A stretch of 64,000 bases of DNA from Calditrichia bacterium (GTDB lineage: Bacteria > Calditrichota > Calditrichia > RBG-13-44-9 > J075): positions 42,076 to 106,075 of the forward strand of contig JBOEGD010000022.1 in the NCBI GenBank assembly GCA_050633245.1, read 5' to 3'. How positions within the stretch are numbered: the stretch's first letter is position 1; the number at the start of each line of letters is the position of its first letter. Both the position numbers and the translations under genes were made by a program. The notes beneath the pieces were generated by a model. It saw only the letters and a program-made list of their open reading frames with translations, had not been told where the DNA came from and did no database searches. Below are positions 1-64,000 of the stretch, piece after piece.

Positions 1-90
1 GATGCAGGAGCTTTTATATCTGCTTTCATTAAAAAATGTCTTTATAAATTCTTAGTATGGTACTATAACGCTCTAATCTCGAAGACAATA

Positions 91-1107
91 CTAGAATGGC
101 GGAGCAGATTCTGCACGGATGGCTCTAATATTAATTAGGTGTTTTTCTCCAAAAGGGGTTAACTTCCAATAAGTGTTTTGGTCGGAAACAGTCCTCTTTT
201 TATTGCCATATGTTATCAAACCGAGCGCTTGGAGCTGAATCTTTATTGCATCAAATACAACATGATATATTACTATATCCTCATATTTATTAATTTTCTG
301 TAACTCATGAGGAACTGTGTGCCAATAGACCAATTGAACTTTTTCTCTAAACTGTTCTTCTGTACATTCACCCAACATGTCTGAGCCCACATAGGAAAAT
401 ATATTGTTCCATGTGGCATTCAATTCTATTTCTACTACTTTCCCATTCTTATTAACTAACTCAGCATTTTGAGAAAGGGTTTCATTTCCTTTTGCTAAAT
501 ATTCGAACTCAGAAGGAGGTTTAGTAATCGAAGAGTTTAATTCAGTTTCGAGCTCTACTATTTGTGATCTTAACTCCTCAAGTTTTCTAAACAACTTTTC
601 ATCTGCAGCATACTTGCCGGGTATCCAGCCATCTGCAGGATGCTTTTTTTTAAGTTGGACTAAACTTCGCGATACTTTTCCTCCAAGATCCTCTGCATTT
701 TTCCAAAACTTACAATGTTTTTGCTGAGCTTTCTTCCTGAATAGCTCAAGCTTCTTAAGATTCACTTCGTTCTTTTCTAGTTTAGAACCAGTAAGTTGGT
801 CTATATCATAATGAAGAAAGCATAAAATAGGCTTTTTAGTTTGCAGCGCATAATCAAACTCCATTTCTGTATAGCTAATTCCATCGGCGTTTTTACTACC
901 ATATTTACCGGAAATAATTAATAAATAGTAATCTGAATTATCAATAACTTCCTTGATTAGAGTCCATGCATCTTCATCTGCTGCAGGAAACAACTCCATT
1001 CCTGCAGGAATGCAATCCAACTCCAACAATGCATGAATAACATGTTGGCGTTCGTCTATTAGATCTCTATATGTAGATGAAACAAAAACTTGATGTTTTC
1101 TTTCCAT
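91..1107 (-). CDS. DUF4062 domain-containing protein (TIR/NDT-like N-terminal fold plus coiled coil)
   Basis: N-terminus KHQVFVSSTYRDLIDERQ...PAGMELF...DYYLLIISGKYGS...SYTEMEFDYA matches the DUF4062 pattern; visibly AT-rich relative to the rest of the window. Confidence 0.85.
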   Translation of the reverse strand: MERKHQVFVSSTYRDLIDERQHVIHALLELDCIPAGMELFPAADEDAWTLIKEVIDNSDYYLLIISGKYGSKNADGISYTEMEFDYALQTKKPILCFLHYDIDQLTGSKLEKNEVNLKKLELFRKKAQQKHCKFWKNAEDLGGKVSRSLVQLKKKHPADGWIPGKYAADEKLFRKLEELRSQIVELETELNSSITKPPSEFEYLAKGNETLSQNAELVNKNGKVVEIELNATWNNIFSYVGSDMLGECTEEQFREKVQLVYWHTVPHELQKINKYEDIVIYHVVFDAIKIQLQALGLITYGNKKRTVSDQNTYWKLTPFGEKHLINIRAIRAESAPPF

Positions 1108-1565
1108 GTTAATGTCCTATTAAGTTCAGGTATCGCTGTTAACATTAAACGCCTCATGTAACTGAAAGATATTGATATTTGGAATTTATGTTATATGTAA
1201 ACATTCTGCTGAGATCACTATCATAAAAATGAAAACCTTATTCTTGAAGTGACATAATGATGTCTTCTAAATAGAAGTTCTGCTCGGAAATCCTTTATCT
1301 CGGTATTTTCCACTAAAATAAGTTCTGAGAGCTTGCCAACCAATAAAACCCTGATGATAATTAGTTGATTTTTACGGTTAAAAATATCAAGGTTAAATCG
1401 ATGGTAGAGTGTGTTAATGTATTTAACTACACTTTCCAAGTAGGCAGTGTACTACGAAGCCGATGTCTTTGTAATCTACATGCGCTCAGTCCTGTTTCGT
1501 TTTATTGTAAAGAGAACAACATTGTCTGCCTTGACGTTTGAAAAGACCGAAAGGTTGCCTTCCGT

Positions 1566-2051
1566 TCACTGTACCCGCTTTACAAAATCAAATGGAATAC
1601 GCTGATCTCCGCCGAAAATGGCCGCGTTTATCTGATCACCATTGCGCATGTATTCAATCTTGGTTGGGAAGTCGTGCTCCGGGTTTTCGCAGGTAAAATT
1701 GTTTTCAGCGATTTTGGTTAGTTTGAAGACAACCGGCTTGGGGTTTCCAGCTCCAGCTACTTCCAATTGCCATGTATCCCCATGCTTTACCAACGACATA
1801 TTTTCCTGAAACGTCGTGTCTTGCTGTTTTAGTGTAAAGCCATGTCCGGCGTATTCGGTATTGCTGGTTTTGGTCCACGTTTCATAGGTCTGCTTGCCTT
1901 CTTTGTCATTGCTGCGCTGCCATTCGCCGAGAAGCCAGTCGAAGTTTTCAGTCTTCGTAATGGGGGTCTTTTCTGGAACAGGTTCGCTTTGTTTATCTGT
2001 TTGGCAGGCGAAGGCTAAGGTCACAAATAGGATGAAGGAGATGATTTTCAT
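1566..2051 (-). CDS. Lipoprotein, DUF6265-like
   Basis: Start trimmed to MKIISF; lipobox LAFAC; FDWLLGEW...YETW...ENPEHDFPTKIEY motifs. Confidence 0.7.
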   Translation of the reverse strand: MKIISFILFVTLAFACQTDKQSEPVPEKTPITKTENFDWLLGEWQRSNDKEGKQTYETWTKTSNTEYAGHGFTLKQQDTTFQENMSLVKHGDTWQLEVAGAGNPKPVVFKLTKIAENNFTCENPEHDFPTKIEYMRNGDQINAAIFGGDQRIPFDFVKRVQ

Positions 2052-2333
2052 GGGGGATCTTTCTTGGTTGGGCTGGGTTTGATGCGCACAATTGTGCGCC
2101 TGTAAGTTTTTTTTCTTATAAAATATAGCTGCGAATTTTGGAGATCGCAATGTAAAAGCGGGTCCGGCCAAAATGGCTTTCCAAGCGGCAAAATTGTCAT
2201 AAAACCCGAATTTCTTTCCGAGGCTCTGCCAAACGTCGGCAGACAATCGGCAATTTTTTCAGCAGGTCGATTTTTTCAATAAAAACAACGTAAATCATTA
2301 ATAAATAACGTTTTGCGCGTCGTGGTTTGCAGT

Positions 2334-2348
2334 TGGCATGTGGTTTGT
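2334..2348 (+). promoter_or_regulatory. Putative sigma54 (-24/-12) promoter of the hsp20 pair
   Basis: TGGCATGTGGTTTGT (GG-N10-GT, variant -12), preceded by an AT-rich tract and phased repeated motifs at 2165-2261. Confidence 0.45.
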
Positions 2349-2443
2349 CTTATAGCTGATCGAAGTTGAGATAGAAAAATTGACATGAAGCGAAGTTTTG
2401 AACATAAAAAAGCAACACAACTCTTAATTAAGGAGAATTTACT

Positions 2444-2866
2444 ATGAGTTATACCAATTATTACACACCGGTTGATTTGCAAAAAGAAGTTGATCGCATT
2501 TTTGGTGGTTTTATAAATCGCCGCGTTATCGATAGAATGGACAGTTTTACTCCGCGTATCGACGTCGCTGAAACTGATGCTGCCTTTATTCTGGAGGTGG
2601 AAGCTCCGGGACTCAGCAAAGAAGACATCAACGTTGTGGTGGAAGAGGGTGTTCTAACGATTTCAGGTGAGCGCAAGAATAATGAAGACGTGAAATACCT
2701 GCAGCGCGAAAGCGGTTATGGCACATTCAGTCGCGCCTTTAATGTTGGCGACCGCATCGAGGCTGAGAAAGTTACCGCCAGCTATAAAGATGGAGTTTTG
2801 ACTCTGAACCTGCCGAAGGCAGAGAAGGTCAAGCCAAAGTCCATTAAAGTAAAAGCCGGCAAATAA
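2444..2866 (+). CDS. Hsp20/alpha-crystallin family small heat-shock protein
   Basis: PRIDVAET...PGLSKEDINV...LTISGER...YGTFSRAF...ASYKDGVLTLNLPK; AGGAG RBS. Confidence 0.95.
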   Translation: MSYTNYYTPVDLQKEVDRIFGGFINRRVIDRMDSFTPRIDVAETDAAFILEVEAPGLSKEDINVVVEEGVLTISGERKNNEDVKYLQRESGYGTFSRAFNVGDRIEAEKVTASYKDGVLTLNLPKAEKVKPKSIKVKAGK

Positions 2867-2906
2867 AGAATTTCAAACAGGTATTTCTGAAAAGGAGGAC
2901 AAGACC

Positions 2907-3350
2907 ATGAAAATGATAAAATGGCATCCAAATAGACGCTTTTTAAATGTGAACAACGATATGCACAGTATGATGGACCGGTTTTTCTCGCCGGAGATTC
3001 ACGGTAATGTGAGTCATCATCACTGGATTCCGCAACTGGACGTGTTAGAGAATGACAATGACTATCAGGTTGCTTTAGAGCTACCTGGTCTTGGCAAGGA
3101 AGACGTGTCAATTACGCTTGTGGAGAGCAAGTTGACCATTGAAGGTGAAAAGAAGCAGGTTGAGAAAACGGAAGATAAGCAACTGCATCGCGTAGAGCGT
3201 CGCTTCGGCAAGTTTCAGCGCCAAATACAACTGCCTGATCTCGTTGATCAGGATAATATAGATGCGACCTTTAAAGATGGTATTCTTACCATCACGCTGC
3301 CGAAATCGGAGCAGGCTAAGCCGAAAACGATCAGCATAAAGGTTTCCTAG
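2907..3350 (+). CDS. Hsp20/alpha-crystallin family small heat-shock protein
   Basis: ELPGLGKEDV...ERRFGKFQRQIQLP...ATFKDGILTITLPK; AGGAGG RBS. Confidence 0.95.
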   Translation: MKMIKWHPNRRFLNVNNDMHSMMDRFFSPEIHGNVSHHHWIPQLDVLENDNDYQVALELPGLGKEDVSITLVESKLTIEGEKKQVEKTEDKQLHRVERRFGKFQRQIQLPDLVDQDNIDATFKDGILTITLPKSEQAKPKTISIKVS

Positions 3351-3377
3351 TGAATCCCTGCTGGGTTGGGTAAACAC

Positions 3378-3412
3378 AAAGGGCGTCCCGATTTCTCGGG
3401 ACGCCCTTTTTT
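3378..3412. terminator. Bidirectional rho-independent terminator
   Basis: aaaGGGCGTCCCGA-ttt-cTCGGGACGCCCtttttt between convergent genes. Confidence 0.85.
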
Positions 3413-3435
3413 ATGCACAAATAGATGGGGATGAA

Positions 3436-4143
3436 TTAATCATCCCCACCACCAAATGCCATCAGAATATTCAGAATTGCCGTGAAAACATTAAATAAAC
3501 CGGCAAAAAGCATAATAGCCCCGATGATCGGACTGTCGATGCCTTCATCATATAGAATATCTGATGTGGCGTAAACCAGAATCATTACACCAAAGATACC
3601 GATCCCCGCACTGATGAGAATTCCCAGCATGCCGCCAGGCATCCACATATTTAGTACGACAGCCCCAATAAGGGCTATGAACATACCACCCATAAGGCCT
3701 TTTGGTGCAGAATAGCGTTTGCCGGATGTCCAGATAATTGCCGTTACCGCTGTGAATATTAGAAGCGTCATTAAGCCGGCTTTTAGAACCAGGCTATAGT
3801 CGCCTGCCATAAGTGCGGCAATTGCAACTGCTGGCCCCAAAACAATTCCAGCTAAAAAGCCATCCAACAACAATAGTGGAAATCCCAATACGGGATTATG
3901 GCGAGCAGTAATTGCCAGATACGGCACGGCATTGATAACTACCAAAGCCAATACCCATCCATACCATTTCGAAAATAAATTCAGAATAAACGGTGTTGTT
4001 GAACCGATATAGGCTCCAACACCCGCAGCTGCAACAGCCCAAAATAAATGTCCATATGTGGCCTTGACTAATGCGGCTCGTTCCGTGCTAAGCTCTGTTG
4101 TATGTTGCATGCGTTCGGCGACGCTTAGATCGCGATCTTCCAT
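3436..4143 (-). CDS. Bax inhibitor-1/YccA family membrane protein
   Basis: About 7 hydrophobic segments; ERAALVKATYGHL N-terminus and YATSDIL/NVFTAILNIL C-terminal pattern; GGAGG RBS. Confidence 0.85.
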   Translation of the reverse strand: MEDRDLSVAERMQHTTELSTERAALVKATYGHLFWAVAAAGVGAYIGSTTPFILNLFSKWYGWVLALVVINAVPYLAITARHNPVLGFPLLLLDGFLAGIVLGPAVAIAALMAGDYSLVLKAGLMTLLIFTAVTAIIWTSGKRYSAPKGLMGGMFIALIGAVVLNMWMPGGMLGILISAGIGIFGVMILVYATSDILYDEGIDSPIIGAIMLFAGLFNVFTAILNILMAFGGGDD

Positions 4144-4277
4144 CTCTCAAACTCCTCCTAAAAGTTGATGAATTTTAAAAAACTACGCTAATCGATTCTA
4201 AAATGCAAGACTGATTGCAACTGAAACGTCTGATTTGTATGTTTAACCACTCACCCCAAAAAGCCAAAGGAATTGCC

Positions 4278-6287
4278 ATGAGTAGCAAACAATTTCGCAC
4301 TACCTGCGTGATGGATTGTCCAGATACCTGTGCCTTGGATGTTACAGTCGATGACGGTAAAATTACCGCTATTCGCGGTGCTCGTGGACGACACCCGGAT
4401 ACTGCCGGTTTTATTTGCACCAAGGTTTCACGTTACCACAAGCGCATCTATCACCCCGACCGTTTGAAGTATCCAATGCGTAGAGTTGGTGAAAAGGGCC
4501 GTGGGGAATTTGAGCGGATTAGCTGGGATGACGCAATTTCGGAAATCACTGAACGCTTTCGCAAAATCAGTGCGCGTTGGGGCGGTGAAGCTATCTTTCC
4601 GTACCACTACGGTGGTTCAAATGGCCTGTTGGCAGATGAGTTCATGGACCATCTTTATTTTTCCAGACTGGGCGCATCCCGCTGTATGAAAACGCTATGC
4701 GCTGCACCTACAACTGCGGTTGCTTCCGGTATGTATGGAAAGATGCCGGGCGTAGCTTTTGAGGATTATCTGAAGGCGAAGTTCATTCTGGTCTGGGGAG
4801 CCAATCCGAAAGTTTCGAATATTCACCTAATGCCTTATTTGCGAAAGGCAAAACGAGCCGGAGCATTTGTCGCCGTTGTCGATCCACGTCGCAATTTTAG
4901 TGAAGATGAAGTTGATATGCATTTGCCGGTGATGCCGGGTGGCGATTTACCGTTGGCTCTGGGAATGATTAATCATTGGCAGCGTAACCACAACTTGGAT
5001 CATGATTTTCTAAAAAGTCATGCTGAGAATCTGGATGTGTTGCTGCGAGCAGCTTCCGATTGGCCAGTAGAACGAGCGGCGGCAAAAAGTGGTGTGTCTG
5101 AAGAGATGATTGCCGAACTGGCAGATCGGTATGCAGAAGCCAGCCCGGCGGTGCTTCGTTGTGGTTGGGGGCTGGAGCGCAATAAAAATGGTGGACAGGC
5201 GGTGGCCGCAATTCTGGCAATGCCTTCATTGCTTGGAAAGTTCGGTGTGCGCGGTGGTGGCTATACCATGAGCAATGGCGGGGCCGTGTCATTCGATAAG
5301 TCGAAGGTCTTGGGTGAGCTGGACTGGAATACGCGTGAGATTAATCAGACGCGTTTGGGTGAAGCTCTTTTACCTGAATTGAAAACGCCGGTTAAGGCGT
5401 TGTTCGTTTATAACTGTAATCCGGTTGCTACCGTACCAGATCAGAATGCTGTTGTGCGTGGGCTCATGCGTCAGGATCTTTTTACGGTCGTTTTTGAGCA
5501 GGTAATGACCGATACCGCGCCATATGCAGACATATTGCTGCCTGCGGTGACATTTTTAGAGCAGCATGAGTTGAAGAGAGGGTACGGCAGTTATACGATT
5601 GGTGGAATGCAGCTGGTGATTGATGCAGTTGGTGAGGCGAAACCAAATGAAGAGGTCTTTGCCATGTTGGGGCGTGCCATGGGGTGGAACGATGGAGCCT
5701 TTGCACTCGATACCAATGCGCTTATGAAAAAATCTGCTGCCGCGCTAACACTGCCAGACGGTAGTTCCGGTAGCTCTGAATTACTTAGTGGTGGTTCGCA
5801 AGACGTTAAATTTGATGGCGAAAATCCTATTCAATTTAAATCGGTTCTGCCACGCACAAAAAATGGCAAAGTGAATCTGGCTCCCGATGCTTTGGGGGAT
5901 GCACCTTATCGTTTCGAAAGAATTGTCTCGGACGAATATCCGCTGGCATTGATTACACCTGGTAATGAAAAAATGATATCCAGCAGTTTCGGTGAATTCA
6001 ACTATCCAGAACTTTGGATGACCATGAACTCAGAGGATGCTGCTTCACGTAATTTAACAGATGGTGCCAGCGTTCGGGTGTTTAATGAACTTGGTGAAGT
6101 GGCTTGTAAGGTTAAAATAAAAAATACGGTTCGGCCGGGCGTTGTTAGCATGCCGAAAGGTGCCTGGAAAAAGAGCTCGTTAAATGGTAGTACATCGACT
6201 GCACTTTGCCCATCCGATACCAATGTTGTTGGCGGCGGTGCTTGTTATAATGATGCGCGTGTTGAGGTAGAGCTGTTAGAGAAATAG
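4278..6287 (+). CDS. Molybdopterin-dependent oxidoreductase (DMSO reductase superfamily, uncharacterised subfamily)
   Basis: CxxDCPDTC...C Fe-S motif, RLKYPMRR, ISWDDA, DTAPYADILLPA and C-terminal molybdopterin-dinucleotide-binding domain; start trimmed to MSSKQF. Confidence 0.9.
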   Translation: MSSKQFRTTCVMDCPDTCALDVTVDDGKITAIRGARGRHPDTAGFICTKVSRYHKRIYHPDRLKYPMRRVGEKGRGEFERISWDDAISEITERFRKISARWGGEAIFPYHYGGSNGLLADEFMDHLYFSRLGASRCMKTLCAAPTTAVASGMYGKMPGVAFEDYLKAKFILVWGANPKVSNIHLMPYLRKAKRAGAFVAVVDPRRNFSEDEVDMHLPVMPGGDLPLALGMINHWQRNHNLDHDFLKSHAENLDVLLRAASDWPVERAAAKSGVSEEMIAELADRYAEASPAVLRCGWGLERNKNGGQAVAAILAMPSLLGKFGVRGGGYTMSNGGAVSFDKSKVLGELDWNTREINQTRLGEALLPELKTPVKALFVYNCNPVATVPDQNAVVRGLMRQDLFTVVFEQVMTDTAPYADILLPAVTFLEQHELKRGYGSYTIGGMQLVIDAVGEAKPNEEVFAMLGRAMGWNDGAFALDTNALMKKSAAALTLPDGSSGSSELLSGGSQDVKFDGENPIQFKSVLPRTKNGKVNLAPDALGDAPYRFERIVSDEYPLALITPGNEKMISSSFGEFNYPELWMTMNSEDAASRNLTDGASVRVFNELGEVACKVKIKNTVRPGVVSMPKGAWKKSSLNGSTSTALCPSDTNVVGGGACYNDARVEVELLEK

Positions 6288-6303
6288 AGCGAGAAAAAAG
6301 TAT

Positions 6304-6337
6304 AAAACCGGAGCCATTTTAAAAATGGCTCCGGTTT
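6304..6337 (+). terminator. Rho-independent terminator
   Basis: AAACCGGAGCCATTTT-a-AAAATGGCTCCGGTTT perfect hairpin after the stop codon. Confidence 0.75.
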
Positions 6338-6403
6338 GCAATTCTGATAATCAAATTGAGAATTTTTGAAAGGTTTCAAAATTGGGGTTGTTTTTTCTAA
6401 TAA

Positions 6404-6640
6404 AGACTGCTCCATTCTGACAATGCTCCAGTCTGGTTCGAAAACTCAAGGTTTGTCCGCTACTTCGCTGCCTCAGCGAGGTGTCAGTTCTTAAAAGTAT
6501 TTAGGTCCATTAAATGGCGCTTTCTTGGGCTTTGCTGCAATCTTTCTCAAAAAGAGTTCAAAATATTGTCCAAACTTTCTAAGTAATAGTACCAACTTTT
6601 TTTGAATAGACTGCTCCATTCTGACAATGCTCCAGTCTGG
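6404..6640. repeat. Two 33-bp direct repeats (6404-6436, 6608-6640) related to the ACTGGAGCAGT palindrome family
   Basis: AGACTGCTCCATTCTGACAATGCTCCAGTCTGG occurs twice, 204 bp apart. Confidence 0.85.
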
Positions 6641-6671
6641 CAGTAAAAATTACGATTTACCAAAATATCCA

Positions 6672-7268
6672 ATGCAAAAAAAACATCTACATAAATTCCG
6701 TTGTTTCGTAAATCAACTGATATCTCCAAGTGATGATGAATGGCAAGCCTTGGCCGAGTGTTTAGTGTATCAAGAGCTTCCCCGGAAGAGTTTTTTCTGT
6801 GAGCCGGGTGATATTGCAAATACAGTTGGATTCGTCGCGGAAGGCGCGTTCCGCAACTATGTCGTAAAAGATGGGGTTGAGATTGTCCGATACTTTATCT
6901 TTGAGAATGACTTTGTGTCTGAGTATAAAAGTTTTTTAACGAAACAACCCTCGCAGGAATACATGCAGGTGATTGAGGATGCAAAATTACTGACCTTTAC
7001 CGATAAAGATTTACAAGCGCTGTATGATGCTTATCCGATATGGGAACGCTATGGGCGTTTAATTTCCGAGGGGCTATTTGTCTTGCTCTCTCAGCGTATC
7101 AATAACTTGCTTCTGGAATCTCCCGAGGAACGCTACTTGTCATTACTGCGAGAAACGCCTGAAGTCTTCCAGCGCGTTCCGCAATATATGATTGCTTCTT
7201 TTTTAGGCATGACACCTGAAACATTAAGCCGAATTCGGCGTCGAATTACTGAGGGAGAAATTTCTTGA
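6672..7268 (+). CDS. Crp/Fnr family transcriptional regulator
   Basis: cNMP-binding-like domain and C-terminal PEERY...PQYMIASFLGMTPETLSRIRR HTH; start uncertain (6627 or 6672). Confidence 0.9.
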   Translation: MQKKHLHKFRCFVNQLISPSDDEWQALAECLVYQELPRKSFFCEPGDIANTVGFVAEGAFRNYVVKDGVEIVRYFIFENDFVSEYKSFLTKQPSQEYMQVIEDAKLLTFTDKDLQALYDAYPIWERYGRLISEGLFVLLSQRINNLLLESPEERYLSLLRETPEVFQRVPQYMIASFLGMTPETLSRIRRRITEGEIS

Positions 7269-7278
7269 TTTAAGTCAA
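7265..7278 (+). promoter_or_regulatory. Crp/Fnr-type box overlapping the regulator's stop codon
   Basis: TTGAT-ttaa-GTCAA, close to the FNR consensus TTGAT-N4-ATCAA, upstream of the LytTR gene. Confidence 0.65.
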
Positions 7279-7334
7279 TGACTTTTTCCCGCCCTCATCT
7301 CTATTTTGATGCAAATCCAAGCAGGAGAATTCTC

Positions 7335-8210
7335 ATGACCCAGTTGGCTTATCGCCTTCGGCAACCTTTTCCGCTTTCTATCCAATTTTCCCGCAGCTTT
7401 CCAACAATCTTAGGATTTGGAACCTATGTGGTTCTGTTTTTGTTCCTGTTCACACCATTTGGGATTGAGGAAAACGCAACGCTTCAAATTCAGTTGATAA
7501 TGTTTGGCTATGGAATCGTTGTTATGCTGGTTATGGGATTGAATTTCTATTGCCTTCCGGTTTTTTTTCCATCCATTTTTTCTGAAGAGCAATGGAGTTT
7601 AGGTAGAGAGTTAAGCTGGTTGGCTTGGAATACGATCACCTGTTGTGTTGGGGTGGGAATCTATGGCGTTGCAAGTGCTATTCCAGAATGCGAAACAACA
7701 TTTCTCGAACGCTTTGGAGAGGGATTGTTGCTAACGTCATTACCATTGTCAATATATTTACTTTGGTCATACAATGGTATGATTGGCAAGAAGCTGGCAA
7801 CGATGCGCATGCAAAATCCGCAAACTGTGACATTACAGGAAGAGCCAATCGCCTCTAAAAGTATCTCTTTGAGCTCTGAAAGTGAAAGCGAGCACCTTTC
7901 TCTACCGCTTAATGCACTACGCTTTGTAGAATCGCGTGACAACTATTGCCTGATCGTCTGGTGGGATGGGAAAAAGCTGCGAAAACAATTGCTTCGGTCA
8001 AGCCTGAAACGACTCGTCGATCAGATAAAGCATCCTGAAGTTCGCCGTTGCCACCGATCATATCTTGTAAACCTTTCTCAGGTTGAAGACATTAGAGGCA
8101 ACTCACGTGGCTATCGTCTCTATTTACATAATTGTTCGGAAGAAGTGCCGGTGTCTCGCGAAAACGGTCGTGCAATTAAGGAGGTGCTGAAGTCCGAAGT
8201 AGCCGCCTGA
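7335..8210 (+). CDS. Membrane-bound LytTR family transcriptional regulator
   Basis: About 4 N-terminal TM segments; C-terminal FVESRDNY...RCHRSYLVNL...VPVSR LytTR domain; AGGAG RBS before 7335. Confidence 0.9.
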   Translation: MTQLAYRLRQPFPLSIQFSRSFPTILGFGTYVVLFLFLFTPFGIEENATLQIQLIMFGYGIVVMLVMGLNFYCLPVFFPSIFSEEQWSLGRELSWLAWNTITCCVGVGIYGVASAIPECETTFLERFGEGLLLTSLPLSIYLLWSYNGMIGKKLATMRMQNPQTVTLQEEPIASKSISLSSESESEHLSLPLNALRFVESRDNYCLIVWWDGKKLRKQLLRSSLKRLVDQIKHPEVRRCHRSYLVNLSQVEDIRGNSRGYRLYLHNCSEEVPVSRENGRAIKEVLKSEVAA

Positions 8211-8240
8211 GCGCGTAAAAACGCGCTTTACCCTTCCCGT

Positions 8241-8268
8241 TTATCCCAGAATAGCACAACTTATCCCA
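8241..8268 (+). promoter_or_regulatory. Putative LytTR-binding direct repeats
   Basis: TTATCCCA at 8241 and 8261 (20-bp period) upstream of the TonB-dependent receptor. Confidence 0.5.
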
Positions 8269-8384
8269 TAATTCCCCACGACTTGATTCTTTTTTCTATC
8301 TTCCGGCGTGCTGCTGAAAAGGCAGCCACTCACAATAGCTTAATACTCGACAAAACATGGCTTAAATATGTTCTGGAGGATGAA

Positions 8385-10673
8385 ATGAAAAAACAATTGT
8401 CGTATTTAATGGCCTTGCTCTTATTTCCAATACTTGCTTTTGCACAAACCGGCTCTATCCAGGGGAAAATAATGGATGGCTCCAGCCGGCAACCACTGGT
8501 TGCGGTCAATGTTACACTAGATGGTCAGGCAATGGGAACAGCCAGTGGCCCGGATGGCAGCTATGATATTGCAGATGTCTCGGTCGGAAGCTATACGCTG
8601 GTTGCAGAGTTCATCGGCTATGAAGCAGTTTATCAAACGGATGTTATTGTTCGGAAGAATCGGATTACGTTTGTCAATATCGATCTGTATGAAGCCGTAA
8701 TCTCTGGAGAGGCTGTTACCATAACCGGTGGTTATTTTCAAAAGAAAGAGCGCAGCCGTGTACTAACCTCACTTTCCAAAGAAGAAATACGTCGTTCACC
8801 AGGAACAGCCGGTGAAATTACCCGGGTATTAACGGCTCTACCCAGCGTAGCGTCACGCGGGGAAAACAGTCAAGATATCGTCGTCCGCGGCGGTAGCCCC
8901 ATCGAAAATGGCTTCTATGTCGATAATATTCCGATACCGCAAATTGCTCACTTCACAACAGCTTCAGGGTCTTCTAATGGCCCGGTAGGTATTCTGAATA
9001 CCGATCTTATCGATAACGTCGATTTTTATAATGGTGGTTTCAGTTCGCGCTTCGGAGATCGCATGTCTGCGGTTATCGATGTGTCTTATCGCGAAGGAAA
9101 CCGCGAGGTGACGGATGCTCAGTTTGATGTGAACTTTGTGGGGTTTGGCGGAGTGGTAGACGGTCCATTAGGGGGTGGAAAAGGATCTTGGTTAATCTCC
9201 GGCCGACGTAGCTATTTGGATATCATTGCAGATGCAATTAACGCCGGAGGTGCACCGCGATTTGAAGATGTGCAGGGAAAACTGGTTTTCGATATCAGCC
9301 CGACCAATAAACTAACCTTCCTGAATATCTTTGGAAATAATGCTTTCAATCAAGATCAAGAAGACTCGTTTGACGAAGGCTTTGACGAATATATTGAAGT
9401 ATCTAATAAACAGAACACCTCCGGCGCAAATTGGTTTACGCTCTGGAATAAAAAGGCATGGTCAAATACCGCTGTTTCCTACACCTACAAAACGCATGAC
9501 ATCGACGTGAACAACACGGTTAGTGGTGATACGGAGTTTCAAAATGATTTTGTGGAAAGTACGACAACAGTTCGGCATACGACGTTTCTGCAGCCCGTCG
9601 GGCAGTTGGATCTGGAAGTTGGATTAGACTATTCTTTTGAAGACGGTACGTATGACTACAGACGTCTTGTAGCAGACACCAGCTTGGGCGGTATTGGCAG
9701 ACCCATTGAAAATCGGCTCGATCAATCTGTCTCCGGTAGCAAGTTTGGTGGGTTTTTAAATGCTACTTTTCAACCGGTAAAGCCGCTAAGTATTTCGCTG
9801 GGAATACGTGGTGACTATAGTTCATACAATGAAGCCTCGACTGTCTCTCCACGTCTTTCAGCCTCCTGGCAAGCAACTTCTCGGCTCGCGTTTAATGCTT
9901 CGTACGGCGTGTTTCATCAAGGACTTCAAAGATTCTTGCTCTCTCAAGACGAAGAGTTCGAGGCGCTGGATGATATGAAGTCGACGCATTATGTTGCCGG
10001 ACTGGAGTATCTGCTAACGGCTGATACGCGTTTGACGATTGAGGTCTTTAATAAAGACTATGAGAACATTCCGCAGGCTGAAGCAGCAACGTCTCCGGTT
10101 GGACCGGTCTATATCCCGGACTGGCGTTTTGGTGAAACGAATTGGGGGCCGCTAAACAGCAATGGCGAAGGCTACTCGCGTGGTGTTGAGGTTTTAGTAC
10201 AGAAAAAGTTGGCGGAGAAGTTCTATGGTATCGTAAGCGGAAGTTTCTTTCGTAGTCGCTATACCGATTTCAATGGGGTTGAACGCAGCCGTGATTATGA
10301 CAATAAATATTTGTTTAATGTGATCGGGGGTTATAAGCCGAACAACAAGTGGGAATTCTCCGTGCGCTGGACATATTTAGGAGAGCGGCCTTATACTGAA
10401 ATCAATGAGGCGGCATCGGTTCAAACGCAGTCGCAGCGGCTTTTTGTCGATCGCACCAACGAAGCGACACTTCCGGCGTATCACTCGCTGTTCTTTCGCT
10501 CAGATCGTCGCTTTAATGTAAAAGGTTCAACGTTGATTGCCTATCTAAGCGTTTGGAATGCCTACAACCGTGAGAATGTTGATGCGTTTGTTTGGAGTAA
10601 TCTGGAGCAGCGTATTCTGAAGGAAACGCAATTTTCACTGCTGCCAATTTTTGGCATCGAATACGAATTTTAG
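8385..10673 (+). CDS. TonB-dependent receptor with N-terminal carboxypeptidase-regulatory-like domain
   Basis: Signal peptide, GSIQGKI domain, plug VRGGSPIENGFYVDNIPI...GGFSSRFGDRMSAVID, C-terminal FGIEYEF. Confidence 0.92.
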   Translation: MKKQLSYLMALLLFPILAFAQTGSIQGKIMDGSSRQPLVAVNVTLDGQAMGTASGPDGSYDIADVSVGSYTLVAEFIGYEAVYQTDVIVRKNRITFVNIDLYEAVISGEAVTITGGYFQKKERSRVLTSLSKEEIRRSPGTAGEITRVLTALPSVASRGENSQDIVVRGGSPIENGFYVDNIPIPQIAHFTTASGSSNGPVGILNTDLIDNVDFYNGGFSSRFGDRMSAVIDVSYREGNREVTDAQFDVNFVGFGGVVDGPLGGGKGSWLISGRRSYLDIIADAINAGGAPRFEDVQGKLVFDISPTNKLTFLNIFGNNAFNQDQEDSFDEGFDEYIEVSNKQNTSGANWFTLWNKKAWSNTAVSYTYKTHDIDVNNTVSGDTEFQNDFVESTTTVRHTTFLQPVGQLDLEVGLDYSFEDGTYDYRRLVADTSLGGIGRPIENRLDQSVSGSKFGGFLNATFQPVKPLSISLGIRGDYSSYNEASTVSPRLSASWQATSRLAFNASYGVFHQGLQRFLLSQDEEFEALDDMKSTHYVAGLEYLLTADTRLTIEVFNKDYENIPQAEAATSPVGPVYIPDWRFGETNWGPLNSNGEGYSRGVEVLVQKKLAEKFYGIVSGSFFRSRYTDFNGVERSRDYDNKYLFNVIGGYKPNNKWEFSVRWTYLGERPYTEINEAASVQTQSQRLFVDRTNEATLPAYHSLFFRSDRRFNVKGSTLIAYLSVWNAYNRENVDAFVWSNLEQRILKETQFSLLPIFGIEYEF

Positions 10674-10737
10674 GCCTTCCCCCAAAAAAGCCTTCGCTAC
10701 TCATATTTTTTGCAGCACGATTGGAGCGGCGAGGGCT

Positions 10738-11460
10738 TTAACTAAACGGATGCTCTCTGGCACGTTTGTAGAGAATCTCCCGTCGTACATCCGGCGAGGG
10801 TTGCGTATAAATCATTTTGAATAGGAGTGTAATCAGAAGACCTGCAGCGAACCCACCGATATGGGCAAAGAAGGCCACTCCTCCACTTCCGGCGACTCCA
10901 AGGCTACTGAAGCCACTGAAAATTTGAATTCCGAACCAAAGTGCAAGCATTACCCAGGCCGGCCACTCGCCCCAGAGTGGAATAACTACCAGCACAATAA
11001 TCCCTTTTACCCTCACCCCGGGGAAGAGAACCAAATAACTACCCAAGATGCCGGCAATGGCTCCGCTGGCACCAACCATTGGAATAGTTGAAGTAGGATC
11101 AATAATGACTTGTGCATAAACAGCCGCAATGCCACAGGCAAAATACAAGACCAGATAGCCGATTACTCCAAATCGATCTTCAACGTTATCGCCGAATATC
11201 CATAAGTAGAGCATGTTCCCGCCCAGGTGCATTAGCCCACCGTGAAAAAACATGCTGCGTACGATATCCAGAAAAGTCTCCATTGATAACGGAGCTGCAG
11301 AAATGTTCGCCGGCACTACAGAGTATACTTGAAACAGATGATTTACCTCTTCGGGAGACAGTGAACCCGTCCAGAAATAAATGGCAATATTTATCAACAG
11401 CAATGTGTAGGTTGCAATTGGTGTTCGTCGCGTTGGGTTCATGTCCTTGAATGGAAGCAC
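10738..11460 (-). CDS. Rhomboid family intramembrane serine protease
   Basis: HGGLMHLGGNMLYLWIFGDNVED, GASGA and AHIGGF motifs. Confidence 0.95.
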   Translation of the reverse strand: MLPFKDMNPTRRTPIATYTLLLINIAIYFWTGSLSPEEVNHLFQVYSVVPANISAAPLSMETFLDIVRSMFFHGGLMHLGGNMLYLWIFGDNVEDRFGVIGYLVLYFACGIAAVYAQVIIDPTSTIPMVGASGAIAGILGSYLVLFPGVRVKGIIVLVVIPLWGEWPAWVMLALWFGIQIFSGFSSLGVAGSGGVAFFAHIGGFAAGLLITLLFKMIYTQPSPDVRREILYKRAREHPFS

Positions 11461-11665
11461 AAGTGATCCTTTCGGTAGTATTCAAACAATGTGAGTAACT
11501 CTGTTCGATGTCCGTCAATGTAAGCGAAACGCTGCAATATGCCAAGAGATTCTGAGGCATTGCGAATGAGAATCTGTAAGACAAGATGTTGATTTTGTAT
11601 ATTATCTGCTGCATAATGTAGCATACATCTTACCCTTTCAAATAATGAACCACTCGGAGAGCTTT

Positions 11666-12682
11666 ATGAAATATATTGTATCAATACTGTTGGCATCCTT
11701 GTTCGTTAGTCAGCCAATTTTTTCACAAGACACGTTTTCCATCGTTGCTGTAGATACCATCACTGGTGAAGTGGGCAGTGCAGGCGCCTCTTGCGTTGCC
11801 GGCTCGATAATTCTAAGTGATGTGCATCCCGGAGTAGGGGTTGTGCATACCCAGTCGTTTTATCTGTCGTCTAACCAGCAATACGGCAGACAGCTGATGA
11901 ATCAGGGGTTTCCGCCGCAGCAGATTGTCGATTCGCTGGTGGCAAATGATGCGCAAAATAATCCAACCCGCAGACAGTATGGCGTGGTTGATTTAATCGA
12001 CAATGGGCGTAGTGCAGCATATACCGGCGTAAACTGTTTCGATTGGAAGGGCCAGACGCTCGGACAGACGTATGCGATTCAGGGAAATATTCTTTCCGGC
12101 CCGGAAGTCTTGGACTCAATGGAAACACGTTTTCTGGCCACCTCTGGAGATCTCGCCGAAAAGTTGATGGCCGCCTTACAGGGCGCAAACTTTGCTGGTG
12201 CTGATGTGCGCTGTTTGGGGGCTGGAACCTCGTCAATCTCAGCGTTTATTCGAGTAGCTAAACCCAATGATATGCCAGGCAAATTCCATCTGGATCTGAA
12301 TGTAAACAGCACGGCAACCGGTGTAGAACCTATCGATTCACTGCAAGTGCTGTTTAATAGCTGGCGAGGACCTACCGGTGTAGAACCCGTAGCAACCCGA
12401 CAAATTGAGACCTTTCAGCTAGAACAAAACTATCCGAATCCGTTTAATCCGGAGACGACTATTCGCTATCAGCTGAACCGTCGTTCGAATATTAGTCTAA
12501 AGGTTTTCACGCTGTTGGGACAGGAAGTTGCAACGCTGGTGGCAGAACAACAGACAGTAGGCAGCTATTCTGTTAAATGGGATGGCACGACCTATGAGGG
12601 CAATGCAGCTGCGGGGGTCTATTTGTATCGCCTGCGCGTTGGTACTGAGGCTGTTACAAGACAAATGATTTTGGCAAAATAA
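11666..12682 (+). CDS. DUF1028 (Ntn-hydrolase-like) protein with T9SS type A sorting domain
   Basis: Signal peptide then TFSIVAVD...GEVGSA, RQYGVVD, QGNIL; C-terminal LEQNYPNPFNPET...GVYLYRL. Confidence 0.88.
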   Translation: MKYIVSILLASLFVSQPIFSQDTFSIVAVDTITGEVGSAGASCVAGSIILSDVHPGVGVVHTQSFYLSSNQQYGRQLMNQGFPPQQIVDSLVANDAQNNPTRRQYGVVDLIDNGRSAAYTGVNCFDWKGQTLGQTYAIQGNILSGPEVLDSMETRFLATSGDLAEKLMAALQGANFAGADVRCLGAGTSSISAFIRVAKPNDMPGKFHLDLNVNSTATGVEPIDSLQVLFNSWRGPTGVEPVATRQIETFQLEQNYPNPFNPETTIRYQLNRRSNISLKVFTLLGQEVATLVAEQQTVGSYSVKWDGTTYEGNAAAGVYLYRLRVGTEAVTRQMILAK

Positions 12683-12685
12683 GGG

Positions 12686-12718
12686 AAACTGGAGCAGTTT
12701 TCAAAACTGCTCCAGTTT
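12686..12718. repeat. REP-like palindrome (ACTGGAGCAGT family), probably also a terminator between convergent genes
   Basis: AAACTGGAGCAGTTTTCAAAACTGCTCCAGTTT; further copies at 23845 and 25116. Confidence 0.85.
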
Positions 12719-12722
12719 TGTG

Positions 12723-13985
12723 CTATCCCTTTAAAAGCTGGAGCGGCTTGCCGTTCCAGCCGGGAAAAAGAGCAGCCTGATTTTTAACGCGTAAATGCTT
12801 AACGGCAACCTCGGTAAATAACGAGCGAAAGTCTATCTGAACAGGCAGGTCGCGGCCATCTTCAAGTGCATCTACATCTAGTTCCGGAATACCGCCGTAA
12901 ATTTGCCCGCCCTCGACATTGTTGCCCAATACAAACATGCAGGATGCGCGGCCGTGGTCGGTTCCCACACTACCATTCTCCGCAACGGTGCGGCCGAATT
13001 CCGTCATTGTCATGAGCGTTACATTGTCCTGATAAACGCCAAGATCAGTCCAGAAGGCGTTTATACAGTCAGCTAGATCGTCTGCTCTTCTTGCGAAGGA
13101 ACCGGTTGCCGTTCCCTGACGCACATGCGTATCCCACCCATTACTCTCGGCAAAAGCGACTTCAAGACCGACATCTGCTTTTACAAGAATTGCTATCTGC
13201 TTTAGATTCTTTCCAAGTGGAGACGTTGGGTATTTAGCACCATTGGCTGGCTTATAACCGTTTATCTCAATATCTGATATGGTGCGTATGGCATCGAAGC
13301 TGTCCTTGCCGCTTTCTTTTAGCAAGTCCTGTGTTGTCTGGCGATACAGCTCTTCGATGCTCTTACCGGCACTTTGCACCACTGCTCTTGCTTGTCTGCC
13401 GGAAAGCTTGAAATCGTTTAAGTCTGTTAAGGCAATTGCCGCATTATTGCCATAAAGCGCTCGCGGCATTGCGGGCGTCATTGAAACGGCCTGAAAAGGA
13501 GTTGCTTCATGCCCCATCAAACCAATGGCCCGATTGAGCCAACCACTGGAAGTCCCTTTGTCTCCAGGTGTACCCGTCTCCATATAGTCCTGAGCGTCAA
13601 AATGAGAGCGGGTGTTATTTGGTGATCCGATGCCGTGAACAATAGCCAGCCGCTCTTCATCGTAGAAGCGCTTAAGCGAAGCGAATGACGGATGCAGTCC
13701 AAAATTACCATCCAGTTCCAAGAGGCGACGCTCCGCAGACTTCGCTGCTGTCATTCCAAGATTGGGGCGCAGTTTCAGCAATCGCGGATCATTCAGTGGC
13801 GAGACGGCCATCAGGCCATCCATTGCACCACGCTGGAAAATTGTAACCAGAGTATTGCGACGACGATAGCCGCTCAAATTTTCGGCAGCCTGGGCAGTAC
13901 GAGATAAGAATAGCGGCGTTCCACCGACAGAAAGTGAAAAAAGCGCCAAGCCTCCGGCTTTTAGAAATGCGCGTCTTGAGATCAT
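12723..13985 (-). CDS. DUF1501 domain-containing protein (Tat signal)
   Basis: SRRAFLK Tat motif; RGAMDGL, RSHFDAQ, GWDTH, TEFGRT..EN...GTDHG motifs. Confidence 0.92.
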   Translation of the reverse strand: MISRRAFLKAGGLALFSLSVGGTPLFLSRTAQAAENLSGYRRRNTLVTIFQRGAMDGLMAVSPLNDPRLLKLRPNLGMTAAKSAERRLLELDGNFGLHPSFASLKRFYDEERLAIVHGIGSPNNTRSHFDAQDYMETGTPGDKGTSSGWLNRAIGLMGHEATPFQAVSMTPAMPRALYGNNAAIALTDLNDFKLSGRQARAVVQSAGKSIEELYRQTTQDLLKESGKDSFDAIRTISDIEINGYKPANGAKYPTSPLGKNLKQIAILVKADVGLEVAFAESNGWDTHVRQGTATGSFARRADDLADCINAFWTDLGVYQDNVTLMTMTEFGRTVAENGSVGTDHGRASCMFVLGNNVEGGQIYGGIPELDVDALEDGRDLPVQIDFRSLFTEVAVKHLRVKNQAALFPGWNGKPLQLLKG

Positions 13986-14079
13986 TGCCTATCCTTTCAA
14001 CGAATACTTTTATTGCCTGAAACGAAATTTATTCCGTGGTTGATCGCGAGCGAATAAATCTCCTCGCGGAACTATGTGT

Positions 14080-15993
14080 TTATCTGCGCTGAAACTCAGG
14101 CGAACCGAGCAGAATACCAACGACCTGAGCCAAATTTACTTCAGCATTCGTTCGCGTCAAATTTAAGTCCTCCGGATTCTCTTCCAGCAGATCTTTAGCG
14201 ACAGCAGTCTTTTTCTCAAGCGCTTTTGATACTTTCTTGTCAATTAGCGGGTCGTAAATCAGCGGAAGCAATATGTCGATCGTTTCGCTTAGGTCACGCT
14301 CCGGTAGCAGAAGGTTTGCATAGGTTGTCAGGGCGGCTTCTGCTGATTCTGGCTCGTGGTGATTATTCAACTTAGACAAGTCTATTTTAATGCCCTTTAT
14401 GCGATTGTCCGCTAATGAGAGACCAAATTTCATACGGTTTAGTAAAGATCCGGTGTTAATCCATGCCTCAGCTCGATCAGGGTAACCGGATGGTGCCTGA
14501 TAACCATATACATTTTGGCCCATTCTGAAAATCCACTGCTGTACTTGTCTTGGATTGTTCATTTTAGCATCTACAGCACGCAGCGAGCTGACCACCAGTT
14601 CGAATGGTGATTTTATTTTGGAGCGATGACTCTGCCAAAACTCCGGAGACTCGATAAGCGTTTGCATGACGCTGCGAATGTTTCCATTGCTGCTTAAAAA
14701 GCTTTTGGCCATTCGTTTTACTACGCTCTCGGGTGGAGAATCATCGATAAAACGTGCTGCGAGTTTGCGAGAAATATGGCTCGCTGTGGACGGATGTGCA
14801 GCTAGCATTCGCAGCAACTCTTCACCCTCTTCAAGGCCACGCCCAGCCGGGAAATGCTTTCCGAGTGCCTTCTTGGCATAGGCATCATGATGATCTCCAC
14901 GAAAGTAAAAATCGCCTTGCCGCACAAAACCAAGTCGACGATTATGAGCCAAACGCTTTTTAATCTTCTCTGCCGAACCTTTCTCATGGAAGATATTCCA
15001 GCCGGTGAAGATGCGTGCAATCTCTGTAATGTCCTTCTGCGTATAACCGCCATCAACACCCATTGTATGTAGTTCTAAAAGCTCTCGTGCATAATTTTCA
15101 TTGATGCCGCGAAATTTGCTGCGCTTTCCCTTGCGCCTATTCTCTTGTAGAAGCCGACGCTTCTTGCGGCGACGCTCGATAATCTCATTTTCCGGTCGTT
15201 TATTAAAACGCATTTCTTCTTCCGATTTTATATCGCTAAGCGTTTGAACGGTGTCGGGGGCAAAGGAACGAATATTGTCGAGGTAAAAAAGCATAGCCGG
15301 GTGCTTGGCTGTTGCCATAAGCATGTCAGAAAAGCTACCGAGCACAAATGGCCGAATTGTATCACGTTCGAAGGTTGGCACAAATGGCCGCACTTCGCCA
15401 TCTAATGTCGACACAGAAAAATGATTGAACCAGAAGTCTACCAGCATTTCCCGCAGTTGGTTGTCGCTTGAAGTAGCCAAATAGAGTTTATGAGCCTGAG
15501 CGAGTTTTATTAATCCGGATCGGCGTTTCAGATTGTTCTTCTCATAGTAGGAATCGAGAATCTTCTTTTGTTTTGTATATGGAAGGGTTTGAAAGTTCTT
15601 TGGAAGATAACCTTCTTTCCCGGCATTTTGTTTTACCTGACCATGATGCGGATGCATATCGAATATTTCTCGCGTTGTTAATGGTAGATAATAAACTTTC
15701 TTAAGATCTTTAGCCAATCGCTCATCGCTAAACGCGCCGTCCAGCTGCATTTGCACCCATTTATCGATACCAAAATCCACCATTTTATCAACATCACCGG
15801 GACCGCCGCCAAAGGCCAATCGGTTGAGTAGATGAGCTGCTGCCTGTCTATCCGTCAGCCCCGCCTTTTTATATGGCAGTTTCATTTTAGCCGCCTTGCG
15901 TTGCTGCGGCTGTTCACTGTGGCCATCGGCACATGCAGTCACCATTAGTGCCAGAAGAAGGAGTAGTGTTGTTAACCGTTGTTGTGTCGTCAT
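14080..15993 (-). CDS. DUF1800 domain-containing lipoprotein
   Basis: HLLNRLAFG, LREMLVDFWFNHF, HPAMLFYLDN, NENYARELLELHTMG, SPEFQRR motifs; lipobox VTAC; typical partner of DUF1501. Confidence 0.92.
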   Translation of the reverse strand: MTTQQRLTTLLLLLALMVTACADGHSEQPQQRKAAKMKLPYKKAGLTDRQAAAHLLNRLAFGGGPGDVDKMVDFGIDKWVQMQLDGAFSDERLAKDLKKVYYLPLTTREIFDMHPHHGQVKQNAGKEGYLPKNFQTLPYTKQKKILDSYYEKNNLKRRSGLIKLAQAHKLYLATSSDNQLREMLVDFWFNHFSVSTLDGEVRPFVPTFERDTIRPFVLGSFSDMLMATAKHPAMLFYLDNIRSFAPDTVQTLSDIKSEEEMRFNKRPENEIIERRRKKRRLLQENRRKGKRSKFRGINENYARELLELHTMGVDGGYTQKDITEIARIFTGWNIFHEKGSAEKIKKRLAHNRRLGFVRQGDFYFRGDHHDAYAKKALGKHFPAGRGLEEGEELLRMLAAHPSTASHISRKLAARFIDDSPPESVVKRMAKSFLSSNGNIRSVMQTLIESPEFWQSHRSKIKSPFELVVSSLRAVDAKMNNPRQVQQWIFRMGQNVYGYQAPSGYPDRAEAWINTGSLLNRMKFGLSLADNRIKGIKIDLSKLNNHHEPESAEAALTTYANLLLPERDLSETIDILLPLIYDPLIDKKVSKALEKKTAVAKDLLEENPEDLNLTRTNAEVNLAQVVGILLGSPEFQRR

Positions 15994-16029
15994 CTCTAAT
16001 TGCTTTTCTGTTTCATAGCGGGTAACTTA

Positions 16030-16044
16030 ACAAGTTGTATGCCA
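16030..16044 (-). promoter_or_regulatory. Putative sigma54 promoter of the DUF1800-DUF1501 operon
   Basis: Minus strand TGGCATACAACTTGT (GG-N10-GT); imperfect palindromes around 16097-16145 could be enhancer sites. Confidence 0.45.
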
Positions 16045-16160
16045 AAGAAGCATATTAACTAAAATCGCGATTTTCAATAGAAAAAACCGTGATATGTGTC
16101 CGGTATAGTACAAACATCTGTACACAAGTCGGAAACGCGATACCCTGGTTTCGAACGTAA

Positions 16161-16246
16161 ATCATAACTCATCAATCGTAACTCATCAGTCATAACTCAT
16201 CAATCATAACTCATCAGTCATAACTCATCAATCATAACTCATCAAT
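16161..16246. repeat. Tandem repeat, 6 x 14 bp (heptamer-based)
   Basis: (a/g)TCATAACTCATCA x6, ending 4 bp before the ATG at 16251. Confidence 0.95.
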
Positions 16247-16250
16247 TTCT

Positions 16251-17027
16251 ATGTCTACCTGGAAAAGCTACATCATCTTACATAAGAAGCGACATCGTCG
16301 GGAAATCGGCCTGATGCTCGTTGAAGGCGCTCGTTTGTGTAGAGAAGCAATAACCTCTGCTATGGAATGTGAAGAGATATTCGTAACTGAATCTTTTCAG
16401 GAGAGCGATGAATGGAAGACAATCGAGACACTTGCCTGGAAGCGTCAGATAGAATGCAGGGTTATCGATGAAAAAAGTCTGAAGCGGCTGGCGGAGACCG
16501 AAAGCCCTCAGGGCATAATATTAATTGCTCATATTCCTAAAAATGACCTGAGCACGCTTTCTGTTGCGCCGGATTCTATCTTTTTGGTATTAGATAGTGT
16601 TCGTGACCCGGGGAATGTTGGTACGCTGATTCGCACTGCAGACTGGTTCAATGCTGCTGGAGTATTGCTTGCCGATAGCGTAGATCCCTGGAGCGGCAAG
16701 GTCCTGCGTTCATCAATGGGGTCGGCTTTTCGTCTGCCCGTTATAGAGACGGATATCGCCGAGGCATTAACCTGGCTGTCGCAAAATAAAATTGACTGTA
16801 TAGCGAGTACTTTGGAAGCAAAAGAAAACCTCGATACTGCAAAATTCAATAAGCCCACAGCATTATTGCTTGGCAGCGAGGCGCATGGTCTCTCTGCCGC
16901 CACAGTCGATAAGGCAAATCGAACCATGAAAATTGCTGGATTTGGTGGAGCTGAATCCTTAAATGTTGCTGTCGCAGGCGGCATATTCCTCGAAAAAATT
17001 GCTCGTACCCTCGGAAAGGACTCCTGA
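16251..17027 (+). CDS. TrmH/SpoU family RNA methyltransferase
   Basis: LDSVRDPGNVGTLIRTA, LLLGSEAHGLS, ESLNVAVA SPOUT motifs. Confidence 0.95.
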   Translation: MSTWKSYIILHKKRHRREIGLMLVEGARLCREAITSAMECEEIFVTESFQESDEWKTIETLAWKRQIECRVIDEKSLKRLAETESPQGIILIAHIPKNDLSTLSVAPDSIFLVLDSVRDPGNVGTLIRTADWFNAAGVLLADSVDPWSGKVLRSSMGSAFRLPVIETDIAEALTWLSQNKIDCIASTLEAKENLDTAKFNKPTALLLGSEAHGLSAATVDKANRTMKIAGFGGAESLNVAVAGGIFLEKIARTLGKDS

Positions 17028-17028
17028 T

Positions 17029-17907
17029 ATGCAGCCTCCTGTTGAAAATGAAAAGCCACAGTGGCCAACTCCCTTTGAGGCGGTATTAGTTTTGGTTGGT
17101 AGTATGTTTTTTATGGCATTGCTGCACTCTATTTATTTAGTGGCTGTCGGGGTGGAAGACCCATCCGCAATGCTTAGTTCGATGGAACTTAAACTATTTA
17201 CGATCACCGGTGGTTTGTCCATTGGAGTGTTTCCCCTCATTTTTGCGCGAATTCGTGAATACGATGTTGTTAGTCTTTTTCGTCTGAATCCACTTGAACC
17301 GGGAATTATTTTATATGGAGTGGGAATTGGACTCTGTCTTGCCGTTTTGGGAGATGAAGTAAGTCGACTTGTCGAATTAGCGTTTCCGGTTCCCGAAGAG
17401 ATCAGAGAGAATCTCGCCAAGACGGTAATTGCGGAATCCTTCGCTGAATTCATTGTTTTGTTTATTGGAGTGGTTATAATTGCTTCTGTTGTGGAAGAAG
17501 CGCTCTTCCGAGGTTTTCTGCAAGTAAGCATGGAAAAGCAGATTGATGTAACTCGTGCCGTGGTTATCAGCACTGTTGCCTGGGCAGCAATGCACTTAAA
17601 TCCGGAAATGCCGGCCATTGCCATTCCATTACTGTTGTCGGGCTTTATTTCAGGTTATCTGGCATGGCGAACCAACAGCATTGTTTTACCGATTGCCATT
17701 CACGCCGTGAATAACTTGCTGGCACTGATATATTACAATATGGATTTTGAAGAGATTTTCTTCTTTTATGCCTGGAATGGCCACGTTTCGCCTATTTTGA
17801 TAATCGGCTGTATTGCAGGATTATACGTCATGCTTACAAGGCTGGACGCTTACTATAGCGCGATGTTGCGATCTTCCAGCACAGGAGATGAAGGCTCAGG
17901 AAGCTGA
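17029..17907 (+). CDS. CPBP (Abi/CAAX) family intramembrane glutamic endopeptidase
   Basis: EEALFRG, WAAMH and HAVNN motifs; multiple TM segments. Confidence 0.9.
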   Translation: MQPPVENEKPQWPTPFEAVLVLVGSMFFMALLHSIYLVAVGVEDPSAMLSSMELKLFTITGGLSIGVFPLIFARIREYDVVSLFRLNPLEPGIILYGVGIGLCLAVLGDEVSRLVELAFPVPEEIRENLAKTVIAESFAEFIVLFIGVVIIASVVEEALFRGFLQVSMEKQIDVTRAVVISTVAWAAMHLNPEMPAIAIPLLLSGFISGYLAWRTNSIVLPIAIHAVNNLLALIYYNMDFEEIFFFYAWNGHVSPILIIGCIAGLYVMLTRLDAYYSAMLRSSSTGDEGSGS

Positions 17908-18548
17908 ACCGGGTTTTTGCGAAAATACTCGAGTAGATTTTCCTCTGCATTCTTCACATCTATTGCACGGCTGTTTTTGAGCGTATCGCAGACTGCTTGC
18001 GGCGTTACGTTTTCCCGTTCTGCAACCTCCCGATATGTGCCTAAATCCTTATAGCTCCAGAACAGTCGATAATGGCGCTCATTCCAGCGTTTACGAATGG
18101 CTGTAATTAGTTGAAAAATTGTATTGGTGAGCATGTCGAGGGCAGGGTTTTCAGAGAGAATGCTGTAAGCGTATTTTTTCTTTTTGGCTGTATGCAGGGC
18201 GTTACTGGCGCGATGAAAGGCCGGACCGTCCATCTCAATAGGTAAAATACCACCCATCTTATAAACCTTGCCGATCCCAAGGCCAAAGCGTAACTGTACC
18301 GGGGCCGTCAGCTTTTCCAGCGCCAAAACAATTCTAAAGGCGGTTTCCAGATCATTCAATAGTCCCTGAAACTCATCTCCCTTGGAAATTGTAATTGGAG
18401 CTTCTAACTGATCTTTGAACTCTTCATTAATCTGCACAACAGCAGACTTTACAAAGAGTTGCGTTTTGTAGCGGTTGCGGCTTGTCAACTGCTTTGAGCC
18501 GCTGATGTCACCAATCATTACTACATACTTTTTGTTTTCAGATTCCAT
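17853..18548 (-). CDS. SatD family protein
   Basis: VMIGDISGSK, GDEFQG, LRFGLGIG, DGPAFHRA motifs and C-terminal HTH (REVAERENVTPQAV). Confidence 0.85.
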   Translation of the reverse strand: MESENKKYVVMIGDISGSKQLTSRNRYKTQLFVKSAVVQINEEFKDQLEAPITISKGDEFQGLLNDLETAFRIVLALEKLTAPVQLRFGLGIGKVYKMGGILPIEMDGPAFHRASNALHTAKKKKYAYSILSENPALDMLTNTIFQLITAIRKRWNERHYRLFWSYKDLGTYREVAERENVTPQAVCDTLKNSRAIDVKNAEENLLEYFRKNPVQLPEPSSPVLEDRNIAL

Positions 18549-18787
18549 TTGAACCCCTGGGTTTATGAATCGGACAACAAATAATTTTGAAGATCATGCC
18601 CGGAAGATGTTCATAAAGCGATCTTCTTCACTAGGTATCGTCATAATCGACAGCCATTTTTAGCAAACAGATTGGCGGCAGCCAGATCGTACTACATTCC
18701 TGCATCATTCCATTTCAGCAATTTTACACCGTTAGCTGGAATCCCCAAGTTCACATCCAGTGAAACAATCTACAGGGCGATATGCAA

Positions 18788-18813
18788 AAAATCAAGGCTA
18801 TAAACTTGATTTT
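18788..18813. promoter_or_regulatory. Palindromic operator-like site upstream of the SatD gene
   Basis: AAAATCAAG-N8-CTTGATTTT perfect 9-bp inverted repeat. Confidence 0.5.
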
Positions 18814-18881
18814 CTGTAGAACGAGCATTTTGTGAGCTAATTCCATGACTTATGCATAGTTATAGATATATATTCGGAATA

Positions 18882-18981
18882 CAGGTGTCAGGTGTCAGAA
18901 CTCGGAAGTGTTTGTCTTTCTTGCTATTCACGTCTTGCCTCTCGCTTTTCGCTTCTGCCATTGAACTTTGAACTTTGAACT
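18882..18981. repeat. Mixed heptamer repeat tracts
   Basis: CAGGTGT x2.4, degenerate TCTCGCT-type units, TTGAACT x3. Confidence 0.7.
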
Positions 18982-19009
18982 GACGTAATAGAATAAACTT
19001 GAGGAAATC

Positions 19010-19702
19010 ATGAAATTCATATTTGTCCTAATCCTAGCGGCTTTAGTATCATCGTGTATGCAGAATACCGATGCAATTGGTCAGGGACCTGATGAGGATC
19101 AGGCAACATATCGTCTGGTTTTTGCGACGACCTGGGATGCCACAACTTTTGCAACAAACTTCCCGGCAAATCGCCATTTCTCCGGACTTATTGGTGCGAC
19201 TCATAATGCTCCGGGCGATTTCTGGAAAGATGGTGAGCTGGCCTCAATCGGCATTCAGCGCGTCGCAGAGCTTGGAGCTAAAGATTCGTTAATAGTTGAG
19301 GTCATGCAGGCAATTTCTTCCGGCTCGGCCGATTCATTGCTGAGTGGTGGGGATATACCCTTGACTGCGGATTCAACTGTAATGATGTTTACCGTTCATC
19401 AGGATTATCCGTTCGTAACGCTCGTTTCGATGGTCGCCCCCAGCCCGGATTGGTTTGTGGGAGTTGGTGGGCTGAACATGATCGAACAAAATGAGTGGCG
19501 TGATACCTTCACGCTGCAGCTTCCGGTGTATGACTCCGGCACAGATGACGGACTTCGGTTTACGTCAGGTAATTTGGAGGCCTCGCCAAAATCAGCGATT
19601 CAACGGCTTAGTAGCGATGCATCGGATACCGATTTCAGCGATGGCATTCATCGAACAGAGTTTACCTATATTGCAACGTTTAAGTTTGAGCGGGTTGAAT
19701 AG
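19010..19702 (+). CDS. Spondin_N domain lipoprotein
   Basis: Lipobox VSSC; HFSGLIGATH, AELG, SMVAPSPDWFVG, YDSGTD motifs. Confidence 0.88.
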   Translation: MKFIFVLILAALVSSCMQNTDAIGQGPDEDQATYRLVFATTWDATTFATNFPANRHFSGLIGATHNAPGDFWKDGELASIGIQRVAELGAKDSLIVEVMQAISSGSADSLLSGGDIPLTADSTVMMFTVHQDYPFVTLVSMVAPSPDWFVGVGGLNMIEQNEWRDTFTLQLPVYDSGTDDGLRFTSGNLEASPKSAIQRLSSDASDTDFSDGIHRTEFTYIATFKFERVE

Positions 19703-19778
19703 TATCAGGTGCCAGGAGAAGGCAGTAAGGCAGTAAGGTAATGACAAACGGTCAGCAGTCTCTTCTCGCTTCTCGCTG

Positions 19779-19834
19779 ATAATTCATAATTCATAATTCA
19801 TCACTCATAATTCATCACTCATAATTCATCAATT
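19779..19834. repeat. Heptamer tandem repeat
   Basis: About 8 units of ATAATTC/ATCACTC just upstream of the ATG at 19846. Confidence 0.9.
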
Positions 19835-19845
19835 CTAAGTGGCCT

Positions 19846-20340
19846 ATGTATCCAAAACGAATCGAACCAAAGCCCGGACAAGAATCCGTTTGGGATTATC
19901 CTCGTCCCCCTCGCCTGGAAAAATTTTCTAAACCCATTCAGATTATGTTTAACGGCGTCGAAATTGTAAATACCATTCGTGCATTTCGCGTTCTGGAGAC
20001 CACCCATCCGCCGGTCTATTATTTACCGCCGGACGATATTCAGATGGGCCATCTGGTAAAAGCTCCGGGACAGAGTTGGTGCGAGTGGAAGGGCCGGGGA
20101 CGCTATTATTCCGTTCAGGTCGGCGAAAAAGTTGCTACCTCTGTGGGCTGGTATTATTCCAACCCTGCCATGGCGTTCAAGGAGATAAAGGATTATGTCG
20201 CCTTCTATGCCGGGCCAATGGAAAGGTGTACGGTTGACGGAGAAGTGGTGTTGCCTCAACCGGGGGACTTTTACGGAGGTTGGATAACGGCGAATATTGT
20301 TGGGCCGTTTAAGGGTGGCCCCGGAAGCATGGGATGGTAG
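19846..20340 (+). CDS. DUF427 domain-containing protein
   Basis: ESVWDYPRPP, VLETTHPPVYY, CEWKG, QPGDFYGGWIT..IVGPFKG. Confidence 0.92.
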   Translation: MYPKRIEPKPGQESVWDYPRPPRLEKFSKPIQIMFNGVEIVNTIRAFRVLETTHPPVYYLPPDDIQMGHLVKAPGQSWCEWKGRGRYYSVQVGEKVATSVGWYYSNPAMAFKEIKDYVAFYAGPMERCTVDGEVVLPQPGDFYGGWITANIVGPFKGGPGSMGW

Positions 20341-20373
20341 TGGTTATAACATATTTCAGGGAGAGAAAGAAAC

Positions 20374-21300
20374 ATGAAGCAGGGATGGCTTTGGTTTATT
20401 TTGTTTACCGTGTGGCTGGGATACACAGATTTGGCTGCATGTGAGTGCTGTGCCGATAGATTGACGACGCATGGTGGTAGTTTCGGCACTGAACTTCTAC
20501 CCATGGAGCTTAAAACGCTGGAGTCGTTACAGCTGAGTGGCAGATTGGCTCTTCATTCAAGTGAGCGCGACCCGGTGATTCCGGTCCCCTCAATAAGCAT
20601 GAAAGGCTTTGTAAAATCCGATACGCTTTTTTTTATCGGATATAGCGGTAAAAAACAAGTCGGGAGTGCATTTGTTCTCCTACCGCTTCAAATTCAGGAA
20701 TTTCACACCGATTTGCGGCTTATTTATCCTGCTGCTGCCTCAAAAAAGAAAACCACCTTATACAAAGAAGCCCGTTTTAACGGAAAGTTGGAAATAAATG
20801 CTAAGCTGCGCCGGCACCTTGGATTGCAAATGGGCGAGGCTGTTCGGCTTGTGCTTCACGGCGTTGGAGATAAATGTTGGAAGATAGAACAGTTTCATAG
20901 CTGGACCATGCAATATGATTATCAACACGATGGAGTTGAGTTGGTGGGGTTTGGTTATGGAATGATTAATCGTGTTACAAAAAAACAGCTGACCAGTCGA
21001 AAAAGTAGCGCGCTGCCGAATCTGTCTGCCGGCGCGGTGGAAACTAATCCGAAATCGACTCCAATTACCGCAGCGAAAAAAGTAAAAAAGCAACAAGAAG
21101 CTGTGCCGATTCAAGCTGTTGCAATGCGCGGTAGTAAGTTTCATATAGTCGAAGCTGGACAGACGGTCTATCGCATTGCCTTGATTCATGGATTGAATGT
21201 AGATGATCTGGCGCGTTGGAACAATATTTCTCCGCCCAATTACATTGTTAAGATTGGACAGAAAATTCTGCTTCAGCCCCCTTCAGATTTACAGAAATAA
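20374..21300 (+). CDS. Secreted protein with unassigned N-terminal domain and C-terminal LysM
   Basis: Signal peptide, CECCAD motif; C-terminal HIVEAGQTVYRIA...LARWNNI...IGQKI LysM. Confidence 0.8.
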   Translation: MKQGWLWFILFTVWLGYTDLAACECCADRLTTHGGSFGTELLPMELKTLESLQLSGRLALHSSERDPVIPVPSISMKGFVKSDTLFFIGYSGKKQVGSAFVLLPLQIQEFHTDLRLIYPAAASKKKTTLYKEARFNGKLEINAKLRRHLGLQMGEAVRLVLHGVGDKCWKIEQFHSWTMQYDYQHDGVELVGFGYGMINRVTKKQLTSRKSSALPNLSAGAVETNPKSTPITAAKKVKKQQEAVPIQAVAMRGSKFHIVEAGQTVYRIALIHGLNVDDLARWNNISPPNYIVKIGQKILLQPPSDLQK

Positions 21301-21329
21301 AAAACCGGTGCAGCCAAAGTCACACCGGT
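21299..21329 (-). terminator. Terminator-like hairpin with U-tract on the minus strand
   Basis: Minus strand ACCGGTG-N12-CACCGGT followed by a T run. Confidence 0.5.
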
Positions 21330-21622
21330 CGCGGTGTTGTTTGTTCTTCCTCCGGCCAATTAAAGTTGTTTAAGAGCTTCGGATAACTTCTGACTTTACA
21401 AGCGATAAGTTACATTGATCTGCCCATAATTGGATGGCGCCATCGGCTCCATCCAATACTAATTTCCTGATTGGATTGTTTTGCAAACAAAATCAAGCGA
21501 GTTTCGTTAACTAATATCAGACGCGCTGCATCTGCAATAGTCTTTTGAAAAAGCAGGATAGCTGTTTAAATTATCGCCCTAATACGAACGAACAATGCGA
21601 TCATATAAAGAATAGAGCCCTC

Positions 21623-22825
21623 ATGGAAGCCAATGATGCAAACGCGTCGCAACAGCGCGACTATCCGCAGGACGTGGAAATACTTGAAATAGACGGACGT
21701 GAGTTTATAATCGTCGGTACCGCGCATATCTCGCAGCAATCTGCTGACTTGGTACGTGAGGTGATTGAGAAAGAATCGCCGGATGTGGTTTGTGTAGAGC
21801 TCGATGCGCAGCGATTTAAGGCTTTGTCTGAGAAGAAGCGCTGGGAATCGCTCGATCTGAAAACCATTATTCGACAAAAACAGCTTAGCACGCTGATGGT
21901 GAATCTACTTTTGGGATCTTATCAGAAGCGTTTGGGTGATAAGCTTGGTGTGATGCCCGGTGTCGAGCTGCTGGAAGCAACCAAGGTGGCAAAAGAACAC
22001 GACATTCCCATTGAACTTTGTGATCGTGATATTCGCATTACCCTGCGCCGCGCCTGGAACAGCATGGCATTTGTACAGAAAATGCAGTTTATGACATCGG
22101 GTCTGGTTGGTATTTTTGATACGCAGGAAATATCCGAAGAGCAAATGGCCGAGCTGCGACAAAAAGATGTGCTCTCCGAAATGATGAATGAGCTTGGCGA
22201 GGCGATGCCGGTTTTAAAACGCGTTCTGATTGATGAGCGCGATACCTATCTTGCCGAAAAAATTCGCCGCAGTAAAGGAAAACGCGTGGTTGCTGTTGTA
22301 GGCGCTGGACACGTTGAGGGTATTTGCGCCGCGTTGAAGAAAAGCGAAACCGAGGATCTTTCCGATATAGAAGTGATACCACCGATGTCGTCTATGTGGA
22401 AGGTGTTTGGTTGGGGCATCCCGGCGATTATTGTTGGCTCGTTGGTTTACATTGGTTGGGACAAAGGAGCTGCTGCTGCTGGTGATAATGCACTGTATTG
22501 GATTCTGGCAAATGGCATTCCCTGTGCAATTGGAGCTATTTTAGCGCGTGGACATATTTTCACGGTTCTGGCCTCTTTTATAGCAGCACCATTTACCAGC
22601 CTAACGCCGGTTATTGGTGCAGGATATGTGGCTGCTTTTGTTCAGGCGTATTTTCAGCCGCCGGTGGTAAAAGAATTTCAGGCGGTTAGCGAAGATGTCT
22701 CTGTGCCGCTAAAGTGGTGGGGAAACAAGCTACTGCGAGTCTTTTTGGTTTTCCTGCTGACGGGCTTGGGGAGCGCGATTGGTACCTGGGTTGGTGGTAT
22801 TGAAATTGTAAGGAATCTCTTCTAG
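21623..22825 (+). CDS. TraB/PrgY (pheromone-shutdown-like) family protein
   Basis: IVGTAHIS, VCVELD..R, DRDIRITLRRAW, LIDERD.Y, VVGAGHV motifs plus C-terminal TM segments. Confidence 0.92.
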   Translation: MEANDANASQQRDYPQDVEILEIDGREFIIVGTAHISQQSADLVREVIEKESPDVVCVELDAQRFKALSEKKRWESLDLKTIIRQKQLSTLMVNLLLGSYQKRLGDKLGVMPGVELLEATKVAKEHDIPIELCDRDIRITLRRAWNSMAFVQKMQFMTSGLVGIFDTQEISEEQMAELRQKDVLSEMMNELGEAMPVLKRVLIDERDTYLAEKIRRSKGKRVVAVVGAGHVEGICAALKKSETEDLSDIEVIPPMSSMWKVFGWGIPAIIVGSLVYIGWDKGAAAAGDNALYWILANGIPCAIGAILARGHIFTVLASFIAAPFTSLTPVIGAGYVAAFVQAYFQPPVVKEFQAVSEDVSVPLKWWGNKLLRVFLVFLLTGLGSAIGTWVGGIEIVRNLF

Positions 22826-22918
22826 GTTGCTCTCCCGCCCTCGCGGAATCACCGGTAGGGGGAGTGTTTTTTTTCTATCCCCACTACTGGCAACTGGCTT
22901 CTTGTTACCGACTTTTTC

Positions 22919-23737
22919 CTATTCAAATATCTCGTTAAAAAACGCCTGCATCTGCTTCCAGGATGTCTCATCTGCATCTTTGTCATAGGCCAGTGGAAGA
23001 TTAAATTTCTTACCTGCTTCATCTGCTCCCGGATTTGTAAAGCTATGTTGAGCACCTTCATAGACATGAAAGGCGTAATCGACTTTTGCATTGTCCATTT
23101 CGGTTTTAAAGGCTTCTATTGTTTCCGGCGAAACGAAGGGATCATCTGCGCCATGACAGACCAGCACACGTGCCCTTATCTTGCCGGCTTCAGCAGGTGT
23201 TTTTGTTCCCAGGCTTCCGTGGAAACTAACCACGCCATCCAAATCGACACCCATTCGAGCCATATGTAATACAACACCACCGCCAAAACAGTAGCCGATT
23301 GCCGCAATTTTCGTTGTGTCTGTGGCCGGGTTGCTTTTCAAAATTGTCATTGCCGCTTCAAATCGCTGTCTTGCCAGCTCCTGATTCTCCATTGCCTGTC
23401 CGGCAAACTTCCCGGCGTCCTCCGGATGTGCTGCCTGCTTACCATCGCCATACATGTCTACCGCCAAGGCAACATAGCCTAATTCAGCAAGCATTTCTGC
23501 ACGCCTGCGCGCGTAGTCATTTTGTCCCCACCATTCATGCACTACTAAAATCCCTGGTCGCTTTACATCGCTGCTGCCGTCTACGGCAAGATAACCTTTC
23601 ATCGCTAAATCACCGCTGCTATAGTCGACCTCAGTAGTCTTCAGCGGACTTTCCTTAGCCTTTTCCGCTGCAGGTTGGTCTGACTGACAGCCGGAAAAAA
23701 GAAACAGGGCTATACTGAATGTTAGTATCAATCTCAT
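22919..23737 (-). CDS. Dienelactone hydrolase family lipoprotein
   Basis: Lipobox FSGC; HEWWG, GYCFGG, HGADD and HSF motifs. Confidence 0.93.
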   Translation of the reverse strand: MRLILTFSIALFLFSGCQSDQPAAEKAKESPLKTTEVDYSSGDLAMKGYLAVDGSSDVKRPGILVVHEWWGQNDYARRRAEMLAELGYVALAVDMYGDGKQAAHPEDAGKFAGQAMENQELARQRFEAAMTILKSNPATDTTKIAAIGYCFGGGVVLHMARMGVDLDGVVSFHGSLGTKTPAEAGKIRARVLVCHGADDPFVSPETIEAFKTEMDNAKVDYAFHVYEGAQHSFTNPGADEAGKKFNLPLAYDKDADETSWKQMQAFFNEIFE

Positions 23738-23844
23738 TGTGTGTCTCCTGAATTTCCTCTGGGTAATTTGATTAAAAGTAACAGGTGTCGAGCAAAAAAC
23801 CTATGGATAGGCCGAATTTGGCGAGAAGGTTGACTGGAACAGTT

Positions 23845-23884
23845 TTTTGTCAGACTGGAGCAGTTTTCAAAACTGCTCCAGTCT
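23845..23884. repeat. REP-like palindrome (ACTGGAGCAGT family), left flank of the ArsR-SDR pair
   Basis: TTTGTCAGACTGGAGCAGTTTTCAAAACTGCTCCAGTCT, with an extra half-site GACTGGAACAGTTTT at 23832. Confidence 0.85.
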
Positions 23885-23923
23885 TAAAACGGAATGGCAT
23901 GTGCAAATTGAATTCAAAAACGA

Positions 23924-24679
23924 TTAGCCAACAAGCGGATTGATGTTAATCCCACCATCGATATTGTATTCACTTCCGGTTATAAACCAAGCGTCGTCTG
24001 ATGCCAGGAAAGTGACCAGTTTGGCAATCGCTTCAGGCGAACCGAATTGTTTTAGCGGAATTCGCTCTTGGATGGCCCCGGCGAAAGCACTCAGATCTGC
24101 TTCAGCCATGCCGGTTTTGCCAAAAATGGGTGTTTCTACCGGACCGGGATTAACAGCATTAACGCGAATCTTGCGCGGAGCGAGTTCAGTTGCGGCCGTT
24201 CGGGTGAAAGAGTTCAGCGCCGCTTTGCTTGCTGCGTAAATGGCTGTGTTCGTCATTCCGGTATAGGCATTTACCGAGGACAGATTAATGATAGATGCAC
24301 CGTCTTTTAAGACCGGTAGAAAACTTTGAACCGTAAAAACAGCACCTTTGAAGTTAATGTCCATTATGCTATCAAAAACATCTTCGGAAATATGACCAAG
24401 TGGTGCGGGCATAAATATTCCGGCATTGACGAAAAGAATATCGATTTTGCCGAACTGCTCTTGTACTCGTTTTGCCAGATTGGAGATGTCAGAAAGATTC
24501 GATTGATCGGCAACGATACCGGTTGCGCCGAGGGCTTTTGCGGCGTCTGCTACTTTTGTTGCGTTGCGGCCAGTGATAATTACCGTTGCACCATTTGCGA
24601 TAAAATCTTGTGCTGTTGAATAGCCAATGCCGCTATTGCCTCCGGTAATGACTGCAATCTTTCCTGTTAGTGAACTCAT
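23924..24679 (-). CDS. SDR family oxidoreductase
   Basis: TGGNSGIG, NAG, YAASK and VNPGPVETP motifs. Confidence 0.95.
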   Translation of the reverse strand: MSSLTGKIAVITGGNSGIGYSTAQDFIANGATVIITGRNATKVADAAKALGATGIVADQSNLSDISNLAKRVQEQFGKIDILFVNAGIFMPAPLGHISEDVFDSIMDINFKGAVFTVQSFLPVLKDGASIINLSSVNAYTGMTNTAIYAASKAALNSFTRTAATELAPRKIRVNAVNPGPVETPIFGKTGMAEADLSAFAGAIQERIPLKQFGSPEAIAKLVTFLASDDAWFITGSEYNIDGGININPLVG

Positions 24680-24749
24680 AGTAATCCTCAGTTGTTGTAG
24701 TTATTGATTTAAATATTTAAGTTTATCAATGTTTTAGGCCAAAAAATTT

Positions 24750-25022
24750 TTAGTCCTTAATCTCGCTTAAAAAGCCTGCGAATAAGTCAACCTGATCCTG
24801 ATTTACGGATAGCTTAAGACAGCGTCCGTCTTTTTCGGTGAGAACGAGTTCAGCATCAGTGAGTAATTTAATATGGTGAGAGACTGTTGGTTGCGAGAGA
24901 TTGACCAAGTTGCGCAGGTCTTCGCAGCTTACGGTTCGTCTGCTGGAAATCTCCCTTAGGATGGCCAGACGATTTTTATCTGCCAGGGCCTTCGATATTT
25001 TAATAAACAGTTTTTCATTCAT
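24750..25022 (-). CDS. ArsR/SmtB family transcriptional regulator
   Basis: KALADKNRLAIL...LSQPTVSHHIKLL..AELV winged HTH. Confidence 0.92.
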   Translation of the reverse strand: MNEKLFIKISKALADKNRLAILREISSRRTVSCEDLRNLVNLSQPTVSHHIKLLTDAELVLTEKDGRCLKLSVNQDQVDLFAGFLSEIKD

Positions 25023-25115
25023 AGGTCATCACCGATTGATATATTGAAATATATCGATGTGTTTTCTCGATGTCAAGTGGAATCCTATTAAATTAAGAGA
25101 AGTTTTTAGAGCAAT

Positions 25116-25156
25116 AGACTGGAGCAGTTTTCGAAACTGCTCCAGTCTGACAAAAA
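25116..25156. repeat. REP-like palindrome (ACTGGAGCAGT family), right flank, inverted relative to the left copy
   Basis: AGACTGGAGCAGTTTTCGAAACTGCTCCAGTCTGACAAAAA. Confidence 0.85.
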
Positions 25157-25237
25157 TCTCTAAAATCAGCGCTTGAATTATATTCTATGAACAGCGATAT
25201 TTTGCAGGTTTTCAAAACTTGAAATATTGAGGAGTTT

Positions 25238-25744
25238 ATGAACATAGATGCAGCATCACAAAAGAGCCGGGAACACAAACCTGCAGTATATTTAGCCGGT
25301 GCCATTGAAAATGCGCCTAATGAAGGCAAAGCCTGGCGGGAGAAGCTTACGCCTTTTTTGGAGGATATAATCGGTCATCAGGTTTTTAATCCATGTGTTG
25401 AAGAAAATCATTTGCTAACAGCCGAGGAATTTCTTGAGTTCCGCAACTGGAAGGTATCGGACCTCCCAAGATTTCGTCGAACCATGCGCAAGATTATTGA
25501 TACAGATCTTGGTGCGCTTGCCGGAAAAACAGATTATCTAGTCTGTTTGTGGGATGAACATGCTTTAAAAGGGGCGGGTACTCACGGTGAATTAACGCTG
25601 GCGTATTACCTTAATTTACCGGTCTATATGGTTAGTACCGTACCACGTGAAGAAATGAGTAGCTGGATAGTTGGATGCACAACAGAGCTTTTTTCACATT
25701 TCGAAGATTTGCGCGCTTATTTGCTCGAGCATTCGGCGCTGTAG
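25238..25744 (+). CDS. Nucleoside 2-deoxyribosyltransferase-like protein
   Basis: VYLAGAI...WRE...VFNP...D...D...GTHGEL.LAY...PV pattern. Confidence 0.65.
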   Translation: MNIDAASQKSREHKPAVYLAGAIENAPNEGKAWREKLTPFLEDIIGHQVFNPCVEENHLLTAEEFLEFRNWKVSDLPRFRRTMRKIIDTDLGALAGKTDYLVCLWDEHALKGAGTHGELTLAYYLNLPVYMVSTVPREEMSSWIVGCTTELFSHFEDLRAYLLEHSAL

Positions 25745-25842
25745 AGAAGAGTAAATGTTTTTTGATGCTTCTCTGTTTTTTGACCAGCATATTGAGATAA
25801 AGCTGAACTACTTATCCGCACTTTTTTGATGGAGGAAAATAT

Positions 25843-26700
25843 ATGAAGATTGGTAACTATCAGGTAAACCTCATCGACTCCGGGCGTTTTCGCCTTGATG
25901 GTGGCGCAATGTTCGGCGTGGTCCCTCGTGTTCTGTGGGAGCGTAAAATGCCTCCTGATGAAGCTGGACGCATCCAACTGGGTGCGAACCTCTTGCTGCT
26001 GCGTAATGCTGATCGTCTTATCCTTGTCGATACCGGGATGGGGGATAAGGGCGACGAAAAGTTTTTGAAAATTAATGCAGTCAATCACTCGCAGTTCAAT
26101 CTTGCCAGCGGATTGAAAAATCTTGATGTTGCGCCGGAAGATATCACTGATGTAATTCTTACACATCTTCATTATGACCACGCTGGTGGTGCAACAAAAG
26201 TTAATGCTGATGGAGAAATAGTGCCGACATTCCCCAATGCTAAATATTATGTACAGCGTGAGCATTTTGGATGGGCAATGAAGCCAACTGAAAAAGATCG
26301 TGCGAGTTTTTTAAAGGAAAACTTTATTCCGCTGCAAGAAGCCAATTGTTTGATTCTGGTGGATGGTGAAAGAGAACTCCTGCCGGGCCTTCGCCTGTTG
26401 CCGATAGACGGACATACTACCGCTCAACAGATGGTTCTTGTGCGCGGAGAAGATCGGACGTTATTGTTCGCCGGCGATTTGCTACCGACCTCAAGACATG
26501 TGTCCATTCCCTGGATAATGGCTTATGATATTGCCCCGTTGAAAACGCTGGAAGAAAAGAAACATTACTTACATCTCGCTACCGATCAAGATTGGATCGT
26601 TGTATTTGAACACGATCCGGATGTGTCTGCAGCTGCTATTCAGGTAACGGATAAGGGGTTTGCACTTGGAAAGTCTGTCGATATAAATGAAGAGCTTTAG
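25843..26700 (+). CDS. MBL-fold metallo-hydrolase (YtnP-like)
   Basis: FRLDGGAMFGVVP, THLHYDHAGG, GHT, GDL..., FEHDP motifs. Confidence 0.93.
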   Translation: MKIGNYQVNLIDSGRFRLDGGAMFGVVPRVLWERKMPPDEAGRIQLGANLLLLRNADRLILVDTGMGDKGDEKFLKINAVNHSQFNLASGLKNLDVAPEDITDVILTHLHYDHAGGATKVNADGEIVPTFPNAKYYVQREHFGWAMKPTEKDRASFLKENFIPLQEANCLILVDGERELLPGLRLLPIDGHTTAQQMVLVRGEDRTLLFAGDLLPTSRHVSIPWIMAYDIAPLKTLEEKKHYLHLATDQDWIVVFEHDPDVSAAAIQVTDKGFALGKSVDINEEL

Positions 26701-27410
26701 GCGAAGTCTTTTCGCTGAAGCAGTCGATAGGAAAGTCTCCACAACAAATATCCATAGATGAATGTTGTGCCAAGAAAAATCAGAGACCAGCTGCGAAGCT
26801 GCAGTTCGACGCCCAGAAAAGCAAGCTCGAAAAATGGTGGCAGAATAAATGCTATCAGCGCACCAATTGAGCTAATTGTGTCGATGGGAAAAAGCTGCTG
26901 CTTGTTTACAATAAAGCCCAAAACGATCAGCAAAAAAATTAGCCAGCTCCAGTGAGGCTTGTGGGTAAAGGTGAAGCTAAGCAACAATGTGTTCAACCAG
27001 AGCATACAGGTAATAATGAGCATGCGGGGGACAAGAAATAAAAAATATTCCATCGAGGGAAACCGAACGCCGTAGGCGAGTGCAAAAACGGCAACCCAAA
27101 ACAGGTCTATGCTTATAATAAGCGCAATTTTTGATAACAGAAGATTTTTGCGTCCATTGGGGTGTGCCAGCAGAAAGTAGAGAGAATTACCGCGTTCTTG
27201 GTTAAACACCAGCGGAGCAGTCAGGAAATTGAGTACGATCCCGAGAACCGCAAAAACCCACCATATTTCTGAACTTTCGCTGGTACCTTTTAAAAAACCC
27301 TCAAACAGGATAATGAAGAATCCAATAATAACCAGATCGAGTAGGTAACGATGCTGTCGCAGATAGCTGCGCAGCCCGAATATGTAAAAACTCCAAAATT
27401 GTTTTGCCAT
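26697..27410 (-). CDS. Hypothetical polytopic membrane protein (ABC-2 permease-like)
   Basis: About 6 TM segments; ERG...LL.HP..R..LLLSK and C-terminal RKDF resemble ABC-2 permeases. Confidence 0.55.
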   Translation of the reverse strand: MAKQFWSFYIFGLRSYLRQHRYLLDLVIIGFFIILFEGFLKGTSESSEIWWVFAVLGIVLNFLTAPLVFNQERGNSLYFLLAHPNGRKNLLLSKIALIISIDLFWVAVFALAYGVRFPSMEYFLFLVPRMLIITCMLWLNTLLLSFTFTHKPHWSWLIFLLIVLGFIVNKQQLFPIDTISSIGALIAFILPPFFELAFLGVELQLRSWSLIFLGTTFIYGYLLWRLSYRLLQRKDFA

Positions 27411-27699
27411 CGAGGGTCGTCTTGTCGTTTATATTATTGTGCAAATATAGAGGATTGAACTATGATTGTGCAATGTCATAATCATTGATGTGAACTATGG
27501 TTTGAAATTTATGTCATATTCTTATCACGCCGAGCAGATTCGATGCGCTTAGACAAACGATTTTGCAGCTTAATTTAACGAAAATGCATACTTCGATAGA
27601 GTTTGTTCCGAGAGCAGTCGAGGTGGCAGCACGACATTTTCGTCTCTAATGTATAGCCAAAGCTTCAATATATAATTCACATCATTGATTGAGGGTAAT

Positions 27700-28344
27700 A
27701 TGGATAAAGAAACGTTTAAAAAGTTGCGAAAAGAATATACCGCCGGAGAATTGAGCGAGAACACGGTGAAAATTAATCCGTTTGACCAGTTTACAGTCTG
27801 GTTTAATGAAATGCTGCAAACAACGGTGCCCGAACCCAATGCGATGATGCTCGCAACAGCAGATTTAGATGGCAATGTTTCTGCCCGCATCGTTTTATTG
27901 AAGGCTTTTTCTGAGGCGGGTTTGACTTTTTATACAAATTACAGTAGCCGAAAAGGACAGCAGTTACAGGCTAATCCAAAAGCAGCATTACTATTCTATT
28001 GGGGAGACTTACAGCGACAGGTTCGCCTGGAGGGACAAATTACAAAGTTGAGCCGTGAGGATTCTCAGGGCTATTTTCGCAGCCGCCCAGTTGAAAGTCA
28101 GCTCGGCGCAGTAGCCTCCTCACAAAGTGAGGAGCTCGACGATAGAGAAACACTTGAAATACATTTGCAGAAGTTGCGGAAAGAATTCTCAGGTAAAGAC
28201 ATTCCCCTGCCTGAAACTTGGGGTGGCTATATCCTGCAACCTGACTATTTTGAGTTTTGGCAGGGGAGAAAAAACCGCCTGCACGACCGGATATATTACC
28301 GTTTGATTGAAGATCAATGGCAAATCGGACGTCTCTATCCTTAA
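27700..28344 (+). CDS. pdxH: Pyridoxine/pyridoxamine 5'-phosphate oxidase
   Basis: LRKEY, EPNAM.LAT, ARIVLLK, FYTNYSSRKG, WGGY, EFWQGR.NRLHDR. Confidence 0.97.
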   Translation: MDKETFKKLRKEYTAGELSENTVKINPFDQFTVWFNEMLQTTVPEPNAMMLATADLDGNVSARIVLLKAFSEAGLTFYTNYSSRKGQQLQANPKAALLFYWGDLQRQVRLEGQITKLSREDSQGYFRSRPVESQLGAVASSQSEELDDRETLEIHLQKLRKEFSGKDIPLPETWGGYILQPDYFEFWQGRKNRLHDRIYYRLIEDQWQIGRLYP

Positions 28345-28467
28345 GATTTAAGACACGAAAGATGAATCTTCTTCAGGCCCCGGAGTTTGTTTCGCTTATT
28401 AGTTAAGAATTTTATGTTTGTTTCGACAATGACAATGCAGGACGCAATGATTGCCTTGGGAGATAAA

Positions 28468-29664
28468 ATGAAAATTCTGATAGCTGAAGACGAGAGCGTA
28501 TCACGCTCCTTATTAATGCGCACGCTTGAAAAATGGGGCTATGAAGTCATCGCTACAGAGGATGGCGCAGCTGCTCTGGAGGCTTTTCAAAAAGAAAAGT
28601 TTTCGATTGTAATCACAGACTGGATGATGCCAAAAATGGATGGTATTGAACTGGTTAGAAATATTCGCAGCCTAGATTGTTCAGATTACGTCTATGTAAT
28701 TATGCTTACCGCAAAGTCAGATAAGGAAGATTTAGTTGAAGGTATGAATGCCGGGGCCGACGACTTTGTCTCCAAACCGTTCGACAAAGATGAACTGCGA
28801 GTCCGCATTAGTGCCGGTAAACGGGTTATCGGACTTGAAAAAGACCTGTCTAAACGCAACAAAGATCTTGAAGATGCAAATCAGCGTATGCGAGTAGATC
28901 TCGAAGCAGCCGCTCAGATACAGAAAGCACTGCTTCCCGACAGCGCCCCGGAAACGGATGAGGTGCAGATCGCATGGAAGTTTTTTCCCTGTGATGAACT
29001 TGCCGGAGATATTCTTAATGTGTTTAAGCTGTCTGAAAAAGAACTGGGCTTTTATGTGCTCGATGTGAGCGGACACGGAGTGCCTGCAGCCTTGTTAGCC
29101 GTTACGCTGAGCAGAATGCTTTCTCCTGTAGCAGATGAAGCATCTCTCTTGTACTCGACGAACGGCACGCCGGGAAAAGCCGTGCGCCCTCCGCTTGATG
29201 TGGCCACTCAACTCAATAAACGATTTCAGGTAGATGCGCAACATGGGCAATATTTCACGTTCTTATACGGAATGTATGATAGAGAGAATCGAAAAATTCG
29301 CTATGTCTCTGCAGGGCATCCCGGAGTGGTATTCGCTTCGAAGGAAACCGGTGTAAAAATTCTGGAAGTGCCTTCCCTTCCAATAGGATTTATGGAAGAA
29401 ACCATCTACGAAGAAGCAATTATCGATATGAAGCCGGGAGATCGAATCTATATTTATTCCGACGGCATCCCCGAGGCTGAAGGAGCCGAAAGCGAACTCT
29501 TTGGCAAAGAGCGAATGATAAGTTCGTTGAATAAAACACTTGATATGACCATTGAAGAAAGCCTTGATGTATTATTAGCTGATGTGGAAAGCTTTACCGT
29601 TGCCGACACGTTTCGAGACGATGTTTCGCTTCTTGGTATAGAAATAAAAGAACTAGATGAATAA
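28468..29664 (+). CDS. Response regulator receiver plus PP2C/SpoIIE phosphatase (RsbU-like)
   Basis: ILIAED..TDWMMP..GADDFVSKP receiver; GD, DVSGHG, AGH, YSDGI and DD phosphatase motifs. Confidence 0.92.
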   Translation: MKILIAEDESVSRSLLMRTLEKWGYEVIATEDGAAALEAFQKEKFSIVITDWMMPKMDGIELVRNIRSLDCSDYVYVIMLTAKSDKEDLVEGMNAGADDFVSKPFDKDELRVRISAGKRVIGLEKDLSKRNKDLEDANQRMRVDLEAAAQIQKALLPDSAPETDEVQIAWKFFPCDELAGDILNVFKLSEKELGFYVLDVSGHGVPAALLAVTLSRMLSPVADEASLLYSTNGTPGKAVRPPLDVATQLNKRFQVDAQHGQYFTFLYGMYDRENRKIRYVSAGHPGVVFASKETGVKILEVPSLPIGFMEETIYEEAIIDMKPGDRIYIYSDGIPEAEGAESELFGKERMISSLNKTLDMTIEESLDVLLADVESFTVADTFRDDVSLLGIEIKELDE

Positions 29665-29681
29665 GTAAGGATGACTATATA

Positions 29682-31247
29682 ATGAGTATATCAGAAAGGG
29701 TAGATACAAACGTGTTCACTGAAAGCGACCTTCGTCAGTTTGCCGCCCGCGGTATCGACCCGGATGTTGTTTCCAGCCAGCTCAAGACGTTTGAGAAAGG
29801 TATTCCTTTTGCCGCCCTTCTCCGTAGTTGTACTCCCGGTGATGGTATCGTCGAGCTGCAGCAGGAGGACCTGAAACGCTATGAAAAAGAATTTGCTGCA
29901 GTTGTTGCGGAGGGTCGCGTGCAAAAATTTGTTCCTGCTTCTGGTGCAGCCAGCCGTATGTTTAGGCAGCTGCTTGCAAGCTATGAACAATTACTTATGC
30001 CTGATGAAAATAATGCCTCCGATGATCTTCAAAAGCTACACACTTTCATTGAAAAGCTCCCTGAGTTTGCCTTCTATGATGTATTGAAAGCGCGTATTGA
30101 TGCAACGGGTGAAACGCTTGAGAATCTGCTTGAAAAAAAAGCCTATCATAAAATACTTGCCGCCCTGTTGGACAAGGAAGGCCTGGACTATCGCAATTTG
30201 CCCAAGGGAATGGTTGCATTTCACACCTATAAAGATGGTACTACACGAAACCCGATTGAAGAACATCTTGTTGAAGCGGTTGAATATGCCCGTGCAAGTG
30301 ATGGAACCACACGCCTTCACTTCACAGTTCCCGCCGTGCATCTGGAAACGATTCGCAGCTGTGTTAACGAATTTGCTGCCAACTATGATGATGTTAACTT
30401 TCTGGTTACTTATTCGATTCAAAAACCGTCTACAGATACAATTGCGGTTGACTCCGAAAATCGTCCCTTTCGCAATCCTGATGGTATGCTTCTTTTTCGT
30501 CCCGGTGGACATGGTGCATTGCTCGAAAATTTGAATGATCTTAAAGGGGATGTTGTCTTCATCAAAAACATAGACAATGTCGTTCCAGATCATCTAAAGG
30601 CGGATACCTACCGCTACAAAAAAGCTCTCGGTGGATACCTTGCAAATTTACAGGCTGAGATGTTCGGTTATCTTCACCGTCTGGAAGAAAACGAGGTATC
30701 TGAAGCCGAATGCACTGGTATTCAGCTGTTTGCCGAGCAGAAATTGGGAATAACCTTTCCAGAAGACTTTTCTACTCTTGCTCACAATGAAAAATGCAAT
30801 CAGCTTTTTTCGCGTCTTAATCGTCCGCTTCGCATTTGCGGAATGGTGCGTAATGAAGGGGAACCTGGTGGTGGGCCGTTTTGGATTCGAGATTCTCACG
30901 GTGATATTACCGCGCAAATTGTAGAGTCTTCACAGATTGACATAAGCGATACTACGCAGTTAGAGATTGTTCAAAGCTCTACCCACTTTAACCCGGTAGA
31001 CCTGATCTGTGGCGTTCGAAACTACCGCGGTAAGCTATTTCACCTGCCTCAATTTGCCGACCCGACAACCGGCTTTATTTCAAAGAAATCGAAAAGTGGC
31101 AGAGAGCTTAAGGCATTAGAGCTTCCGGGGCTTTGGAACGGTGCCATGGCTTTTTGGAATACGGTTTTTGTAGAAGTGCCAATTTCTACCTTCAGTCCGG
31201 TGAAAACGGTGTTCGACTTGCTTAGGGCGACACACCAGCCTGAATAA
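29682..31247 (+). CDS. DUF4301 family protein
   Basis: KFVPASGAASRMF, QKPSTDTIAV, FRPGGHGAL, FIKNIDNV, GEPGGGPFW, LPGLWNG, F.PVKTV. Confidence 0.9.
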   Translation: MSISERVDTNVFTESDLRQFAARGIDPDVVSSQLKTFEKGIPFAALLRSCTPGDGIVELQQEDLKRYEKEFAAVVAEGRVQKFVPASGAASRMFRQLLASYEQLLMPDENNASDDLQKLHTFIEKLPEFAFYDVLKARIDATGETLENLLEKKAYHKILAALLDKEGLDYRNLPKGMVAFHTYKDGTTRNPIEEHLVEAVEYARASDGTTRLHFTVPAVHLETIRSCVNEFAANYDDVNFLVTYSIQKPSTDTIAVDSENRPFRNPDGMLLFRPGGHGALLENLNDLKGDVVFIKNIDNVVPDHLKADTYRYKKALGGYLANLQAEMFGYLHRLEENEVSEAECTGIQLFAEQKLGITFPEDFSTLAHNEKCNQLFSRLNRPLRICGMVRNEGEPGGGPFWIRDSHGDITAQIVESSQIDISDTTQLEIVQSSTHFNPVDLICGVRNYRGKLFHLPQFADPTTGFISKKSKSGRELKALELPGLWNGAMAFWNTVFVEVPISTFSPVKTVFDLLRATHQPE

Positions 31248-31267
31248 TTACCTTTCACAGAATGAAC

Positions 31268-31317
31268 ATGTAAAGATGTTGCACGAATCTACCGGATTAG
31301 GTGCGACATCTTTGCAT
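31268..31317. repeat. Long imperfect inverted repeat (REP-like or terminator)
   Basis: ATGTAAAGATGTTGCAC...GTGCGACATCTTTGCAT, 17-bp arms with G-U pairs, directly after the DUF4301 gene. Confidence 0.65.
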
Positions 31318-31457
31318 ACTCGCGCAAATTGTTCGCAGTTCCTTTCCGCAAACCCTCTGCAATTTCCTATCAAACTGTAACAAAAATAACGGTTTTGGGG
31401 CGCTAATAGAACGGATCTTACTTCCATAAAGCTTCTTTCGAGAAAAAAATGAACTTC

Positions 31458-31472
31458 TGGCAAACTGTTTGC
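31458..31472 (+). promoter_or_regulatory. Putative sigma54 promoter of the lipoprotein-barrel pair
   Basis: TGGCAAACTGTTTGC, canonical GG-N10-GC spacing, about 100 bp upstream of the ATG at 31576. Confidence 0.5.
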
Positions 31473-31575
31473 CTATAATACATATCTGAATTATGTTCCA
31501 TTTTTGCTCCGAGTCTGAGGAGGCTCTCACTGTAAGCTGTTAACCGTGTCTTTATTACCAATAGGATCCAACTTT

Positions 31576-33681
31576 ATGATGCGACTGAAAACTGCGTTGC
31601 CACTATTATTGGCAGCGATATTGTTATTTGTAGCCTGCGAACTAAAAGAACCTGTATTGCCAACCTATCGCCTTAATGCTTCTCTTCCATTTGCAATTGA
31701 GAACTTTATCCTTGGTGAAGAAATTAAAACCAATGAGAATGTTACAATTGAGTCTGTCGGACCAGATTCAATATTAAGTGTGGCGATTAACGGCGATATC
31801 GAGCGCGTTGAAATTATGCCTGAAGATTTTAGTTTGGCTCCGGTTGATAGTAGCGGGGAATTCTCACTGGGCGATATTCGCCTCGATAGTCTGGGCACGC
31901 TGCAATTAGCCTCAATACCGCTTGGCCAGATCTGGCCTGAGCTAAATAGCCTGATTGGCTTAACAATTACTATTCCCGATACTACCATTGGCGGACTTTC
32001 TGCACTCGTTCAATCCGAGGTATTTGAAAGTATCAGCTTTCTTAGCGGAACTGCAAGAGTTCGGGTGATCAATGATTTACCGTTTACCATCGGCCCCAAC
32101 AACTCCAGTAATGGTTTGGAGGCTACTGTTCGCAGCGAGAATCAGCCCGGTGGCGACCAGGTTCAGGTGCTTTTTGCCGACCCCATACCTGCCGGTCAAA
32201 CCCGAGAAGCAACGGAGGACGTTGCCGGCAAGACGCTGGAAATACCACTGCGAGCACTATACAATTTCCCGGTTGTCGGACCGTTCCAACTGGAAATTAC
32301 TCAGGACTTGCTGGACAATCGCGGCATCGTTCTGGAAATAGAGATCGAAAATGTGCAGGCCAATGAAGTGCGAGCCCGTTTGGAATCTCAAGCACTTGAT
32401 GATACCATTAGCATTGGGTACGACGACGAAACTCGATTGCGCGAAGCCGTCGTGAACCGCGGACGCTTCTTCTTAAACTTCGATAGCTTCCTGCCGCTTG
32501 ACGCAGATGTGGATTATGTAATTCCTGCGATACTCGACGCGCAGGGGCAACCATTTCGAGAAAACTTGTTTATCGATGCAAACGGTAGTCAAAGCCGTGA
32601 GATTGTACTCGATGGGTTTCGCATTGTCAATCCGGATGCACCGGGCGAATTGATCGATAGCCTTCAAGTGATTCTTGTCGGGCAGACGCTTGCTGCGTCG
32701 GAAGTTGTGAGTGTAACGAACAGAGATAGTATTACGATAACAATAATGAGCGATAGCCTGTTTTTCGATTCGTTCTCCGGCTTTATATCGGAAAATGAGC
32801 TGGAGATAGATCCATTTGGCGAAGGTGATTTGGTAGACTATGAAGATTTTGCAGAAGGTGGAATTGAGCTCGCAGCTGCCGAACTGATTCTGTCGATTCA
32901 AACGGATGTCTTTATTCAAAACCTTGAAGCTGATGTAGATTTGCGTGGCTATCATAGCGATGAGAATGGACAAATAACCGACTCTGCGCGAATTCTGATT
33001 ACCAATCAAGTTTTTACTGCCGGCAATGGTAGTGGGGGTATTGGTGAGACGGATATCGTACTAAACGGTCAGGATATCGTCGATTTTATAAATATTCTTC
33101 CGGACAGCATTCTTATCTTTGGTGTTGTGCGCGGAAGTGGTAATGCGAATGTTCAGGTCGGTAATTCTATTGAAGCGAGTTATCGCTTCGAAACACCTAT
33201 TCGTGCTCGCATAAATGGGCTGGCTGCCTTCGAATCTGATATTGATAGCATTACTTCAGAAAATATTACTGACGATCTGCAGGATGCCGCAGAGGAAGAT
33301 ATCCTTGATGCTTTTCTAACGCTGAATGTCCGCAACCGCACGCCAATTAGCGGTACATTGGACCTGGTCGTAACCGCAGATATCAGTGAAGAAAACCTGT
33401 ATGACGGTGTAGCTGATACATCATTGGCAATTATTCGACAGATGTCGCTCGATAAAGCTACTATCGATCCACAAACCGGCTTCGCGACAAATGTCTTTTC
33501 CACAAGTTTGAATTTCCGATTAAATCGACGTGAAATACAACTTCTGGGTAACCCTCCGCTACGCTATGGATATCGCGTTAAACTGGATGACACGGGTGGG
33601 TTTGTTACGTTGCGATATAGCGACTTTGTAACAGCCTCCGGCAGCGTTGGTGTAGAAATTCTTATTAAAGAAACAGAGTAA
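31576..33681 (+). CDS. Large acidic beta-rich hypothetical lipoprotein
   Basis: Lipobox LFVAC; about 700 aa with recurring N.LP.-type beta segments; no family recognised. Confidence 0.75.
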   Translation: MMRLKTALPLLLAAILLFVACELKEPVLPTYRLNASLPFAIENFILGEEIKTNENVTIESVGPDSILSVAINGDIERVEIMPEDFSLAPVDSSGEFSLGDIRLDSLGTLQLASIPLGQIWPELNSLIGLTITIPDTTIGGLSALVQSEVFESISFLSGTARVRVINDLPFTIGPNNSSNGLEATVRSENQPGGDQVQVLFADPIPAGQTREATEDVAGKTLEIPLRALYNFPVVGPFQLEITQDLLDNRGIVLEIEIENVQANEVRARLESQALDDTISIGYDDETRLREAVVNRGRFFLNFDSFLPLDADVDYVIPAILDAQGQPFRENLFIDANGSQSREIVLDGFRIVNPDAPGELIDSLQVILVGQTLAASEVVSVTNRDSITITIMSDSLFFDSFSGFISENELEIDPFGEGDLVDYEDFAEGGIELAAAELILSIQTDVFIQNLEADVDLRGYHSDENGQITDSARILITNQVFTAGNGSGGIGETDIVLNGQDIVDFINILPDSILIFGVVRGSGNANVQVGNSIEASYRFETPIRARINGLAAFESDIDSITSENITDDLQDAAEEDILDAFLTLNVRNRTPISGTLDLVVTADISEENLYDGVADTSLAIIRQMSLDKATIDPQTGFATNVFSTSLNFRLNRREIQLLGNPPLRYGYRVKLDDTGGFVTLRYSDFVTASGSVGVEILIKETE

Positions 33682-33736
33682 AACTTTACATTGCCTTGCA
33701 CACTAAATACGAATACTTACTTTTTGCGGATAGAAC

Positions 33737-35023
33737 ATGACACGAACCTGTATTTTACTTTTCTCGCTCCTTATTTGTGCCAACGGTCTGCTTGCTCAGC
33801 AACAAATCGATGCTCGTGCAGCAGGAATGGCATTTAGTACTGCTGCTTCTGCACGTGGCTTGAGCAGCGTTGGTGTAAATCCGGCGGCCCTTGGATTAAA
33901 AACGCCATATAACTATGAACTGAATCTTTTTTCCGGCATTGGTGGCTTTAACAATAATAGCTTTACCAAAGATCAATACGATCGCTATTTCACGACAGGT
34001 GATGAGCTGTTCGATGCAGATATTGAAGACATTTTGAATAGTATCGACGAAGAGGGAGTGCGTGCCGATGTCGATGGCCGTGCTACAGCTTTGGCCATTT
34101 ATGCCGGCAACATTAGCCTGTCTTTTTTTGCGCAGGGAACGGGCTACCTGAATATTCCCAAAGCTGCGTTTGAGTTGCCGCTGCAGGGAAACAGCGGTAC
34201 TGGCCGGGTATACGACTTTGATAATGCTGATGGAAACGGTTGGATTGGCTTCGGTATGAAAATGGGTGGCGGACTACCTTTGCCAGTTGAAAATGTTAGC
34301 TGGTTGGATGAAATGGCGCTCGGCTTAAATCTGACTCTTTTCTCTGCTGAAGAATATGGCGGTATCGAAAAGGGAACTGGTAGACTCGAAGACTATGATT
34401 TGACAAATAATCAGCCCTTTATAAATGTTGATGCAGAGTTAAATACCCGAGAGTCTGCTGGTGGCAGAGGACTTGGGGTAGACGCCGGGTTTATTATGGT
34501 GGTATCGAAAAAGCTGACTTTTGGTGTGGCATTGAACAATGCTTTTTCGCAGGTAAGCTGGACAGAGCGCAATGAAAAGCGAATTTTTATACTCTCGGCC
34601 GATAGCCTGAGTTTGCCTAACCGGGTTTCTGATAGTCTGGTAACACAGACTGACTCAACCTTCCTTATTGACGATTTCGATACCAATTTGCCTCGCGTAT
34701 TGGACGTTGCTTTGGGATTTCAGCCAAATGAAAAAGTGAATCTTTCGGTAGAATACGAGCAGGGGTTTGATAAAAACATGGGCGGAACGAAAAAACCGCG
34801 TCTTGGAATTGGTGTTGAGGTTTGCCCGATAAAACAGGTGCCGTTACGGGCGGGCCTTAGCATGGGCGGTAAAACAGGAACTTCATTGGCGCTTGGCCTT
34901 GGCCTGGATCTAAAGTATTGGATTTTGGATGTCGCGTTCCTAAACCATGCCGGTAGCGTGTTGATTCCATCGAAAGAGAGCAAAGGGATTACGTTGGCTG
35001 CTACTACACGTTTCCGTTTTTAG
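33737..35023 (+). CDS. Outer-membrane beta-barrel (FadL/PorV-like fold, DUF5723-like)
   Basis: Signal peptide, DARAAGMA...NPAALG hatch motif, LPR, PLRAG, C-terminal RFRF. Confidence 0.75.
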   Translation: MTRTCILLFSLLICANGLLAQQQIDARAAGMAFSTAASARGLSSVGVNPAALGLKTPYNYELNLFSGIGGFNNNSFTKDQYDRYFTTGDELFDADIEDILNSIDEEGVRADVDGRATALAIYAGNISLSFFAQGTGYLNIPKAAFELPLQGNSGTGRVYDFDNADGNGWIGFGMKMGGGLPLPVENVSWLDEMALGLNLTLFSAEEYGGIEKGTGRLEDYDLTNNQPFINVDAELNTRESAGGRGLGVDAGFIMVVSKKLTFGVALNNAFSQVSWTERNEKRIFILSADSLSLPNRVSDSLVTQTDSTFLIDDFDTNLPRVLDVALGFQPNEKVNLSVEYEQGFDKNMGGTKKPRLGIGVEVCPIKQVPLRAGLSMGGKTGTSLALGLGLDLKYWILDVAFLNHAGSVLIPSKESKGITLAATTRFRF

Positions 35024-35033
35024 TTGGAGAAGA

Positions 35034-35059
35034 GTAACGTGGGTCAAGACCCACGTTAC
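35034..35059. terminator. Perfect hairpin between convergent genes (terminator or REP-like)
   Basis: GTAACGTGGGTC-aa-GACCCACGTTAC. Confidence 0.65.
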
Positions 35060-35086
35060 AACTTTGTGTTCTGAGGTCTGTAGTTT

Positions 35087-36931
35087 TTACTTCACCAGCA
35101 TCATCTTCTGCGTTTGCACATTGCCGTTCATGCTGAGCTGCGCATAATAAACGCCGCTTGTTGCAACGACACCGTTGGCGCCAGAACCATTCCACTCAAC
35201 TTTATAGCTTCCTGCTGCCAGGCGCTCATTCACCAGCGTGAGGACTTTCTGTCCCAAGCTGTTGAAAATAGTCAGTGTTACCGGACTATTCAGATTGTTA
35301 TCTGCCGGAACGTCGAAGCGTAGCGTCGTGCTTGGGTTAAACGGGTTCGGATAATTGCTGTGCAGTGCCAGCGTTTTGATAAGTCCGCCTTCAATCGGCT
35401 CAACACCGAGAACCACATCAACATCACCAAGATCACGCGGGAGAATCTGATAGCCTTCGGTGTAGGGAGGAGAATTGTCGAACTGTGTCAGGATTCCCTG
35501 TACATTCACCGGCCATGCTGGCTCGGCAGACCCGTCGATGTCTGTATCGCTGTCAACGCGCAAAGTATACACGTTCGTACCTCCATCGTCGGTAATCTCA
35601 ACATTTGCATTGTTATCTACTGCCGGCCACGGATCGGCAGCGCCGGTATTGGTTACACCTGCAATTGCAACCAGCTGACCCTCTAGGCCTTCGGAATTGC
35701 CGCCATTCAAATCAGCGAGAGTTGCTGTAACCGGCCCGGGCTCGGTTGCCGCACCATTGTCGATGATGTCTGCTGTTAGATCGTTCGGGATGATTTCGCC
35801 CTTGCCGTTAAACTGCGCAATAGTTCCAATAACGGTGTAGCTATTTCCACGCGTCATCGAAAAAGTAGAGTCCAGACCAAAAGCAAAAACATTTGTTCCG
35901 CCGGTTGCATCCTGCATGTATACATCAACATTGGTTGCCGAGAACACGCCGGTAGCAACAGTCAAAACACCCGTCAGACGGGCAGACAGACCAAGATATA
36001 TCAAGTTACCGTCGGAGTCATCATCCATTGCTGTTCCGATCGGTGTCGTTCCTGCCAGAAAACCAAAGCTAGGGCTTTCATTCGATTGCGGAGCATCATC
36101 TTCAGCATAAACCTTGTAGGATACCAAATCGCTGTCGGTATACTCGCTGGCAGCAATCTCCGCAGCGTAATTGTCTGTTGAAATCTCGGTCATCGCTACT
36201 TGTTGCTCGCTGCCGCTATTAATCGTGTATCGCAATTGAACGGCGGTAACATCACTGTCATCAGTAACGGTCGCGCTAACGGTTACATTCTCGCTTGCCA
36301 GTGGAACAAACGGCATGCGGGTAATACCAGAAATCAGTGGTGGCGGATCGCCGCCCAGAACCTGACCGTGTGCTGCATTGATCGCTCCGGGAGAGATAGC
36401 TGCAACGTCGACTGCAAAATATTGATCCTGATTGCCACTGTCGAAGCCATTGGCAACACGACCTACGCTGTTGTCGGAAAAGTCTTCGGCGGTAATGGCC
36501 ATTCCGGCAGTGAAATCCGGATTGTTGCCAAGAACACCTTCGTAGGAAATTCCGTCTACAACGGTACCATTAAGCTTCAGTAATATTCCGTCAGGCGAGC
36601 CATTTTGTACCGCATTGGCAATCCAGCCGGATGGCGTAAAGTCTACATTTGCAACATTCGTAGAACCAATTACCAGAAAACCGAAACCACTCTCGTTGTC
36701 ACTTGGAATAGTCTGACCGGCAAGGTCAACAGTATTGTAAATGCTACCATTGTTTCCATTAACCAATTCCAGTGTGTAACCGGAAAGATCCGTGCCGTCC
36801 GGGCCAACCAGCTCAACGAATTCTGCTTCGTCAGTTCCCGGCTGATCATAATCAACCTCATTAATGTACACCTGAGCTGAAAGGGCTGCACTTAACATCA
36901 GCACCATCAGGCTGGTAAAGATTGTTTTCAT
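35087..36931 (-). CDS. T9SS-secreted protein: lamin-tail domain, Ig-like domain, two OB folds, type A CTD
   Basis: YINEVDYDQPGTDEAEFVEL...DLSGY LTD; YMQDATGG...GTIAQFNG and LEGQLV...GILTQF...YQILPR OB pair; SNYPNPFNPST CTD. Confidence 0.85.
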   Translation of the reverse strand: MKTIFTSLMVLMLSAALSAQVYINEVDYDQPGTDEAEFVELVGPDGTDLSGYTLELVNGNNGSIYNTVDLAGQTIPSDNESGFGFLVIGSTNVANVDFTPSGWIANAVQNGSPDGILLKLNGTVVDGISYEGVLGNNPDFTAGMAITAEDFSDNSVGRVANGFDSGNQDQYFAVDVAAISPGAINAAHGQVLGGDPPPLISGITRMPFVPLASENVTVSATVTDDSDVTAVQLRYTINSGSEQQVAMTEISTDNYAAEIAASEYTDSDLVSYKVYAEDDAPQSNESPSFGFLAGTTPIGTAMDDDSDGNLIYLGLSARLTGVLTVATGVFSATNVDVYMQDATGGTNVFAFGLDSTFSMTRGNSYTVIGTIAQFNGKGEIIPNDLTADIIDNGAATEPGPVTATLADLNGGNSEGLEGQLVAIAGVTNTGAADPWPAVDNNANVEITDDGGTNVYTLRVDSDTDIDGSAEPAWPVNVQGILTQFDNSPPYTEGYQILPRDLGDVDVVLGVEPIEGGLIKTLALHSNYPNPFNPSTTLRFDVPADNNLNSPVTLTIFNSLGQKVLTLVNERLAAGSYKVEWNGSGANGVVATSGVYYAQLSMNGNVQTQKMMLVK

Positions 36932-37160
36932 TGTTTCCTCCTAATAAATAGACAGTAATAAAAGTGAATAGTTTCGATCATTCGATTATACATACCCCTT
37001 TAGGAAGCTTAAAGAATTCAATGTCCTTTCGCAATTTGAAAATGAAACAGATCGCAGGATTCGTTATCGCGGTCTCTTTAATAAATTTCGATTTACTTCT
37101 GGTTAAACAGTGACGAACTTGTACAGAGAGAACACATTCGCAACGGCTGAGAGTTCGCCT

Positions 37161-38579
37161 ATGTCACGTAAAACGCTTCACTTGTTCATATCATTCTCTA
37201 TTCCCCTGGCTGTACTTTTTATACCTGCCTCCATGATTCCGATTGAGGGTTTAACTCTTATTGAACAGCGGGTTATGGCTATCTTTGTAATGGCGACATT
37301 GCTGTGGATTTTGGAGCCGATTCCGATCTTTTCTACTTCAGTGCTTATTATTCTTTTGGAATTGGTCGTTTTGTCGAACAAGAGCTTTATTCTTTTTCAG
37401 AATACTTCAGCAGCAGCCGATTTCGGCAGGGTCATTCCCTATGAACAGATAATGGCTACATTTGCTTCGCCCATTATTCTGCTGTTTCTGGGTGGTTTTT
37501 TCCTGGCTATGGCAGCAACAAAATATCGTCTCGACGTAAACTTGGCGAGAGTTCTGCTGCGTCCATTCGGCGTGCGTCCCAAATGGGTGTTGCTTGGTTT
37601 GATGACCATTACCGCAGTGTTCTCAATGTTTATGAGTAACACTGCAACTACCGCTATGATGCTGGCGTTGCTAACTCCGATACTTGCTGCCTTTGATGCA
37701 AACGACGGCGGTAAAAATGCCTTTGTATTGGGTATTCCCTTTGCCGCGAATGTGGGTGGAATTGGAACACCTATTGGAACACCGCCAAACGCAGTTGCTC
37801 TGAAGTATTTGAGTGGTGAAAATGCTATCGGGTTCGGAAGCTGGATGACGTTTGCCGTGCCATTTGTAATCGTGTTACTGTTTTTTACCTGGTTCTTATT
37901 ATTGCACTTTTTTCCACCGTCAGCGCCTGAACTTAGAATGGAAATAAAAGGTTCATTCCTGAAAAACCGTAAAGCTTTGGTTGTCTACGGCACGTTTATT
38001 TTGACAATCCTGCTTTGGTTAACCGACGCCTTTCACGGAATGAATTCCTATATCGTCGCCTTAATCCCGGTTGCTGTTTTTACCACTACCGGGATTATTA
38101 CCACGGCAGATATGAAGCGAATCAGTTGGGATGTGCTGTGGCTTGTCTCCGGTGGTATCGCGCTGGGGATGGCTTTGGAGGAAAGTGGATTAGCTGCAAA
38201 CCTCATTCGGAGTATTCCTTTTGAGGCCTTTCCGGCATTATCTATAGTTTTTATTACTACTCTGATCGCAATTGTCATGGCTACATTTATGAGTAATACT
38301 GCTACGGCGAATTTATTGCTGCCCATCGTCGCCGCTTTGGGAGTAAGCCTGGGAGGGCTTGAGCCATTGGGAGGTAGTAAAATGATACTGCTCGGCGTTA
38401 CCTTCGCATGTTCACTGGCGATGTCTCTGGTCATAAGTACGCCACCTAATGCGATGGCACAAGCTACCGGCCTCATTGAAAGTCGTTCGATGATGAAAAG
38501 CGGCATAATTATAGGTGTCGTGGGGCTGTGTGAAGTATATGCAATGCTTTATATCTTAAAACAGGTTGGTTTCCTGTAA
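37161..38579 (+). CDS. SLC13/DASS family anion transporter
   Basis: MFMSNTAT twice, GGIGTPIGTPPN and STPPNA motifs; many TM segments. Confidence 0.93.
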   Translation: MSRKTLHLFISFSIPLAVLFIPASMIPIEGLTLIEQRVMAIFVMATLLWILEPIPIFSTSVLIILLELVVLSNKSFILFQNTSAAADFGRVIPYEQIMATFASPIILLFLGGFFLAMAATKYRLDVNLARVLLRPFGVRPKWVLLGLMTITAVFSMFMSNTATTAMMLALLTPILAAFDANDGGKNAFVLGIPFAANVGGIGTPIGTPPNAVALKYLSGENAIGFGSWMTFAVPFVIVLLFFTWFLLLHFFPPSAPELRMEIKGSFLKNRKALVVYGTFILTILLWLTDAFHGMNSYIVALIPVAVFTTTGIITTADMKRISWDVLWLVSGGIALGMALEESGLAANLIRSIPFEAFPALSIVFITTLIAIVMATFMSNTATANLLLPIVAALGVSLGGLEPLGGSKMILLGVTFACSLAMSLVISTPPNAMAQATGLIESRSMMKSGIIIGVVGLCEVYAMLYILKQVGFL

Positions 38580-39934
38580 TGAAAAACTTTTATCAAAATC
38601 TGAATATGAACGTGTTGATCAGCGTCTATTTTACGAATCCGGAAAAGAGGCTGACGTTGAAGAAAGGCGACTGCCTGATGCGCCAGGGAGGAAAGAATAA
38701 TCGACTCTATCTGGTTCTGGAGGGAGAATTATCCGGGCAGGTGAAGGGGCCTGAAGACAGCTCATTGGAATTGTTTCGCGTGGCGCCGGGTATGTTTGCC
38801 GGGGTTCACAGCTTTTTTTCACGATCCTATATAAGCAGCACCACTATTACAGCCTTGAAAAACAGTCTTGTTGCTTATATCGATCAACATCAACAAGCCT
38901 ACGAGAGTGAGCAGAGTGAAAGCCTTTTCGAGCAGTTCATGCCGGTAGTTGTAGGTGACCTTGCCTATCGGCAGCAGCTTGCGCACAAAATGTCTGTTGA
39001 AAAGCAGCAGGCGTTGAAACAGGTGATCGAGTCAGAAAAGTTAGCATCGCTTGGGCAAATGGCCGCTGGAATTGCCCATGAGTTGAATAATGCAGCTGCC
39101 GTTTTACAGCGAAATACCCACTGGTTGTCTGAACAGCTTGCGGGCATGTTTTCGCAGGATCACCCGCGGGTGTACCCGTTTTACGAGAGCGGCAGAAGCA
39201 AAGGTCGAAGTCTTTCGACACGAGAGATACGCCACCGCCGTAAGGAGCTGCAAAAACGCTATCGCCTCTCCGATGATGTCTACCGAATTGTATCGGAGAC
39301 TGAGGTCCCGGATAGTATGCTGCCGGAATCGGAGGCAGATCTGGCCGAAAATGCGGTTAATATGAACAGATTCTGGGAAATCGGCGCAACACTTCATGGG
39401 ATGCAGCTTGCTGCTGATCATGCTGCTCATGTTGCACGTTCGGTAAAAACGCTGGGTGCGCCCAGCTCGGCACGGCAACCCGATCAAGATGTCCCCGAAA
39501 CAATTCGACAGGCTCTTACATTATTGCATCACCCATTGCGGCAGGTCAGCGTTTCCACTCACCTTGCACCGGTCCCCGGCATTACGGCAAATAAGGGGGA
39601 GTTAGTGCAAATCTGGGTCAACTTAATCCGAAATGCCTGTGAAAGCTTGAAGCAGAGCCGTGCAGAAACCCGGCAAATCGATATTTTAGTTGAAGCGAGT
39701 CGAACGTTTTTGACAGTGAGAATTCAGGATAACGGTCCCGGTATAGCCCCCGAGCTATTGCCGACTATCTTTCAACCCAATGTAACGACCAAGGTCGATG
39801 GATTGTCCTTTGGTCTGGGTCTGGGTTTAAGTATTGTGCAGCGTCTGGTTGAGAGCTATGGTGGATCGATTACCGCGGAAAGTTCTAAAACACACACTGT
39901 ATTTCAAGTAAGGTTTCCTTTGAAGGTGATTTAA
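38579..39934 (+). CDS. Cytoplasmic histidine kinase with N-terminal cNMP-binding domain
   Basis: LMRQG..N.RLYLVLEG cNMP fold; EKLASLGQMAAGIAHELNN H-box; NLIRNA, DNGPGI, GLGLGLS; TAATG coupling to the transporter. Confidence 0.9.
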   Translation: MKNFYQNLNMNVLISVYFTNPEKRLTLKKGDCLMRQGGKNNRLYLVLEGELSGQVKGPEDSSLELFRVAPGMFAGVHSFFSRSYISSTTITALKNSLVAYIDQHQQAYESEQSESLFEQFMPVVVGDLAYRQQLAHKMSVEKQQALKQVIESEKLASLGQMAAGIAHELNNAAAVLQRNTHWLSEQLAGMFSQDHPRVYPFYESGRSKGRSLSTREIRHRRKELQKRYRLSDDVYRIVSETEVPDSMLPESEADLAENAVNMNRFWEIGATLHGMQLAADHAAHVARSVKTLGAPSSARQPDQDVPETIRQALTLLHHPLRQVSVSTHLAPVPGITANKGELVQIWVNLIRNACESLKQSRAETRQIDILVEASRTFLTVRIQDNGPGIAPELLPTIFQPNVTTKVDGLSFGLGLGLSIVQRLVESYGGSITAESSKTHTVFQVRFPLKVI

Positions 39935-39944
39935 AAAGCGAGGT

Positions 39945-40433
39945 ATGCAGATGGAAAAACCTGAAATTATTTGCATTGATGATCAGCGTGAGATTTTGGC
40001 GGCATTAGCAAAGGACCTCGAACCGCTGAGATCGCATTTTTCCCTCACATTCTGCGAGTCTGCGAATGAGGCAGAAGAGGTTATTGATGAGTTTGATGCT
40101 GAAGGAAAGCCCATTGCGCTAATCCTTTGTGATCATGTTATGCCCGGAAAGAACGGCGTGGATTTTATGATTGACTTAAATAAGCAAGCTCGATTTTCAA
40201 CGCTAAAAAAGATTCTTCTAACTGGTCAGGCGACACATCGTGACACGATAGTCGCAATAAACGAAGCGGCAATCGACCGCTATATTGAAAAGCCCTGGAA
40301 GCAAGATGATCTATTGAAAGCGATCCGTGTTCTGATAACGGAATTTCTATTCCATTCCGGGAATGTTTATCAGACTTACATTGAACAGCTCGATCAGCAG
40401 ACCCTTTATCGGTTGTTGCGCAAAAATTCCTGA
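39945..40433 (+). CDS. Single-domain response regulator
   Basis: ICIDD, CDHVMPG, LLTG and YIEKPW receiver motifs. Confidence 0.92.
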   Translation: MQMEKPEIICIDDQREILAALAKDLEPLRSHFSLTFCESANEAEEVIDEFDAEGKPIALILCDHVMPGKNGVDFMIDLNKQARFSTLKKILLTGQATHRDTIVAINEAAIDRYIEKPWKQDDLLKAIRVLITEFLFHSGNVYQTYIEQLDQQTLYRLLRKNS

Positions 40434-40553
40434 TTGAATAAACCCGGTATCTGAACAGGAAAAACAATCACCTTGGAAAGAAATCGGGGATTCGATATAT
40501 TTTGCTTCCTTAGTGCCGTATTCAAAAACATCTGTTTAGTGGAGACATATAAT

Positions 40554-43500
40554 ATGGGACGTTTGTCCATCCTGCTTTTGCTATTGCCTTTTTGGGCCGT
40601 GGCTCAAGATCACCTGCTTATTTCTGAAGTTGTTGTCACACCGACTATCGGTGAATATGTCGAGATCCATAATCCGACTGCTTCCGCCATTGATTTGACG
40701 GATTATTATCTTACCGACGCAACGTTCGCAACCAACTCAGCTTATTACTACAACATTGTGACTGGTGCTGATGCCGGTGGTGGAACGTTTGGCGACTGGC
40801 TGGCTCGTTTTCCTGCCGGTGCATCCATACCCGCTGGTGCTTATCAGACGATTGCAATGAATGGGGCTGATTTTCAGACGGCCTATGGACAATCTCCTAC
40901 CTACGAATTGTTTGATGTCTCTTCAGCAGCTGATATGCTTGAAGGTTTACCGGGTTCGGTAAATAGTCAGGGTGGGTTGACCAATAGCGGTGAAGTCGCG
41001 ATACTTTTTCAGTGGGATGGCGTTAGTGATCTGGTTGCTGATGTCGACTATGTCGTTTGGGGAGATAAAGTTGAGGGTGTCGACAAAACGGGTGTTTCTA
41101 TTGACGGCCCGGATGCCGATTCCGATGTTTCAACGTATCTAGATGATGTTTCCATTGCCAATCAAATTGCAACCTCTGGTGGTCAGCCGCATAACGATGG
41201 TGAGTCTATTCAGCGTTTTGCAGCGACAGAAACTGACGAAATTACATCCGGTGGAAACGGAATTACCGGTAACAATGAGATGAGCGAGAATCTTGGTTCC
41301 TCCTTTATAACCGCGGTAGTAACACCTAATGCCGGGCCGCCTGCTTCAGATGCTCCGCAGATTAACAATGTGATGCGCAGTCCGGCTAATCCCAGCACCG
41401 AAGATGTCGTCACAATTACTGCTACGGTTACCGATGATGTGAGTCTTGTCAGCACCCGACTATTTACTTCTATTGCCGGTGCGGCTTTTGACAGCACCGA
41501 TATGGCGAACACCAGTGGCGATGAATTCAGCGCAATGATTCCGATTCAAGCCGAAGGCGTAGAAGTTCAGTATTTTATAAAAGCACGAGATGGTGATAAT
41601 CTTACTTCTTTGTCTGCAACAACCGCCTATACCGTTATCGCACCACTACAGGTGGTGCCGATTGCCGACATTCAGGCCAACCCTGGCAATTTTACCACTG
41701 TTCTTGTTGAAGCTATTGTTACTGTTGGTGCCGGGCGATTGATAACAACTCGAACGGATACCTATGTTCAGGATGCCTCCGGCCGTGGTATTAACGTATT
41801 CAGTTTTGATGAGCCAACCGTTCCACCGAATGATTTGCTGGTGCGTGGGAATGCGGTACGCGTTACCGGAACGGTGGAAGAGTTCAACGGTATTACCGAG
41901 ATTACCAACTATACGATTGAAGTAACCTCTACCGGGAATGCAGTTCCGGACGCGCTGGTGCTTACTACTCAGGCAGCAGGGAACACCGCTCTTGAAGGAA
42001 CACTGATTGAAACATCCGGATCAATAACCGATATTTCTGCGTTTGCCGATGCTGCAAACATTACTATCGATGATGGCAGCGGCAGTGTAACGGTACGCGT
42101 TTGGGCAACAACCGGCATTGATGTAACAGGCTTGGCTGTGAATGATGAAATTACCGTTCGCGCAGTCATGGATTTATTTAACGATACGGCGCAGTTGGTG
42201 CCCGCATATAATGATGACCTGCAGGTTGCCGGACAGAATCCCGGCGATGGCAGCGGTAGCGCTTCTATAACACCGGATAGTGTTGCTACGTCAGAAGCGA
42301 CCTCAGCAATGGTTAGCATTAATGGTGAAGGAATGTTTTCGTTGGAAAGCGTTTCCGTACGCGTTCCGCAGAGTTGGAGCTGGACCAATAGCGTCGGAGA
42401 TGTCCAGCTTGCTGGCAGTGGGTTTTCCGGTGCAACAGTTGACGTGCTTGGCAGTGTGATTAGCATTAGCGGAGCATCGGTGACAGATCTTTCTGCCGGG
42501 ACGATTACGATTAATAGTTTAACTGCACCTGCAACAGACGAGACGTCTGAATTTCAGGTTCGCACCGCGACTGCAGGGGGTACGCTAATTTCAATATCAG
42601 CTTCTCCCAAAATAATCGTTGGTGCCGGTGGCTTACCGTCTACGCCAATTGCCGATATTCAGGCAAACCCGAGTGGTTTTTCAACAGTGACAATTCAGGG
42701 TGTGGTTACTCAGGGCGCCGGTGTAACGATCGGAACACGAACCGATGCTTATGTTCAGGACGCCTCAGGACGTGGTATTAACGTGTTTAGCTTTGATGAG
42801 CCGACAATTCCGCCAAATGACTTGTTGGTACGAGGAAATGTCCTTCGACTTACCGGAACGATCGAAGAATTTAATGGCGTTACTGAGTTGACAAATTATT
42901 CTGCCGAATTAGTTTCCACCGGTAATCCAATTGTAGATCCTCTGGTGATTTCGACGCAAATTGCCGGTGATGTTACACTGGAAGGAACCTACGTTCAGGT
43001 CACCGGAATTGTGAACGATATTGTCCCTGGTTTGGGTGGCGGAACCAATATTGACCTGAATGACGGCAGCGGAGAAGTAACCATCCGCGTTTGGGATGCG
43101 ACCAATATTAATCTGGCATTTATCTCACAAGATGATACTATCACCGTCCGCGGTGTGATCGACATCTTCGATAACGATACGCAGGTATCGCCTGGCTATC
43201 AGGATGAAATTACAATTTTTGGAAGTGGCTCTGCGGGTGACGGTAGCGGTTTCGCATCGATCTCTCCAGACACAGCAAGTATTGATGCTGCTCTTGATGT
43301 TACCCTGAAGATTTGGGGCAATTTGTCCGATACGCTTGAAACGGCGAAGATCACTGTGCCGTACAATTGGGCATGGAGTGGGCAGGAAAGTGCGGTAACG
43401 GTTACTGGTAGTGGTGCTGCCGGTGCTTCTGTTCAAATTCTTCGCGAATTCGATGAGCTGTTTGTTGAAATCTCCGGAGCAGCTATTACCGGACAAGATA

Positions 43501-44573
43501 CAGCTTATGTCGCGATCTCCGGGCTTACCGCCCCAGATCTATCTGTTTACTCGTATTTTTGGATTCGTACTGCGTCAGCCGGTGGAACCCCTTTCTTTAT
43601 TGCAGAAAGTCCTCGCATTCAAGTTGGCAATGAACCGATTCATCAAATGCGCGATATTCAAACCTACTCCGCTCAGTTTACGGGGGACGTTACCTTGCGT
43701 GGTGTTGTCACTATTGCCGATAACGTCATCCGAACAGATCGCACTTCAGCATATTTTCAAGACTTTTCCGGCTTTGGAATTAATATTAACGATGGTCAGG
43801 CACCGGGTGGACGTTTTCCGCGTGGTGCTGGAATTGAGATAACGGGTGGTATTTCTGTCTTTGGAGAAACGACACAGATTGCACCGAGCACGGTTACGAG
43901 TATTACCGGACTTCCTGATATTACACCTATTTCGCTTTCATCTGGCGATGCTGCAAGTCCACGTTATGATGGAACGCTTATTGAAGTCTCCGGTGTGGTA
44001 GTTGATAAGTTTACGACCTCGAGTATTCCGCCACTGGATTTTAACGTTGTGTTGAATGATGGAACCGGTGAGTTGACGGCACGAATTTGGTCTACTACCG
44101 GAATTAATCTGGATTCAATAAACGTCAATGATGCAGCAATTATCAGCGGTATTGGCGATGTGTTTGTCAATAATAGCGGCGTGCGTAGCTATCAGGTGGT
44201 GCCGGGATATCAGGATCAACTGGCACTCGATCCGAACTTTCAGCCGACATTGGCTGGAGTTAGCCTTAGCACGCCACCAAATCCATTTGTACCGACCCTT
44301 GGTGAAACGATCGACATTTCCTATAATGCCGGATCTGTTGCAAACCGAACTGTGGTGCGAATTTTTGACCTGGGTGGACGATTAGTAACAACGCTTCTCG
44401 ACGAAGAGGCCTCTCTGATTCAGAATGTTTTGGAATGGGATGGTCGGGATCGCTTTTTTAATCGCGTGCCGCTTGGTGCCTACATTTGTCATCTGGAAGT
44501 CGTTGAGCCGGTAACCGGTAAAAAAGAGCAGCGTACTGCCCCGATTGTTGTTGGTACAGTGCTGAGTCGTTAG
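40554..44573 (+). CDS. Large surface protein: lamin-tail domain, Ig-like domains, three tandem OB-fold pairs, FlgD-Ig/T9SS-type CTD
   Basis: HLLISEV...EYVEIHNPT..IDLTDYYL LTD; three repeats of IADIQ...YVQD.SG.GIN...G..E.NG.TE / EGT...DGSG...RVW; C-terminal PNPFVP...RIFDLGGRLV..L...WDGRD. Confidence 0.85.
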   Translation: MGRLSILLLLLPFWAVAQDHLLISEVVVTPTIGEYVEIHNPTASAIDLTDYYLTDATFATNSAYYYNIVTGADAGGGTFGDWLARFPAGASIPAGAYQTIAMNGADFQTAYGQSPTYELFDVSSAADMLEGLPGSVNSQGGLTNSGEVAILFQWDGVSDLVADVDYVVWGDKVEGVDKTGVSIDGPDADSDVSTYLDDVSIANQIATSGGQPHNDGESIQRFAATETDEITSGGNGITGNNEMSENLGSSFITAVVTPNAGPPASDAPQINNVMRSPANPSTEDVVTITATVTDDVSLVSTRLFTSIAGAAFDSTDMANTSGDEFSAMIPIQAEGVEVQYFIKARDGDNLTSLSATTAYTVIAPLQVVPIADIQANPGNFTTVLVEAIVTVGAGRLITTRTDTYVQDASGRGINVFSFDEPTVPPNDLLVRGNAVRVTGTVEEFNGITEITNYTIEVTSTGNAVPDALVLTTQAAGNTALEGTLIETSGSITDISAFADAANITIDDGSGSVTVRVWATTGIDVTGLAVNDEITVRAVMDLFNDTAQLVPAYNDDLQVAGQNPGDGSGSASITPDSVATSEATSAMVSINGEGMFSLESVSVRVPQSWSWTNSVGDVQLAGSGFSGATVDVLGSVISISGASVTDLSAGTITINSLTAPATDETSEFQVRTATAGGTLISISASPKIIVGAGGLPSTPIADIQANPSGFSTVTIQGVVTQGAGVTIGTRTDAYVQDASGRGINVFSFDEPTIPPNDLLVRGNVLRLTGTIEEFNGVTELTNYSAELVSTGNPIVDPLVISTQIAGDVTLEGTYVQVTGIVNDIVPGLGGGTNIDLNDGSGEVTIRVWDATNINLAFISQDDTITVRGVIDIFDNDTQVSPGYQDEITIFGSGSAGDGSGFASISPDTASIDAALDVTLKIWGNLSDTLETAKITVPYNWAWSGQESAVTVTGSGAAGASVQILREFDELFVEISGAAITGQDTAYVAISGLTAPDLSVYSYFWIRTASAGGTPFFIAESPRIQVGNEPIHQMRDIQTYSAQFTGDVTLRGVVTIADNVIRTDRTSAYFQDFSGFGININDGQAPGGRFPRGAGIEITGGISVFGETTQIAPSTVTSITGLPDITPISLSSGDAASPRYDGTLIEVSGVVVDKFTTSSIPPLDFNVVLNDGTGELTARIWSTTGINLDSINVNDAAIISGIGDVFVNNSGVRSYQVVPGYQDQLALDPNFQPTLAGVSLSTPPNPFVPTLGETIDISYNAGSVANRTVVRIFDLGGRLVTTLLDEEASLIQNVLEWDGRDRFFNRVPLGAYICHLEVVEPVTGKKEQRTAPIVVGTVLSR

Positions 44574-44606
44574 AAGCTAGAGGTAAGAGGCAAGACGTGA
44601 CCCCGC

Positions 44607-44630
44607 GTCAGGCTGAGCGAAGGCGAAGCC
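44607..44630 (+). repeat. Short REP-like element
   Basis: GTCAGGCTGAGCGAAGGCGAAGCC resembles the widespread GTCAxCCTGAGCGxAGTCGAAG intergenic repeat; preceded by degenerate heptamers. Confidence 0.45.
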
Positions 44631-44684
44631 AGAGCGACGAAAAAAGAAAATATCTGTTAACGATCTATAAAAGGACGAAAGTCG

Positions 44685-45581
44685 ATGAAAAAAGCCGAAA
44701 CCACTTATTTGCGGAGAATCCTATTAAGCTGCAGCATTTTGCTGATGCTTTCTCTGCAGATCCAGGCTGGACTATTTGATGACCGCTACCCAAGCGCCCG
44801 CGCGATGGGAATGGGCGGATCGGGTGTTGCAGATGCTCATGGTGTCTGGTCTGCCTACTACAACCCTGCCAGTCTTAGTCGTCAGGATAACCTTCAGCTT
44901 GGTAGCGCCTATACGCGTCCATTCAATCAGAAGTTCTTTCGCAACTTCTTTGGTGGTGGTGCAGCTGCAATCAACCCTCGATTTGGTGGCGTTGCCGTAG
45001 CTTTCGAATACTTCGGTGTTGATAATCAGAGTCAAAACCTGTCCGGCGAATATACTTTGGCGCTGTCCCACGGCTTTCATCTCTTAAAGGATGTGCACAG
45101 CTCTCTATCGTTTGGCTATTCGTTGAAAGGTTACCATTACTCCCTGGGAACGTCGGTTGATGGCCTTGAGTTGGGAAGCACGACAACGTTGGGTGTCGAT
45201 ATGGGATTCCAGGCTTCGATCTTTGGGCGCACGCATATTGGTGTTTATTTGCTGAACATGAACTCACCACAAATCGGTGAAGGCAGCAAAGAAGAATTAC
45301 CGCAGCGCTTGATGGCAGGCATTTCCTACAAGCCGTATGATGGTGTTACAACCAGCCTGGATTTTAATCGACAGCTACAGTCTAACGACACGGAAGTTTG
45401 GGCAGGAGCAGAATTTCGCGTTTTCGACTATGTGTTGCTTCGCTTTGGCGGCACAAGTAACCCGAACCGCTTCTCAGCAGGAGTTGGACTCGATCTCCAG
45501 CAAATTTCAATTGATTACGGTATGCGAACGCATAGTGATCTTGGTGAAACGCATCTTATCGGATTAAGCTACGATTTCTAA
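44685..45581 (+). CDS. PorV/PorQ/PorP-like T9SS outer-membrane beta-barrel
   Basis: Signal peptide, SARAMGMGG...YYNPASL hatch motif, about 300 aa of amphipathic strands, C-terminal LSYDF. Confidence 0.8.
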   Translation: MKKAETTYLRRILLSCSILLMLSLQIQAGLFDDRYPSARAMGMGGSGVADAHGVWSAYYNPASLSRQDNLQLGSAYTRPFNQKFFRNFFGGGAAAINPRFGGVAVAFEYFGVDNQSQNLSGEYTLALSHGFHLLKDVHSSLSFGYSLKGYHYSLGTSVDGLELGSTTTLGVDMGFQASIFGRTHIGVYLLNMNSPQIGEGSKEELPQRLMAGISYKPYDGVTTSLDFNRQLQSNDTEVWAGAEFRVFDYVLLRFGGTSNPNRFSAGVGLDLQQISIDYGMRTHSDLGETHLIGLSYDF

Positions 45582-45596
45582 AAAACCAATCGGACA

Positions 45597-48242
45597 ATGA
45601 CCGAAATGAGTAAATTGAGACAAAAAAATATGAGTATCGCCCGGCAAAACGATCGCTTTGGTTTTATGCGTTCTCTGATTTGTGTGCTGCTGTGTGCCTT
45701 TTGCATAACCTCGCTTTATGCGCAGTCGGATTCTTATTCATCCGAAAATCAGCTCGACATCAACAATGCGACCTACGAGGAGATTGTAAAGCTGCCCGTG
45801 TCTCTGGCTATTGCCGAACGACTATATGAACGCATTCAGCGTAGCGGGCCGTTTACAAGTATCTTTGAGCTGCGTGAAATAGAAGGTATTAGTCAACGCG
45901 TTCTTTTGCGATTGAAACCGCTTGTTCGCATTGAGCCTTATGTCGCGCAAACCGAGCGAGAAAGTCGTATCGAAAACCTTTATGTAAAGCTGGATCGTTG
46001 GAGTGGCCGTGAAGGCACCAATCAGGCACTGGTAGACTCCTGGATTGAACAGGCACTTGAACCGGTAGATGTAAATACGATTAGCTTTGGTGAGCTACTG
46101 AATCTGCAGGGAGTTTCACCCGTAGATGCCGCTGCAATTATCAATTATCGCAATGAAGTGGGTAAAATATCCAGTGCTCGCGATATGCGTAGTATTCCAT
46201 ACCTATCCTACTTTGGCTATCGCAATGCCCGCGACTTCCTAAGCTTTAGCGAAAATCAGAAGAAGCGTGAGTTTCACGGTTCAATTCGCTTCCGGTCTAC
46301 AAATACACCGTTCTTTAGCGAAGAAGCCGAAGCCGGTGAAGATCTGGATTTACCTGCCGGTCAGGCAAACGATTATCCCGATTATTACACTCGCTTTGTT
46401 GGTAATATTGGCTCTGATATCAAAATTGGCTATTCATTCTGGCATGCGTTGGAAGAACCGGTTCTTAGCTACGACATCGCTGGTCTGGAAATTCCGCGTG
46501 CCAAATGGTATGTAGGTCTAGAAGACAAGAGCTGGGGTGCACTAAAGCTCAAGAAATTTTATGTTGGAAACTACTCGCTGGCATTTGGCGAAGGAATCGT
46601 TATGGAAAACACCGATTTCTTTACACCGCGTAAGACCGGCTTTGGCTTTCGTAAGCGTTTTATCGGCTTGTCTGGCGATAATTCCCGTACGCGTCAGTAT
46701 AAACTGACCGGCGCAGCAGCACAGTTTGGAATCGGCAAAGCTCACTTGTATCTCTTTGGCTCCTTCGATCAACGCGATGCCATTCTTGGCCGCGAGCCGA
46801 TTCTTGTCGGTGCTGAGGGCGAAGAAGAACTAATCAATCCGGTGAGCCATTTAATTGTGCTCGATCAGCGTTTCGAATATGCCCCTGATGACTCTGCCCG
46901 CATCCGCGCCGAGCTGCCGTGGCGAGATTCCGTGAAGGAATTGACCTATGGTTTTCACACTGCTTATGACATTCTGCCAACGACGCAGCTTGGCTTTACC
47001 TACTATGAGAGCGCTTACGACCGTCCGTTAAGACCGCCAACCACCGCCGAAGAAAGTGCCGACATTGTACTGCCTGCTGAAACACGCCAGATTGATTTCC
47101 CCGATAATGAAATCTTTAACTCTTACGGCGGCCGCGTCTCTGATGGAGAGAATCCGTTCTGGAGTGAAGCAAAAGCTTTCCGTCGCGTCTATGGACTTGA
47201 TTTCCGCTCGGTTTATGAGAATGTCTCTTTTCAAGCCGAATATGGAGAGCTTGATACCGGTGAAGGGCTTTCTCTTTTTGGAGCCAGTGGAGACAATCCC
47301 TGGGCCTTTACCGCCAGTGCCTATGTGCAGTACAATAATTTTAACTTCATGGGGCTGTATCGCAATTATCAGATAGGCTTCGACAATCCCTATCAGCGAT
47401 CGTTCTCCAACTATCGCCGCTTTAAACGCGGGGTATATGAAGACTATTTCTACCTGCAGTCCGGCCTGTATGGCCAGTTGTATTCAAACAATCCGCAGCC
47501 ACAGGCCGAAGAAGGATTCTATTTTCTCACTCGCTATCAGGTGAACCGCAAAACCACACTGACTGTTGAATACGATAACTGGTTGCGCAATGCCGATGAT
47601 GTGCCACAGTATCGCCTTCGTGGCACTCTGCAATTCCGACCGATTTTCCCGATAGATATTTCGTTACGTCAGAAGTATCAGGGACGCGAAGTACAGAACA
47701 ATCAAAGCATTGAATATTTTGAAAATCTGGAGTTTCGCGGCCGGGTGCGCTTTCGCCTGTCCCGCTTTAATAGTCTGAGCATTGACTATGGAAGTAATGC
47801 TGTAAAATTCCGCCCACGTCCGCGCCTGTTTTTTGGTACGGAGCCGGGATCAGAAACCGGACAGGATAACCTGGCTGGAAATGCCGCTATTGACGGTGAA
47901 TTTCTCGGTGGAAACTATACACACAATTTTAATGAATGGCTGAAAGTTAGTGGTGGACTCGTCTACTATCGCGGCTTTTACTGGACCTTTGAAGATACCC
48001 AATTCCTGGTGCTCGACAGCGATCGCGGTGCCATGCGATATTGGACCTCCTTCTATTCGCGTATCAGTAACCAGCTAAGCATGCGTTTAAAGTATTCACG
48101 TGATCGTCAGGCCGTTGGAACGTTTGCACAAACACGCGAGACGAATAATGATCCGGTTATTGAACCCGGCGTTGCCACAGAAGCCGACTACATTCAGGGT
48201 AAACAAGATGTCTTTTATCTCGAGCTTAATTACAATTTCTAA
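45597..48242 (+). CDS. Helix-hairpin-helix (ComEA-like, two copies) outer-membrane beta-barrel protein
   Basis: LDINNATYEEI...GPFTSIFELREIEGI and VDVNT....L..L.GV....A.AII.YR...G HhH_3-like domains; GNYSLAFGEGI; C-terminal YLELNYNF; start may be 45630 or 45666. Confidence 0.82.
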   Translation: MTEMSKLRQKNMSIARQNDRFGFMRSLICVLLCAFCITSLYAQSDSYSSENQLDINNATYEEIVKLPVSLAIAERLYERIQRSGPFTSIFELREIEGISQRVLLRLKPLVRIEPYVAQTERESRIENLYVKLDRWSGREGTNQALVDSWIEQALEPVDVNTISFGELLNLQGVSPVDAAAIINYRNEVGKISSARDMRSIPYLSYFGYRNARDFLSFSENQKKREFHGSIRFRSTNTPFFSEEAEAGEDLDLPAGQANDYPDYYTRFVGNIGSDIKIGYSFWHALEEPVLSYDIAGLEIPRAKWYVGLEDKSWGALKLKKFYVGNYSLAFGEGIVMENTDFFTPRKTGFGFRKRFIGLSGDNSRTRQYKLTGAAAQFGIGKAHLYLFGSFDQRDAILGREPILVGAEGEEELINPVSHLIVLDQRFEYAPDDSARIRAELPWRDSVKELTYGFHTAYDILPTTQLGFTYYESAYDRPLRPPTTAEESADIVLPAETRQIDFPDNEIFNSYGGRVSDGENPFWSEAKAFRRVYGLDFRSVYENVSFQAEYGELDTGEGLSLFGASGDNPWAFTASAYVQYNNFNFMGLYRNYQIGFDNPYQRSFSNYRRFKRGVYEDYFYLQSGLYGQLYSNNPQPQAEEGFYFLTRYQVNRKTTLTVEYDNWLRNADDVPQYRLRGTLQFRPIFPIDISLRQKYQGREVQNNQSIEYFENLEFRGRVRFRLSRFNSLSIDYGSNAVKFRPRPRLFFGTEPGSETGQDNLAGNAAIDGEFLGGNYTHNFNEWLKVSGGLVYYRGFYWTFEDTQFLVLDSDRGAMRYWTSFYSRISNQLSMRLKYSRDRQAVGTFAQTRETNNDPVIEPGVATEADYIQGKQDVFYLELNYNF

Positions 48243-48258
48243 TCAGGAGACGGCTACT

Positions 48259-49533
48259 ATGCGTCATATCCTTTGCGCCTTTATTTGTTTAACTGTGCTG
48301 TCGCTAAGCAGCATTGCGCAAAACCTCACTGCTTTTCCGGTGGGAGAAAACTGGCAGTTTACCGATGCGCGTACGCTCGGTATGGCTGGAAGCGGCTCCG
48401 TCTCCAACAGTGGTGCCGGTGCGTTGCTTATGAACCCTGCAGCTTTGGGGCGTGGAAGCGGCAGAATGGAACTGTCTGTTTCAACGACTTTACGCAATAT
48501 GGAAGAGCGGCGCTCATTCCCGGTGTTTAACCGCATTGATGATGTTACGACTAAAGGAATCTATGCGATAAACGATAACTGGTATGTACAGCCTCAGGGT
48601 GGTGCGCGTTATAATTTGAATCTTTCTGCGGTGCCGTTCCTGAAAGCCTTTGCGTTCGGAACCTATAATGAAGTAGATCAGGATTACAAATATCTGGAAG
48701 AAGTTCGCAGCCGGGATTTTAACGGAGAACGCTCTCCGTTGGCTTACAATCAGATTCAGTTTGAAGGCGATCTGACACGCTATAGTTTTGGAACAGCGCT
48801 TGGGCTTGGCAGCAAGCTCGATTTTGGCTTTCAATTAGGTTTCTTGAATGGCGATCTGGAGTCCAGCTCATCCGTTGACTTTCAGGCGGAAGAAAATCAG
48901 GCGAACAGCTTTCGCATACAGAACTTTCGTTCGTTAGACAATACGCCGTTGGTTGTCTCTGCTGGTGCAATTGTAGACGTTTCTCCGCAGCTGACGCTTG
49001 GTAGTCACGTTCGGCTTCCCTACAAGGTTGAATATGCCGTTTCTGTAGAAGGAACGGATGGCAGCACACCTGAGAGCTACGAATACCCGATGGCAATAAA
49101 TGTCGGCATGGAATACCGCGGTCGTCAAGAGCTTCAATCCAGCCTGAATGTAGATTTCAGCTATGAGCTGTGGAGTGAAACAGAATCAACTAAAGATGGC
49201 GTTGTTTTACCTAATTTGCTGGATGATGTCGTTACACTAAAAGGTGGAATTGAGCATATCTTCTACAATCAAATTCCACTACAGTTTGGATTACAATACC
49301 GCACCGCTTTGCAGGATCGACGTAGTAGTCGCACGCTGTTTTCTATAGGAAGTGGCTATGTAACCAAGCAGTGGCAAGTGGATGGCGCACTTGGCTTTAG
49401 CAAGCTCAGTTATACCGCTGAGGATTTATTCGATGATGCGCTGTTTGGCGGGGATCGATCTGGTAGCCCAATCGATGATGTTGAAGAACGTTATGTCTAC
49501 GGCATTATTACGCTGAAGATAAACTTCGAATAA
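48259..49533 (+). CDS. FadL-like outer-membrane beta-barrel protein
   Basis: AGGAG RBS, signal peptide, DARTLGMAG...NPAALG hatch motif, YP...G.EY, GGIE. Confidence 0.75.
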   Translation: MRHILCAFICLTVLSLSSIAQNLTAFPVGENWQFTDARTLGMAGSGSVSNSGAGALLMNPAALGRGSGRMELSVSTTLRNMEERRSFPVFNRIDDVTTKGIYAINDNWYVQPQGGARYNLNLSAVPFLKAFAFGTYNEVDQDYKYLEEVRSRDFNGERSPLAYNQIQFEGDLTRYSFGTALGLGSKLDFGFQLGFLNGDLESSSSVDFQAEENQANSFRIQNFRSLDNTPLVVSAGAIVDVSPQLTLGSHVRLPYKVEYAVSVEGTDGSTPESYEYPMAINVGMEYRGRQELQSSLNVDFSYELWSETESTKDGVVLPNLLDDVVTLKGGIEHIFYNQIPLQFGLQYRTALQDRRSSRTLFSIGSGYVTKQWQVDGALGFSKLSYTAEDLFDDALFGGDRSGSPIDDVEERYVYGIITLKINFE

Positions 49534-49578
49534 TCTGTATTTATTTTGGTCGGGCGGTTTTTAAGCCTCCGCCTGGCC

Positions 49579-49761
49579 TGTGGCATATGCCCCAAACCCT
49601 CCTTCTTTTTGTGCTATAATCCCCATTTCCGCTATTCTCTTCATCTCTTCCTGTTGCTGTGTGTTTTGTTTGCTGCCCTTGTTTTTATTGGGTTTAGGGT
49701 TGGCAAACCTGCCTTTTTGCTAATTGTTTTCTCTCTTTTCCCGAATTGGCACAGGAATTGA
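49579..49761 (+). promoter_or_regulatory. Sigma54-type promoter with two phased upstream activator-like sites
   Basis: TGGCACAGGAATTGA at 49747-49761; TGTGGCATATGCCCCA (49579) and TGTGCTATAATCCCCA (49610), 31 bp apart; T-rich tract in between. Confidence 0.6.
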
Positions 49762-49772
49762 AATATATCTGG

Positions 49773-50069
49773 GCAGTTCATTGAAAGACAAGTTTCTACC
49801 TCGGCACGTTACTGCGAAAATGAAGGCAAGCTGAATGGGGCGCAGTAGTTTTGATTTTTGATTGTGTAACGTGTCGTGGCAGGAACTTCTCTTGGAGATT
49901 CCAAAAGATTTTGCAGGAAATTCTATCATGACACGTTTCTGATGGGTAGAGTTGGTTCAAGCTGAATGGGGCGCAGTAGTTCTGGCTTCCAGATGGACGT
50001 GTCATGATGGAAACCTGCTTAATTGCAAAAAGAAACGCCATTGGTTCGGGTTGAGCCAATGGCGTTTCT
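49773..50069 (+). ncRNA. Candidate structured ncRNA: two homologous long hairpins with an identical 24-nt motif, then a terminal hairpin
   Basis: CAAGCTGAATGGGGCGCAGTAGTT at 49827-49850 and 49958-49981, each enclosed by 17-20-bp stems; only very short + strand ORFs; boundaries inferred from the promoter and hairpin. Confidence 0.6.
50027..50069. terminator. Strong hairpin, likely bidirectional terminator
   Basis: AGAAACGCCATTGG-N11-CCAATGGCGTTTCT with an A run on its left side. Confidence 0.8.
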
Positions 50070-50091
50070 GCGTTCTATAATTTTTAAAGCT

Positions 50092-50853
50092 TTATTCTTC
50101 TGTGGGAAGGATGTACCAAACGCTGGAGAAATATTTGCTATCCCATTCCTTGCGCTCAAGATCGACTGAAATATTAGTCAGTAGGGTTCCACTATTCCAA
50201 ATGACATGACCGCTGTTATTTTCGCTGGGTTCCTGAGTAGTGAGCTCGCATTTCTTAAGACCAGCCTTATATCCATTAACCGGCTTGAAAAAATCTACGC
50301 GAACCCGATTTACTTTGTTTTTCAGCTTATCGATAAACAGCGTAATGCCGTGCTCAACCTTCTGCTGCGATTCTGTAACGACATCCAGAACAATAACCTC
50401 GTGGCTTCCCAATCCAATATCTTTAAAGAATAGCTCGTAGGAACCACTGGTTTCCTGTCGTTTGCTACCTTGCTGAGAAAATATGTTTTGGAAGAATTCT
50501 ACCGACTTGAACTTTTCTTTCTTCTGGTCCAGATAGAAATTAGGGCCATATAAGTTCAGTGCCTCATAACCCACAGATGGTGCCCAAATATAGGCCTCTT
50601 TAAAGCGCTTGTTACTAAACTGAACCCAGTTTCCTACTCTGCGCAGAACCGTGATCTCTGCATTTTTTCGAAGCGACCCAAGGCGCTTGCCGTTTGGCAG
50701 GGCGCGTACGTTTTCAGAATTGACCTGAACCATTACAGGACGCCCGGCATCTGTTGTAAGTGATTCAGTTGGCGAGGTTGTTGGTTTTGCCGTTTTGGGC
50801 TGGCAGCCTAATAGAAAGAATGTTGCTAATATCAAGAGTAGTTGCAGCTTCAT
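50092..50853 (-). CDS. Lipoprotein with bacterial SH3 domain
   Basis: Lipobox LLGC; ENVRALPNG..LG.L....I.VL...GNWV....AYIW SH3b pattern. Confidence 0.78.
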   Translation of the reverse strand: MKLQLLLILATFFLLGCQPKTAKPTTSPTESLTTDAGRPVMVQVNSENVRALPNGKRLGSLRKNAEITVLRRVGNWVQFSNKRFKEAYIWAPSVGYEALNLYGPNFYLDQKKEKFKSVEFFQNIFSQQGSKRQETSGSYELFFKDIGLGSHEVIVLDVVTESQQKVEHGITLFIDKLKNKVNRVRVDFFKPVNGYKAGLKKCELTTQEPSENNSGHVIWNSGTLLTNISVDLERKEWDSKYFSSVWYILPTEE

Positions 50854-50941
50854 TTGTCACCTTTTCGAGAACAAGTTGTTGTCTGGTATTTGTTGATTTT
50901 AGAAAGACTGAATATAGTTTTCTGCATCCCTGAATCAACTG

Positions 50942-52351
50942 TTATTTCATTTTTTCGCGATCTCTTGCGGCCCACCCCAGAAGAAACAGAATGGCTGAAA
51001 CCGCCAGCCCGGCAAACATTGGCGGCACATTGCCATAATAAGAGAGTTCAAACAGTGAAGGGCTGTTGGCTGCGGCAATAAGTAAAGAGGCTAGTGCCGT
51101 TACAAAAGATGCCAGCATAGTGCCGGTAATCCAGTTTTTCCGCGGGCGTATGACCGGGAAGTAAACCGCCAGCAGAGGTAGTAACAACGGAGGGACAAAG
51201 AGTGTTCCAACAATATACCAAATTTGAATAACCGATGGGATTGTAATCGCCAAACCAATAGATAGCAGTGCGGTAACAACCAAGCCTATTCGCAGTCGTT
51301 TAATGCTCAGCTTTTTACGCTCATCCGGAGGTTGCAGATCGTGCCCGAGTGAAACGGCGGAAAGGAGTGAAAAACTATCTACCGTGCTCATAATTGTTGC
51401 TAAAAGCCCGGTAAGGAAAATCCCCGATAGTAATGGAGGCAAATAAGTATGGCCGAGTAAAGGAAAAGCCAATACCGGGTTAATGTCACTCATTAGTGCC
51501 CTGGCATACAGTCCGCATAGTGTCGTCATCGAGTCGAAAATCAACCAGAAAAGAATAGACGTTAAAATACCCTTTTTAGCAATAGCCGGAGATGTTGCGG
51601 CATAACAACGCTGGTGAAAGCCCGGGTCCACAAATGTCCATAGTGCGATAAAGAACCACACGACAATAGTCTCCGTACTATTTCCACCATGCCAGCTAAA
51701 ATAGCTCTTGGGAAGATTCTCCTGTAGGAAAGACAGTCCACCAACTGTGAACAACAGGTAAAACAGAAGCATTGCAAATCCGCTGAACATGAGAATAAAC
51801 TGTAGGCGATCGGTGCGAACAACGGCTCTGAAGCCACCTGAAAGCACATAAAGCATAGAACATACGGTGCCAATGCTTACACATAGCCAAAGCGACCAGC
51901 CGGTCAGCATCTGGAGAAACAAGCCGATCATCAAACAATACGGCGCCGGTAAGGTGATAAAGAATGTAAATAGACCGCTTAATCTGCCGCTGCTATTTCC
52001 GTACGCGCTATAGAACTGATCTGCTATTGAAAGTCCGCCGTTTTCCCGAACTCTGCCTGCCAGAAAGAAAGCAAACAGAATCGCAAAAATGTAGTAGGGC
52101 AGGCCGAATACAAACCAGTTTGATATCCCATACAAAAAAGTGAACTCTCCCACACCAAGAATTCCGCCATACCAGGTGGTTACCAGTGTGGCAACAAATG
52201 CAGGCAGGGTGAGCATTCGTCCGCCAAGAATAAAATCTGCTTTTTGAGCGTCCTTATTCTTTTCCCGTAATCCAAGAAAAATAAGCGCTGCTACATAGAT
52301 AAGAATAGGCAGGATTTCCAGCGGGTGCAGGGTAATCGTTGTTTCAGTCAA
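50942..52351 (-). CDS. Sodium:solute symporter family protein
   Basis: DFILGGR, YVLSGGFRAVVRTD.LQ, QRCYAA and ATIMSTVDS motifs; about 13 TM segments. Confidence 0.92.
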   Translation of the reverse strand: MTETTITLHPLEILPILIYVAALIFLGLREKNKDAQKADFILGGRMLTLPAFVATLVTTWYGGILGVGEFTFLYGISNWFVFGLPYYIFAILFAFFLAGRVRENGGLSIADQFYSAYGNSSGRLSGLFTFFITLPAPYCLMIGLFLQMLTGWSLWLCVSIGTVCSMLYVLSGGFRAVVRTDRLQFILMFSGFAMLLFYLLFTVGGLSFLQENLPKSYFSWHGGNSTETIVVWFFIALWTFVDPGFHQRCYAATSPAIAKKGILTSILFWLIFDSMTTLCGLYARALMSDINPVLAFPLLGHTYLPPLLSGIFLTGLLATIMSTVDSFSLLSAVSLGHDLQPPDERKKLSIKRLRIGLVVTALLSIGLAITIPSVIQIWYIVGTLFVPPLLLPLLAVYFPVIRPRKNWITGTMLASFVTALASLLIAAANSPSLFELSYYGNVPPMFAGLAVSAILFLLGWAARDREKMK

Positions 52352-52452
52352 AAATTTATCCCAAAAAAGTTCAGTTAATCGGGAATAACATAAGCAAAGA
52401 GCAGGTAATTCCCAATCGTCCCCGAATTTATCTGTAACTGGAGGATTGATAA

Positions 52453-54324
52453 ATGGTTCTTCTCCGTGTTATCGCAATACTCTTGCTGTCGGGTTTGCTG
52501 TATGGACAAACGTCCCTGCCGGAGGATGAGGTGATCGCTGTGCAGGCGGGTGATTATTTTAGCCGACTTCAGGAGCTAAGCGAAAACCCCCTTGATATGA
52601 ATAAGGCCTCGGCAAGACAGCTTCGGGACATTCCCTTTTTGAATCGAAAACTTATTTCAGCTATACTGAATTATCGCCGTAAAACAGGGGAATTTCAAAC
52701 CGTTGATGAGCTGCTTCGTATTAATGGAGTCTCCGGTGAGCTATTGGAAGCGATGCGTGCCTACCTGCAAGTTGAAGCTAAACCGAGAGCGCTAAGGCTG
52801 GTTTATGACCAGCGCCTAGCCGCTACGGCACATAAAACGCGTGCGTATGTAAGAGATCTATATGGCAGTCGCCTTGCAATAAGACAACGCTTTTTGCTGC
52901 AAATGGAGGATCGATTTAAGTTCATTCTCCAAACGGAAAAAGACGCTGGCGAACCAAACTGGCGAGATCACGTTTCCGGCTCGGCAGCTATTGAGTTAAG
53001 ACGGTTGCACAGCCATGTTGTTTTGGGTGATTATTATGCCTGGTTTGCACAAGGCTTGATCTCAGGTGGTGCTTATGGTAAACGCCTGACTGCAGGAAGT
53101 GGGCACTCTGCTTTGATTCCGGGCATGCTTCGAGTGCGTCAAAAAACCGGAGCGGATGAGTTCGCTTTTTTACGCGGCATTAGTTGGCAAGTTCAACCAA
53201 TCGAGCCGTTGCAGCTAACCACACTGGTTTCTGTTCGCAAGCTGGATGCTGTTTTGTCAGAAGACTCTCTTACTGTTTTGCGCTTGGTGAATACGGGATT
53301 TCATCGCAGTGAGAGTGAACTGGCGCGACGTAACAGTCAAAGGGAAAAACGTCTTGCATTAGCGGCCACGCTCAATTTAAAAGCCTTCTCTATTGGCGCG
53401 CTCTATCAAATAAATCAATATTTCAAAAAGCAACAGTTTACAGGCTTAACATCTGAAGGCGGATGGAGCGGTAGCATCGCATTTTCCTATCGAACTGAAA
53501 GTTGGAAGCAGTCGGTGGAACTTGCTCGGGGAATCCGAGGCAGAGCACTAATGGCAAGTGTTGTAACACAATCTATGGGAATGCGCTTTGGTGCCGGTGT
53601 TTTTTATTATTCTCCTCTTTTTATCTCTCCCCATGGTCGGCGTTTTGGTGCATTTGGACAATCACCTGCAAATCGCTTTGGTGTTCAGCTGTTACAAAAT
53701 CTTATCCTGCCGGCAGCGCTTCGCGTTAGTATTCACCTCGAGGCCGGCAGGCCGGTACAGCCCGAAGTGGCATTTCCGATTACGTCCTGGGCAGCGAGTG
53801 CGTATGCAGAGCAACGCTTTAAGCGGATCGTCTGGAAATTGCGATATAGTCAGCGCTCTTCTGGAAATGAGGAGCTTCAGCGAGACAGGCTACCGGTTCG
53901 GCGTCGATTGCGTCTGGATTTGGAATATCAACCAAACAAGCGTTTGCGGCTTAGTCAGCGAATTGATTTTAGCCGTGCATTGGGCAAAAGCTATGGTATT
54001 GCCTTGCAGAACGACCTTCGCTATCGCGTTACTTCTTTCGGGAATATACAATTCCGTTATACGCATTTTGACGTACCGGATTTCGATTTGCGGCTATATG
54101 AGCTTGAAACGGGCTTGCCCGGAGAATTGGAGACGCGGTTGTTAAATGGGTTTGGCTATAAGTGGTTTGCACTTGCGACAGTATCCCCTGTCGATTATTT
54201 GCAAGTTGGGCTAAAGTATCGGGTTGAATACTATCCGGATGAGCAGACATTGGGAAGCGGAAATGATTTAATCGATGGAAATGCACGACGATTTTTGCGC
54301 GGCTACCTGCGATTGAAGTGGTAG
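52453..54324 (+). CDS. Helix-hairpin-helix (ComEA-like) outer-membrane beta-barrel protein
   Basis: PLDMNKAS...L..IP.L....AILNYR...GEF..V.EL..I.GV HhH; EKDAGE and GDY...FAQGL motifs; C-terminal YLRLKW; GGAGG RBS. Confidence 0.85.
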   Translation: MVLLRVIAILLLSGLLYGQTSLPEDEVIAVQAGDYFSRLQELSENPLDMNKASARQLRDIPFLNRKLISAILNYRRKTGEFQTVDELLRINGVSGELLEAMRAYLQVEAKPRALRLVYDQRLAATAHKTRAYVRDLYGSRLAIRQRFLLQMEDRFKFILQTEKDAGEPNWRDHVSGSAAIELRRLHSHVVLGDYYAWFAQGLISGGAYGKRLTAGSGHSALIPGMLRVRQKTGADEFAFLRGISWQVQPIEPLQLTTLVSVRKLDAVLSEDSLTVLRLVNTGFHRSESELARRNSQREKRLALAATLNLKAFSIGALYQINQYFKKQQFTGLTSEGGWSGSIAFSYRTESWKQSVELARGIRGRALMASVVTQSMGMRFGAGVFYYSPLFISPHGRRFGAFGQSPANRFGVQLLQNLILPAALRVSIHLEAGRPVQPEVAFPITSWAASAYAEQRFKRIVWKLRYSQRSSGNEELQRDRLPVRRRLRLDLEYQPNKRLRLSQRIDFSRALGKSYGIALQNDLRYRVTSFGNIQFRYTHFDVPDFDLRLYELETGLPGELETRLLNGFGYKWFALATVSPVDYLQVGLKYRVEYYPDEQTLGSGNDLIDGNARRFLRGYLRLKW

Positions 54325-54330
54325 TAATGC

Positions 54331-54993
54331 TTATGGAGTGGGTACACTGCTGCTATCGGGTAGGACGGATGAAGTGCTGCTGTCAGGAAGTTGAGCTCGA
54401 CTGGTGTCGCTTGTTTCCGCTGGCGATTGTCCGACCGAGTCGGGAGTCATTGGCAAGACCTCGAATGTATCGGGATTTGCTACTGGTGCCCATGAGTCAG
54501 AGGTCGCGGGCGAAGGTCTGCTACTATCGCCGGAGTCAGTTGATTTAGGTACCTCGAAGGTCAATTTCGTTTGACGTGGGTCTATTGCCCAGCTGTTGGC
54601 AAGAGAGTCCTGAGGTGTAGGCAAGCTGTCTTGTGCTATCGTTGTGCTGTCGGCTGCGGATGGCAGCTGTAGGGAATCTACCTGTAGATTAACGTTGCTT
54701 AGTTGGTTTTTGACGCTTCCCAGCTGACGCTGTAGCGCTTCCAGCTGCAAAACGAGCCTGCCGTTGGCAAGTTTTAGTTCATCGATCTCGCCATTCATTT
54801 CTCGTCGAACATCCTCTACTTTTTCCAGAGGTACCGTTGTTTTATCAAGCGTCAGGTATTTGAAGGTGTATAGCAGAGCTAAAAAAAACAAGCCGGTTAC
54901 GCATGCCCAAAAGGTTATTGCTTCGGCAGTGTTTGCAAAGAGGTAGACCGCAGTTTTTTTCCGCGATCTGAATTTTAGATCATTTTCCGACAT
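54331..54993 (-). CDS. Hypothetical membrane protein (TM, coiled coil, S/T/P/D-rich tail)
   Basis: One TM segment, heptad-rich middle region, low-complexity C-terminus. Confidence 0.7.
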   Translation of the reverse strand: MSENDLKFRSRKKTAVYLFANTAEAITFWACVTGLFFLALLYTFKYLTLDKTTVPLEKVEDVRREMNGEIDELKLANGRLVLQLEALQRQLGSVKNQLSNVNLQVDSLQLPSAADSTTIAQDSLPTPQDSLANSWAIDPRQTKLTFEVPKSTDSGDSSRPSPATSDSWAPVANPDTFEVLPMTPDSVGQSPAETSDTSRAQLPDSSTSSVLPDSSSVPTP

Positions 54994-55016
54994 GGTTGTC
55001 TATCGTTTCGCTCAAG

Positions 55017-55460
55017 CTAGTCGGTTTTTAGTCTGTGCATCTCGGGGTCGCGCTCAAGACGCTCCTCGAATTCAATCTCTTCAACGATTGCACGGGTTTT
55101 TCGTTCATCAGCTTTGGTTACATGATGCATAACTTTACTACCAAAATAGAAGGCCAACATCATCTGAAAGGCGGTCAGAAGCTGTTCTATTGCATCTTCG
55201 AAACCTGGTTTGGTAACCAGATTAACCGTTTCCAGCAGCATAACGATAAAAAGCAGCGACATTGTAAGAATACCGCGCATTGCACCACGGGGCATGGCAA
55301 ACGTCTCTAGTGCATAAGGGTTCGGGTTCTCCTTCGTCCAATTGCCAAATGTGAACTTCTTTGCCAGCTTTATGAAAAGAATGATAACGCCGAGCATCCA
55401 CAAAAGAATTGGGATATAAACGATAATAAAAATCTCATTGAGTGTAAAGTTTTCAACCAT
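55017..55460 (-). CDS. Hypothetical three-TM membrane protein, holin-like
   Basis: GGAGG RBS before MVENF; three hydrophobic segments, the last ending AFYFGS, then a charged tail. Confidence 0.65.
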   Translation of the reverse strand: MVENFTLNEIFIIVYIPILLWMLGVIILFIKLAKKFTFGNWTKENPNPYALETFAMPRGAMRGILTMSLLFIVMLLETVNLVTKPGFEDAIEQLLTAFQMMLAFYFGSKVMHHVTKADERKTRAIVEEIEFEERLERDPEMHRLKTD

Positions 55461-55515
55461 GTTTCCATATCCTCCGGCTCCGGGTTGACGGAGCGAGTTA
55501 TTAGGCATTTATATA

Positions 55516-55941
55516 TTACAATGCTGAAAAAATACCGACGACGGCCGCCCCGGCCAGCAGGCTGTAAAAACCTGTCATGAAGCGACTGCGTTTCAAGTCT
55601 TCGATTCGAACTTCGGCGTCTTCAAGTTTAGCACTGTCTTTTTCCCATAGTGCTAAATAGCGCTCATACCCCATGCGATTTAAAACGATAATACTGTCTT
55701 TTTCACTGATTACCTGATTCAGCATCATAGACTTTTTATGAAGCAGTGCGATCATGCTGTCAGAAATTTCAACTTTTTTAGACTCTGATATTGCCTTGCG
55801 AATTTCGCTTATTGGAACAACAACGAGCGTTTCACCACCCGCAGTTACTTGCTTGGTTTTACCCGGTGCAATCGTAACCGGCTCCTGGCCGAGCACAGGT
55901 AGTGAGAATGTCAGAAGAAATATTGTGAGTAACCATTTCAT
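55516..55941 (-). CDS. Hypothetical exported coiled-coil protein with C-terminal hydrophobic anchor
   Basis: Signal peptide MKWLL...VLG, helical middle region, C-terminal GFYSLLAGAAVVGIFSAL. Confidence 0.7.
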   Translation of the reverse strand: MKWLLTIFLLTFSLPVLGQEPVTIAPGKTKQVTAGGETLVVVPISEIRKAISESKKVEISDSMIALLHKKSMMLNQVISEKDSIIVLNRMGYERYLALWEKDSAKLEDAEVRIEDLKRSRFMTGFYSLLAGAAVVGIFSAL

Positions 55942-55957
55942 AAGTTCTTCCCCGAAT

Positions 55958-56305
55958 TTAGTTTGAAGCATCCAGTTCAGCCATTTCTTCGGCGATTTTC
56001 TTTAATCTCTCTTCCAGTGAATCAAGTGTTGTTTTGTGCAAATCCATAGTCTGATTCGCCATTTCTATCTTCTTCTGAAGTGCGAGATGAGTGTCCATCT
56101 CGCGCAGTGTCTCTTCACTCAATACATGAAAGCTGCGGTCTGTAGAATTTTTGAACGTCTCCCCCGGAGAAATTGTCGCAACAATAAAGCGTGGTACCTC
56201 AGTCTTGTTTTTGTATTCTTTGCCTGGTTTAATTTCCTCATCACCTGCATGAAGAAAAGAAAGCGAGACAATCAGGCATATCAGCGAAGGGATAAGATAT
56301 CTCAT
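55958..56305 (-). CDS. Hypothetical exported coiled-coil protein
   Basis: Starts at a TAATG overlap with the upstream gene, GGAGG RBS; signal peptide; C-terminal coiled coil. Confidence 0.7.
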   Translation of the reverse strand: MRYLIPSLICLIVSLSFLHAGDEEIKPGKEYKNKTEVPRFIVATISPGETFKNSTDRSFHVLSEETLREMDTHLALQKKIEMANQTMDLHKTTLDSLEERLKKIAEEMAELDASN

Positions 56306-56748
56306 TATGAATCCTCCGGGGTTGGACCGTCTGTGGTTGGGGCAGGAGTCGTTGGAGTGCCAAAGCGCTTTTTCCACTCGGCAAGCAGCTCCTCATCACT
56401 CATGTTGCCGACCTCCAGTTCTACGAGATCTTTCTTCTTCTTTAACAGCTCCATTTCGGCATCCAGCAGCTCAATCTCTTTGTTGATGATGTCTATATTC
56501 TTTTCGCGATCTTTGACTTTATTGTCCAGCTTATCGCGGAATCGTTTCTCCTGCTCACGTATTTTGCGATGCCGATCGCGGATATCTTCCTCAGACGAAG
56601 TAAACCAGCCGATAATAAAGCGAAAAGGTGCAGCCAGAGCCGCAGCAATAATCGTTAACGGTTGCCAGGTGATGTAGCCTGCGCTGACTAGAAAAACCAG
56701 TCCGCTAAGTAAAATCACCATGACAACAAAGATGACCCATCTCTTCAT
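56305..56748 (-). CDS. Hypothetical membrane-anchored coiled-coil protein (i-spanin-like topology)
   Basis: N-terminal hydrophobic segments, long charged coiled coil, EVGNMSDEELLAEWKKRF, P/T-rich tail; GAGG RBS. Confidence 0.7.
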   Translation of the reverse strand: MKRWVIFVVMVILLSGLVFLVSAGYITWQPLTIIAAALAAPFRFIIGWFTSSEEDIRDRHRKIREQEKRFRDKLDNKVKDREKNIDIINKEIELLDAEMELLKKKKDLVELEVGNMSDEELLAEWKKRFGTPTTPAPTTDGPTPEDS

Positions 56749-57074
56749 ATTAATCCTCTATGCTAATGTGCAAATAGTCAGATTATGATGTTGTGCAAAA
56801 CCGGAAATAGCTTCCGGTGGGGCTGTCAGAAATAGCTTAATGTATGCAAAGCCGCATGTCTTTTTGATTCGTATATCTAAAAAACTACGTTTGACTTCAG
56901 TCAGCGGTGCGGTTCATAAAAATGGAGTGGAACACAAAAATAAACGAAATAACCGCCAGAAAGTCAAGAGACCGAGATCACACATGTTACTTGACTTTTT
57001 GAAGCAAGTGAGATTAATTGATGTTACACTTAATAAGTTGTCACCCATAAACCATTTAAGCTGGCAGGGTTCGC

Positions 57075-59096
57075 ATGAAAAGTTTTTCTAAATTAATATT
57101 CTCTATGTTGCCTTTTTTACTGAGTGCTATCTGCTTTGGCGCATCGGTAACACTAAAAGTTTGTGATAGCGTAACCGGGCAGGCACTTGATGCAGAAGTG
57201 CTGATTTCATATGAAGAAGGTGAGTTGGTAGCCATTGAAAAAGGTGTTGATATAACGTCCGAACTATCTTCCGGTGTATATGTGGTAACTGTTCAGGCAA
57301 ATGGCTATAAACCGATGACCACCTGGTTTGGGCTAACAGAGAATCAGAAGCACCGTGTTCGCATCTTCATGGATCGCATAGAGCCACTTGAGGAGGAAAC
57401 GAGTAGCTATATTGCAGAACGAAAAAATGAAGAGCAAATGATCTTACACGGTTTTGTGACGGCCGATGAGAGTGGAGACATTCTTTCCGGCGTTCGTGTG
57501 AGTACCAATAACGGTGAGCAGACAATTACTGACTCACGTGGCTATTTTTATGTGACGATTCCAACGTCTTCTTATGCTGCAGGGAGCTTACAGTTCGAAA
57601 AAAATGGTTTTGTTATCCAGAAGCGCGAATTTATTGAGCTCTGGCAGGGTGGAGATTGGATGTATCGCATTGCACTGCAAGAGGGCGAGGGGATAGAGCG
57701 CATAGATGATAGCCGTGAGGCTAAAAAAGGAGAAGAGCAGGAAGAATGTTCTGATTGTGGACATGATGAAGAGAATGTTACAGCAAGCAATTCTTTATTG
57801 CAAAATAATCCGCCCTTGCGACACACAATTCGCGTAGGTAGAAATTGTACCGGAACGCTCTGTTTTGATGCCGAGGTATATACGCTGGATAATTACTGTG
57901 AGTTGGTTCTTCCGCATGAGTGGTTTAGTTGCTGGGGATCGCTGTCAGGTGGTATGAATTCTCTGAGTGCCGGAGCTGTCGCAATTCGCACCTATGCTTC
58001 TTGGCATGTAAATAATCCACTAAACACAACCTACGATATTTGTGACAATACATCCTGTCAGTTTCTGGGAAGTACCACCACAACAAATGGCAACAATGCT
58101 GTTGCGATTACAAGTGGATATGTATTGCTGAACGGCAGCACAATTGCCCGCTCCGAATATTCTGCTGAGAACAATAACAGCGGCTGTGGAAATGGCTTTA
58201 CCGGAACCGGCAGCTCATGGCCTTGCATTGAAGATGCCCTCTGTGTTAATCAAACTAAAAACGGGCATGGGCGCGGAATGTGCCAGTGGGGGTCGGCGCG
58301 TTGGGCTAATGGAACCCGATTATCGACATCCAGTCCGTGCTCTCCGGGACCGTCTGGTGGATTGGGAACCAAAACCTGGCAGGAAATTTTGGATCATTAT
58401 TATCCGCCTTATACTCTCGTGCAAGGATTACAGTCCTCTATTCAAAATGTGACTGCCACGCCAAATGCGGTTAATGCCGGAGGGACATTCACGCTTAATT
58501 ATTCTGTAAATGCGTCGCCCTCGTTTCAATTAATGCTTGGGGCTTCAATCGCGCCAACAGGCACTACAAATTACACCAGCGATCCGGCAAATGATAACAA
58601 GGTAACAGTCAACGATGGTGGAAATCAGGTTTCCCGTTCTTTCACCGTGCCAGCTGGAACGGCACCAGGATTTTATGATATCCTAACTACGGTTTATTAC
58701 GACACGGATAATAACAATCAAATCAATAACGGAGATTTCCGTTTAGATCGTGTCCGGTATACTTTAGCGCTTACGGTTGGGGTAACGGGTATTGAGCAAA
58801 TTGATGATATTGTTCCTGTCGCGTTTAGTCTTGAGCAAAACTACCCGAACCCATTTAATCCCGCTACGACATTTGCATTTGAAGTCGCAAGCCGCAGTCA
58901 GGTTCGCCTGCGTATTTTCGATTCTCTTGGTAAAGAAATTGCCCGCGTCGTCGATCAAGAATTAGCAGCCGGGCGCTATGAAGCGAATTGGAATGCCGGT
59001 TCCATTGCTAGCGGGATCTATTTTTACAGGCTTGAAGCAACCAGCGAATCCGGCGCAGACTTTGTCGAAAGCCGCAAGCTCATATTATCTCGCTAA
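57075..59096 (+). CDS. SpoIID/LytB-domain peptidoglycan hydrolase with carboxypeptidase-regulatory-like domains and T9SS type A CTD
   Basis: Y...VLPHEW...AGAVAIRTYA, YDICDNTSCQ, GHGRGMCQWGS, WQEILDHYYP; LEQNYPNPFNP CTD. Confidence 0.88.
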   Translation: MKSFSKLIFSMLPFLLSAICFGASVTLKVCDSVTGQALDAEVLISYEEGELVAIEKGVDITSELSSGVYVVTVQANGYKPMTTWFGLTENQKHRVRIFMDRIEPLEEETSSYIAERKNEEQMILHGFVTADESGDILSGVRVSTNNGEQTITDSRGYFYVTIPTSSYAAGSLQFEKNGFVIQKREFIELWQGGDWMYRIALQEGEGIERIDDSREAKKGEEQEECSDCGHDEENVTASNSLLQNNPPLRHTIRVGRNCTGTLCFDAEVYTLDNYCELVLPHEWFSCWGSLSGGMNSLSAGAVAIRTYASWHVNNPLNTTYDICDNTSCQFLGSTTTTNGNNAVAITSGYVLLNGSTIARSEYSAENNNSGCGNGFTGTGSSWPCIEDALCVNQTKNGHGRGMCQWGSARWANGTRLSTSSPCSPGPSGGLGTKTWQEILDHYYPPYTLVQGLQSSIQNVTATPNAVNAGGTFTLNYSVNASPSFQLMLGASIAPTGTTNYTSDPANDNKVTVNDGGNQVSRSFTVPAGTAPGFYDILTTVYYDTDNNNQINNGDFRLDRVRYTLALTVGVTGIEQIDDIVPVAFSLEQNYPNPFNPATTFAFEVASRSQVRLRIFDSLGKEIARVVDQELAAGRYEANWNAGSIASGIYFYRLEATSESGADFVESRKLILSR

Positions 59097-59117
59097 TTGA
59101 TACATAACGTACTGATT

Positions 59118-59156
59118 GCATTCCCTGAAGATCTTTGTCATTCGGGGAACGCTTTT
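59118..59156 (+). terminator. Probable rho-independent terminator
   Basis: GCaTTCCCTGAA...TTCGGGGAAcGC followed by TTTT. Confidence 0.55.
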
Positions 59157-59265
59157 GTCTTTGATGATAAATGACTTTGGATGTTAGCCAGTATACAGAA
59201 TCCGCAATCGTTCATCTCTATTTTATCCTTTTGTATTATTCCGTTCACAATTACAGGAGCTATAC

Positions 59266-59835
59266 ATGAATACCTTAATTACAGCAAAGGCAAAGCGGAC
59301 GATTCTCGTCGTGCTGAGCGTTTTTCTGCTATTTGCAGGACAATATTACTTTACTCTTCAGGGTGCCGACGAACAGCCTGAAATTATTGAAGAGCCTTAT
59401 TACCCGAACCTCGATCTGGGTATTGAAATCCCGATTGACGCAAAGTTTACATTGTTAAACAAGCCGGAAAATGCGGGTGATGTTGCTGAGCTCGAGCTGA
59501 TGATAACTTCACGTCTCGATGATGCGGTTGCGAATGTTGCAATCGAATTTCCCGCTGCAATCTCGAAACAAAGTGGTACAGACAGCTGGAGTGGCAAGCT
59601 GAATATTAACGAAACGAAAAGAATGCAGCTTGCAGTTGTTGTGGACAGTGAAGCTCCGCAGTCTGTAAGTGCCAAGGTGACCCTTACCAAAGACGACGTT
59701 AGCGTAACGCGTGGTGCAGCTTATCATTTTGATCTTGGAGAGCCGGATCATGCCTCACAGCAGGAAACAGCCGTAAAGGGTTTCAAAGGCGGCGACAAGT
59801 TGAACATAATTGTACCTCGAAAAAAACAGCAATAA
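59266..59835 (+). CDS. Hypothetical exported protein with Ig-like beta domain
   Basis: AGGAG RBS, N-terminal hydrophobic segment, beta-strand pattern; upstream of the metalloprotease-like gene. Confidence 0.7.
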   Translation: MNTLITAKAKRTILVVLSVFLLFAGQYYFTLQGADEQPEIIEEPYYPNLDLGIEIPIDAKFTLLNKPENAGDVAELELMITSRLDDAVANVAIEFPAAISKQSGTDSWSGKLNINETKRMQLAVVVDSEAPQSVSAKVTLTKDDVSVTRGAAYHFDLGEPDHASQQETAVKGFKGGDKLNIIVPRKKQQ

Positions 59836-59872
59836 TCGCGCTTTTTGCGCTTTAGGATACAGGAGCTTACCT

Positions 59873-62173
59873 ATGAGTTTTTTGAATCGACCTATTGGTC
59901 TTTTGCTTGCATTTTGCCTGTTGTTTTCGCTGACGCAAACTGCAATGGCTGACTACACCATTTCCGGTAATCTAAAATATGAAGATTTGGAAATGGACTT
60001 TAATAGTGGTTTCACCGGAACCAGAAATGATCGACCCGTGCGCTATGCGGATTTGGCGGTTATTGTAAACGGTTTTGTAATCTCGACCGGTTCAACCGAT
60101 GAAAATGGCGATTACTCTTTTCTGGTCTCGTCACTTGGGGTGCAGGATATGCAGCTTGTGGCCATTACCACTGCTACTGAGAACCCTGACTATAATGTGC
60201 AGGTTGTTACCTTTGTAAATGGCGGCGGAATCGGTAGTCCGCACGCTCTGCAAATTTATACTGAAAACGGACACGACCCGAATACCGACATTAATGTCGG
60301 TGAAGTTGTGGCTGAATATCACAACGGTGGTGACGAGTTTAATTTGTTCGATCTTACGATTGATGCTACCGATTATCTTGTGAATGTGTTGGGCGAACCA
60401 AGCCCACCGGGATCACCCAGCTTGTTAACATGTGAGTTTACGTTTAATCCAAACGGAACCGGATTTGCCTTTTTTAATGGCGTATCAGTAAACCTTGATG
60501 GTGCCTATGGCTATGATGATTGTATCATGCTGCACGAGATTGGCCACTGGGTTCAGAACCGTTTTGGAAATTTTAGCGATAACACTGGCGGTCAGCACTT
60601 TATTGGTGATCAGAAACAAGATCCTCGCCTGTCTTTTGGTGAAGGATGGCCGACGTTTTGGGGCTCGCATGTTCGTCTACACAATTTTGAAACGACTGGT
60701 AACACGTCTGCCTATCGTCAACCGTCTATGTATATGAACTCTAACGGAAGCATTAATGGTGGCCAGGGTTTTTCCTATGATCTTGAAGCACAGGCTGGCC
60801 GCGGTGCTGCCAGTGAAAATGTGGTTCAGGCGATGATGTGGGATATGGTTGACAATGAGAATACTCCTGATTTTTCTCCCGGTACGGATGATGAAGATGC
60901 TTCCTATGCCATGGATCGTACGTTTCCGGAAACCTGGGATTTTGTAACGTCTCAACTATCCCAACCGCCATTCTCCGGCGTCTTGACGTATGAAGATTGG
61001 TCTGATCTTTGGATTGCAACTGTACCAAACCCGGAATCCGATCGTCTGCGTGGCCTTGAGCAAAACCTGCATCGTATCGAGTATGTCGAAGACGCATTTG
61101 AGCCAAACGACACGCGCGCGGAAGCAACTCTCATAGGTAACAATGAGTTCAGAGTGCTAACACATCATACAACCTATCCGGAAGGCGACTTGGATATTTT
61201 TCGTATTGATGCAATAGAGGGCGTGGAGTATACCGCAGAGACATCGAATCTGTTTGATGGAGCAGATAACTACATGCGCGTTTACGATGCCGCAGGTACC
61301 GAACTGGCCAGTCATGATAATATTGGAACCGTTGGAGGCCCTCCCAACGCTTTGGAAAACCTGCGCTCGCGTATTGCCTTCACCGCCCCAGACTCCGCTG
61401 ATTACTATTTTGAAATCTCGCGCTCCATCTTCAACAGTAACAATGGTGGCGGCTCGGTATCGAAATATGGCAACTGGGATATTCGTTTTTCGATTTCAGA
61501 TGTTCCTGCTACTTTCCCTATGATTGCAGCATTGCCGGGTAACCTGTCGGTGCTGATTACTGATGGACAGCCATTCGCGCGCACGCTTCAAATTTTTAAT
61601 CAGGGAACACAGTTGCCGCTAGACTATTCAATTGTTGAATATGATCAGGAAAATGACGTGGTAACAGATTTTAGCTGGGTTTCTGCATCGCCGACGACTG
61701 GCTCAGTCGCTGGTGGAGACGTCGATGCAATAACGGTTACCTTCGATCCTGCTGAGTTTGTTGCTGATACGGTGTTAAACAAGCGCCTTCGAATTCAGAG
61801 CAACGACCTGCTACAGCCAAATCGCGATGTCTTGCTTATTGTTCGTATTCAGGTTCCAGTGGGTGTAGAGCCCGAACCGGGTAGTGGCGTGCCTGCCTCA
61901 TTTGCACTCGAGCAAAACTATCCAAACCCGTTTAACCCGGAAACAACAATCCGCTACGCGGTTCCGGAAGCAGGCCGAGTTGTTGTTGCAGTCTACAATA
62001 CGCTTGGACAGCGAGTTCGCACATTGGTTGATGAGCAACATTCCATTGGTAGTTACCGTGCGGTTTGGAATGGCCGTAACGACCAGGGAGCGTCACTTGC
62101 CAGCGGCGTTTATCTTTATAAAATGACAAGTGGTTCGTTTACCGCAACTCGTAAGCTGATGCTTCTGAAGTAA
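59873..62173 (+). CDS. Secreted zinc metallopeptidase-like protein with PPC-like and Ig domains and T9SS type A CTD
   Basis: Signal peptide; HEIGH then FGEGW; DAFEPND...D.D.F PPC-like domain; LEQNYPNPFNPET CTD. Confidence 0.8.
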   Translation: MSFLNRPIGLLLAFCLLFSLTQTAMADYTISGNLKYEDLEMDFNSGFTGTRNDRPVRYADLAVIVNGFVISTGSTDENGDYSFLVSSLGVQDMQLVAITTATENPDYNVQVVTFVNGGGIGSPHALQIYTENGHDPNTDINVGEVVAEYHNGGDEFNLFDLTIDATDYLVNVLGEPSPPGSPSLLTCEFTFNPNGTGFAFFNGVSVNLDGAYGYDDCIMLHEIGHWVQNRFGNFSDNTGGQHFIGDQKQDPRLSFGEGWPTFWGSHVRLHNFETTGNTSAYRQPSMYMNSNGSINGGQGFSYDLEAQAGRGAASENVVQAMMWDMVDNENTPDFSPGTDDEDASYAMDRTFPETWDFVTSQLSQPPFSGVLTYEDWSDLWIATVPNPESDRLRGLEQNLHRIEYVEDAFEPNDTRAEATLIGNNEFRVLTHHTTYPEGDLDIFRIDAIEGVEYTAETSNLFDGADNYMRVYDAAGTELASHDNIGTVGGPPNALENLRSRIAFTAPDSADYYFEISRSIFNSNNGGGSVSKYGNWDIRFSISDVPATFPMIAALPGNLSVLITDGQPFARTLQIFNQGTQLPLDYSIVEYDQENDVVTDFSWVSASPTTGSVAGGDVDAITVTFDPAEFVADTVLNKRLRIQSNDLLQPNRDVLLIVRIQVPVGVEPEPGSGVPASFALEQNYPNPFNPETTIRYAVPEAGRVVVAVYNTLGQRVRTLVDEQHSIGSYRAVWNGRNDQGASLASGVYLYKMTSGSFTATRKLMLLK

Positions 62174-62202
62174 GTTCCTGACATAAATTTTCCTCTTATT
62201 TC

Positions 62203-62247
62203 AAGCTGCAGGGGTTCTTATTCGACAATAAGAATACCTGCAGCTTT
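62203..62247 (+). terminator. Rho-independent terminator
   Basis: AAGCTGCAGG..TTCTTATT-cgac-AATAAGAA..CCTGCAGCTT followed by T-rich sequence. Confidence 0.75.
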
Positions 62248-62361
62248 CTTATATTATCTTGACGAGGCACTCAATTTGAGCTAAGTTATCCACCGCCACA
62301 CAAAAACTTGCAAATCACTATAGTTTGCCTCATTCAACTACAATTATAGCGGAAGACGGAT

Positions 62362-63969
62362 ATGTATCGCATCGAATCAAAAATTGATACAAAGGGCAGT
62401 GACTTTCGGGAAAATCGTCAGCAAATGCAAAACCTTGTTGATGAATTGAATGAAAAGCTCGTAAAAGTAAAAAAAGGTGGACCGGACTATGCACATAAGG
62501 TTCATGAAAAGCGTGGGAAGCTGTTTGTTCGCGAACGCTTGAAACGATTGTTTGATGACGACACACCTTTTTTAGAATTCTCCTCACTGGCAGGGTTGGA
62601 TATGTATGACAACCAGGCACCCGGTGCAGGGATGGTTACCGGCGTTGGAATTGTGCACGGCAAAGAGGTGATGGTTGTTGCACACGATGCTACGGTAAAA
62701 GGTGGCACCTACTTTCCGATGACGATTAAGAAGCACCTGCGTGCTCAAGACATTGCCATGCAGAATAACTTACCCTGTATTTATTTGGTAGACTCTGGTG
62801 GTATTTTCCTGCCATACCAGTCTGAAACCTTTCCCGACAAAGAACACTTCGGCCGCATCTTTTATAATCAGGCCCGAATGTCTGCAGCTAATATTCCGCA
62901 GATTTCGGTTGTGCTTGGTTCGAGCACTGCCGGTGGTGCCTATCAACCTGCAATGAGCGACGAAGTTATTATTGTGCGCAAGCAAGGCTTCATCTATATT
63001 GGCGGCCCACCGCTGGTTAAGGCAGCAACAGGTGAGGAAGTGAGCGACGAAGAACTTGGTGGTGCCGATGTACATTCCCGTATCTCCGGCGTTGCAGACC
63101 ACTATGCTGAAAATGAAGAGCACGCCTTTGCCATTGCGCGCAATCTTGCCGAAAACTTTAATACACCGGCTCGTTTTCCGCTGGAACGTTCAGCTCCGGA
63201 AGATCCGTTTTACGATCCGGCAGAATTAATGGGCGTTGTGCCGCATGATATTCGCAAACCCTATGATATTCGAGAAGTAATCGCCCGGCTTGTTGATGGC
63301 AGTCGTTTCCAGGAGTTTAAGGAGTTCTATGGACCGACGCTGGTTTGTGGATTTGCTCGCATTATGGGTTATCCTGTTGGGATTATTGGGAATAATGGCG
63401 TTTTGTTTAGCGAAAGTTCAGTAAAGGGCGCGCACTTTATAAATCTTTGTACGATGAGAAAAATTCCGCTGCTCTTTCTGCAGAATATAACCGGCTTTAT
63501 GGTTGGTACAGAATATGAACACGGTGGCATCGCACGTAATGGTGCCAAGCTGGTTCATGCGGTAGCCAATGCAGACGTGCCAAAATTCACTGTTGTTGTT
63601 GGTGGTTCTTATGGCGCCGGTAACTACGGGATGTGTGGACGAGGATATGACCCCCGATTGCTCTGGATGTGGCCAAACAGCCGTATCAGTGTAATGGGAG
63701 GTGAGCAGGCCGCCGATGTGCTGGCGACGGTGCGCAAGCGCTCACTCGAGAAAAAGGGCAAAGAAGTTTCCGCAGCCGAGTTTAAAAAGTATCGCGACGA
63801 AATTCTGGCAAAATATGAGGAAGAAGGCAGTCCGTATTATAGCACCGCACGTATTTGGGATGACGGTGTTATTAATCCTGCCGAGACTCGTAATATGTTA
63901 GGATTGGCCATCTCGATGTCTCTTAATGCACCAATACCTGATCAAAAGTTTGGTGTTTTTAGAATGTAA
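62362..63969 (+). CDS. liuB: Acyl-CoA carboxylase carboxyltransferase, 3-methylcrotonyl-CoA carboxylase beta subunit-like
   Basis: [60 protein letters not shown]. Confidence 0.88.
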
Positions 63970-63976
63970 GAAACGA

Positions 63977-64000
63977 CAACGGGCAACGGGCAACGGGCAA
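63977..64000. repeat. Heptamer tandem repeat running off the window
   Basis: CAACGGG x3 plus CAA at the window end. Confidence 0.8.

Follow-up and report, generated by a model that had tools for sequence, protein, structure and literature searches.

A conserved four-gene cluster of Calditrichota and other phyla as a candidate outer-membrane module for nucleic-acid capture

Our analysis points to a four-gene cluster (A-B-C-D) of a Calditrichia bacterium whose products, as we are modestly inclined to believe, work together at the outer membrane to catch nucleic acid from outside the cell and bring it into the periplasm, where it would chiefly be degraded and salvaged ('DNA feeding'). The genes are co-directional (+) and adjoining, at 40554-49533 of the window, the 64,000-nucleotide stretch of contig JBOEGD010000022.1 that was analysed, and all four lie where the earlier note on this DNA had placed them (Table 1). 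The core idea of that note, a non-catalytic surface binder combined with an outer-membrane barrel bearing ComEA-like domains, is supported by synteny, co-loss, linked enzymes and structural models. In the pathway that we propose, A would be exported and displayed on the surface with its C-terminal domain (CTD) kept on B, as its domains, the models and a co-fold suggest, and its three HIN/RPA-like OB pairs would bind DNA or RNA without cutting it. The captured polymer would then enter via C, a predicted plug-less barrel of ~24-26 strands, whose two N-terminal helix-hairpin-helix (HhH) domains would lie on the periplasmic side, the normal location of the N-terminal domains of outer-membrane barrels, where they may hold the strand and bias its movement inward; D would serve as an accessory partner. 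Finally, periplasmic Nuc/NucT-type PLD nucleases and a UshA-like 5'-nucleotidase, whose linkage to the cluster is seen in relatives, would degrade the polymer to nucleosides and phosphate.

Table 1. Features of the A-D cluster, in window coordinates.
Feature	Position	Strand	Basis or remark
Gene A, 1339 aa, secreted	40554..44573	+	signal peptide, LTD, Ig-like domain, three OB pairs, CTD
Lamin-tail domain (LTD) of A, aa 17-129	40602..40940	+	Pfam PF00932
OB pair 1 of A, aa 366-590	41649..42323	+	self-BLAST, model
Internal DNA duplication, copy 1	41657..41956	+	copy 2 at 42644-42943, 987 nt downstream
OB pair 2 of A, aa 695-920	42636..43313	+	Pfam, self-BLAST; best PF01336 match aa 814-878
OB pair 3 of A, aa 1028-1232, more diverged	43635..44249	+	self-BLAST, 32-39% identity to pairs 1 and 2
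CTD of A, aa 1240-1339, T9SS type-A/FlgD-Ig-like	44271..44570	+	alignment, co-fold onto B
Gene B, 298 aa, PorV/PorQ-like outer-membrane barrel, predicted holder of A's CTD	44685..45581	+	profile match, co-fold
Gene C, 881 aa, HhH-barrel protein	45597..48242	+	Pfam, orthologue alignment, AlphaFold2 model
HhH_3 domain 1 of C, aa 50-113	45744..45935	+	VIA-align against ComEA 8dss, phmmer alignment
HhH_3 domain 2 of C, aa 150-215	46044..46241	+	best Pfam stretch 155-215, ComEA 8dfk alignment
Beta-barrel of C, aa 226-881, ~24-26 strands, ends ...NYNF	46272..48239	+	DSSP of model
Gene D, 424 aa, FadL/PorV-superfamily barrel	48259..49533	+	weak profile matches

The predicted catcher, A, matches the Pfam families of the LTD (PF00932, E 6.3e-10, 39.8 bits against a cut-off of 34.3) and of the OB-fold (PF01336, E 3.3e-15, 56.2 bits against a cut-off of 27), with Ig-like modules between its three tandem OB pairs. 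A unit [OB-OB-X], aa 370-700, recurs at aa 700-1030 in a self-BLAST, the first OB being 69% identical, and the duplication that had been noticed in the DNA is indeed there, at 70% identity over 300 nt. PF01336 is matched by 26 of the 29 aligned OB units; DUF5689 (PF18942, cut-off 28.6 bits) gives weak matches at E<=0.01 in four of the 29, the best at 4.2e-4, and no match to whole A at E<=0.1 (Pfam), while A-like proteins of other phyla match it at up to 4.7e-11. The window also encodes a paralogue of A, with a DUF5689 match at 4.5e-7 and an alignment to the OB pairs of A at 9e-16. Pair 1 does model as OB folds, with a pLDDT of 95.3, and the top Foldseek matches of the model are Teb1 AB, HIN-200 domains (p202, p204, AIM2 and IFI16, including 4jbm; TM by target 0.40-0.46 for the HIN-200 group with 4jbm_A) and RPA70, the model of the pair having the p202-HIN-like tandem-OB fold (4JBM) that is reported for DdbD. 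No nuclease family was matched in A at E<=0.1 (Pfam), and EEP, SNase and Endonuclease_NS families are listed for none of 95 relatives. Assignment of A to the ExeM/NucH endonucleases (NF033681) was rejected, as only positions 30-113 of 546 are matched, with 39.1 bits against a cut-off of 300. Pfam, self-BLAST and profile searches thus bear out the earlier description of A as an LTD followed by three tandem OB pairs with no nuclease domain, and the OB pairs are predicted to be non-cleaving binders of DNA or RNA.

Within A, conservation is highest in the CTD, with 57% identity to orthologues compared to 31-45% for other segments, and 64% mean column identity in an 18-sequence alignment. The alignment shows the motifs PNPF..., RIFDLGGRLV and GxYxxxL, which we take to resemble those of type A CTDs. 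The profile matches are weak (FlgD_ig, E 0.096; PorU-CTD region, E 4.2e-4), no T9SS type A sorting domain (TIGR04183/PF18962) was matched at E<=0.1, and the domain is an outlier in its genome, scoring 18 bits against the PorU-CTD region compared to 39-49 bits for the 47 short CTD-region matches listed. B matches the PorV/PorQ family (NF033709) end-to-end, over profile positions 11-326 of 326 (E 2.5e-18, 66.7 bits, under the curated cut-off of 90), and ranks 13th in the genome's PorV_fam search, after 12 paralogues above the cut-off. Of the earlier labels, FlgD-Ig/T9SS-like therefore holds for the CTD and PorV-like for the barrel, but type B gives way to type-A/FlgD-Ig-like and PorP/SprF-like to PorV/PorQ-like, the nearer analogue being a CTD held by a PorV/PorQ-type barrel. 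The proposed check by multimer prediction came out clearly, the co-fold of A's CTD with B reaching an ipSAE of 0.89 against 0.00 for the best control, with a partner pLDDT >=85 and runs that agree in 100% of contacts; the mark that it passes is reached by 116 of 157 solved complexes and by 2 of 215 mismatched pairs. Solved complexes of PorV with cargo CTDs exist, so this pass may partly mirror PorV-CTD likeness. The most likely explanation is that A's CTD stays docked on B as a dedicated barrel.

C carries HHH_3 (PF12836) in two stretches (E 5.9e-18, 65.2 bits against a cut-off of 27; Pfam), and its AlphaFold2 model (pLDDT 73.8) has two HhH domains followed by a large beta-barrel, as had been read from the sequence. 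Domain 1 has a ComEA-like fold, superposing on ComEA 8dss by VIA-align with Z 11.6 and an rmsd of 1.4 A over 64 residues (33% identity), and ComEA-type domains are retained in all five relatives of C scanned across phyla. The G-hydrophobic-G hairpins are partly degenerate (LP-VS instead of LPGIG in domain 1), with just one Gly-bearing hairpin conserved across phyla, so that DNA binding by C is probable at best. Orthologues align from ~aa 23, and the real start may thus be the Met at 45666, before the signal peptide. In structural comparison the barrel comes closest to the usher pores FimD (Z 13.7, 370 residues) and PapC (Z 13.4, 368 residues), within a plateau (Z 12-13.7) of unrelated barrels that includes porins (13.2) and VDAC, and no Usher family was matched in the sequence at E<=0.1 (Pfam); since the barrel matches are generic, the open lumen and lack of a plug are to be read as predictions.

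Three other identities were considered for C and rejected. It is not ComEA proper (TIGR01259, 47.8 bits against a cut-off of 152) but an 881-aa barrel fusion; it matches neither Plug nor TonB_dep_Rec at E<=0.1 (Pfam), as a TonB-dependent transporter of the DdbC type would; and it is not LptD, having no LptD_N or LptD match and no copy in 20 of the 86 Calditrichota genomes. TonB-dependent receptors occur among its structural matches within many generic barrels only, and an 877-aa ORF with LptD_N lies on another contig (C32) of the source genome; the PF04453 search was uninformative for LptD, matching only 2 of 14 control genomes and missing Bacteroides. Shorter relatives of C include a 623-aa HhH-barrel in the window (52453-54321) and Atlas clusters of ~530-620 aa from Cloacimonadota and Bacteroidota. 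For D, a longer ORF from 48100 overlaps C, and 48259 is the likely start. Its matches to BamG (NF053685, 3e-8) and PorV_fam (1.7e-7) are far under the cut-offs, so the FadL-like/hatch-type label given to it earlier stands by weak sequence likeness only; membership of the BamG/FadL-like family itself was rejected at 33.2 bits against a cut-off of 250, leaving a likeness at superfamily level.

The gene neighbourhood, proposed earlier as a check, is kept across Calditrichota and recurs in other phyla. The order A-B-C-D is found in 18 of 20 Calditrichota loci, and C-D in all 20. In a cross-phylum set of 77 loci, from WOR-3, TA06, Fermentibacteria/Sabulitectum, Edwardsbacteria, Stahlbacteria, Latescibacterota and unnamed bins, B lies directly upstream of C in 62 of the 66 loci with any gene upstream, an A-like OB protein lies <=4 genes upstream of C in 48 of 61, and D lies directly downstream of C in 48 of 73, being absent from one WOR-3/Stahlbacteria subgroup. 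The adjacency of B and C is more constant than that of A and B.

A PLD or 5'-nucleotidase-like gene follows D immediately in 41 of 46 loci outside the phylum and in 10 of 18 inside it, named by Pfam and NCBIfam as PLDc_2/NucT or as Metallophos plus 5_nucleotid_C/UshA-like. The HxKxxxxD motif is kept in 35/35 linked PLD proteins, and, judging from the protein ends, most of the post-D enzymes begin with hydrophobic residues resembling a signal peptide, and none could accommodate a CTD. C is present in 66 of 86 Calditrichota genomes; the 20 that lack it also lack B (20/20), the nucleotidase orthologue (20/20) and D (19/20), so that C and the nucleotidase are both present, C alone, nucleotidase alone and both absent in 62 / 4 / 0 / 20 genomes. 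In the source genome the nucleotidase is unlinked to the cluster, on contig C31, as it is also unlinked in the window's own family; no linked nuclease was found in the source genome, whose only small PLD protein is without a signal peptide.

Natural transformation, in which DNA held by the HhH domains of C is passed to ComEC and one strand reaches the cytoplasm for recombination, as in Riemerella, is the strongest of the alternatives and still an unlikely one. Among named proteins, NucT, a Helicobacter nuclease tied to transformation, is closest to the linked PLD proteins, and the source genome has one ComEC, a near-universal protein whose presence consequently says little on this point. The study of Riemerella anatipestifer reports that transformation is lost without any one of three proteins, namely a DUF5689 protein (RA0C_RS04920), the adjacent barrel (RA0C_RS04915) and an HhH protein (RA0C_RS02645) (Huang et al., 2021; PMC8459023). 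Against transformation, the genes accompanying the cluster encode degradative enzymes (one or two nucleases and a 5'-nucleotidase), comEC, comF and dprA are not beside it in the five loci scanned with Pfam, and Bacteroidales Ddb loci are reported to allow catabolic use of such machinery without detectable competence (PMC12478041). The two roles are compatible, not exclusive. The pilus-independent route suggested earlier is not forced in this organism, as ComEC and four secretins in the genome mean that another DNA route may exist.

We give rather less credence to the idea that A is an eDNA-binding adhesin or matrix anchor on B, with C and D as structural or export partners (an usher-like exporter, a T9SS accessory), HhH domains whose ligand is not DNA, and no passage of nucleic acid across the membrane. 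The usher pores heading the matches of C, its degenerate hairpins, and a genome with a full T9SS and at least 12 PorV-family barrels above the cut-off would all fit, as would the constancy of the B-C pair, which is expected if B serves C. However, the usher likeness does not rise out of the plateau of unrelated barrels or extend to the sequence, and an adhesin leaves unexplained the signal-peptide nucleases and 5'-nucleotidases after D in most loci outside the phylum, the loss of the nucleotidase together with C, and the retention of ComEA-type domains in C. Quite improbable, finally, is another polyanion or a glycan as substrate of a polysaccharide-utilisation-like locus with oligosaccharide-binding OB folds: OB folds and LTDs occur also in carbohydrate-active proteins, one of the 29 OB units matches CBM_56 (2e-4) and PF22184 is listed for some long relatives of A, but 26 units match the nucleic-acid OB family, the structural neighbours of the model are DNA-binding tandem OB domains, and the linked enzymes are nucleases and nucleotidases, with no glycoside hydrolase beside the cluster in the five Pfam-scanned loci.

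Known outer-membrane routes for DNA are the secretin/pilus systems, the Helicobacter ComB system and the TonB-dependent DdbCD type, and to our knowledge passage without a dedicated pilus has been known for Bacteroidota only, since 2021-2025. Returning to nucleic-acid capture for salvage, we tentatively raise a bolder possibility, less probable than the general reading: C may represent an unrecognised class of TonB-independent outer-membrane nucleic-acid translocase that carries its own ComEA-type ratchet and receives its substrate from an OB array displayed through the T9SS and docked on a dedicated PorV-like barrel, and it may be widespread, with shorter relatives, in the FCB superphylum. C would then be a further route beside the three above. 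The cluster carries the logic of OB catcher, barrel, HhH element and periplasmic enzymes to Calditrichota, WOR-3, TA06, Fermentibacteria and further, largely uncultured phyla, with a conduit and an anchoring scheme that differ from those of the Bacteroidota systems. If, as we infer, DNA passes through C, the HhH-barrel would be a compact, energy-coupling-free pore and a genomic marker of DNA-foraging capacity in metagenomes, and T9SS-type CTD/PorV pairs would be usable as fixed surface receptors. Sediments contain a large reservoir of phosphorus, nitrogen and carbon in the form of extracellular DNA (PMC8289736).

Parts of the cluster have counterparts in known systems. ComEA and the PilQ secretin serve type IV pilus-dependent DNA uptake (summarised in PMC8459023); ComEA shares with C the HHH_3 domains and a proposed role in periplasmic retention of incoming DNA, but C has two of them in tandem, an arrangement also seen in human EEPD1 (9yi2), and fused to a barrel, and the cluster has no pilus or secretin gene. 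PorU-PorV and PorZ-PorQ are T9SS attachment pairs of Porphyromonas gingivalis, in which, as would be the case for A and B, a surface protein keeps its CTD, held by a PorV/PorQ-family barrel; here B falls below the PorV_fam cut-off, the CTD is outlying, and the cargo is a predicted nucleic-acid binder, not a sortase. The extracellular nucleases ExeM/NucH and YhcR share the LTD and OB accessory domains with A, which in A stand without a catalytic domain; PMC6085458 and PMC8289736 both name lamin tail domains, extracellular DNA and nucleases.

The closest parallels are from Bacteroidota, and their publication makes the concept less novel than the earlier note assumed (PMC8459023, PMC12478041). 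The Riemerella system, whose genetics show a role in transformation, likewise combines a surface protein of the DUF5689/OB type, a barrel in the outer membrane and an HhH element like that of ComEA, with no pilus taking part, and the HhH element is proposed to aid DNA entry into the periplasm; its HhH protein is separate and predicted periplasmic, and its barrel carries a CarboxypepD_reg domain, whereas C has its HhH domains joined to a barrel of another kind, and the genes linked to the A-D cluster point to catabolism (PMC8459023). In the ddbABCDEF DNA-utilisation locus of Bacteroides thetaiotaomicron (Sharan et al., PNAS 2025), the report ascribes DNA depletion to DdbC, a TonB-dependent barrel, to DdbD, a DUF5689 protein resembling p202, and to nucleases; DdbA, DdbE and DdbF carry SPII signal peptides, and DdbD is the extracellular partner of DdbC (PMC12478041). 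This locus shares with the cluster a non-catalytic tandem-OB surface protein resembling the p202 HIN (4JBM) encoded beside an outer-membrane barrel, a co-located signal-peptide (SPI) nuclease and a PUL-like logic applied to DNA. As far as the Ddb system is described there, the cluster differs in a barrel that bears two HhH_3 domains in place of Plug and TonB_dep_Rec, in a surface protein with three OB pairs and an LTD that has a T9SS-like CTD and its own PorV-like barrel, in being without a surface nuclease, and in its distribution, Ddb occurring in Bacteroidales and the A-D cluster in Calditrichota, WOR-3, TA06, Fermentibacteria and others (PMC12478041).

Independent lines of evidence give good support to a link between nucleic acids and a cluster of four co-directional genes encoding an OB-array protein (A), a PorV/PorQ-like barrel (B), a barrel protein bearing helix-hairpin-helix (HhH) domains (C) and a FadL/PorV-like barrel (D). 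The genes are closely spaced on the + strand of the window, with intergenic gaps of 111, 15 and 16 bp (A/B, B/C and C/D, respectively), as the earlier note had said; its description of the locus was correct except for the type of C-terminal domain (CTD) on A and the family of B.

Positions of the cluster and of the other genes discussed (window positions unless a contig is named)
Feature	Position	Strand	Length (aa)
Acidic lipoprotein	31546-33678	+	711
PorV/DUF5723-like barrel	33737-35020	+	428
LTD + Ig + one DUF5689 OB pair + standard type A CTD	35090-36931	-	614
SLC13 transporter, histidine kinase and response regulator	37110-40433		
Gene A	40554-44573	+	1339
Gene B	44685-45581	+	298
Gene C	45597-48242	+	881
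Gene D	48259-49533	+	424
Second HhH-barrel protein	52453-54321	+	623
Two further T9SS cargo genes	57075-62170	+	673 and 787
Nucleotidase orthologue	contig C31:54179-55849		556

Source names assign the window to Calditrichota, and the family includes a protein that its source names Caldithrix abyssi DSM 13497 Calab_1208. In this phylum, C and D are adjacent in 20/20 loci (20 genomes) and the order A-B-C-D is kept in 18 of them. The two exceptions come from a single genus, g8 (two genomes), in which the cluster is split: C and D stand together behind a sigma-factor-like gene, and the B orthologue (57% identity) stands by itself at another place, where no A-like gene lies within 9 kb of it. With a presence threshold of E<=1e-30, C was found in 66 of 86 Calditrichota genomes. 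The 20 genomes without it, 12 of them at least 90% complete, all lack the B orthologue and in 19 cases also D. Related genomes are not independent data points, yet those without C are spread over six of eight families, four of which also contain genomes with C. Beyond the phylum, a profile search for C against 1.84 billion representatives returned 136 clusters at E<=1e-30, with source names that include WOR-3, Fermentibacteraceae and Elusimicrobiota. A locus scan with a 7-sequence alignment as query and one genome per species gave 80 loci, from WOR-3, TA06, Fermentibacteria/Sabulitectum, Edwardsbacteria, Stahlbacteria, Latescibacterota and unnamed bins, and HMMs from the Calditrichota orthologues recognised C in 77 of these. 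Across these phyla, B is directly upstream of C in 62 of the 66 loci having an upstream gene, in 48/61 an A-like OB protein is encoded at most four genes upstream, and D is directly downstream in 48/73; the shortest A-like proteins have about 335 aa (by the HMMs, little beyond one OB pair) and the longest about 1250 aa. The four-gene neighbourhood described earlier is conserved in Calditrichota and recurrent elsewhere, and the synteny counts rule out chance co-location. The SLC13 transporter, histidine kinase and response regulator genes upstream are not conserved alongside it, and were left out of the cluster because tblastn gave just two weak kinase matches in the 20 Calditrichota loci.

In a Pfam scan of one cross-phylum locus, L051, the genes that directly precede the cluster are for a lipid A acyltransferase, OstA/LptA-like proteins and an ABC ATPase, as well as rpoN; downstream are two genes of the phospholipase-D family (PLD) and genes for a short metallophosphatase, aldehyde dehydrogenase, NrdR and SAICAR synthetase. 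A similar run of ORFs, judged by size only, is present at L046, L047, L050, L052, L053, L056, L068, L072, L083 and L092; L083 carries a Bacteroidales label, yet has this layout.

Protein A carries a signal peptide, an OB fold of the nucleic-acid type (PF01336, 3.3e-15) and, above the Pfam cut-off, a lamin-tail domain (6.3e-10). Self-comparison showed that an [OB-OB-Ig-like] unit at aa 370-700 recurs at 700-1030, its first OB being 69% identical, and that a third, more diverged OB pair follows at aa 1032-1225. These results bear out the lamin tail and three tandem OB pairs proposed earlier; the duplication is visible in the DNA as well (41657-41956 vs 42644-42943, 70% over 300 nt). The repeats are predicted to fold as OB domains, the unit at aa 366-700 being modelled at a pLDDT of 95.3, and the best structural matches of this unit were the tandem-OB DNA binders Teb1 AB, HIN-200 domains (p202, p204, AIM2 and IFI16, including 4jbm) and RPA70. 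A role for A as a nuclease is ruled out by the absence of a catalytic domain from A and 95 relatives, in agreement with the first reading of the sequence: Pfam showed no nuclease domain in A, the ExeM/NucH model covers only positions 30-113 of 546 (39 bits, cut-off 300), and the EEP, SNase and Endonuclease_NS families were listed for 0/95 relatives. The window's genome has no ExeM/NucH match above cut-off.

B matches the PorV/PorQ family model from end to end (66.7 bits, below the cut-off of 90), and is PorV/PorQ-like instead of PorP/SprF-like as first proposed, and the CTD of A, taken earlier for type B, looks like a diverged type-A/FlgD-Ig domain. This CTD is the best-conserved segment of A (57% identity to orthologues vs 31-45% for other segments), with a mean column identity of 64% in its alignment. 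PorV complexes with cargo CTDs have already been solved, so the co-fold of B (aa 28-298) with the CTD of A shows likeness and not proof of binding: the ipSAE was 0.89 (median of three runs), a value reached by 116/157 solved complexes and 2/215 mismatched pairs, against 0.00 for the best control, with a partner pLDDT of at least 85 and contacts that agree 100% between runs. Tethering of A to B is in this way supported by a model, and A may be read as a cargo held on B, by analogy with PorU-PorV and PorZ-PorQ, where the cargo retains its CTD and stays on the barrel.

The window's genome encodes a full type IX secretion system (T9SS), with one SprA and two PorU above cut-off; 47 further matches covered only the CTD region within the PorU model (39-49 bits), against which the CTD of A scored 18 bits only. 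Shuttle-type barrels are unusually many (12 PorV/PorQ-family genes above cut-off and several below), which suggests many dedicated cargo-barrel pairs. There are two to three PorU-like genes, one of them on contig C46 and followed by a PorV-like gene, and the two further cargo genes of the window encode a SpoIID domain with a Por_Secre_tail (673 aa) and a Por_Secre_tail/FlgD_ig (787 aa).

The two ComEA-like HhH domains noticed earlier in C were borne out by an HHH_3 match (5.9e-18) and by an AlphaFold2 model (38-sequence alignment; pLDDT 73.8, pTM 0.71), in which two helical domains precede a barrel of about 24-26 strands, counted from the DSSP listing, that starts at aa 226 and extends to the C-terminal ...NYNF. 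The top structural matches of the whole model (Foldseek, VIA-align) were the 24-strand usher pores FimD (Z 13.7, 370 residues aligned) and PapC (Z 13.4, 368 residues), but porins, VDAC and TonB-dependent receptors came within one Z unit of these, and such close-packed scores of unrelated barrels define C as a large outer-membrane barrel and no more. Superposition of HhH domain 1 on ComEA from Geobacillus (8dss) gave 1.4 Å over 64 residues with 33% identity; for the tandem arrangement, the best alignment was to the HhH pair of human EEPD1 (9yi2). In domain 1, the first hairpin is without the G-I-G motif (LP-VS), and in a set of 88 long-form C proteins, 87 from the loci and that of the window, the hairpin glycines are only partly conserved; DNA binding by these domains is plausible but not assured. 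A TonB-dependent transporter is ruled out by the absence of Plug and TonB_dep_Rec matches, and LptD by the 20 genomes without C and by an 877-aa LptD_N ORF on contig C32; a PF04453 search found nothing, but missed the Bacteroides control too and was set aside. D gave weak BamG and PorV-family matches only. As to gene starts, the Met at 45666, which precedes a signal peptide, is likelier for C than 45597, since orthologues align only from about aa 23; the longest ORF of D begins at 48100 and overlaps C by 143 nt, and a signal peptide follows the Met at 48259.

Outside the phylum, the gene after D encodes a small PLD-family or 5'-nucleotidase-like protein in 41/46 loci (PLD in 21), and in Calditrichota a nucleotidase of about 530 aa is next after D in 10/18 loci. 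By Pfam and NCBIfam, the PLD proteins are PLDc_2, with NucT as nearest named nuclease (1.7e-14) and a single HxKxxxxD motif in 35/35, and the nucleotidases are UshA-like (Metallophos + 5_nucleotid_C). Most proteins of both kinds have a hydrophobic, signal-peptide-like start and none, from the ends read, has room for a CTD; on sequence they are best read as periplasmic. Soluble periplasmic nucleases need a polymer or oligomer in the periplasm, and this is the strongest argument for import, beyond mere binding. In the window's genome, the nucleotidase orthologue, which has a signal peptide, stands alone, whereas in other Calditrichota families it is directly after D. Although unlinked here, its phyletic pattern tracks C: among the 86 Calditrichota genomes it is present in 62 and absent from 4 of those with C, and absent from all 20 without. 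A tblastn search with WOR-3 PLD queries found no PLD nuclease linked to the cluster in the window's genome, whose one small PLDc_2 ORF (contig C2) is without a signal peptide. At L082, L084 and L115, the next gene after the nucleotidase encodes a RecJ-like protein, about 535-570 aa long, with DHH/DHHA1 domains at L082 and no signal-peptide-like start at any of the three; it may be the housekeeping RecJ or a cytoplasmic step handling imported DNA.

We infer that DNA would pass through C, with its HhH domains acting as a ratchet; a duplex would call for a lumen of at least 2 nm. Feeding suits the linked genes better than competence does, although the two roles are not exclusive. The genome also has ComEC and four secretins, so the cluster need not be its sole DNA route.

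The second HhH-barrel protein of the window combines one HHH_3 domain (1.3e-11) with a signal peptide and a barrel-like remainder whose last residues are ...LRLKW; it aligns to C over the HhH part only (hhalign probability 91.5%), was not found in synteny with A-D in the 20 Calditrichota loci, and is close in length to those Atlas clusters from Cloacimonadota and Bacteroidota, of about 530-620 aa, which resemble the C barrel (TM 0.71-0.79). Upstream of A-D lies a smaller, differently arranged set (31546-36931), whose 614-aa paralogue aligns to the OB pairs of A (9e-16) and gives the one DUF5689 match above cut-off in the genome.

In the literature outside subscription journals we found no paper on the A-D cluster; the closest are two on Bacteroidota. 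A study of Riemerella anatipestifer transformation describes three genes found essential by transposon mutants, encoding a DUF5689 protein (RA0C_RS04920), the outer-membrane barrel next to it (RA0C_RS04915) and a stand-alone HhH protein (RA0C_RS02645), and its authors propose that captured DNA passes the barrel with the assistance of the HhH protein (PMC8459023). In Bacteroides thetaiotaomicron, depletion of exogenous DNA needs ddbABCDEF, a locus like those for polysaccharide utilisation and related to the Riemerella system, which encodes a TonB-dependent barrel (DdbC), a DUF5689 protein modelled as p202-like (DdbD) and three nucleases (PMC12478041). The present cluster shares an OB-pair catcher of the same structural likeness, for which the DUF5689 sequence link is weak in A itself and clear in its relatives and the window's paralogue, as well as the logic of a periplasmic nuclease. 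In contrast to DdbC, the C barrel is without a Plug or TonB-receptor signature, and it bears the HhH domains itself, unlike the separate Riemerella protein; there is a real chance that it is an outer-membrane nucleic-acid pore of a new class. The predicted anchor is a CTD/PorV-type pair, whereas the Ddb surface proteins are lipid-anchored according to their SPII signals, and the FadL/PorV-like barrel D is an addition. The proposed logic is that of two Bacteroidota systems known already, with a different type of barrel and a different mode of anchoring.

What the first reader, a model, noticed from the sequence alone, without database searches (positions are those of the whole stretch)
49579..50069. 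Sigma54-type, ORF-free transcript of two homologous hairpins displaying an identical 24-nt sequence: candidate novel ncRNA
Seen: two phased UAS-like sites (49579, 49610), a -24/-12 element (49747-49761), then ~300 bp with only tiny + strand ORFs, closed by a strong hairpin (50031-50069). Unit 1: GTTTCTACCTCGGCACGTTA (49792-49811) pairs with TAACGTGTCGTGGCAGGAAC (49867-49886). Unit 2: TTCTATCATGACACGTT (49921-49937) pairs with GACGTGTCATGATGGAA (49996-50012), extended by GCAGG/CCTGC. The two stems are homologous but differ by compensatory changes (a C-G pair versus a T-A pair). The enclosed CAAGCTGAATGGGGCGCAGTAGTT is identical in both units (131-nt period), while its flanks have diverged. Inference: selection acts on both structure and the displayed sequence. 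It could be a multivalent protein sponge or base-pairing sRNA (CrcZ and Qrr are known sigma54-dependent sRNAs), or a precursor cut into two identical guide-like RNAs. I do not recognise it as a known family.
Basis: partly seen in the sequence, partly recalled or inferred. Interest (0 to 1): 0.75.

Follow-up and report, generated by a model that had tools for sequence, protein, structure and literature searches.

The report
Two-hairpin sigma-54 small RNA gene
This gene-free stretch most likely encodes a regulatory RNA of about 300 bases with two look-alike hairpins that carry the same 17-letter tip, switched on by the sigma-54 system in a little-studied marine bacterial lineage; it is a new RNA family of a familiar kind.

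Summary
Window 49773-~50080 (+) folds into two homologous long hairpins plus a 17-bp terminal hairpin (z -8.7). The 24-mer occurs exactly twice. The locus is single-copy in its 6.3-Mb genome and matches no Rfam family.

A syntenic orthologue sits on one metagenome contig, L062, whose flanking proteins are about 79% identical. It keeps:
- the TGGCAC-N5-TTGA promoter (17 of 20),
- an upstream CTGTGGCATAT site (16 of 19),
- both hairpins, with 11 of 23 pairs changed on both sides,
- AGCUGAAUGGGGCGCAG, invariant in all four units.

Four-fold codon sites in the neighbouring genes are only 36-44% identical.

TTGA/TTGT/TTGC -12 elements are the genome's real sigma-54 signal: 77 of 223 hits are intergenic, and 18 of those 77 lie next to activator genes. 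The same enhancer 11-mer precedes a sigma-54 promoter beside one activator gene that drives OmpA/BON envelope genes.

No homologue was found in 85 other genomes of the phylum. Expression and partner are untested. The closest analogue is Pseudomonas NrsZ.

Verdict: a real, selected, probably sigma-54-dependent sRNA. It is a new family of a known kind.

The parts
49578..49594 (.). Candidate enhancer (UAS) site 1, CTGTGGCATATGCCCCA, an imperfect palindrome about 169 nt upstream of the -24 element
   Evidence: Palindrome found. It is 16 of 19 identical in L062 while the surrounding spacer is 32-47% identical. The 11-mer CTGTGGCATAT occurs 4 times in the genome, and one other copy lies 174 nt upstream of a sigma-54 motif beside an activator gene.
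49610..49625 (.). Possible second enhancer site, TGTGCTATAATCCCCA, 31 nt after site 1 (weak)
   Evidence: 11 of 16 identical in L062. A second site at +30 also exists at the C14 activator locus. The TATAAT look-alike is not conserved.
49747..49761 (+). Sigma-54 -24/-12 promoter, TGGCAC-N5-TTGA
   Evidence: Read. The 20-nt block is 17 of 20 identical in L062. The motif class is validated in this genome. rpoN and 33 strong activator genes are present.
49773..50080 (+). Predicted transcript of about 305 nt. The start is inferred 12 nt after the -12 element; the end is at or after the terminal hairpin.
   Evidence: Inference from promoter geometry. Fold z -8.66. The orthologous RNA has the same architecture, z -9.42.
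49785..49893 (+). Hairpin unit 1: a basal stem of about 23 bp with bulges, a middle helix and an apical hairpin
   Evidence: Model R1 scores it 123 bits; the L062 orthologue scores 78.8 bits, E 7e-18. Covariation.
49829..49845 (+). Invariant core, copy 1: AGCUGAAUGGGGCGCAG. Predicted 4-bp stem GCUG/CAGU with the 9-nt loop AAUGGGGCG.
   Evidence: Identical in all 4 units of the 2 organisms. Loop bases have unpaired probability 0.82-1.00.
49894..49911 (+). Variable linker between the units; holds a small window-specific hairpin
   Evidence: 2 of 18 columns identical and 16 gaps against L062. Five of the 8 differences in strain X7 lie within 49894-49911.
49912..50021 (+). Hairpin unit 2, homologous to unit 1
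   Evidence: R1 scores it 119.9 bits; the L062 orthologue scores 32.2 bits, E 6.6e-6.
49960..49976 (+). Invariant core, copy 2
   Evidence: The apical fold is less certain than in unit 1.
50031..50069 (.). 17-bp hairpin with the loop GGGUU: a likely bidirectional terminator shared with the convergent 253-aa lipoprotein gene (50092-50853, -)
   Evidence: The stem changes are compensatory and the loop is conserved in L062, where a U-run follows on the RNA strand. The consensus terminator scan did not list it.

Best explanation
This is an orphan gene for a trans-acting regulatory RNA of about 300 nt.

How it is switched on. An enhancer-binding protein bound at CTGTGGCATAT, about 170 nt upstream, activates sigma-54 RNA polymerase at TGGCAC-N5-TTGA. 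Transcription starts near 49773 and ends at the 50031-50069 hairpin. My candidate activator is the 458-aa protein at G000 C14:172244-173620.

What the RNA looks like. It consists of two homologous scaffold hairpins. Their basal stems are free to change as long as they stay paired. Each holds up the same apical element, AGCUGAAUGGGGCGCAG (stem GCUG/CAGY, loop AAUGGGGCG).

How it works. The RNA acts through this twice-displayed element as a bivalent binding platform. I commit to a sequence-specific RNA-binding protein, bound as two copies or a dimer and thereby titrated or bridged, as the most likely partner. I take the RNA to be part of a lineage-specific sigma-54 envelope-type regulon of OmpA/BON and BON-LysM genes.

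Shown: the anatomy, the conservation, the compensatory changes, and the validity of the promoter class.
Inferred: the transcription itself, the identity of the activator, the regulon, and the kind of partner.

Layered odds:
- real selected structured RNA gene: 0.85
- sigma-54-dependent: 0.75
- acts through the displayed core: 0.7
- partner is a protein rather than an RNA: about 0.5 of that
For: (1) Selection.
- The 4-fold codon sites of the two flanking genes are 42 of 96 and 65 of 179 identical between the window and L062.
- Against that background, the core is 17 of 17 in both units, the -24/-12 block 17 of 20, UAS1 16 of 19, unit 1 73%, the terminator 72% and the linker 11%.

(2) Structure.
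- On the 4-unit alignment, 95.7% of cells pair, against 26-56% when the partners are slid.
- 11 of 23 pairs have changes on both sides, and 0 of 500 shuffles reach this.
- The + strand folds 35 kcal/mol better than the - strand.
- The L062 RNA folds the same way, z -9.42.

(3) Near-identical strains in three runs.
- The listed stem changes 49854 A>G, 49874 T>C and 50009 G>A all keep their pair.
- Five of the 8 differences in X7 lie in the linker (49894-49911) and a sixth, 49889, in the adjacent bulge.
- No listed change touches either core. All 8 of 8 X7 differences are listed, but only 5 of 9 for X1 and 8 of 11 for X2.

(4) The units are old. Non-core identity is 68% for u1-u1, 49% for u2-u2, and 50% and 31% for the paralogue pairs. 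Core identity is therefore not a recent duplication.

(5) Promoter class.
- TGGYAY-N5-TTG[A/C/T] is intergenic in 77 of 223 cases, where 10.7% of the genome is intergenic.
- 18 of those 77 lie within 3 kb of an activator gene, against 3.4% expected.
- The reversed control motif is intergenic in 13 of 110 cases, with 0 near activators.
- rpoN is present, with 33 strong Sigma54_activat matches.

(6) Activator link.
- CTGTGGCATAT occurs 4 times in the genome.
- The copy at C14:173629 has a second site at +30. It lies 174 nt upstream of a sigma-54 motif, directly after an activator gene, and drives OmpA/BON and LapA-like genes.
- A related site, CTGTGCGATATGCCGCA, lies 145 nt upstream of a sigma-54 motif that drives DUF4332 and BON-LysM genes.

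(7) Protein rather than RNA partner.
- The invariance covers both strands of the apical stem as well as the loop. The closing pair switches G-U to G-C, so the stem forms and yet its sequence is fixed.
- Two copies are kept.
- Complementary 8-10-mers are not enriched at translation starts.
- The best duplex energy, -25.1, lies within the range of 10 shuffled cores, -23.4 to -28.4.
- Hfq and ProQ were not found in a 97% complete genome.
Against: - No transcript has been seen.
- No protein partner is identified, and no known RNA-binding motif was recognised in the core.
- Only two orthologous loci plus three near-identical strains exist. The covariation therefore rests on 4 related units, and the shuffle control does not correct for their relatedness.
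- The apical fold of unit 2 is not consistent: the window prefers GCU/GGC with a hexaloop, and L062 is heterogeneous.
- The terminal hairpin was not called a terminator by the scan, and in the window it lacks a clean U-run on the + strand.
- The activator link rests on 1 of the 3 other copies of an 11-mer. My rough hand estimate of chance is 0.001-0.005. The second site is weakly conserved.
- One listed strain change (49790 A>T in X2) breaks a basal pair.
- A failed search for mRNA targets is weak evidence, because true sRNA targets often do not stand out.
Confidence: 0.4

Rival explanations
1. Same gene and same promoter, but the partner is RNA, as proposed for NrsZ. The 9-nt G-rich loops (AAUGGGGCG) form kissing or seed pairings with C-rich stretches of one or more mRNAs, or with C-rich seeds of other sRNAs (a sponge of sRNAs). 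RNase III may first cut the long stems and release two equivalent short stem-loops.
For: - Most characterised bacterial sRNAs act by base pairing (general knowledge).
- NrsZ is RpoN-dependent and has 1-6 similar stem-loops with an identical loop. It is processed to short active stem-loops (passages of PMC4253122).
- Loop bases are predicted unpaired in 3 of 4 units.
- RNase III is encoded, and the basal stems are about 23 bp.
- One 12-nt perfect complement to the core lies 63-74 nt upstream of a DPP-IV-type peptidase gene at C12:34419.
Against: - Complementary 8-10-mers are not enriched in 4872 start-codon windows.
- The best duplex energies are no better than those of 10 shuffled cores.
- The top 10 candidates share no theme.
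- The single 12-mer match is within chance. About 10 such matches are expected genome-wide by my estimate, and 4-5 were seen.
- A G-rich seed is unusual for targeting ribosome-binding sites.
- Invariance of 17 nt, including both strands of a stem, is more than a seed needs.
Confidence: 0.33
2. The hairpins act in cis or locally rather than as a diffusible regulator. They could be a structured transcription insulator and terminator region between convergent genes. Alternatively, sigma-54-driven transcription could read through into the convergent 253-aa lipoprotein gene as an antisense RNA.
For: - The terminal hairpin is shared with the convergent gene and has a U-run on the - strand.
- In the window the + strand U-run is poor, so read-through is conceivable.
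- The scan did not call it a terminator.
Against: - An insulator needs neither a conserved sigma-54 promoter and enhancer nor a 17-nt core invariant in four units.
- In L062 the hairpin is followed by UUUUUUAUU on the RNA strand.
- The flanking genes are not neighbours in any of the 14 family genomes that have both. The element is therefore tied to neither gene.
Confidence: 0.07
3. The conserved core encodes the start of small peptides (AUG GGG CGC AG = MGRS...), or the upstream CT-rich spacer encodes a small hydrophobic protein that starts at the GTG inside the 'UAS' (MAY...).
For: - The core contains an AUG.
- Unit 1 of both organisms has AAGG 8 nt upstream.
- Both organisms have a GTG-started ORF beginning MAY at the UAS, of 47 and 71 aa.
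Against: - The peptides from the four cores are 8, 13, 27 and 18 aa long and share only MGRS (and my reading).
- The conservation covers third codon positions and the 8 nt before the AUG.
- The MAY ORFs differ in length and share almost no sequence after residue 3. They lack a ribosome-binding site and lie in a spacer that is 47% identical with 20 gap columns.
- The 131-nt period is not a multiple of 3.
Confidence: 0.04
4. It is a DNA-level element: a remnant of a mobile element, a recombination site or a hairpin-forming repeat left at a rearrangement junction. It has no RNA function.
For: - The locus sits at a synteny break. The two flanking genes lie on different contigs or far apart in family relatives.
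- Distribution is very narrow: 0 of 36 other genomes of the order with R2, and only chance-like hits in 85 other genomes of the phylum.
Against: - It is single-copy.
- The compensatory changes include G-U pairs that work only on the + strand: -128.5 against -93.0 kcal/mol.
- It has a conserved promoter and terminator.
- It is under purifying selection although neutral sites are near saturation.
- No transposase or integrase lies next to it (Pfam of the five neighbours).
Confidence: 0.04

Closest known systems
NrsZ of Pseudomonas (passages of PMC4253122 read)
   Same: - Orphan intergenic gene with an RpoN (-24/-12) promoter that depends on an enhancer-binding protein.
- The transcript is made of tandem, similar stem-loops.
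- Each stem-loop shows an identical loop sequence.
- The spacers between the units are variable.
- The conserved loop is the presumed active part.
   Different: - No sequence or Rfam-level similarity.
- The loop is AAUGGGGCG, not ACAGGCAG.
- The units are about 107 nt with basal stems of about 23 bp, rather than about 40-nt stem-loops.
- There are two units here; NrsZ has 1-6.
- The gene is not next to its activator: none of the Sigma54_activat matches is on contig C22.
- Different phylum.
- Processing and target are unknown here.
GlmY/GlmZ of Enterobacteriaceae (search listing and start of the abstract of PMC3045617; their mechanism is recalled, not read)
   Same: Sigma-54-dependent sRNAs with upstream activator sites. 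One of them (GlmY) acts as a protein decoy through a structured hairpin (recalled).
   Different: They are two separate homologous genes rather than two modules in one RNA. There is no sequence similarity. They control amino-sugar metabolism.
CsrB/RsmZ and CrcZ protein sponges (recalled; CrcZ is named as RpoN-dependent in the NrsZ paper)
   Same: One RNA carries repeated copies of a short motif displayed in hairpins and titrates a protein. CrcZ is sigma-54-dependent. CsrA is encoded in this genome.
   Different: - The displayed motif has no GGA and is not A-rich.
- The GGA triplets in the transcript lie mostly in paired arms and are not conserved in L062 (my reading).
- Hfq was not found.
- There are only two copies.
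Qrr sRNAs of Vibrio (search listing of PMC10162802 and 10.1101/2021.07.01.450815)
   Same: Orphan sRNA genes driven by sigma-54 and an enhancer-binding protein.
   Different: Qrr are short, single-seed, Hfq-dependent RNAs (recalled). They have no tandem homologous hairpins, and Rfam gives no match here.

Membership tests
Sigma-54-dependent promoter | GG at -24 and a TTGN -12 element at the fixed 5-nt spacing of TGGCAC-N5-TTG | tested here: met
   TGGCAC-N5-TTGA at 49747-49761. A at the -12 position is as enriched in intergenic DNA (30 of 85) as C (19 of 51) in this genome, whereas G is not (5 of 87).
Sigma-54-dependent promoter | The element is conserved in orthologous loci | tested here: met
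   17 of 20 identical in L062, within a spacer that is 47% identical. Only one orthologue is available.
Sigma-54-dependent promoter | The organism has RpoN and enhancer-binding proteins | tested here: met
   Sigma54_DBD at 198 bits on C4. 37 Sigma54_activat matches, 33 of them at E 4.5e-56 or better.
Sigma-54-dependent promoter | An upstream enhancer site bound by a cognate activator | tested here: inconclusive
   A conserved palindrome lies 169 nt upstream. The same 11-mer lies 174 nt upstream of a sigma-54 motif beside an activator gene. Binding was not tested.
Sigma-54-dependent promoter | The transcript start depends on rpoN | not testable with these tools
   No RNA data. The one RNA run laid gave 0 reads and is no test.
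NrsZ family | Sequence and structure match to the family model, and the loop motif ACAGGCAG | tested here: not met
   No Rfam family matches at gathering score in the 64 kb. At E up to 10, only 3 chance hits of 13.9-17.7 bits. That Rfam holds an NrsZ model is recalled, not checked. The loop here is AAUGGGGCG, against the motif quoted.
NrsZ family | Tandem similar stem-loops with an identical loop, behind an RpoN promoter | tested here: met
NrsZ family | The gene lies next to ntrC, and the RNA is processed into short stem-loops | tested here: not met
   No activator gene lies on contig C22. Processing cannot be tested.
CsrB/RsmZ-type CsrA sponge | Many GGA motifs exposed in hairpin loops | tested here: not met
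   The conserved loops hold no GGA. The GGA triplets lie mostly in paired arms and are not conserved (my reading). CsrA itself is present.
MITE / REP-type dispersed repeat | Many copies scattered in the genome | tested here: not met
   One locus only, by BLAST and by covariance models R1 and R2.
Intrinsic (Rho-independent) terminator | A GC-rich stem followed by a U-run on the transcript strand | tested here: inconclusive
   The 17-bp stem is present. The scan did not list it. The window tail is GCGUUCUAUAAUUUUU, and L062 has UUUUUUAUU directly after the stem.

The most novel reading that the evidence does not exclude
The RNA is one half of a so far unknown RNA-protein regulatory pair in a phylum that appears to lack Hfq and ProQ. 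Two rigid scaffold stems present an identical 17-nt hairpin that captures, or bridges two copies of, a dedicated sequence-specific RNA-binding protein. This places a lineage-specific sigma-54 envelope regulon under post-transcriptional control. A bolder variant is that RNase III dices the two 23-bp stems into identical guide-like small RNAs. That variant is less likely, because no Piwi-domain protein was found.
Probability: 0.3. Interest if true: 0.65.

Novelty: new member of a known kind. Interest (0 to 1): 0.45.

Why it matters
Regulatory RNAs are almost uncharted in this phylum. A 2022 review table lists a single annotated sRNA for Calditrichaeota (PMC9029176, Table 1, seen through).

This locus offers a clean, testable case. 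It has a validated promoter class, a candidate activator and co-regulated envelope genes. It also has an RNA whose design points to a specific partner that could be fished out: evolvable scaffold stems and a frozen, twice-displayed tip.

The result also shows that in this genome the sigma-54 -12 element is TTG followed by A, T or C rather than the textbook TTGC. That matters for anyone annotating sigma-54 regulons in such lineages.

The limits are plain. The family is known from two organisms plus near-identical strains, nothing is known about its expression, and the architecture has a precedent in NrsZ.

Tried and rejected
Homologue searches that found nothing useful:
- DNA search of 40 relatives: 0 hits.
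- R1 in 15 other family genomes: only one hit, at E 0.62.
- R2 in 36 other genomes of the order: 0 hits. Only 107 first-look candidates per genome were scored, so weak matches could be missed.
- 17-mer with up to 1 mismatch in 85 other genomes of the phylum: 3 hits. All lie in what reads as coding DNA, with no second copy and no flanking arms, so I judged them chance.
- Exact 20-mer in genome contigs and in metagenome contigs: 0 hits each. The L062 core differs at letter 18, which is why it was missed.

Expression: no RNA holder was listed. The polyA RNA run X22 gave 0 laid reads and is no test.

Target prediction gave no signal and no theme.

Alternative promoter: the sigma-70 scan found nothing on the + strand. 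The TGCTATAAT at 49612-49620 is not conserved in L062.

Alternative cross-unit fold: the 3' arm of unit 1 could pair with the 5' arm of unit 2 (I4). By my reading, the L062 stems have diverged from each other and do not keep this pairing, so I rejected it.

CRISPR-like array: rejected. There are two repeats only, they are embedded in hairpins, and the spacing is 131 nt.

Guide RNA for an Argonaute: no Piwi domain found.

Orthologues of the OmpA/BON target gene in the family: none full-length in 15 genomes. The candidate regulon therefore could not be traced in relatives.

Literature: no paper holds the core sequence or its complement. Searches for sRNAs of Calditrichota or Caldithrix gave nothing specific. 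The Caldithrix genome paper does not mention sigma factors or non-coding RNA (term search). Supplements were not opened.

- The rest of the L062 contig could not be searched.
Full report
WHAT IS THERE. Between a 427-aa gene ending at 49533 (+) and a convergent 253-aa gene ending at 50092 (-) lies a 558-nt gap. NCBIfam gives the 427-aa protein only weak, sub-threshold likeness to outer-membrane barrels (BamG, PorV). The 253-aa protein has an SH3_3 hit below Pfam's cut-off and a lipoprotein-like N-terminus.

The gap holds, in order:
- an imperfect palindrome, CTGTGGCATATGCCCCA (49578-49594);
- a weaker related site 31 nt further on;
- a CT-rich spacer;
- TGGCAC-N5-TTGA (49747-49761);
- two long hairpins (49785-49893 and 49913-50018);
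- a 17-bp hairpin (50031-50069).

The repeat finder gives a 27-nt direct repeat, 96% identical, at a spacing of 131 nt. The 24-mer occurs exactly twice in the window, and no shuffle produced a match. The + strand folds to -128.5 kcal/mol (z -8.66) and the - strand to -93.0. This fits G-U pairs that exist only in a + strand RNA.

NOT A KNOWN FAMILY, NOT A DISPERSED REPEAT.
- Rfam 15 has no match at gathering score anywhere in the 64 kb.
- At E up to 10 the 801-nt region gives three hits of 13.9-17.7 bits, against gathering scores of 40-52.
- The own genome (G000: 6.35 Mb, 59 contigs, 45% GC, 97% complete) holds this locus once. Short-word BLAST of each unit and of the core finds only chance matches of 12-18 nt elsewhere.
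- Two covariance models find only this locus in G000. Their only other hits are the reverse strand of unit 1 and, for R1, one E 0.2 hit on C1.

WHO CARRIES IT. The closest named relatives of the upstream protein are MAGs titled Calditrichia or Calditrichaceae, at 44-48% identity. The genome therefore probably belongs to that phylum.

No homologue of the RNA was found in any of these searches:
- 40 relatives by DNA;
- 15 other family genomes with model R1;
- 36 other genomes of the order with R2;
- 85 other genomes of the phylum with the 17-mer at up to 1 mismatch. The three hits lie in what reads as coding sequence without hairpin context.

The two flanking genes have orthologues in 14 of 15 family genomes each, but these are never adjacent. 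The RNA gene therefore sits at a lineage-specific junction.

THE ORTHOLOGUE. A protein-guided scan of metagenome contigs found one 1.05-Mb contig (L062) whose 253-aa orthologue is 79% identical. Directly downstream, in the same arrangement and followed by the 427-aa orthologue, model R1 finds both units at E 7e-18 and 6.6e-6. The aligned intergenic regions show a mosaic, measured:

| Segment | Identity, window vs L062 |
|---|---|
| Core, both copies | 17 of 17 |
| -24/-12 block | 17 of 20 |
| UAS1 | 16 of 19 |
| Second site | 11 of 16 |
| Unit 1 | 73% |
| Terminator | 72% |
| Unit 2 | 57% |
| Spacer | 47%, with 20 gap columns |
| Linker | 2 of 18 |
| 4-fold codon sites, flanking genes | 42 of 96 and 65 of 179 |

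The 4-fold sites are close to saturation, so the conserved blocks are under purifying selection. The L062 RNA folds into the same two hairpins plus terminator (z -9.42).

STRUCTURE. I aligned the four units (A4) and used a hand-written structure of basal stems plus the apical GCUG/CAGY helix. The results:
- 95.7% of cells pair, against 26-56% when the partners are slid by 1-3 columns.
- 11 of 23 pairs have changes on both sides.
- 0 of 500 shuffles reach the observed values.

The four units are related and few, so this is good support rather than statistical proof.

Outside the core, orthologous units are more alike (68% and 49%) than the paralogue pair in L062 (31%); the window's paralogue pair is at 50%. 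The duplication is therefore old, and the identity of the core is maintained rather than recent. The letter after the core is U in both window units and C in both L062 units. It switches the closing pair from G-U to G-C. This shows that the apical stem forms, and it hints at concerted evolution.

In unit 1 of both organisms the ensemble predicts a 4-bp stem with the 9-nt loop AAUGGGGCG unpaired (0.82-1.00). Unit 2 is less clear.

NEAR-IDENTICAL STRAINS. Contigs of three public runs (X1, X2, X7) cover the RNA at 2.5-3.2% divergence (9 of 358, 11 of 364 and 8 of 249 letters). Some flanking coding pieces differ by up to 14%.

Among the listed differences:
- 49854 A>G, 49874 T>C and 50009 G>A each turn one standard pair into another.
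- 49790 A>T (X2) breaks one basal pair.
- 49789 and 49889 are bulges.
- Five of the eight X7 differences fall in the inter-unit linker (49894-49911), and 49889 lies in the bulge next to it.
- No listed difference lies in either core.

All 8 X7 differences are listed. Only 5 of 9 for X1 and 8 of 11 for X2 are listed, so for those two runs the statement is incomplete.

PROMOTER. The -12 element is TTGA, not the textbook TTGC, so I tested the class in this genome. I used a crude gene map built from the longest non-overlapping ORFs (4872 ORFs, 89.3% coding). Results for TGGYAY-N5-TTGN:

| Last base | Intergenic hits |
|---|---|
| A | 30 of 85 |
| T | 28 of 87 |
| C | 19 of 51 |
| G | 5 of 87 |

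The expectation from the intergenic share of the genome is 10.7%.

Further results:
- Of the 77 intergenic A/T/C hits, 18 lie within 3 kb of one of the 33 strong activator genes, against 3.4% expected.
- The reversed control motif is intergenic in 13 of 110 cases, with none near an activator.
- The genome has rpoN and 33 strong Sigma54_activat matches.

The promoter call is therefore well founded, and a start near 49773 follows from its geometry. No convincing sigma-70 promoter precedes the RNA. The scan finds none on the + strand, and the TGCTATAAT inside the second 'UAS' is absent from L062.

A CANDIDATE ACTIVATOR AND REGULON (inference).
- CTGTGGCATAT occurs four times in the genome.
- Besides the RNA locus, one copy (C14:173629) lies 10 nt after the stop of a 458-aa activator gene. 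That protein has a sigma-54 AAA+ domain and an HTH_8 domain; its N-terminal 145 aa match no Pfam family.
- That copy has a second site, CTGTGGGATAT, at +30. It sits 174 nt upstream of TGGCAT-N5-TTGA, which drives a 401-aa OmpA/BON protein and a 162-aa protein with a marginal LapA-domain hit.
- The RNA locus has the same layout, with its site 169 nt upstream and a second site at +31.
- A related palindrome, CTGTGCGATATGCCGCA, lies 145 nt upstream of another sigma-54 motif, which drives a DUF4332 protein and a BON-LysM protein.

By my rough hand estimate, the chance that one of three other 11-mer copies falls 60-300 nt upstream of one of 77 promoters is 0.001-0.005. These products suggest an envelope or osmotic theme, and the RNA gene itself lies among envelope-type genes. 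The OmpA/BON gene has no full-length orthologue in the 15 other family genomes. The regulon thus looks as lineage-specific as the RNA.

WHAT THE RNA DOES.

Coding is rejected. No ORF on either strand is shared between the two organisms. The AUG inside the core opens peptides of 8, 13, 27 and 18 aa that share only MGRS. The period is not a multiple of three.

The design is a pair of evolvable scaffold stems, a frozen 17-nt tip and two copies. This says that the tip is the working part.

Searches for an RNA partner gave nothing above background:
- RNAduplex of the 17-mer against 4872 start-codon windows gives a best value of -25.1 kcal/mol, within the range of ten shuffled cores (-23.4 to -28.4).
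- Complementary 8-10-mers are not enriched at starts.
- The ten best candidates have no common theme.
- One 12-nt complement lies upstream of a DPP-IV-type peptidase gene, but it is within chance.

On protein partners:
- Hfq and ProQ were not found; CsrA is present.
- The tip has no GGA, and the GGA triplets of the transcript lie mostly in paired arms and are not conserved. A CsrA sponge is therefore not supported.

The invariance covers both strands of a stem that demonstrably forms, and two copies are kept. For these reasons I favour a sequence-specific protein partner (a bivalent decoy or platform) slightly over loop-mediated base pairing of the NrsZ type. The margin is small (0.40 against 0.33). 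RNase III is encoded and could release the two tips. No Piwi-domain protein was found.

COMPARISON WITH WHAT IS KNOWN. The nearest analogue is NrsZ of Pseudomonas. It is RpoN- and NtrC-dependent, is built of 1-6 similar stem-loops with an identical loop motif separated by variable spacers, and is processed into short active stem-loops (passages of PMC4253122).

The present RNA works like that in outline but is not a member of the family. It has a different loop, much longer stems and no Rfam match. It is not next to its activator, and it comes from another phylum. GlmY/GlmZ, Qrr and CrcZ share the sigma-54 dependence only.

No paper in the searched library contains the core sequence. A 2022 review lists one annotated sRNA for the phylum.

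VERDICT. This is a real, conserved, structured and very probably sigma-54-dependent sRNA gene. It is a new family with narrow distribution, of a known architectural kind, and its expression and partner are still to be shown.

Noticed in passing
G000 genome-wide; window example 49747-49761: In this genome the sigma-54 -12 element is TTG followed by A, T or C (intergenic 30 of 85, 28 of 87 and 19 of 51) but not G (5 of 87). The textbook TGGCAC-N5-TTGC occurs only 10 times in the whole genome. Annotation pipelines that require TTGC would miss most of the regulon.
   Followed up: yes
G000 C4:103317-103333 (-), C8:9706-9722 (-), C18:87639-87655 (-), C26:26490-26506 (+); outside the window: These are further sigma-54 motif hits with no same-strand gene downstream. 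The first three are followed within about 75-230 nt by a GC-rich hairpin plus a T-run (fold z -4.2, -2.1 and -3.4). Two of them sit beside activator genes. They may be further sigma-54-dependent sRNAs.
   Followed up: partly
G000 C14:170399-175533 (locus L067): The candidate activator gene is preceded by genes for a 138-aa protein with only weak, sub-threshold Pfam hits, a 288-aa protein with no family, and a 175-aa Ras-family small GTPase. It is followed by OmpA/BON and LapA-like genes. The activator's N-terminal 145 aa match no Pfam family. A GTPase-coupled input to a sigma-54 activator would be unusual.
   Followed up: partly
window 49612-49620: A perfect extended -10 look-alike, TGCTATAAT, overlaps the second UAS-like site. 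It is absent from the orthologue, which has TCAAATT at that position, so it is probably not a promoter.
   Followed up: yes
window 50048-50052 and L062 4805-4809: The 5-nt loop GGGUU and the three closing pairs of the shared terminator hairpin are identical in both organisms. The rest of the 17-bp stem changed by five compensatory pairs.
   Followed up: no
window 45597-48242 (+) and 52453-54324 (+): Two large proteins (881 and 623 aa) with ComEA-type HHH_3 domains flank the locus. One gene of the candidate regulon (DUF4332) also has helix-hairpin-helix motifs. This may be coincidence.
   Followed up: no
window 49534-50091 versus family genomes: The 427-aa and 253-aa genes that flank the RNA have orthologues in 14 of 15 family genomes each, but always on different contigs or megabases apart (for example G008 at 6.06 Mb against 3.58 Mb). 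The RNA gene therefore marks a rearrangement junction that only L062 shares.
   Followed up: partly
window 49892-49904: The window's inter-unit linker forms a small 5-bp hairpin (UUGGA/UCCAA) that is deleted in L062. In strain X7, G49894>A is matched by C49902>U, which keeps that pair, but G49895>A is not compensated.
   Followed up: no
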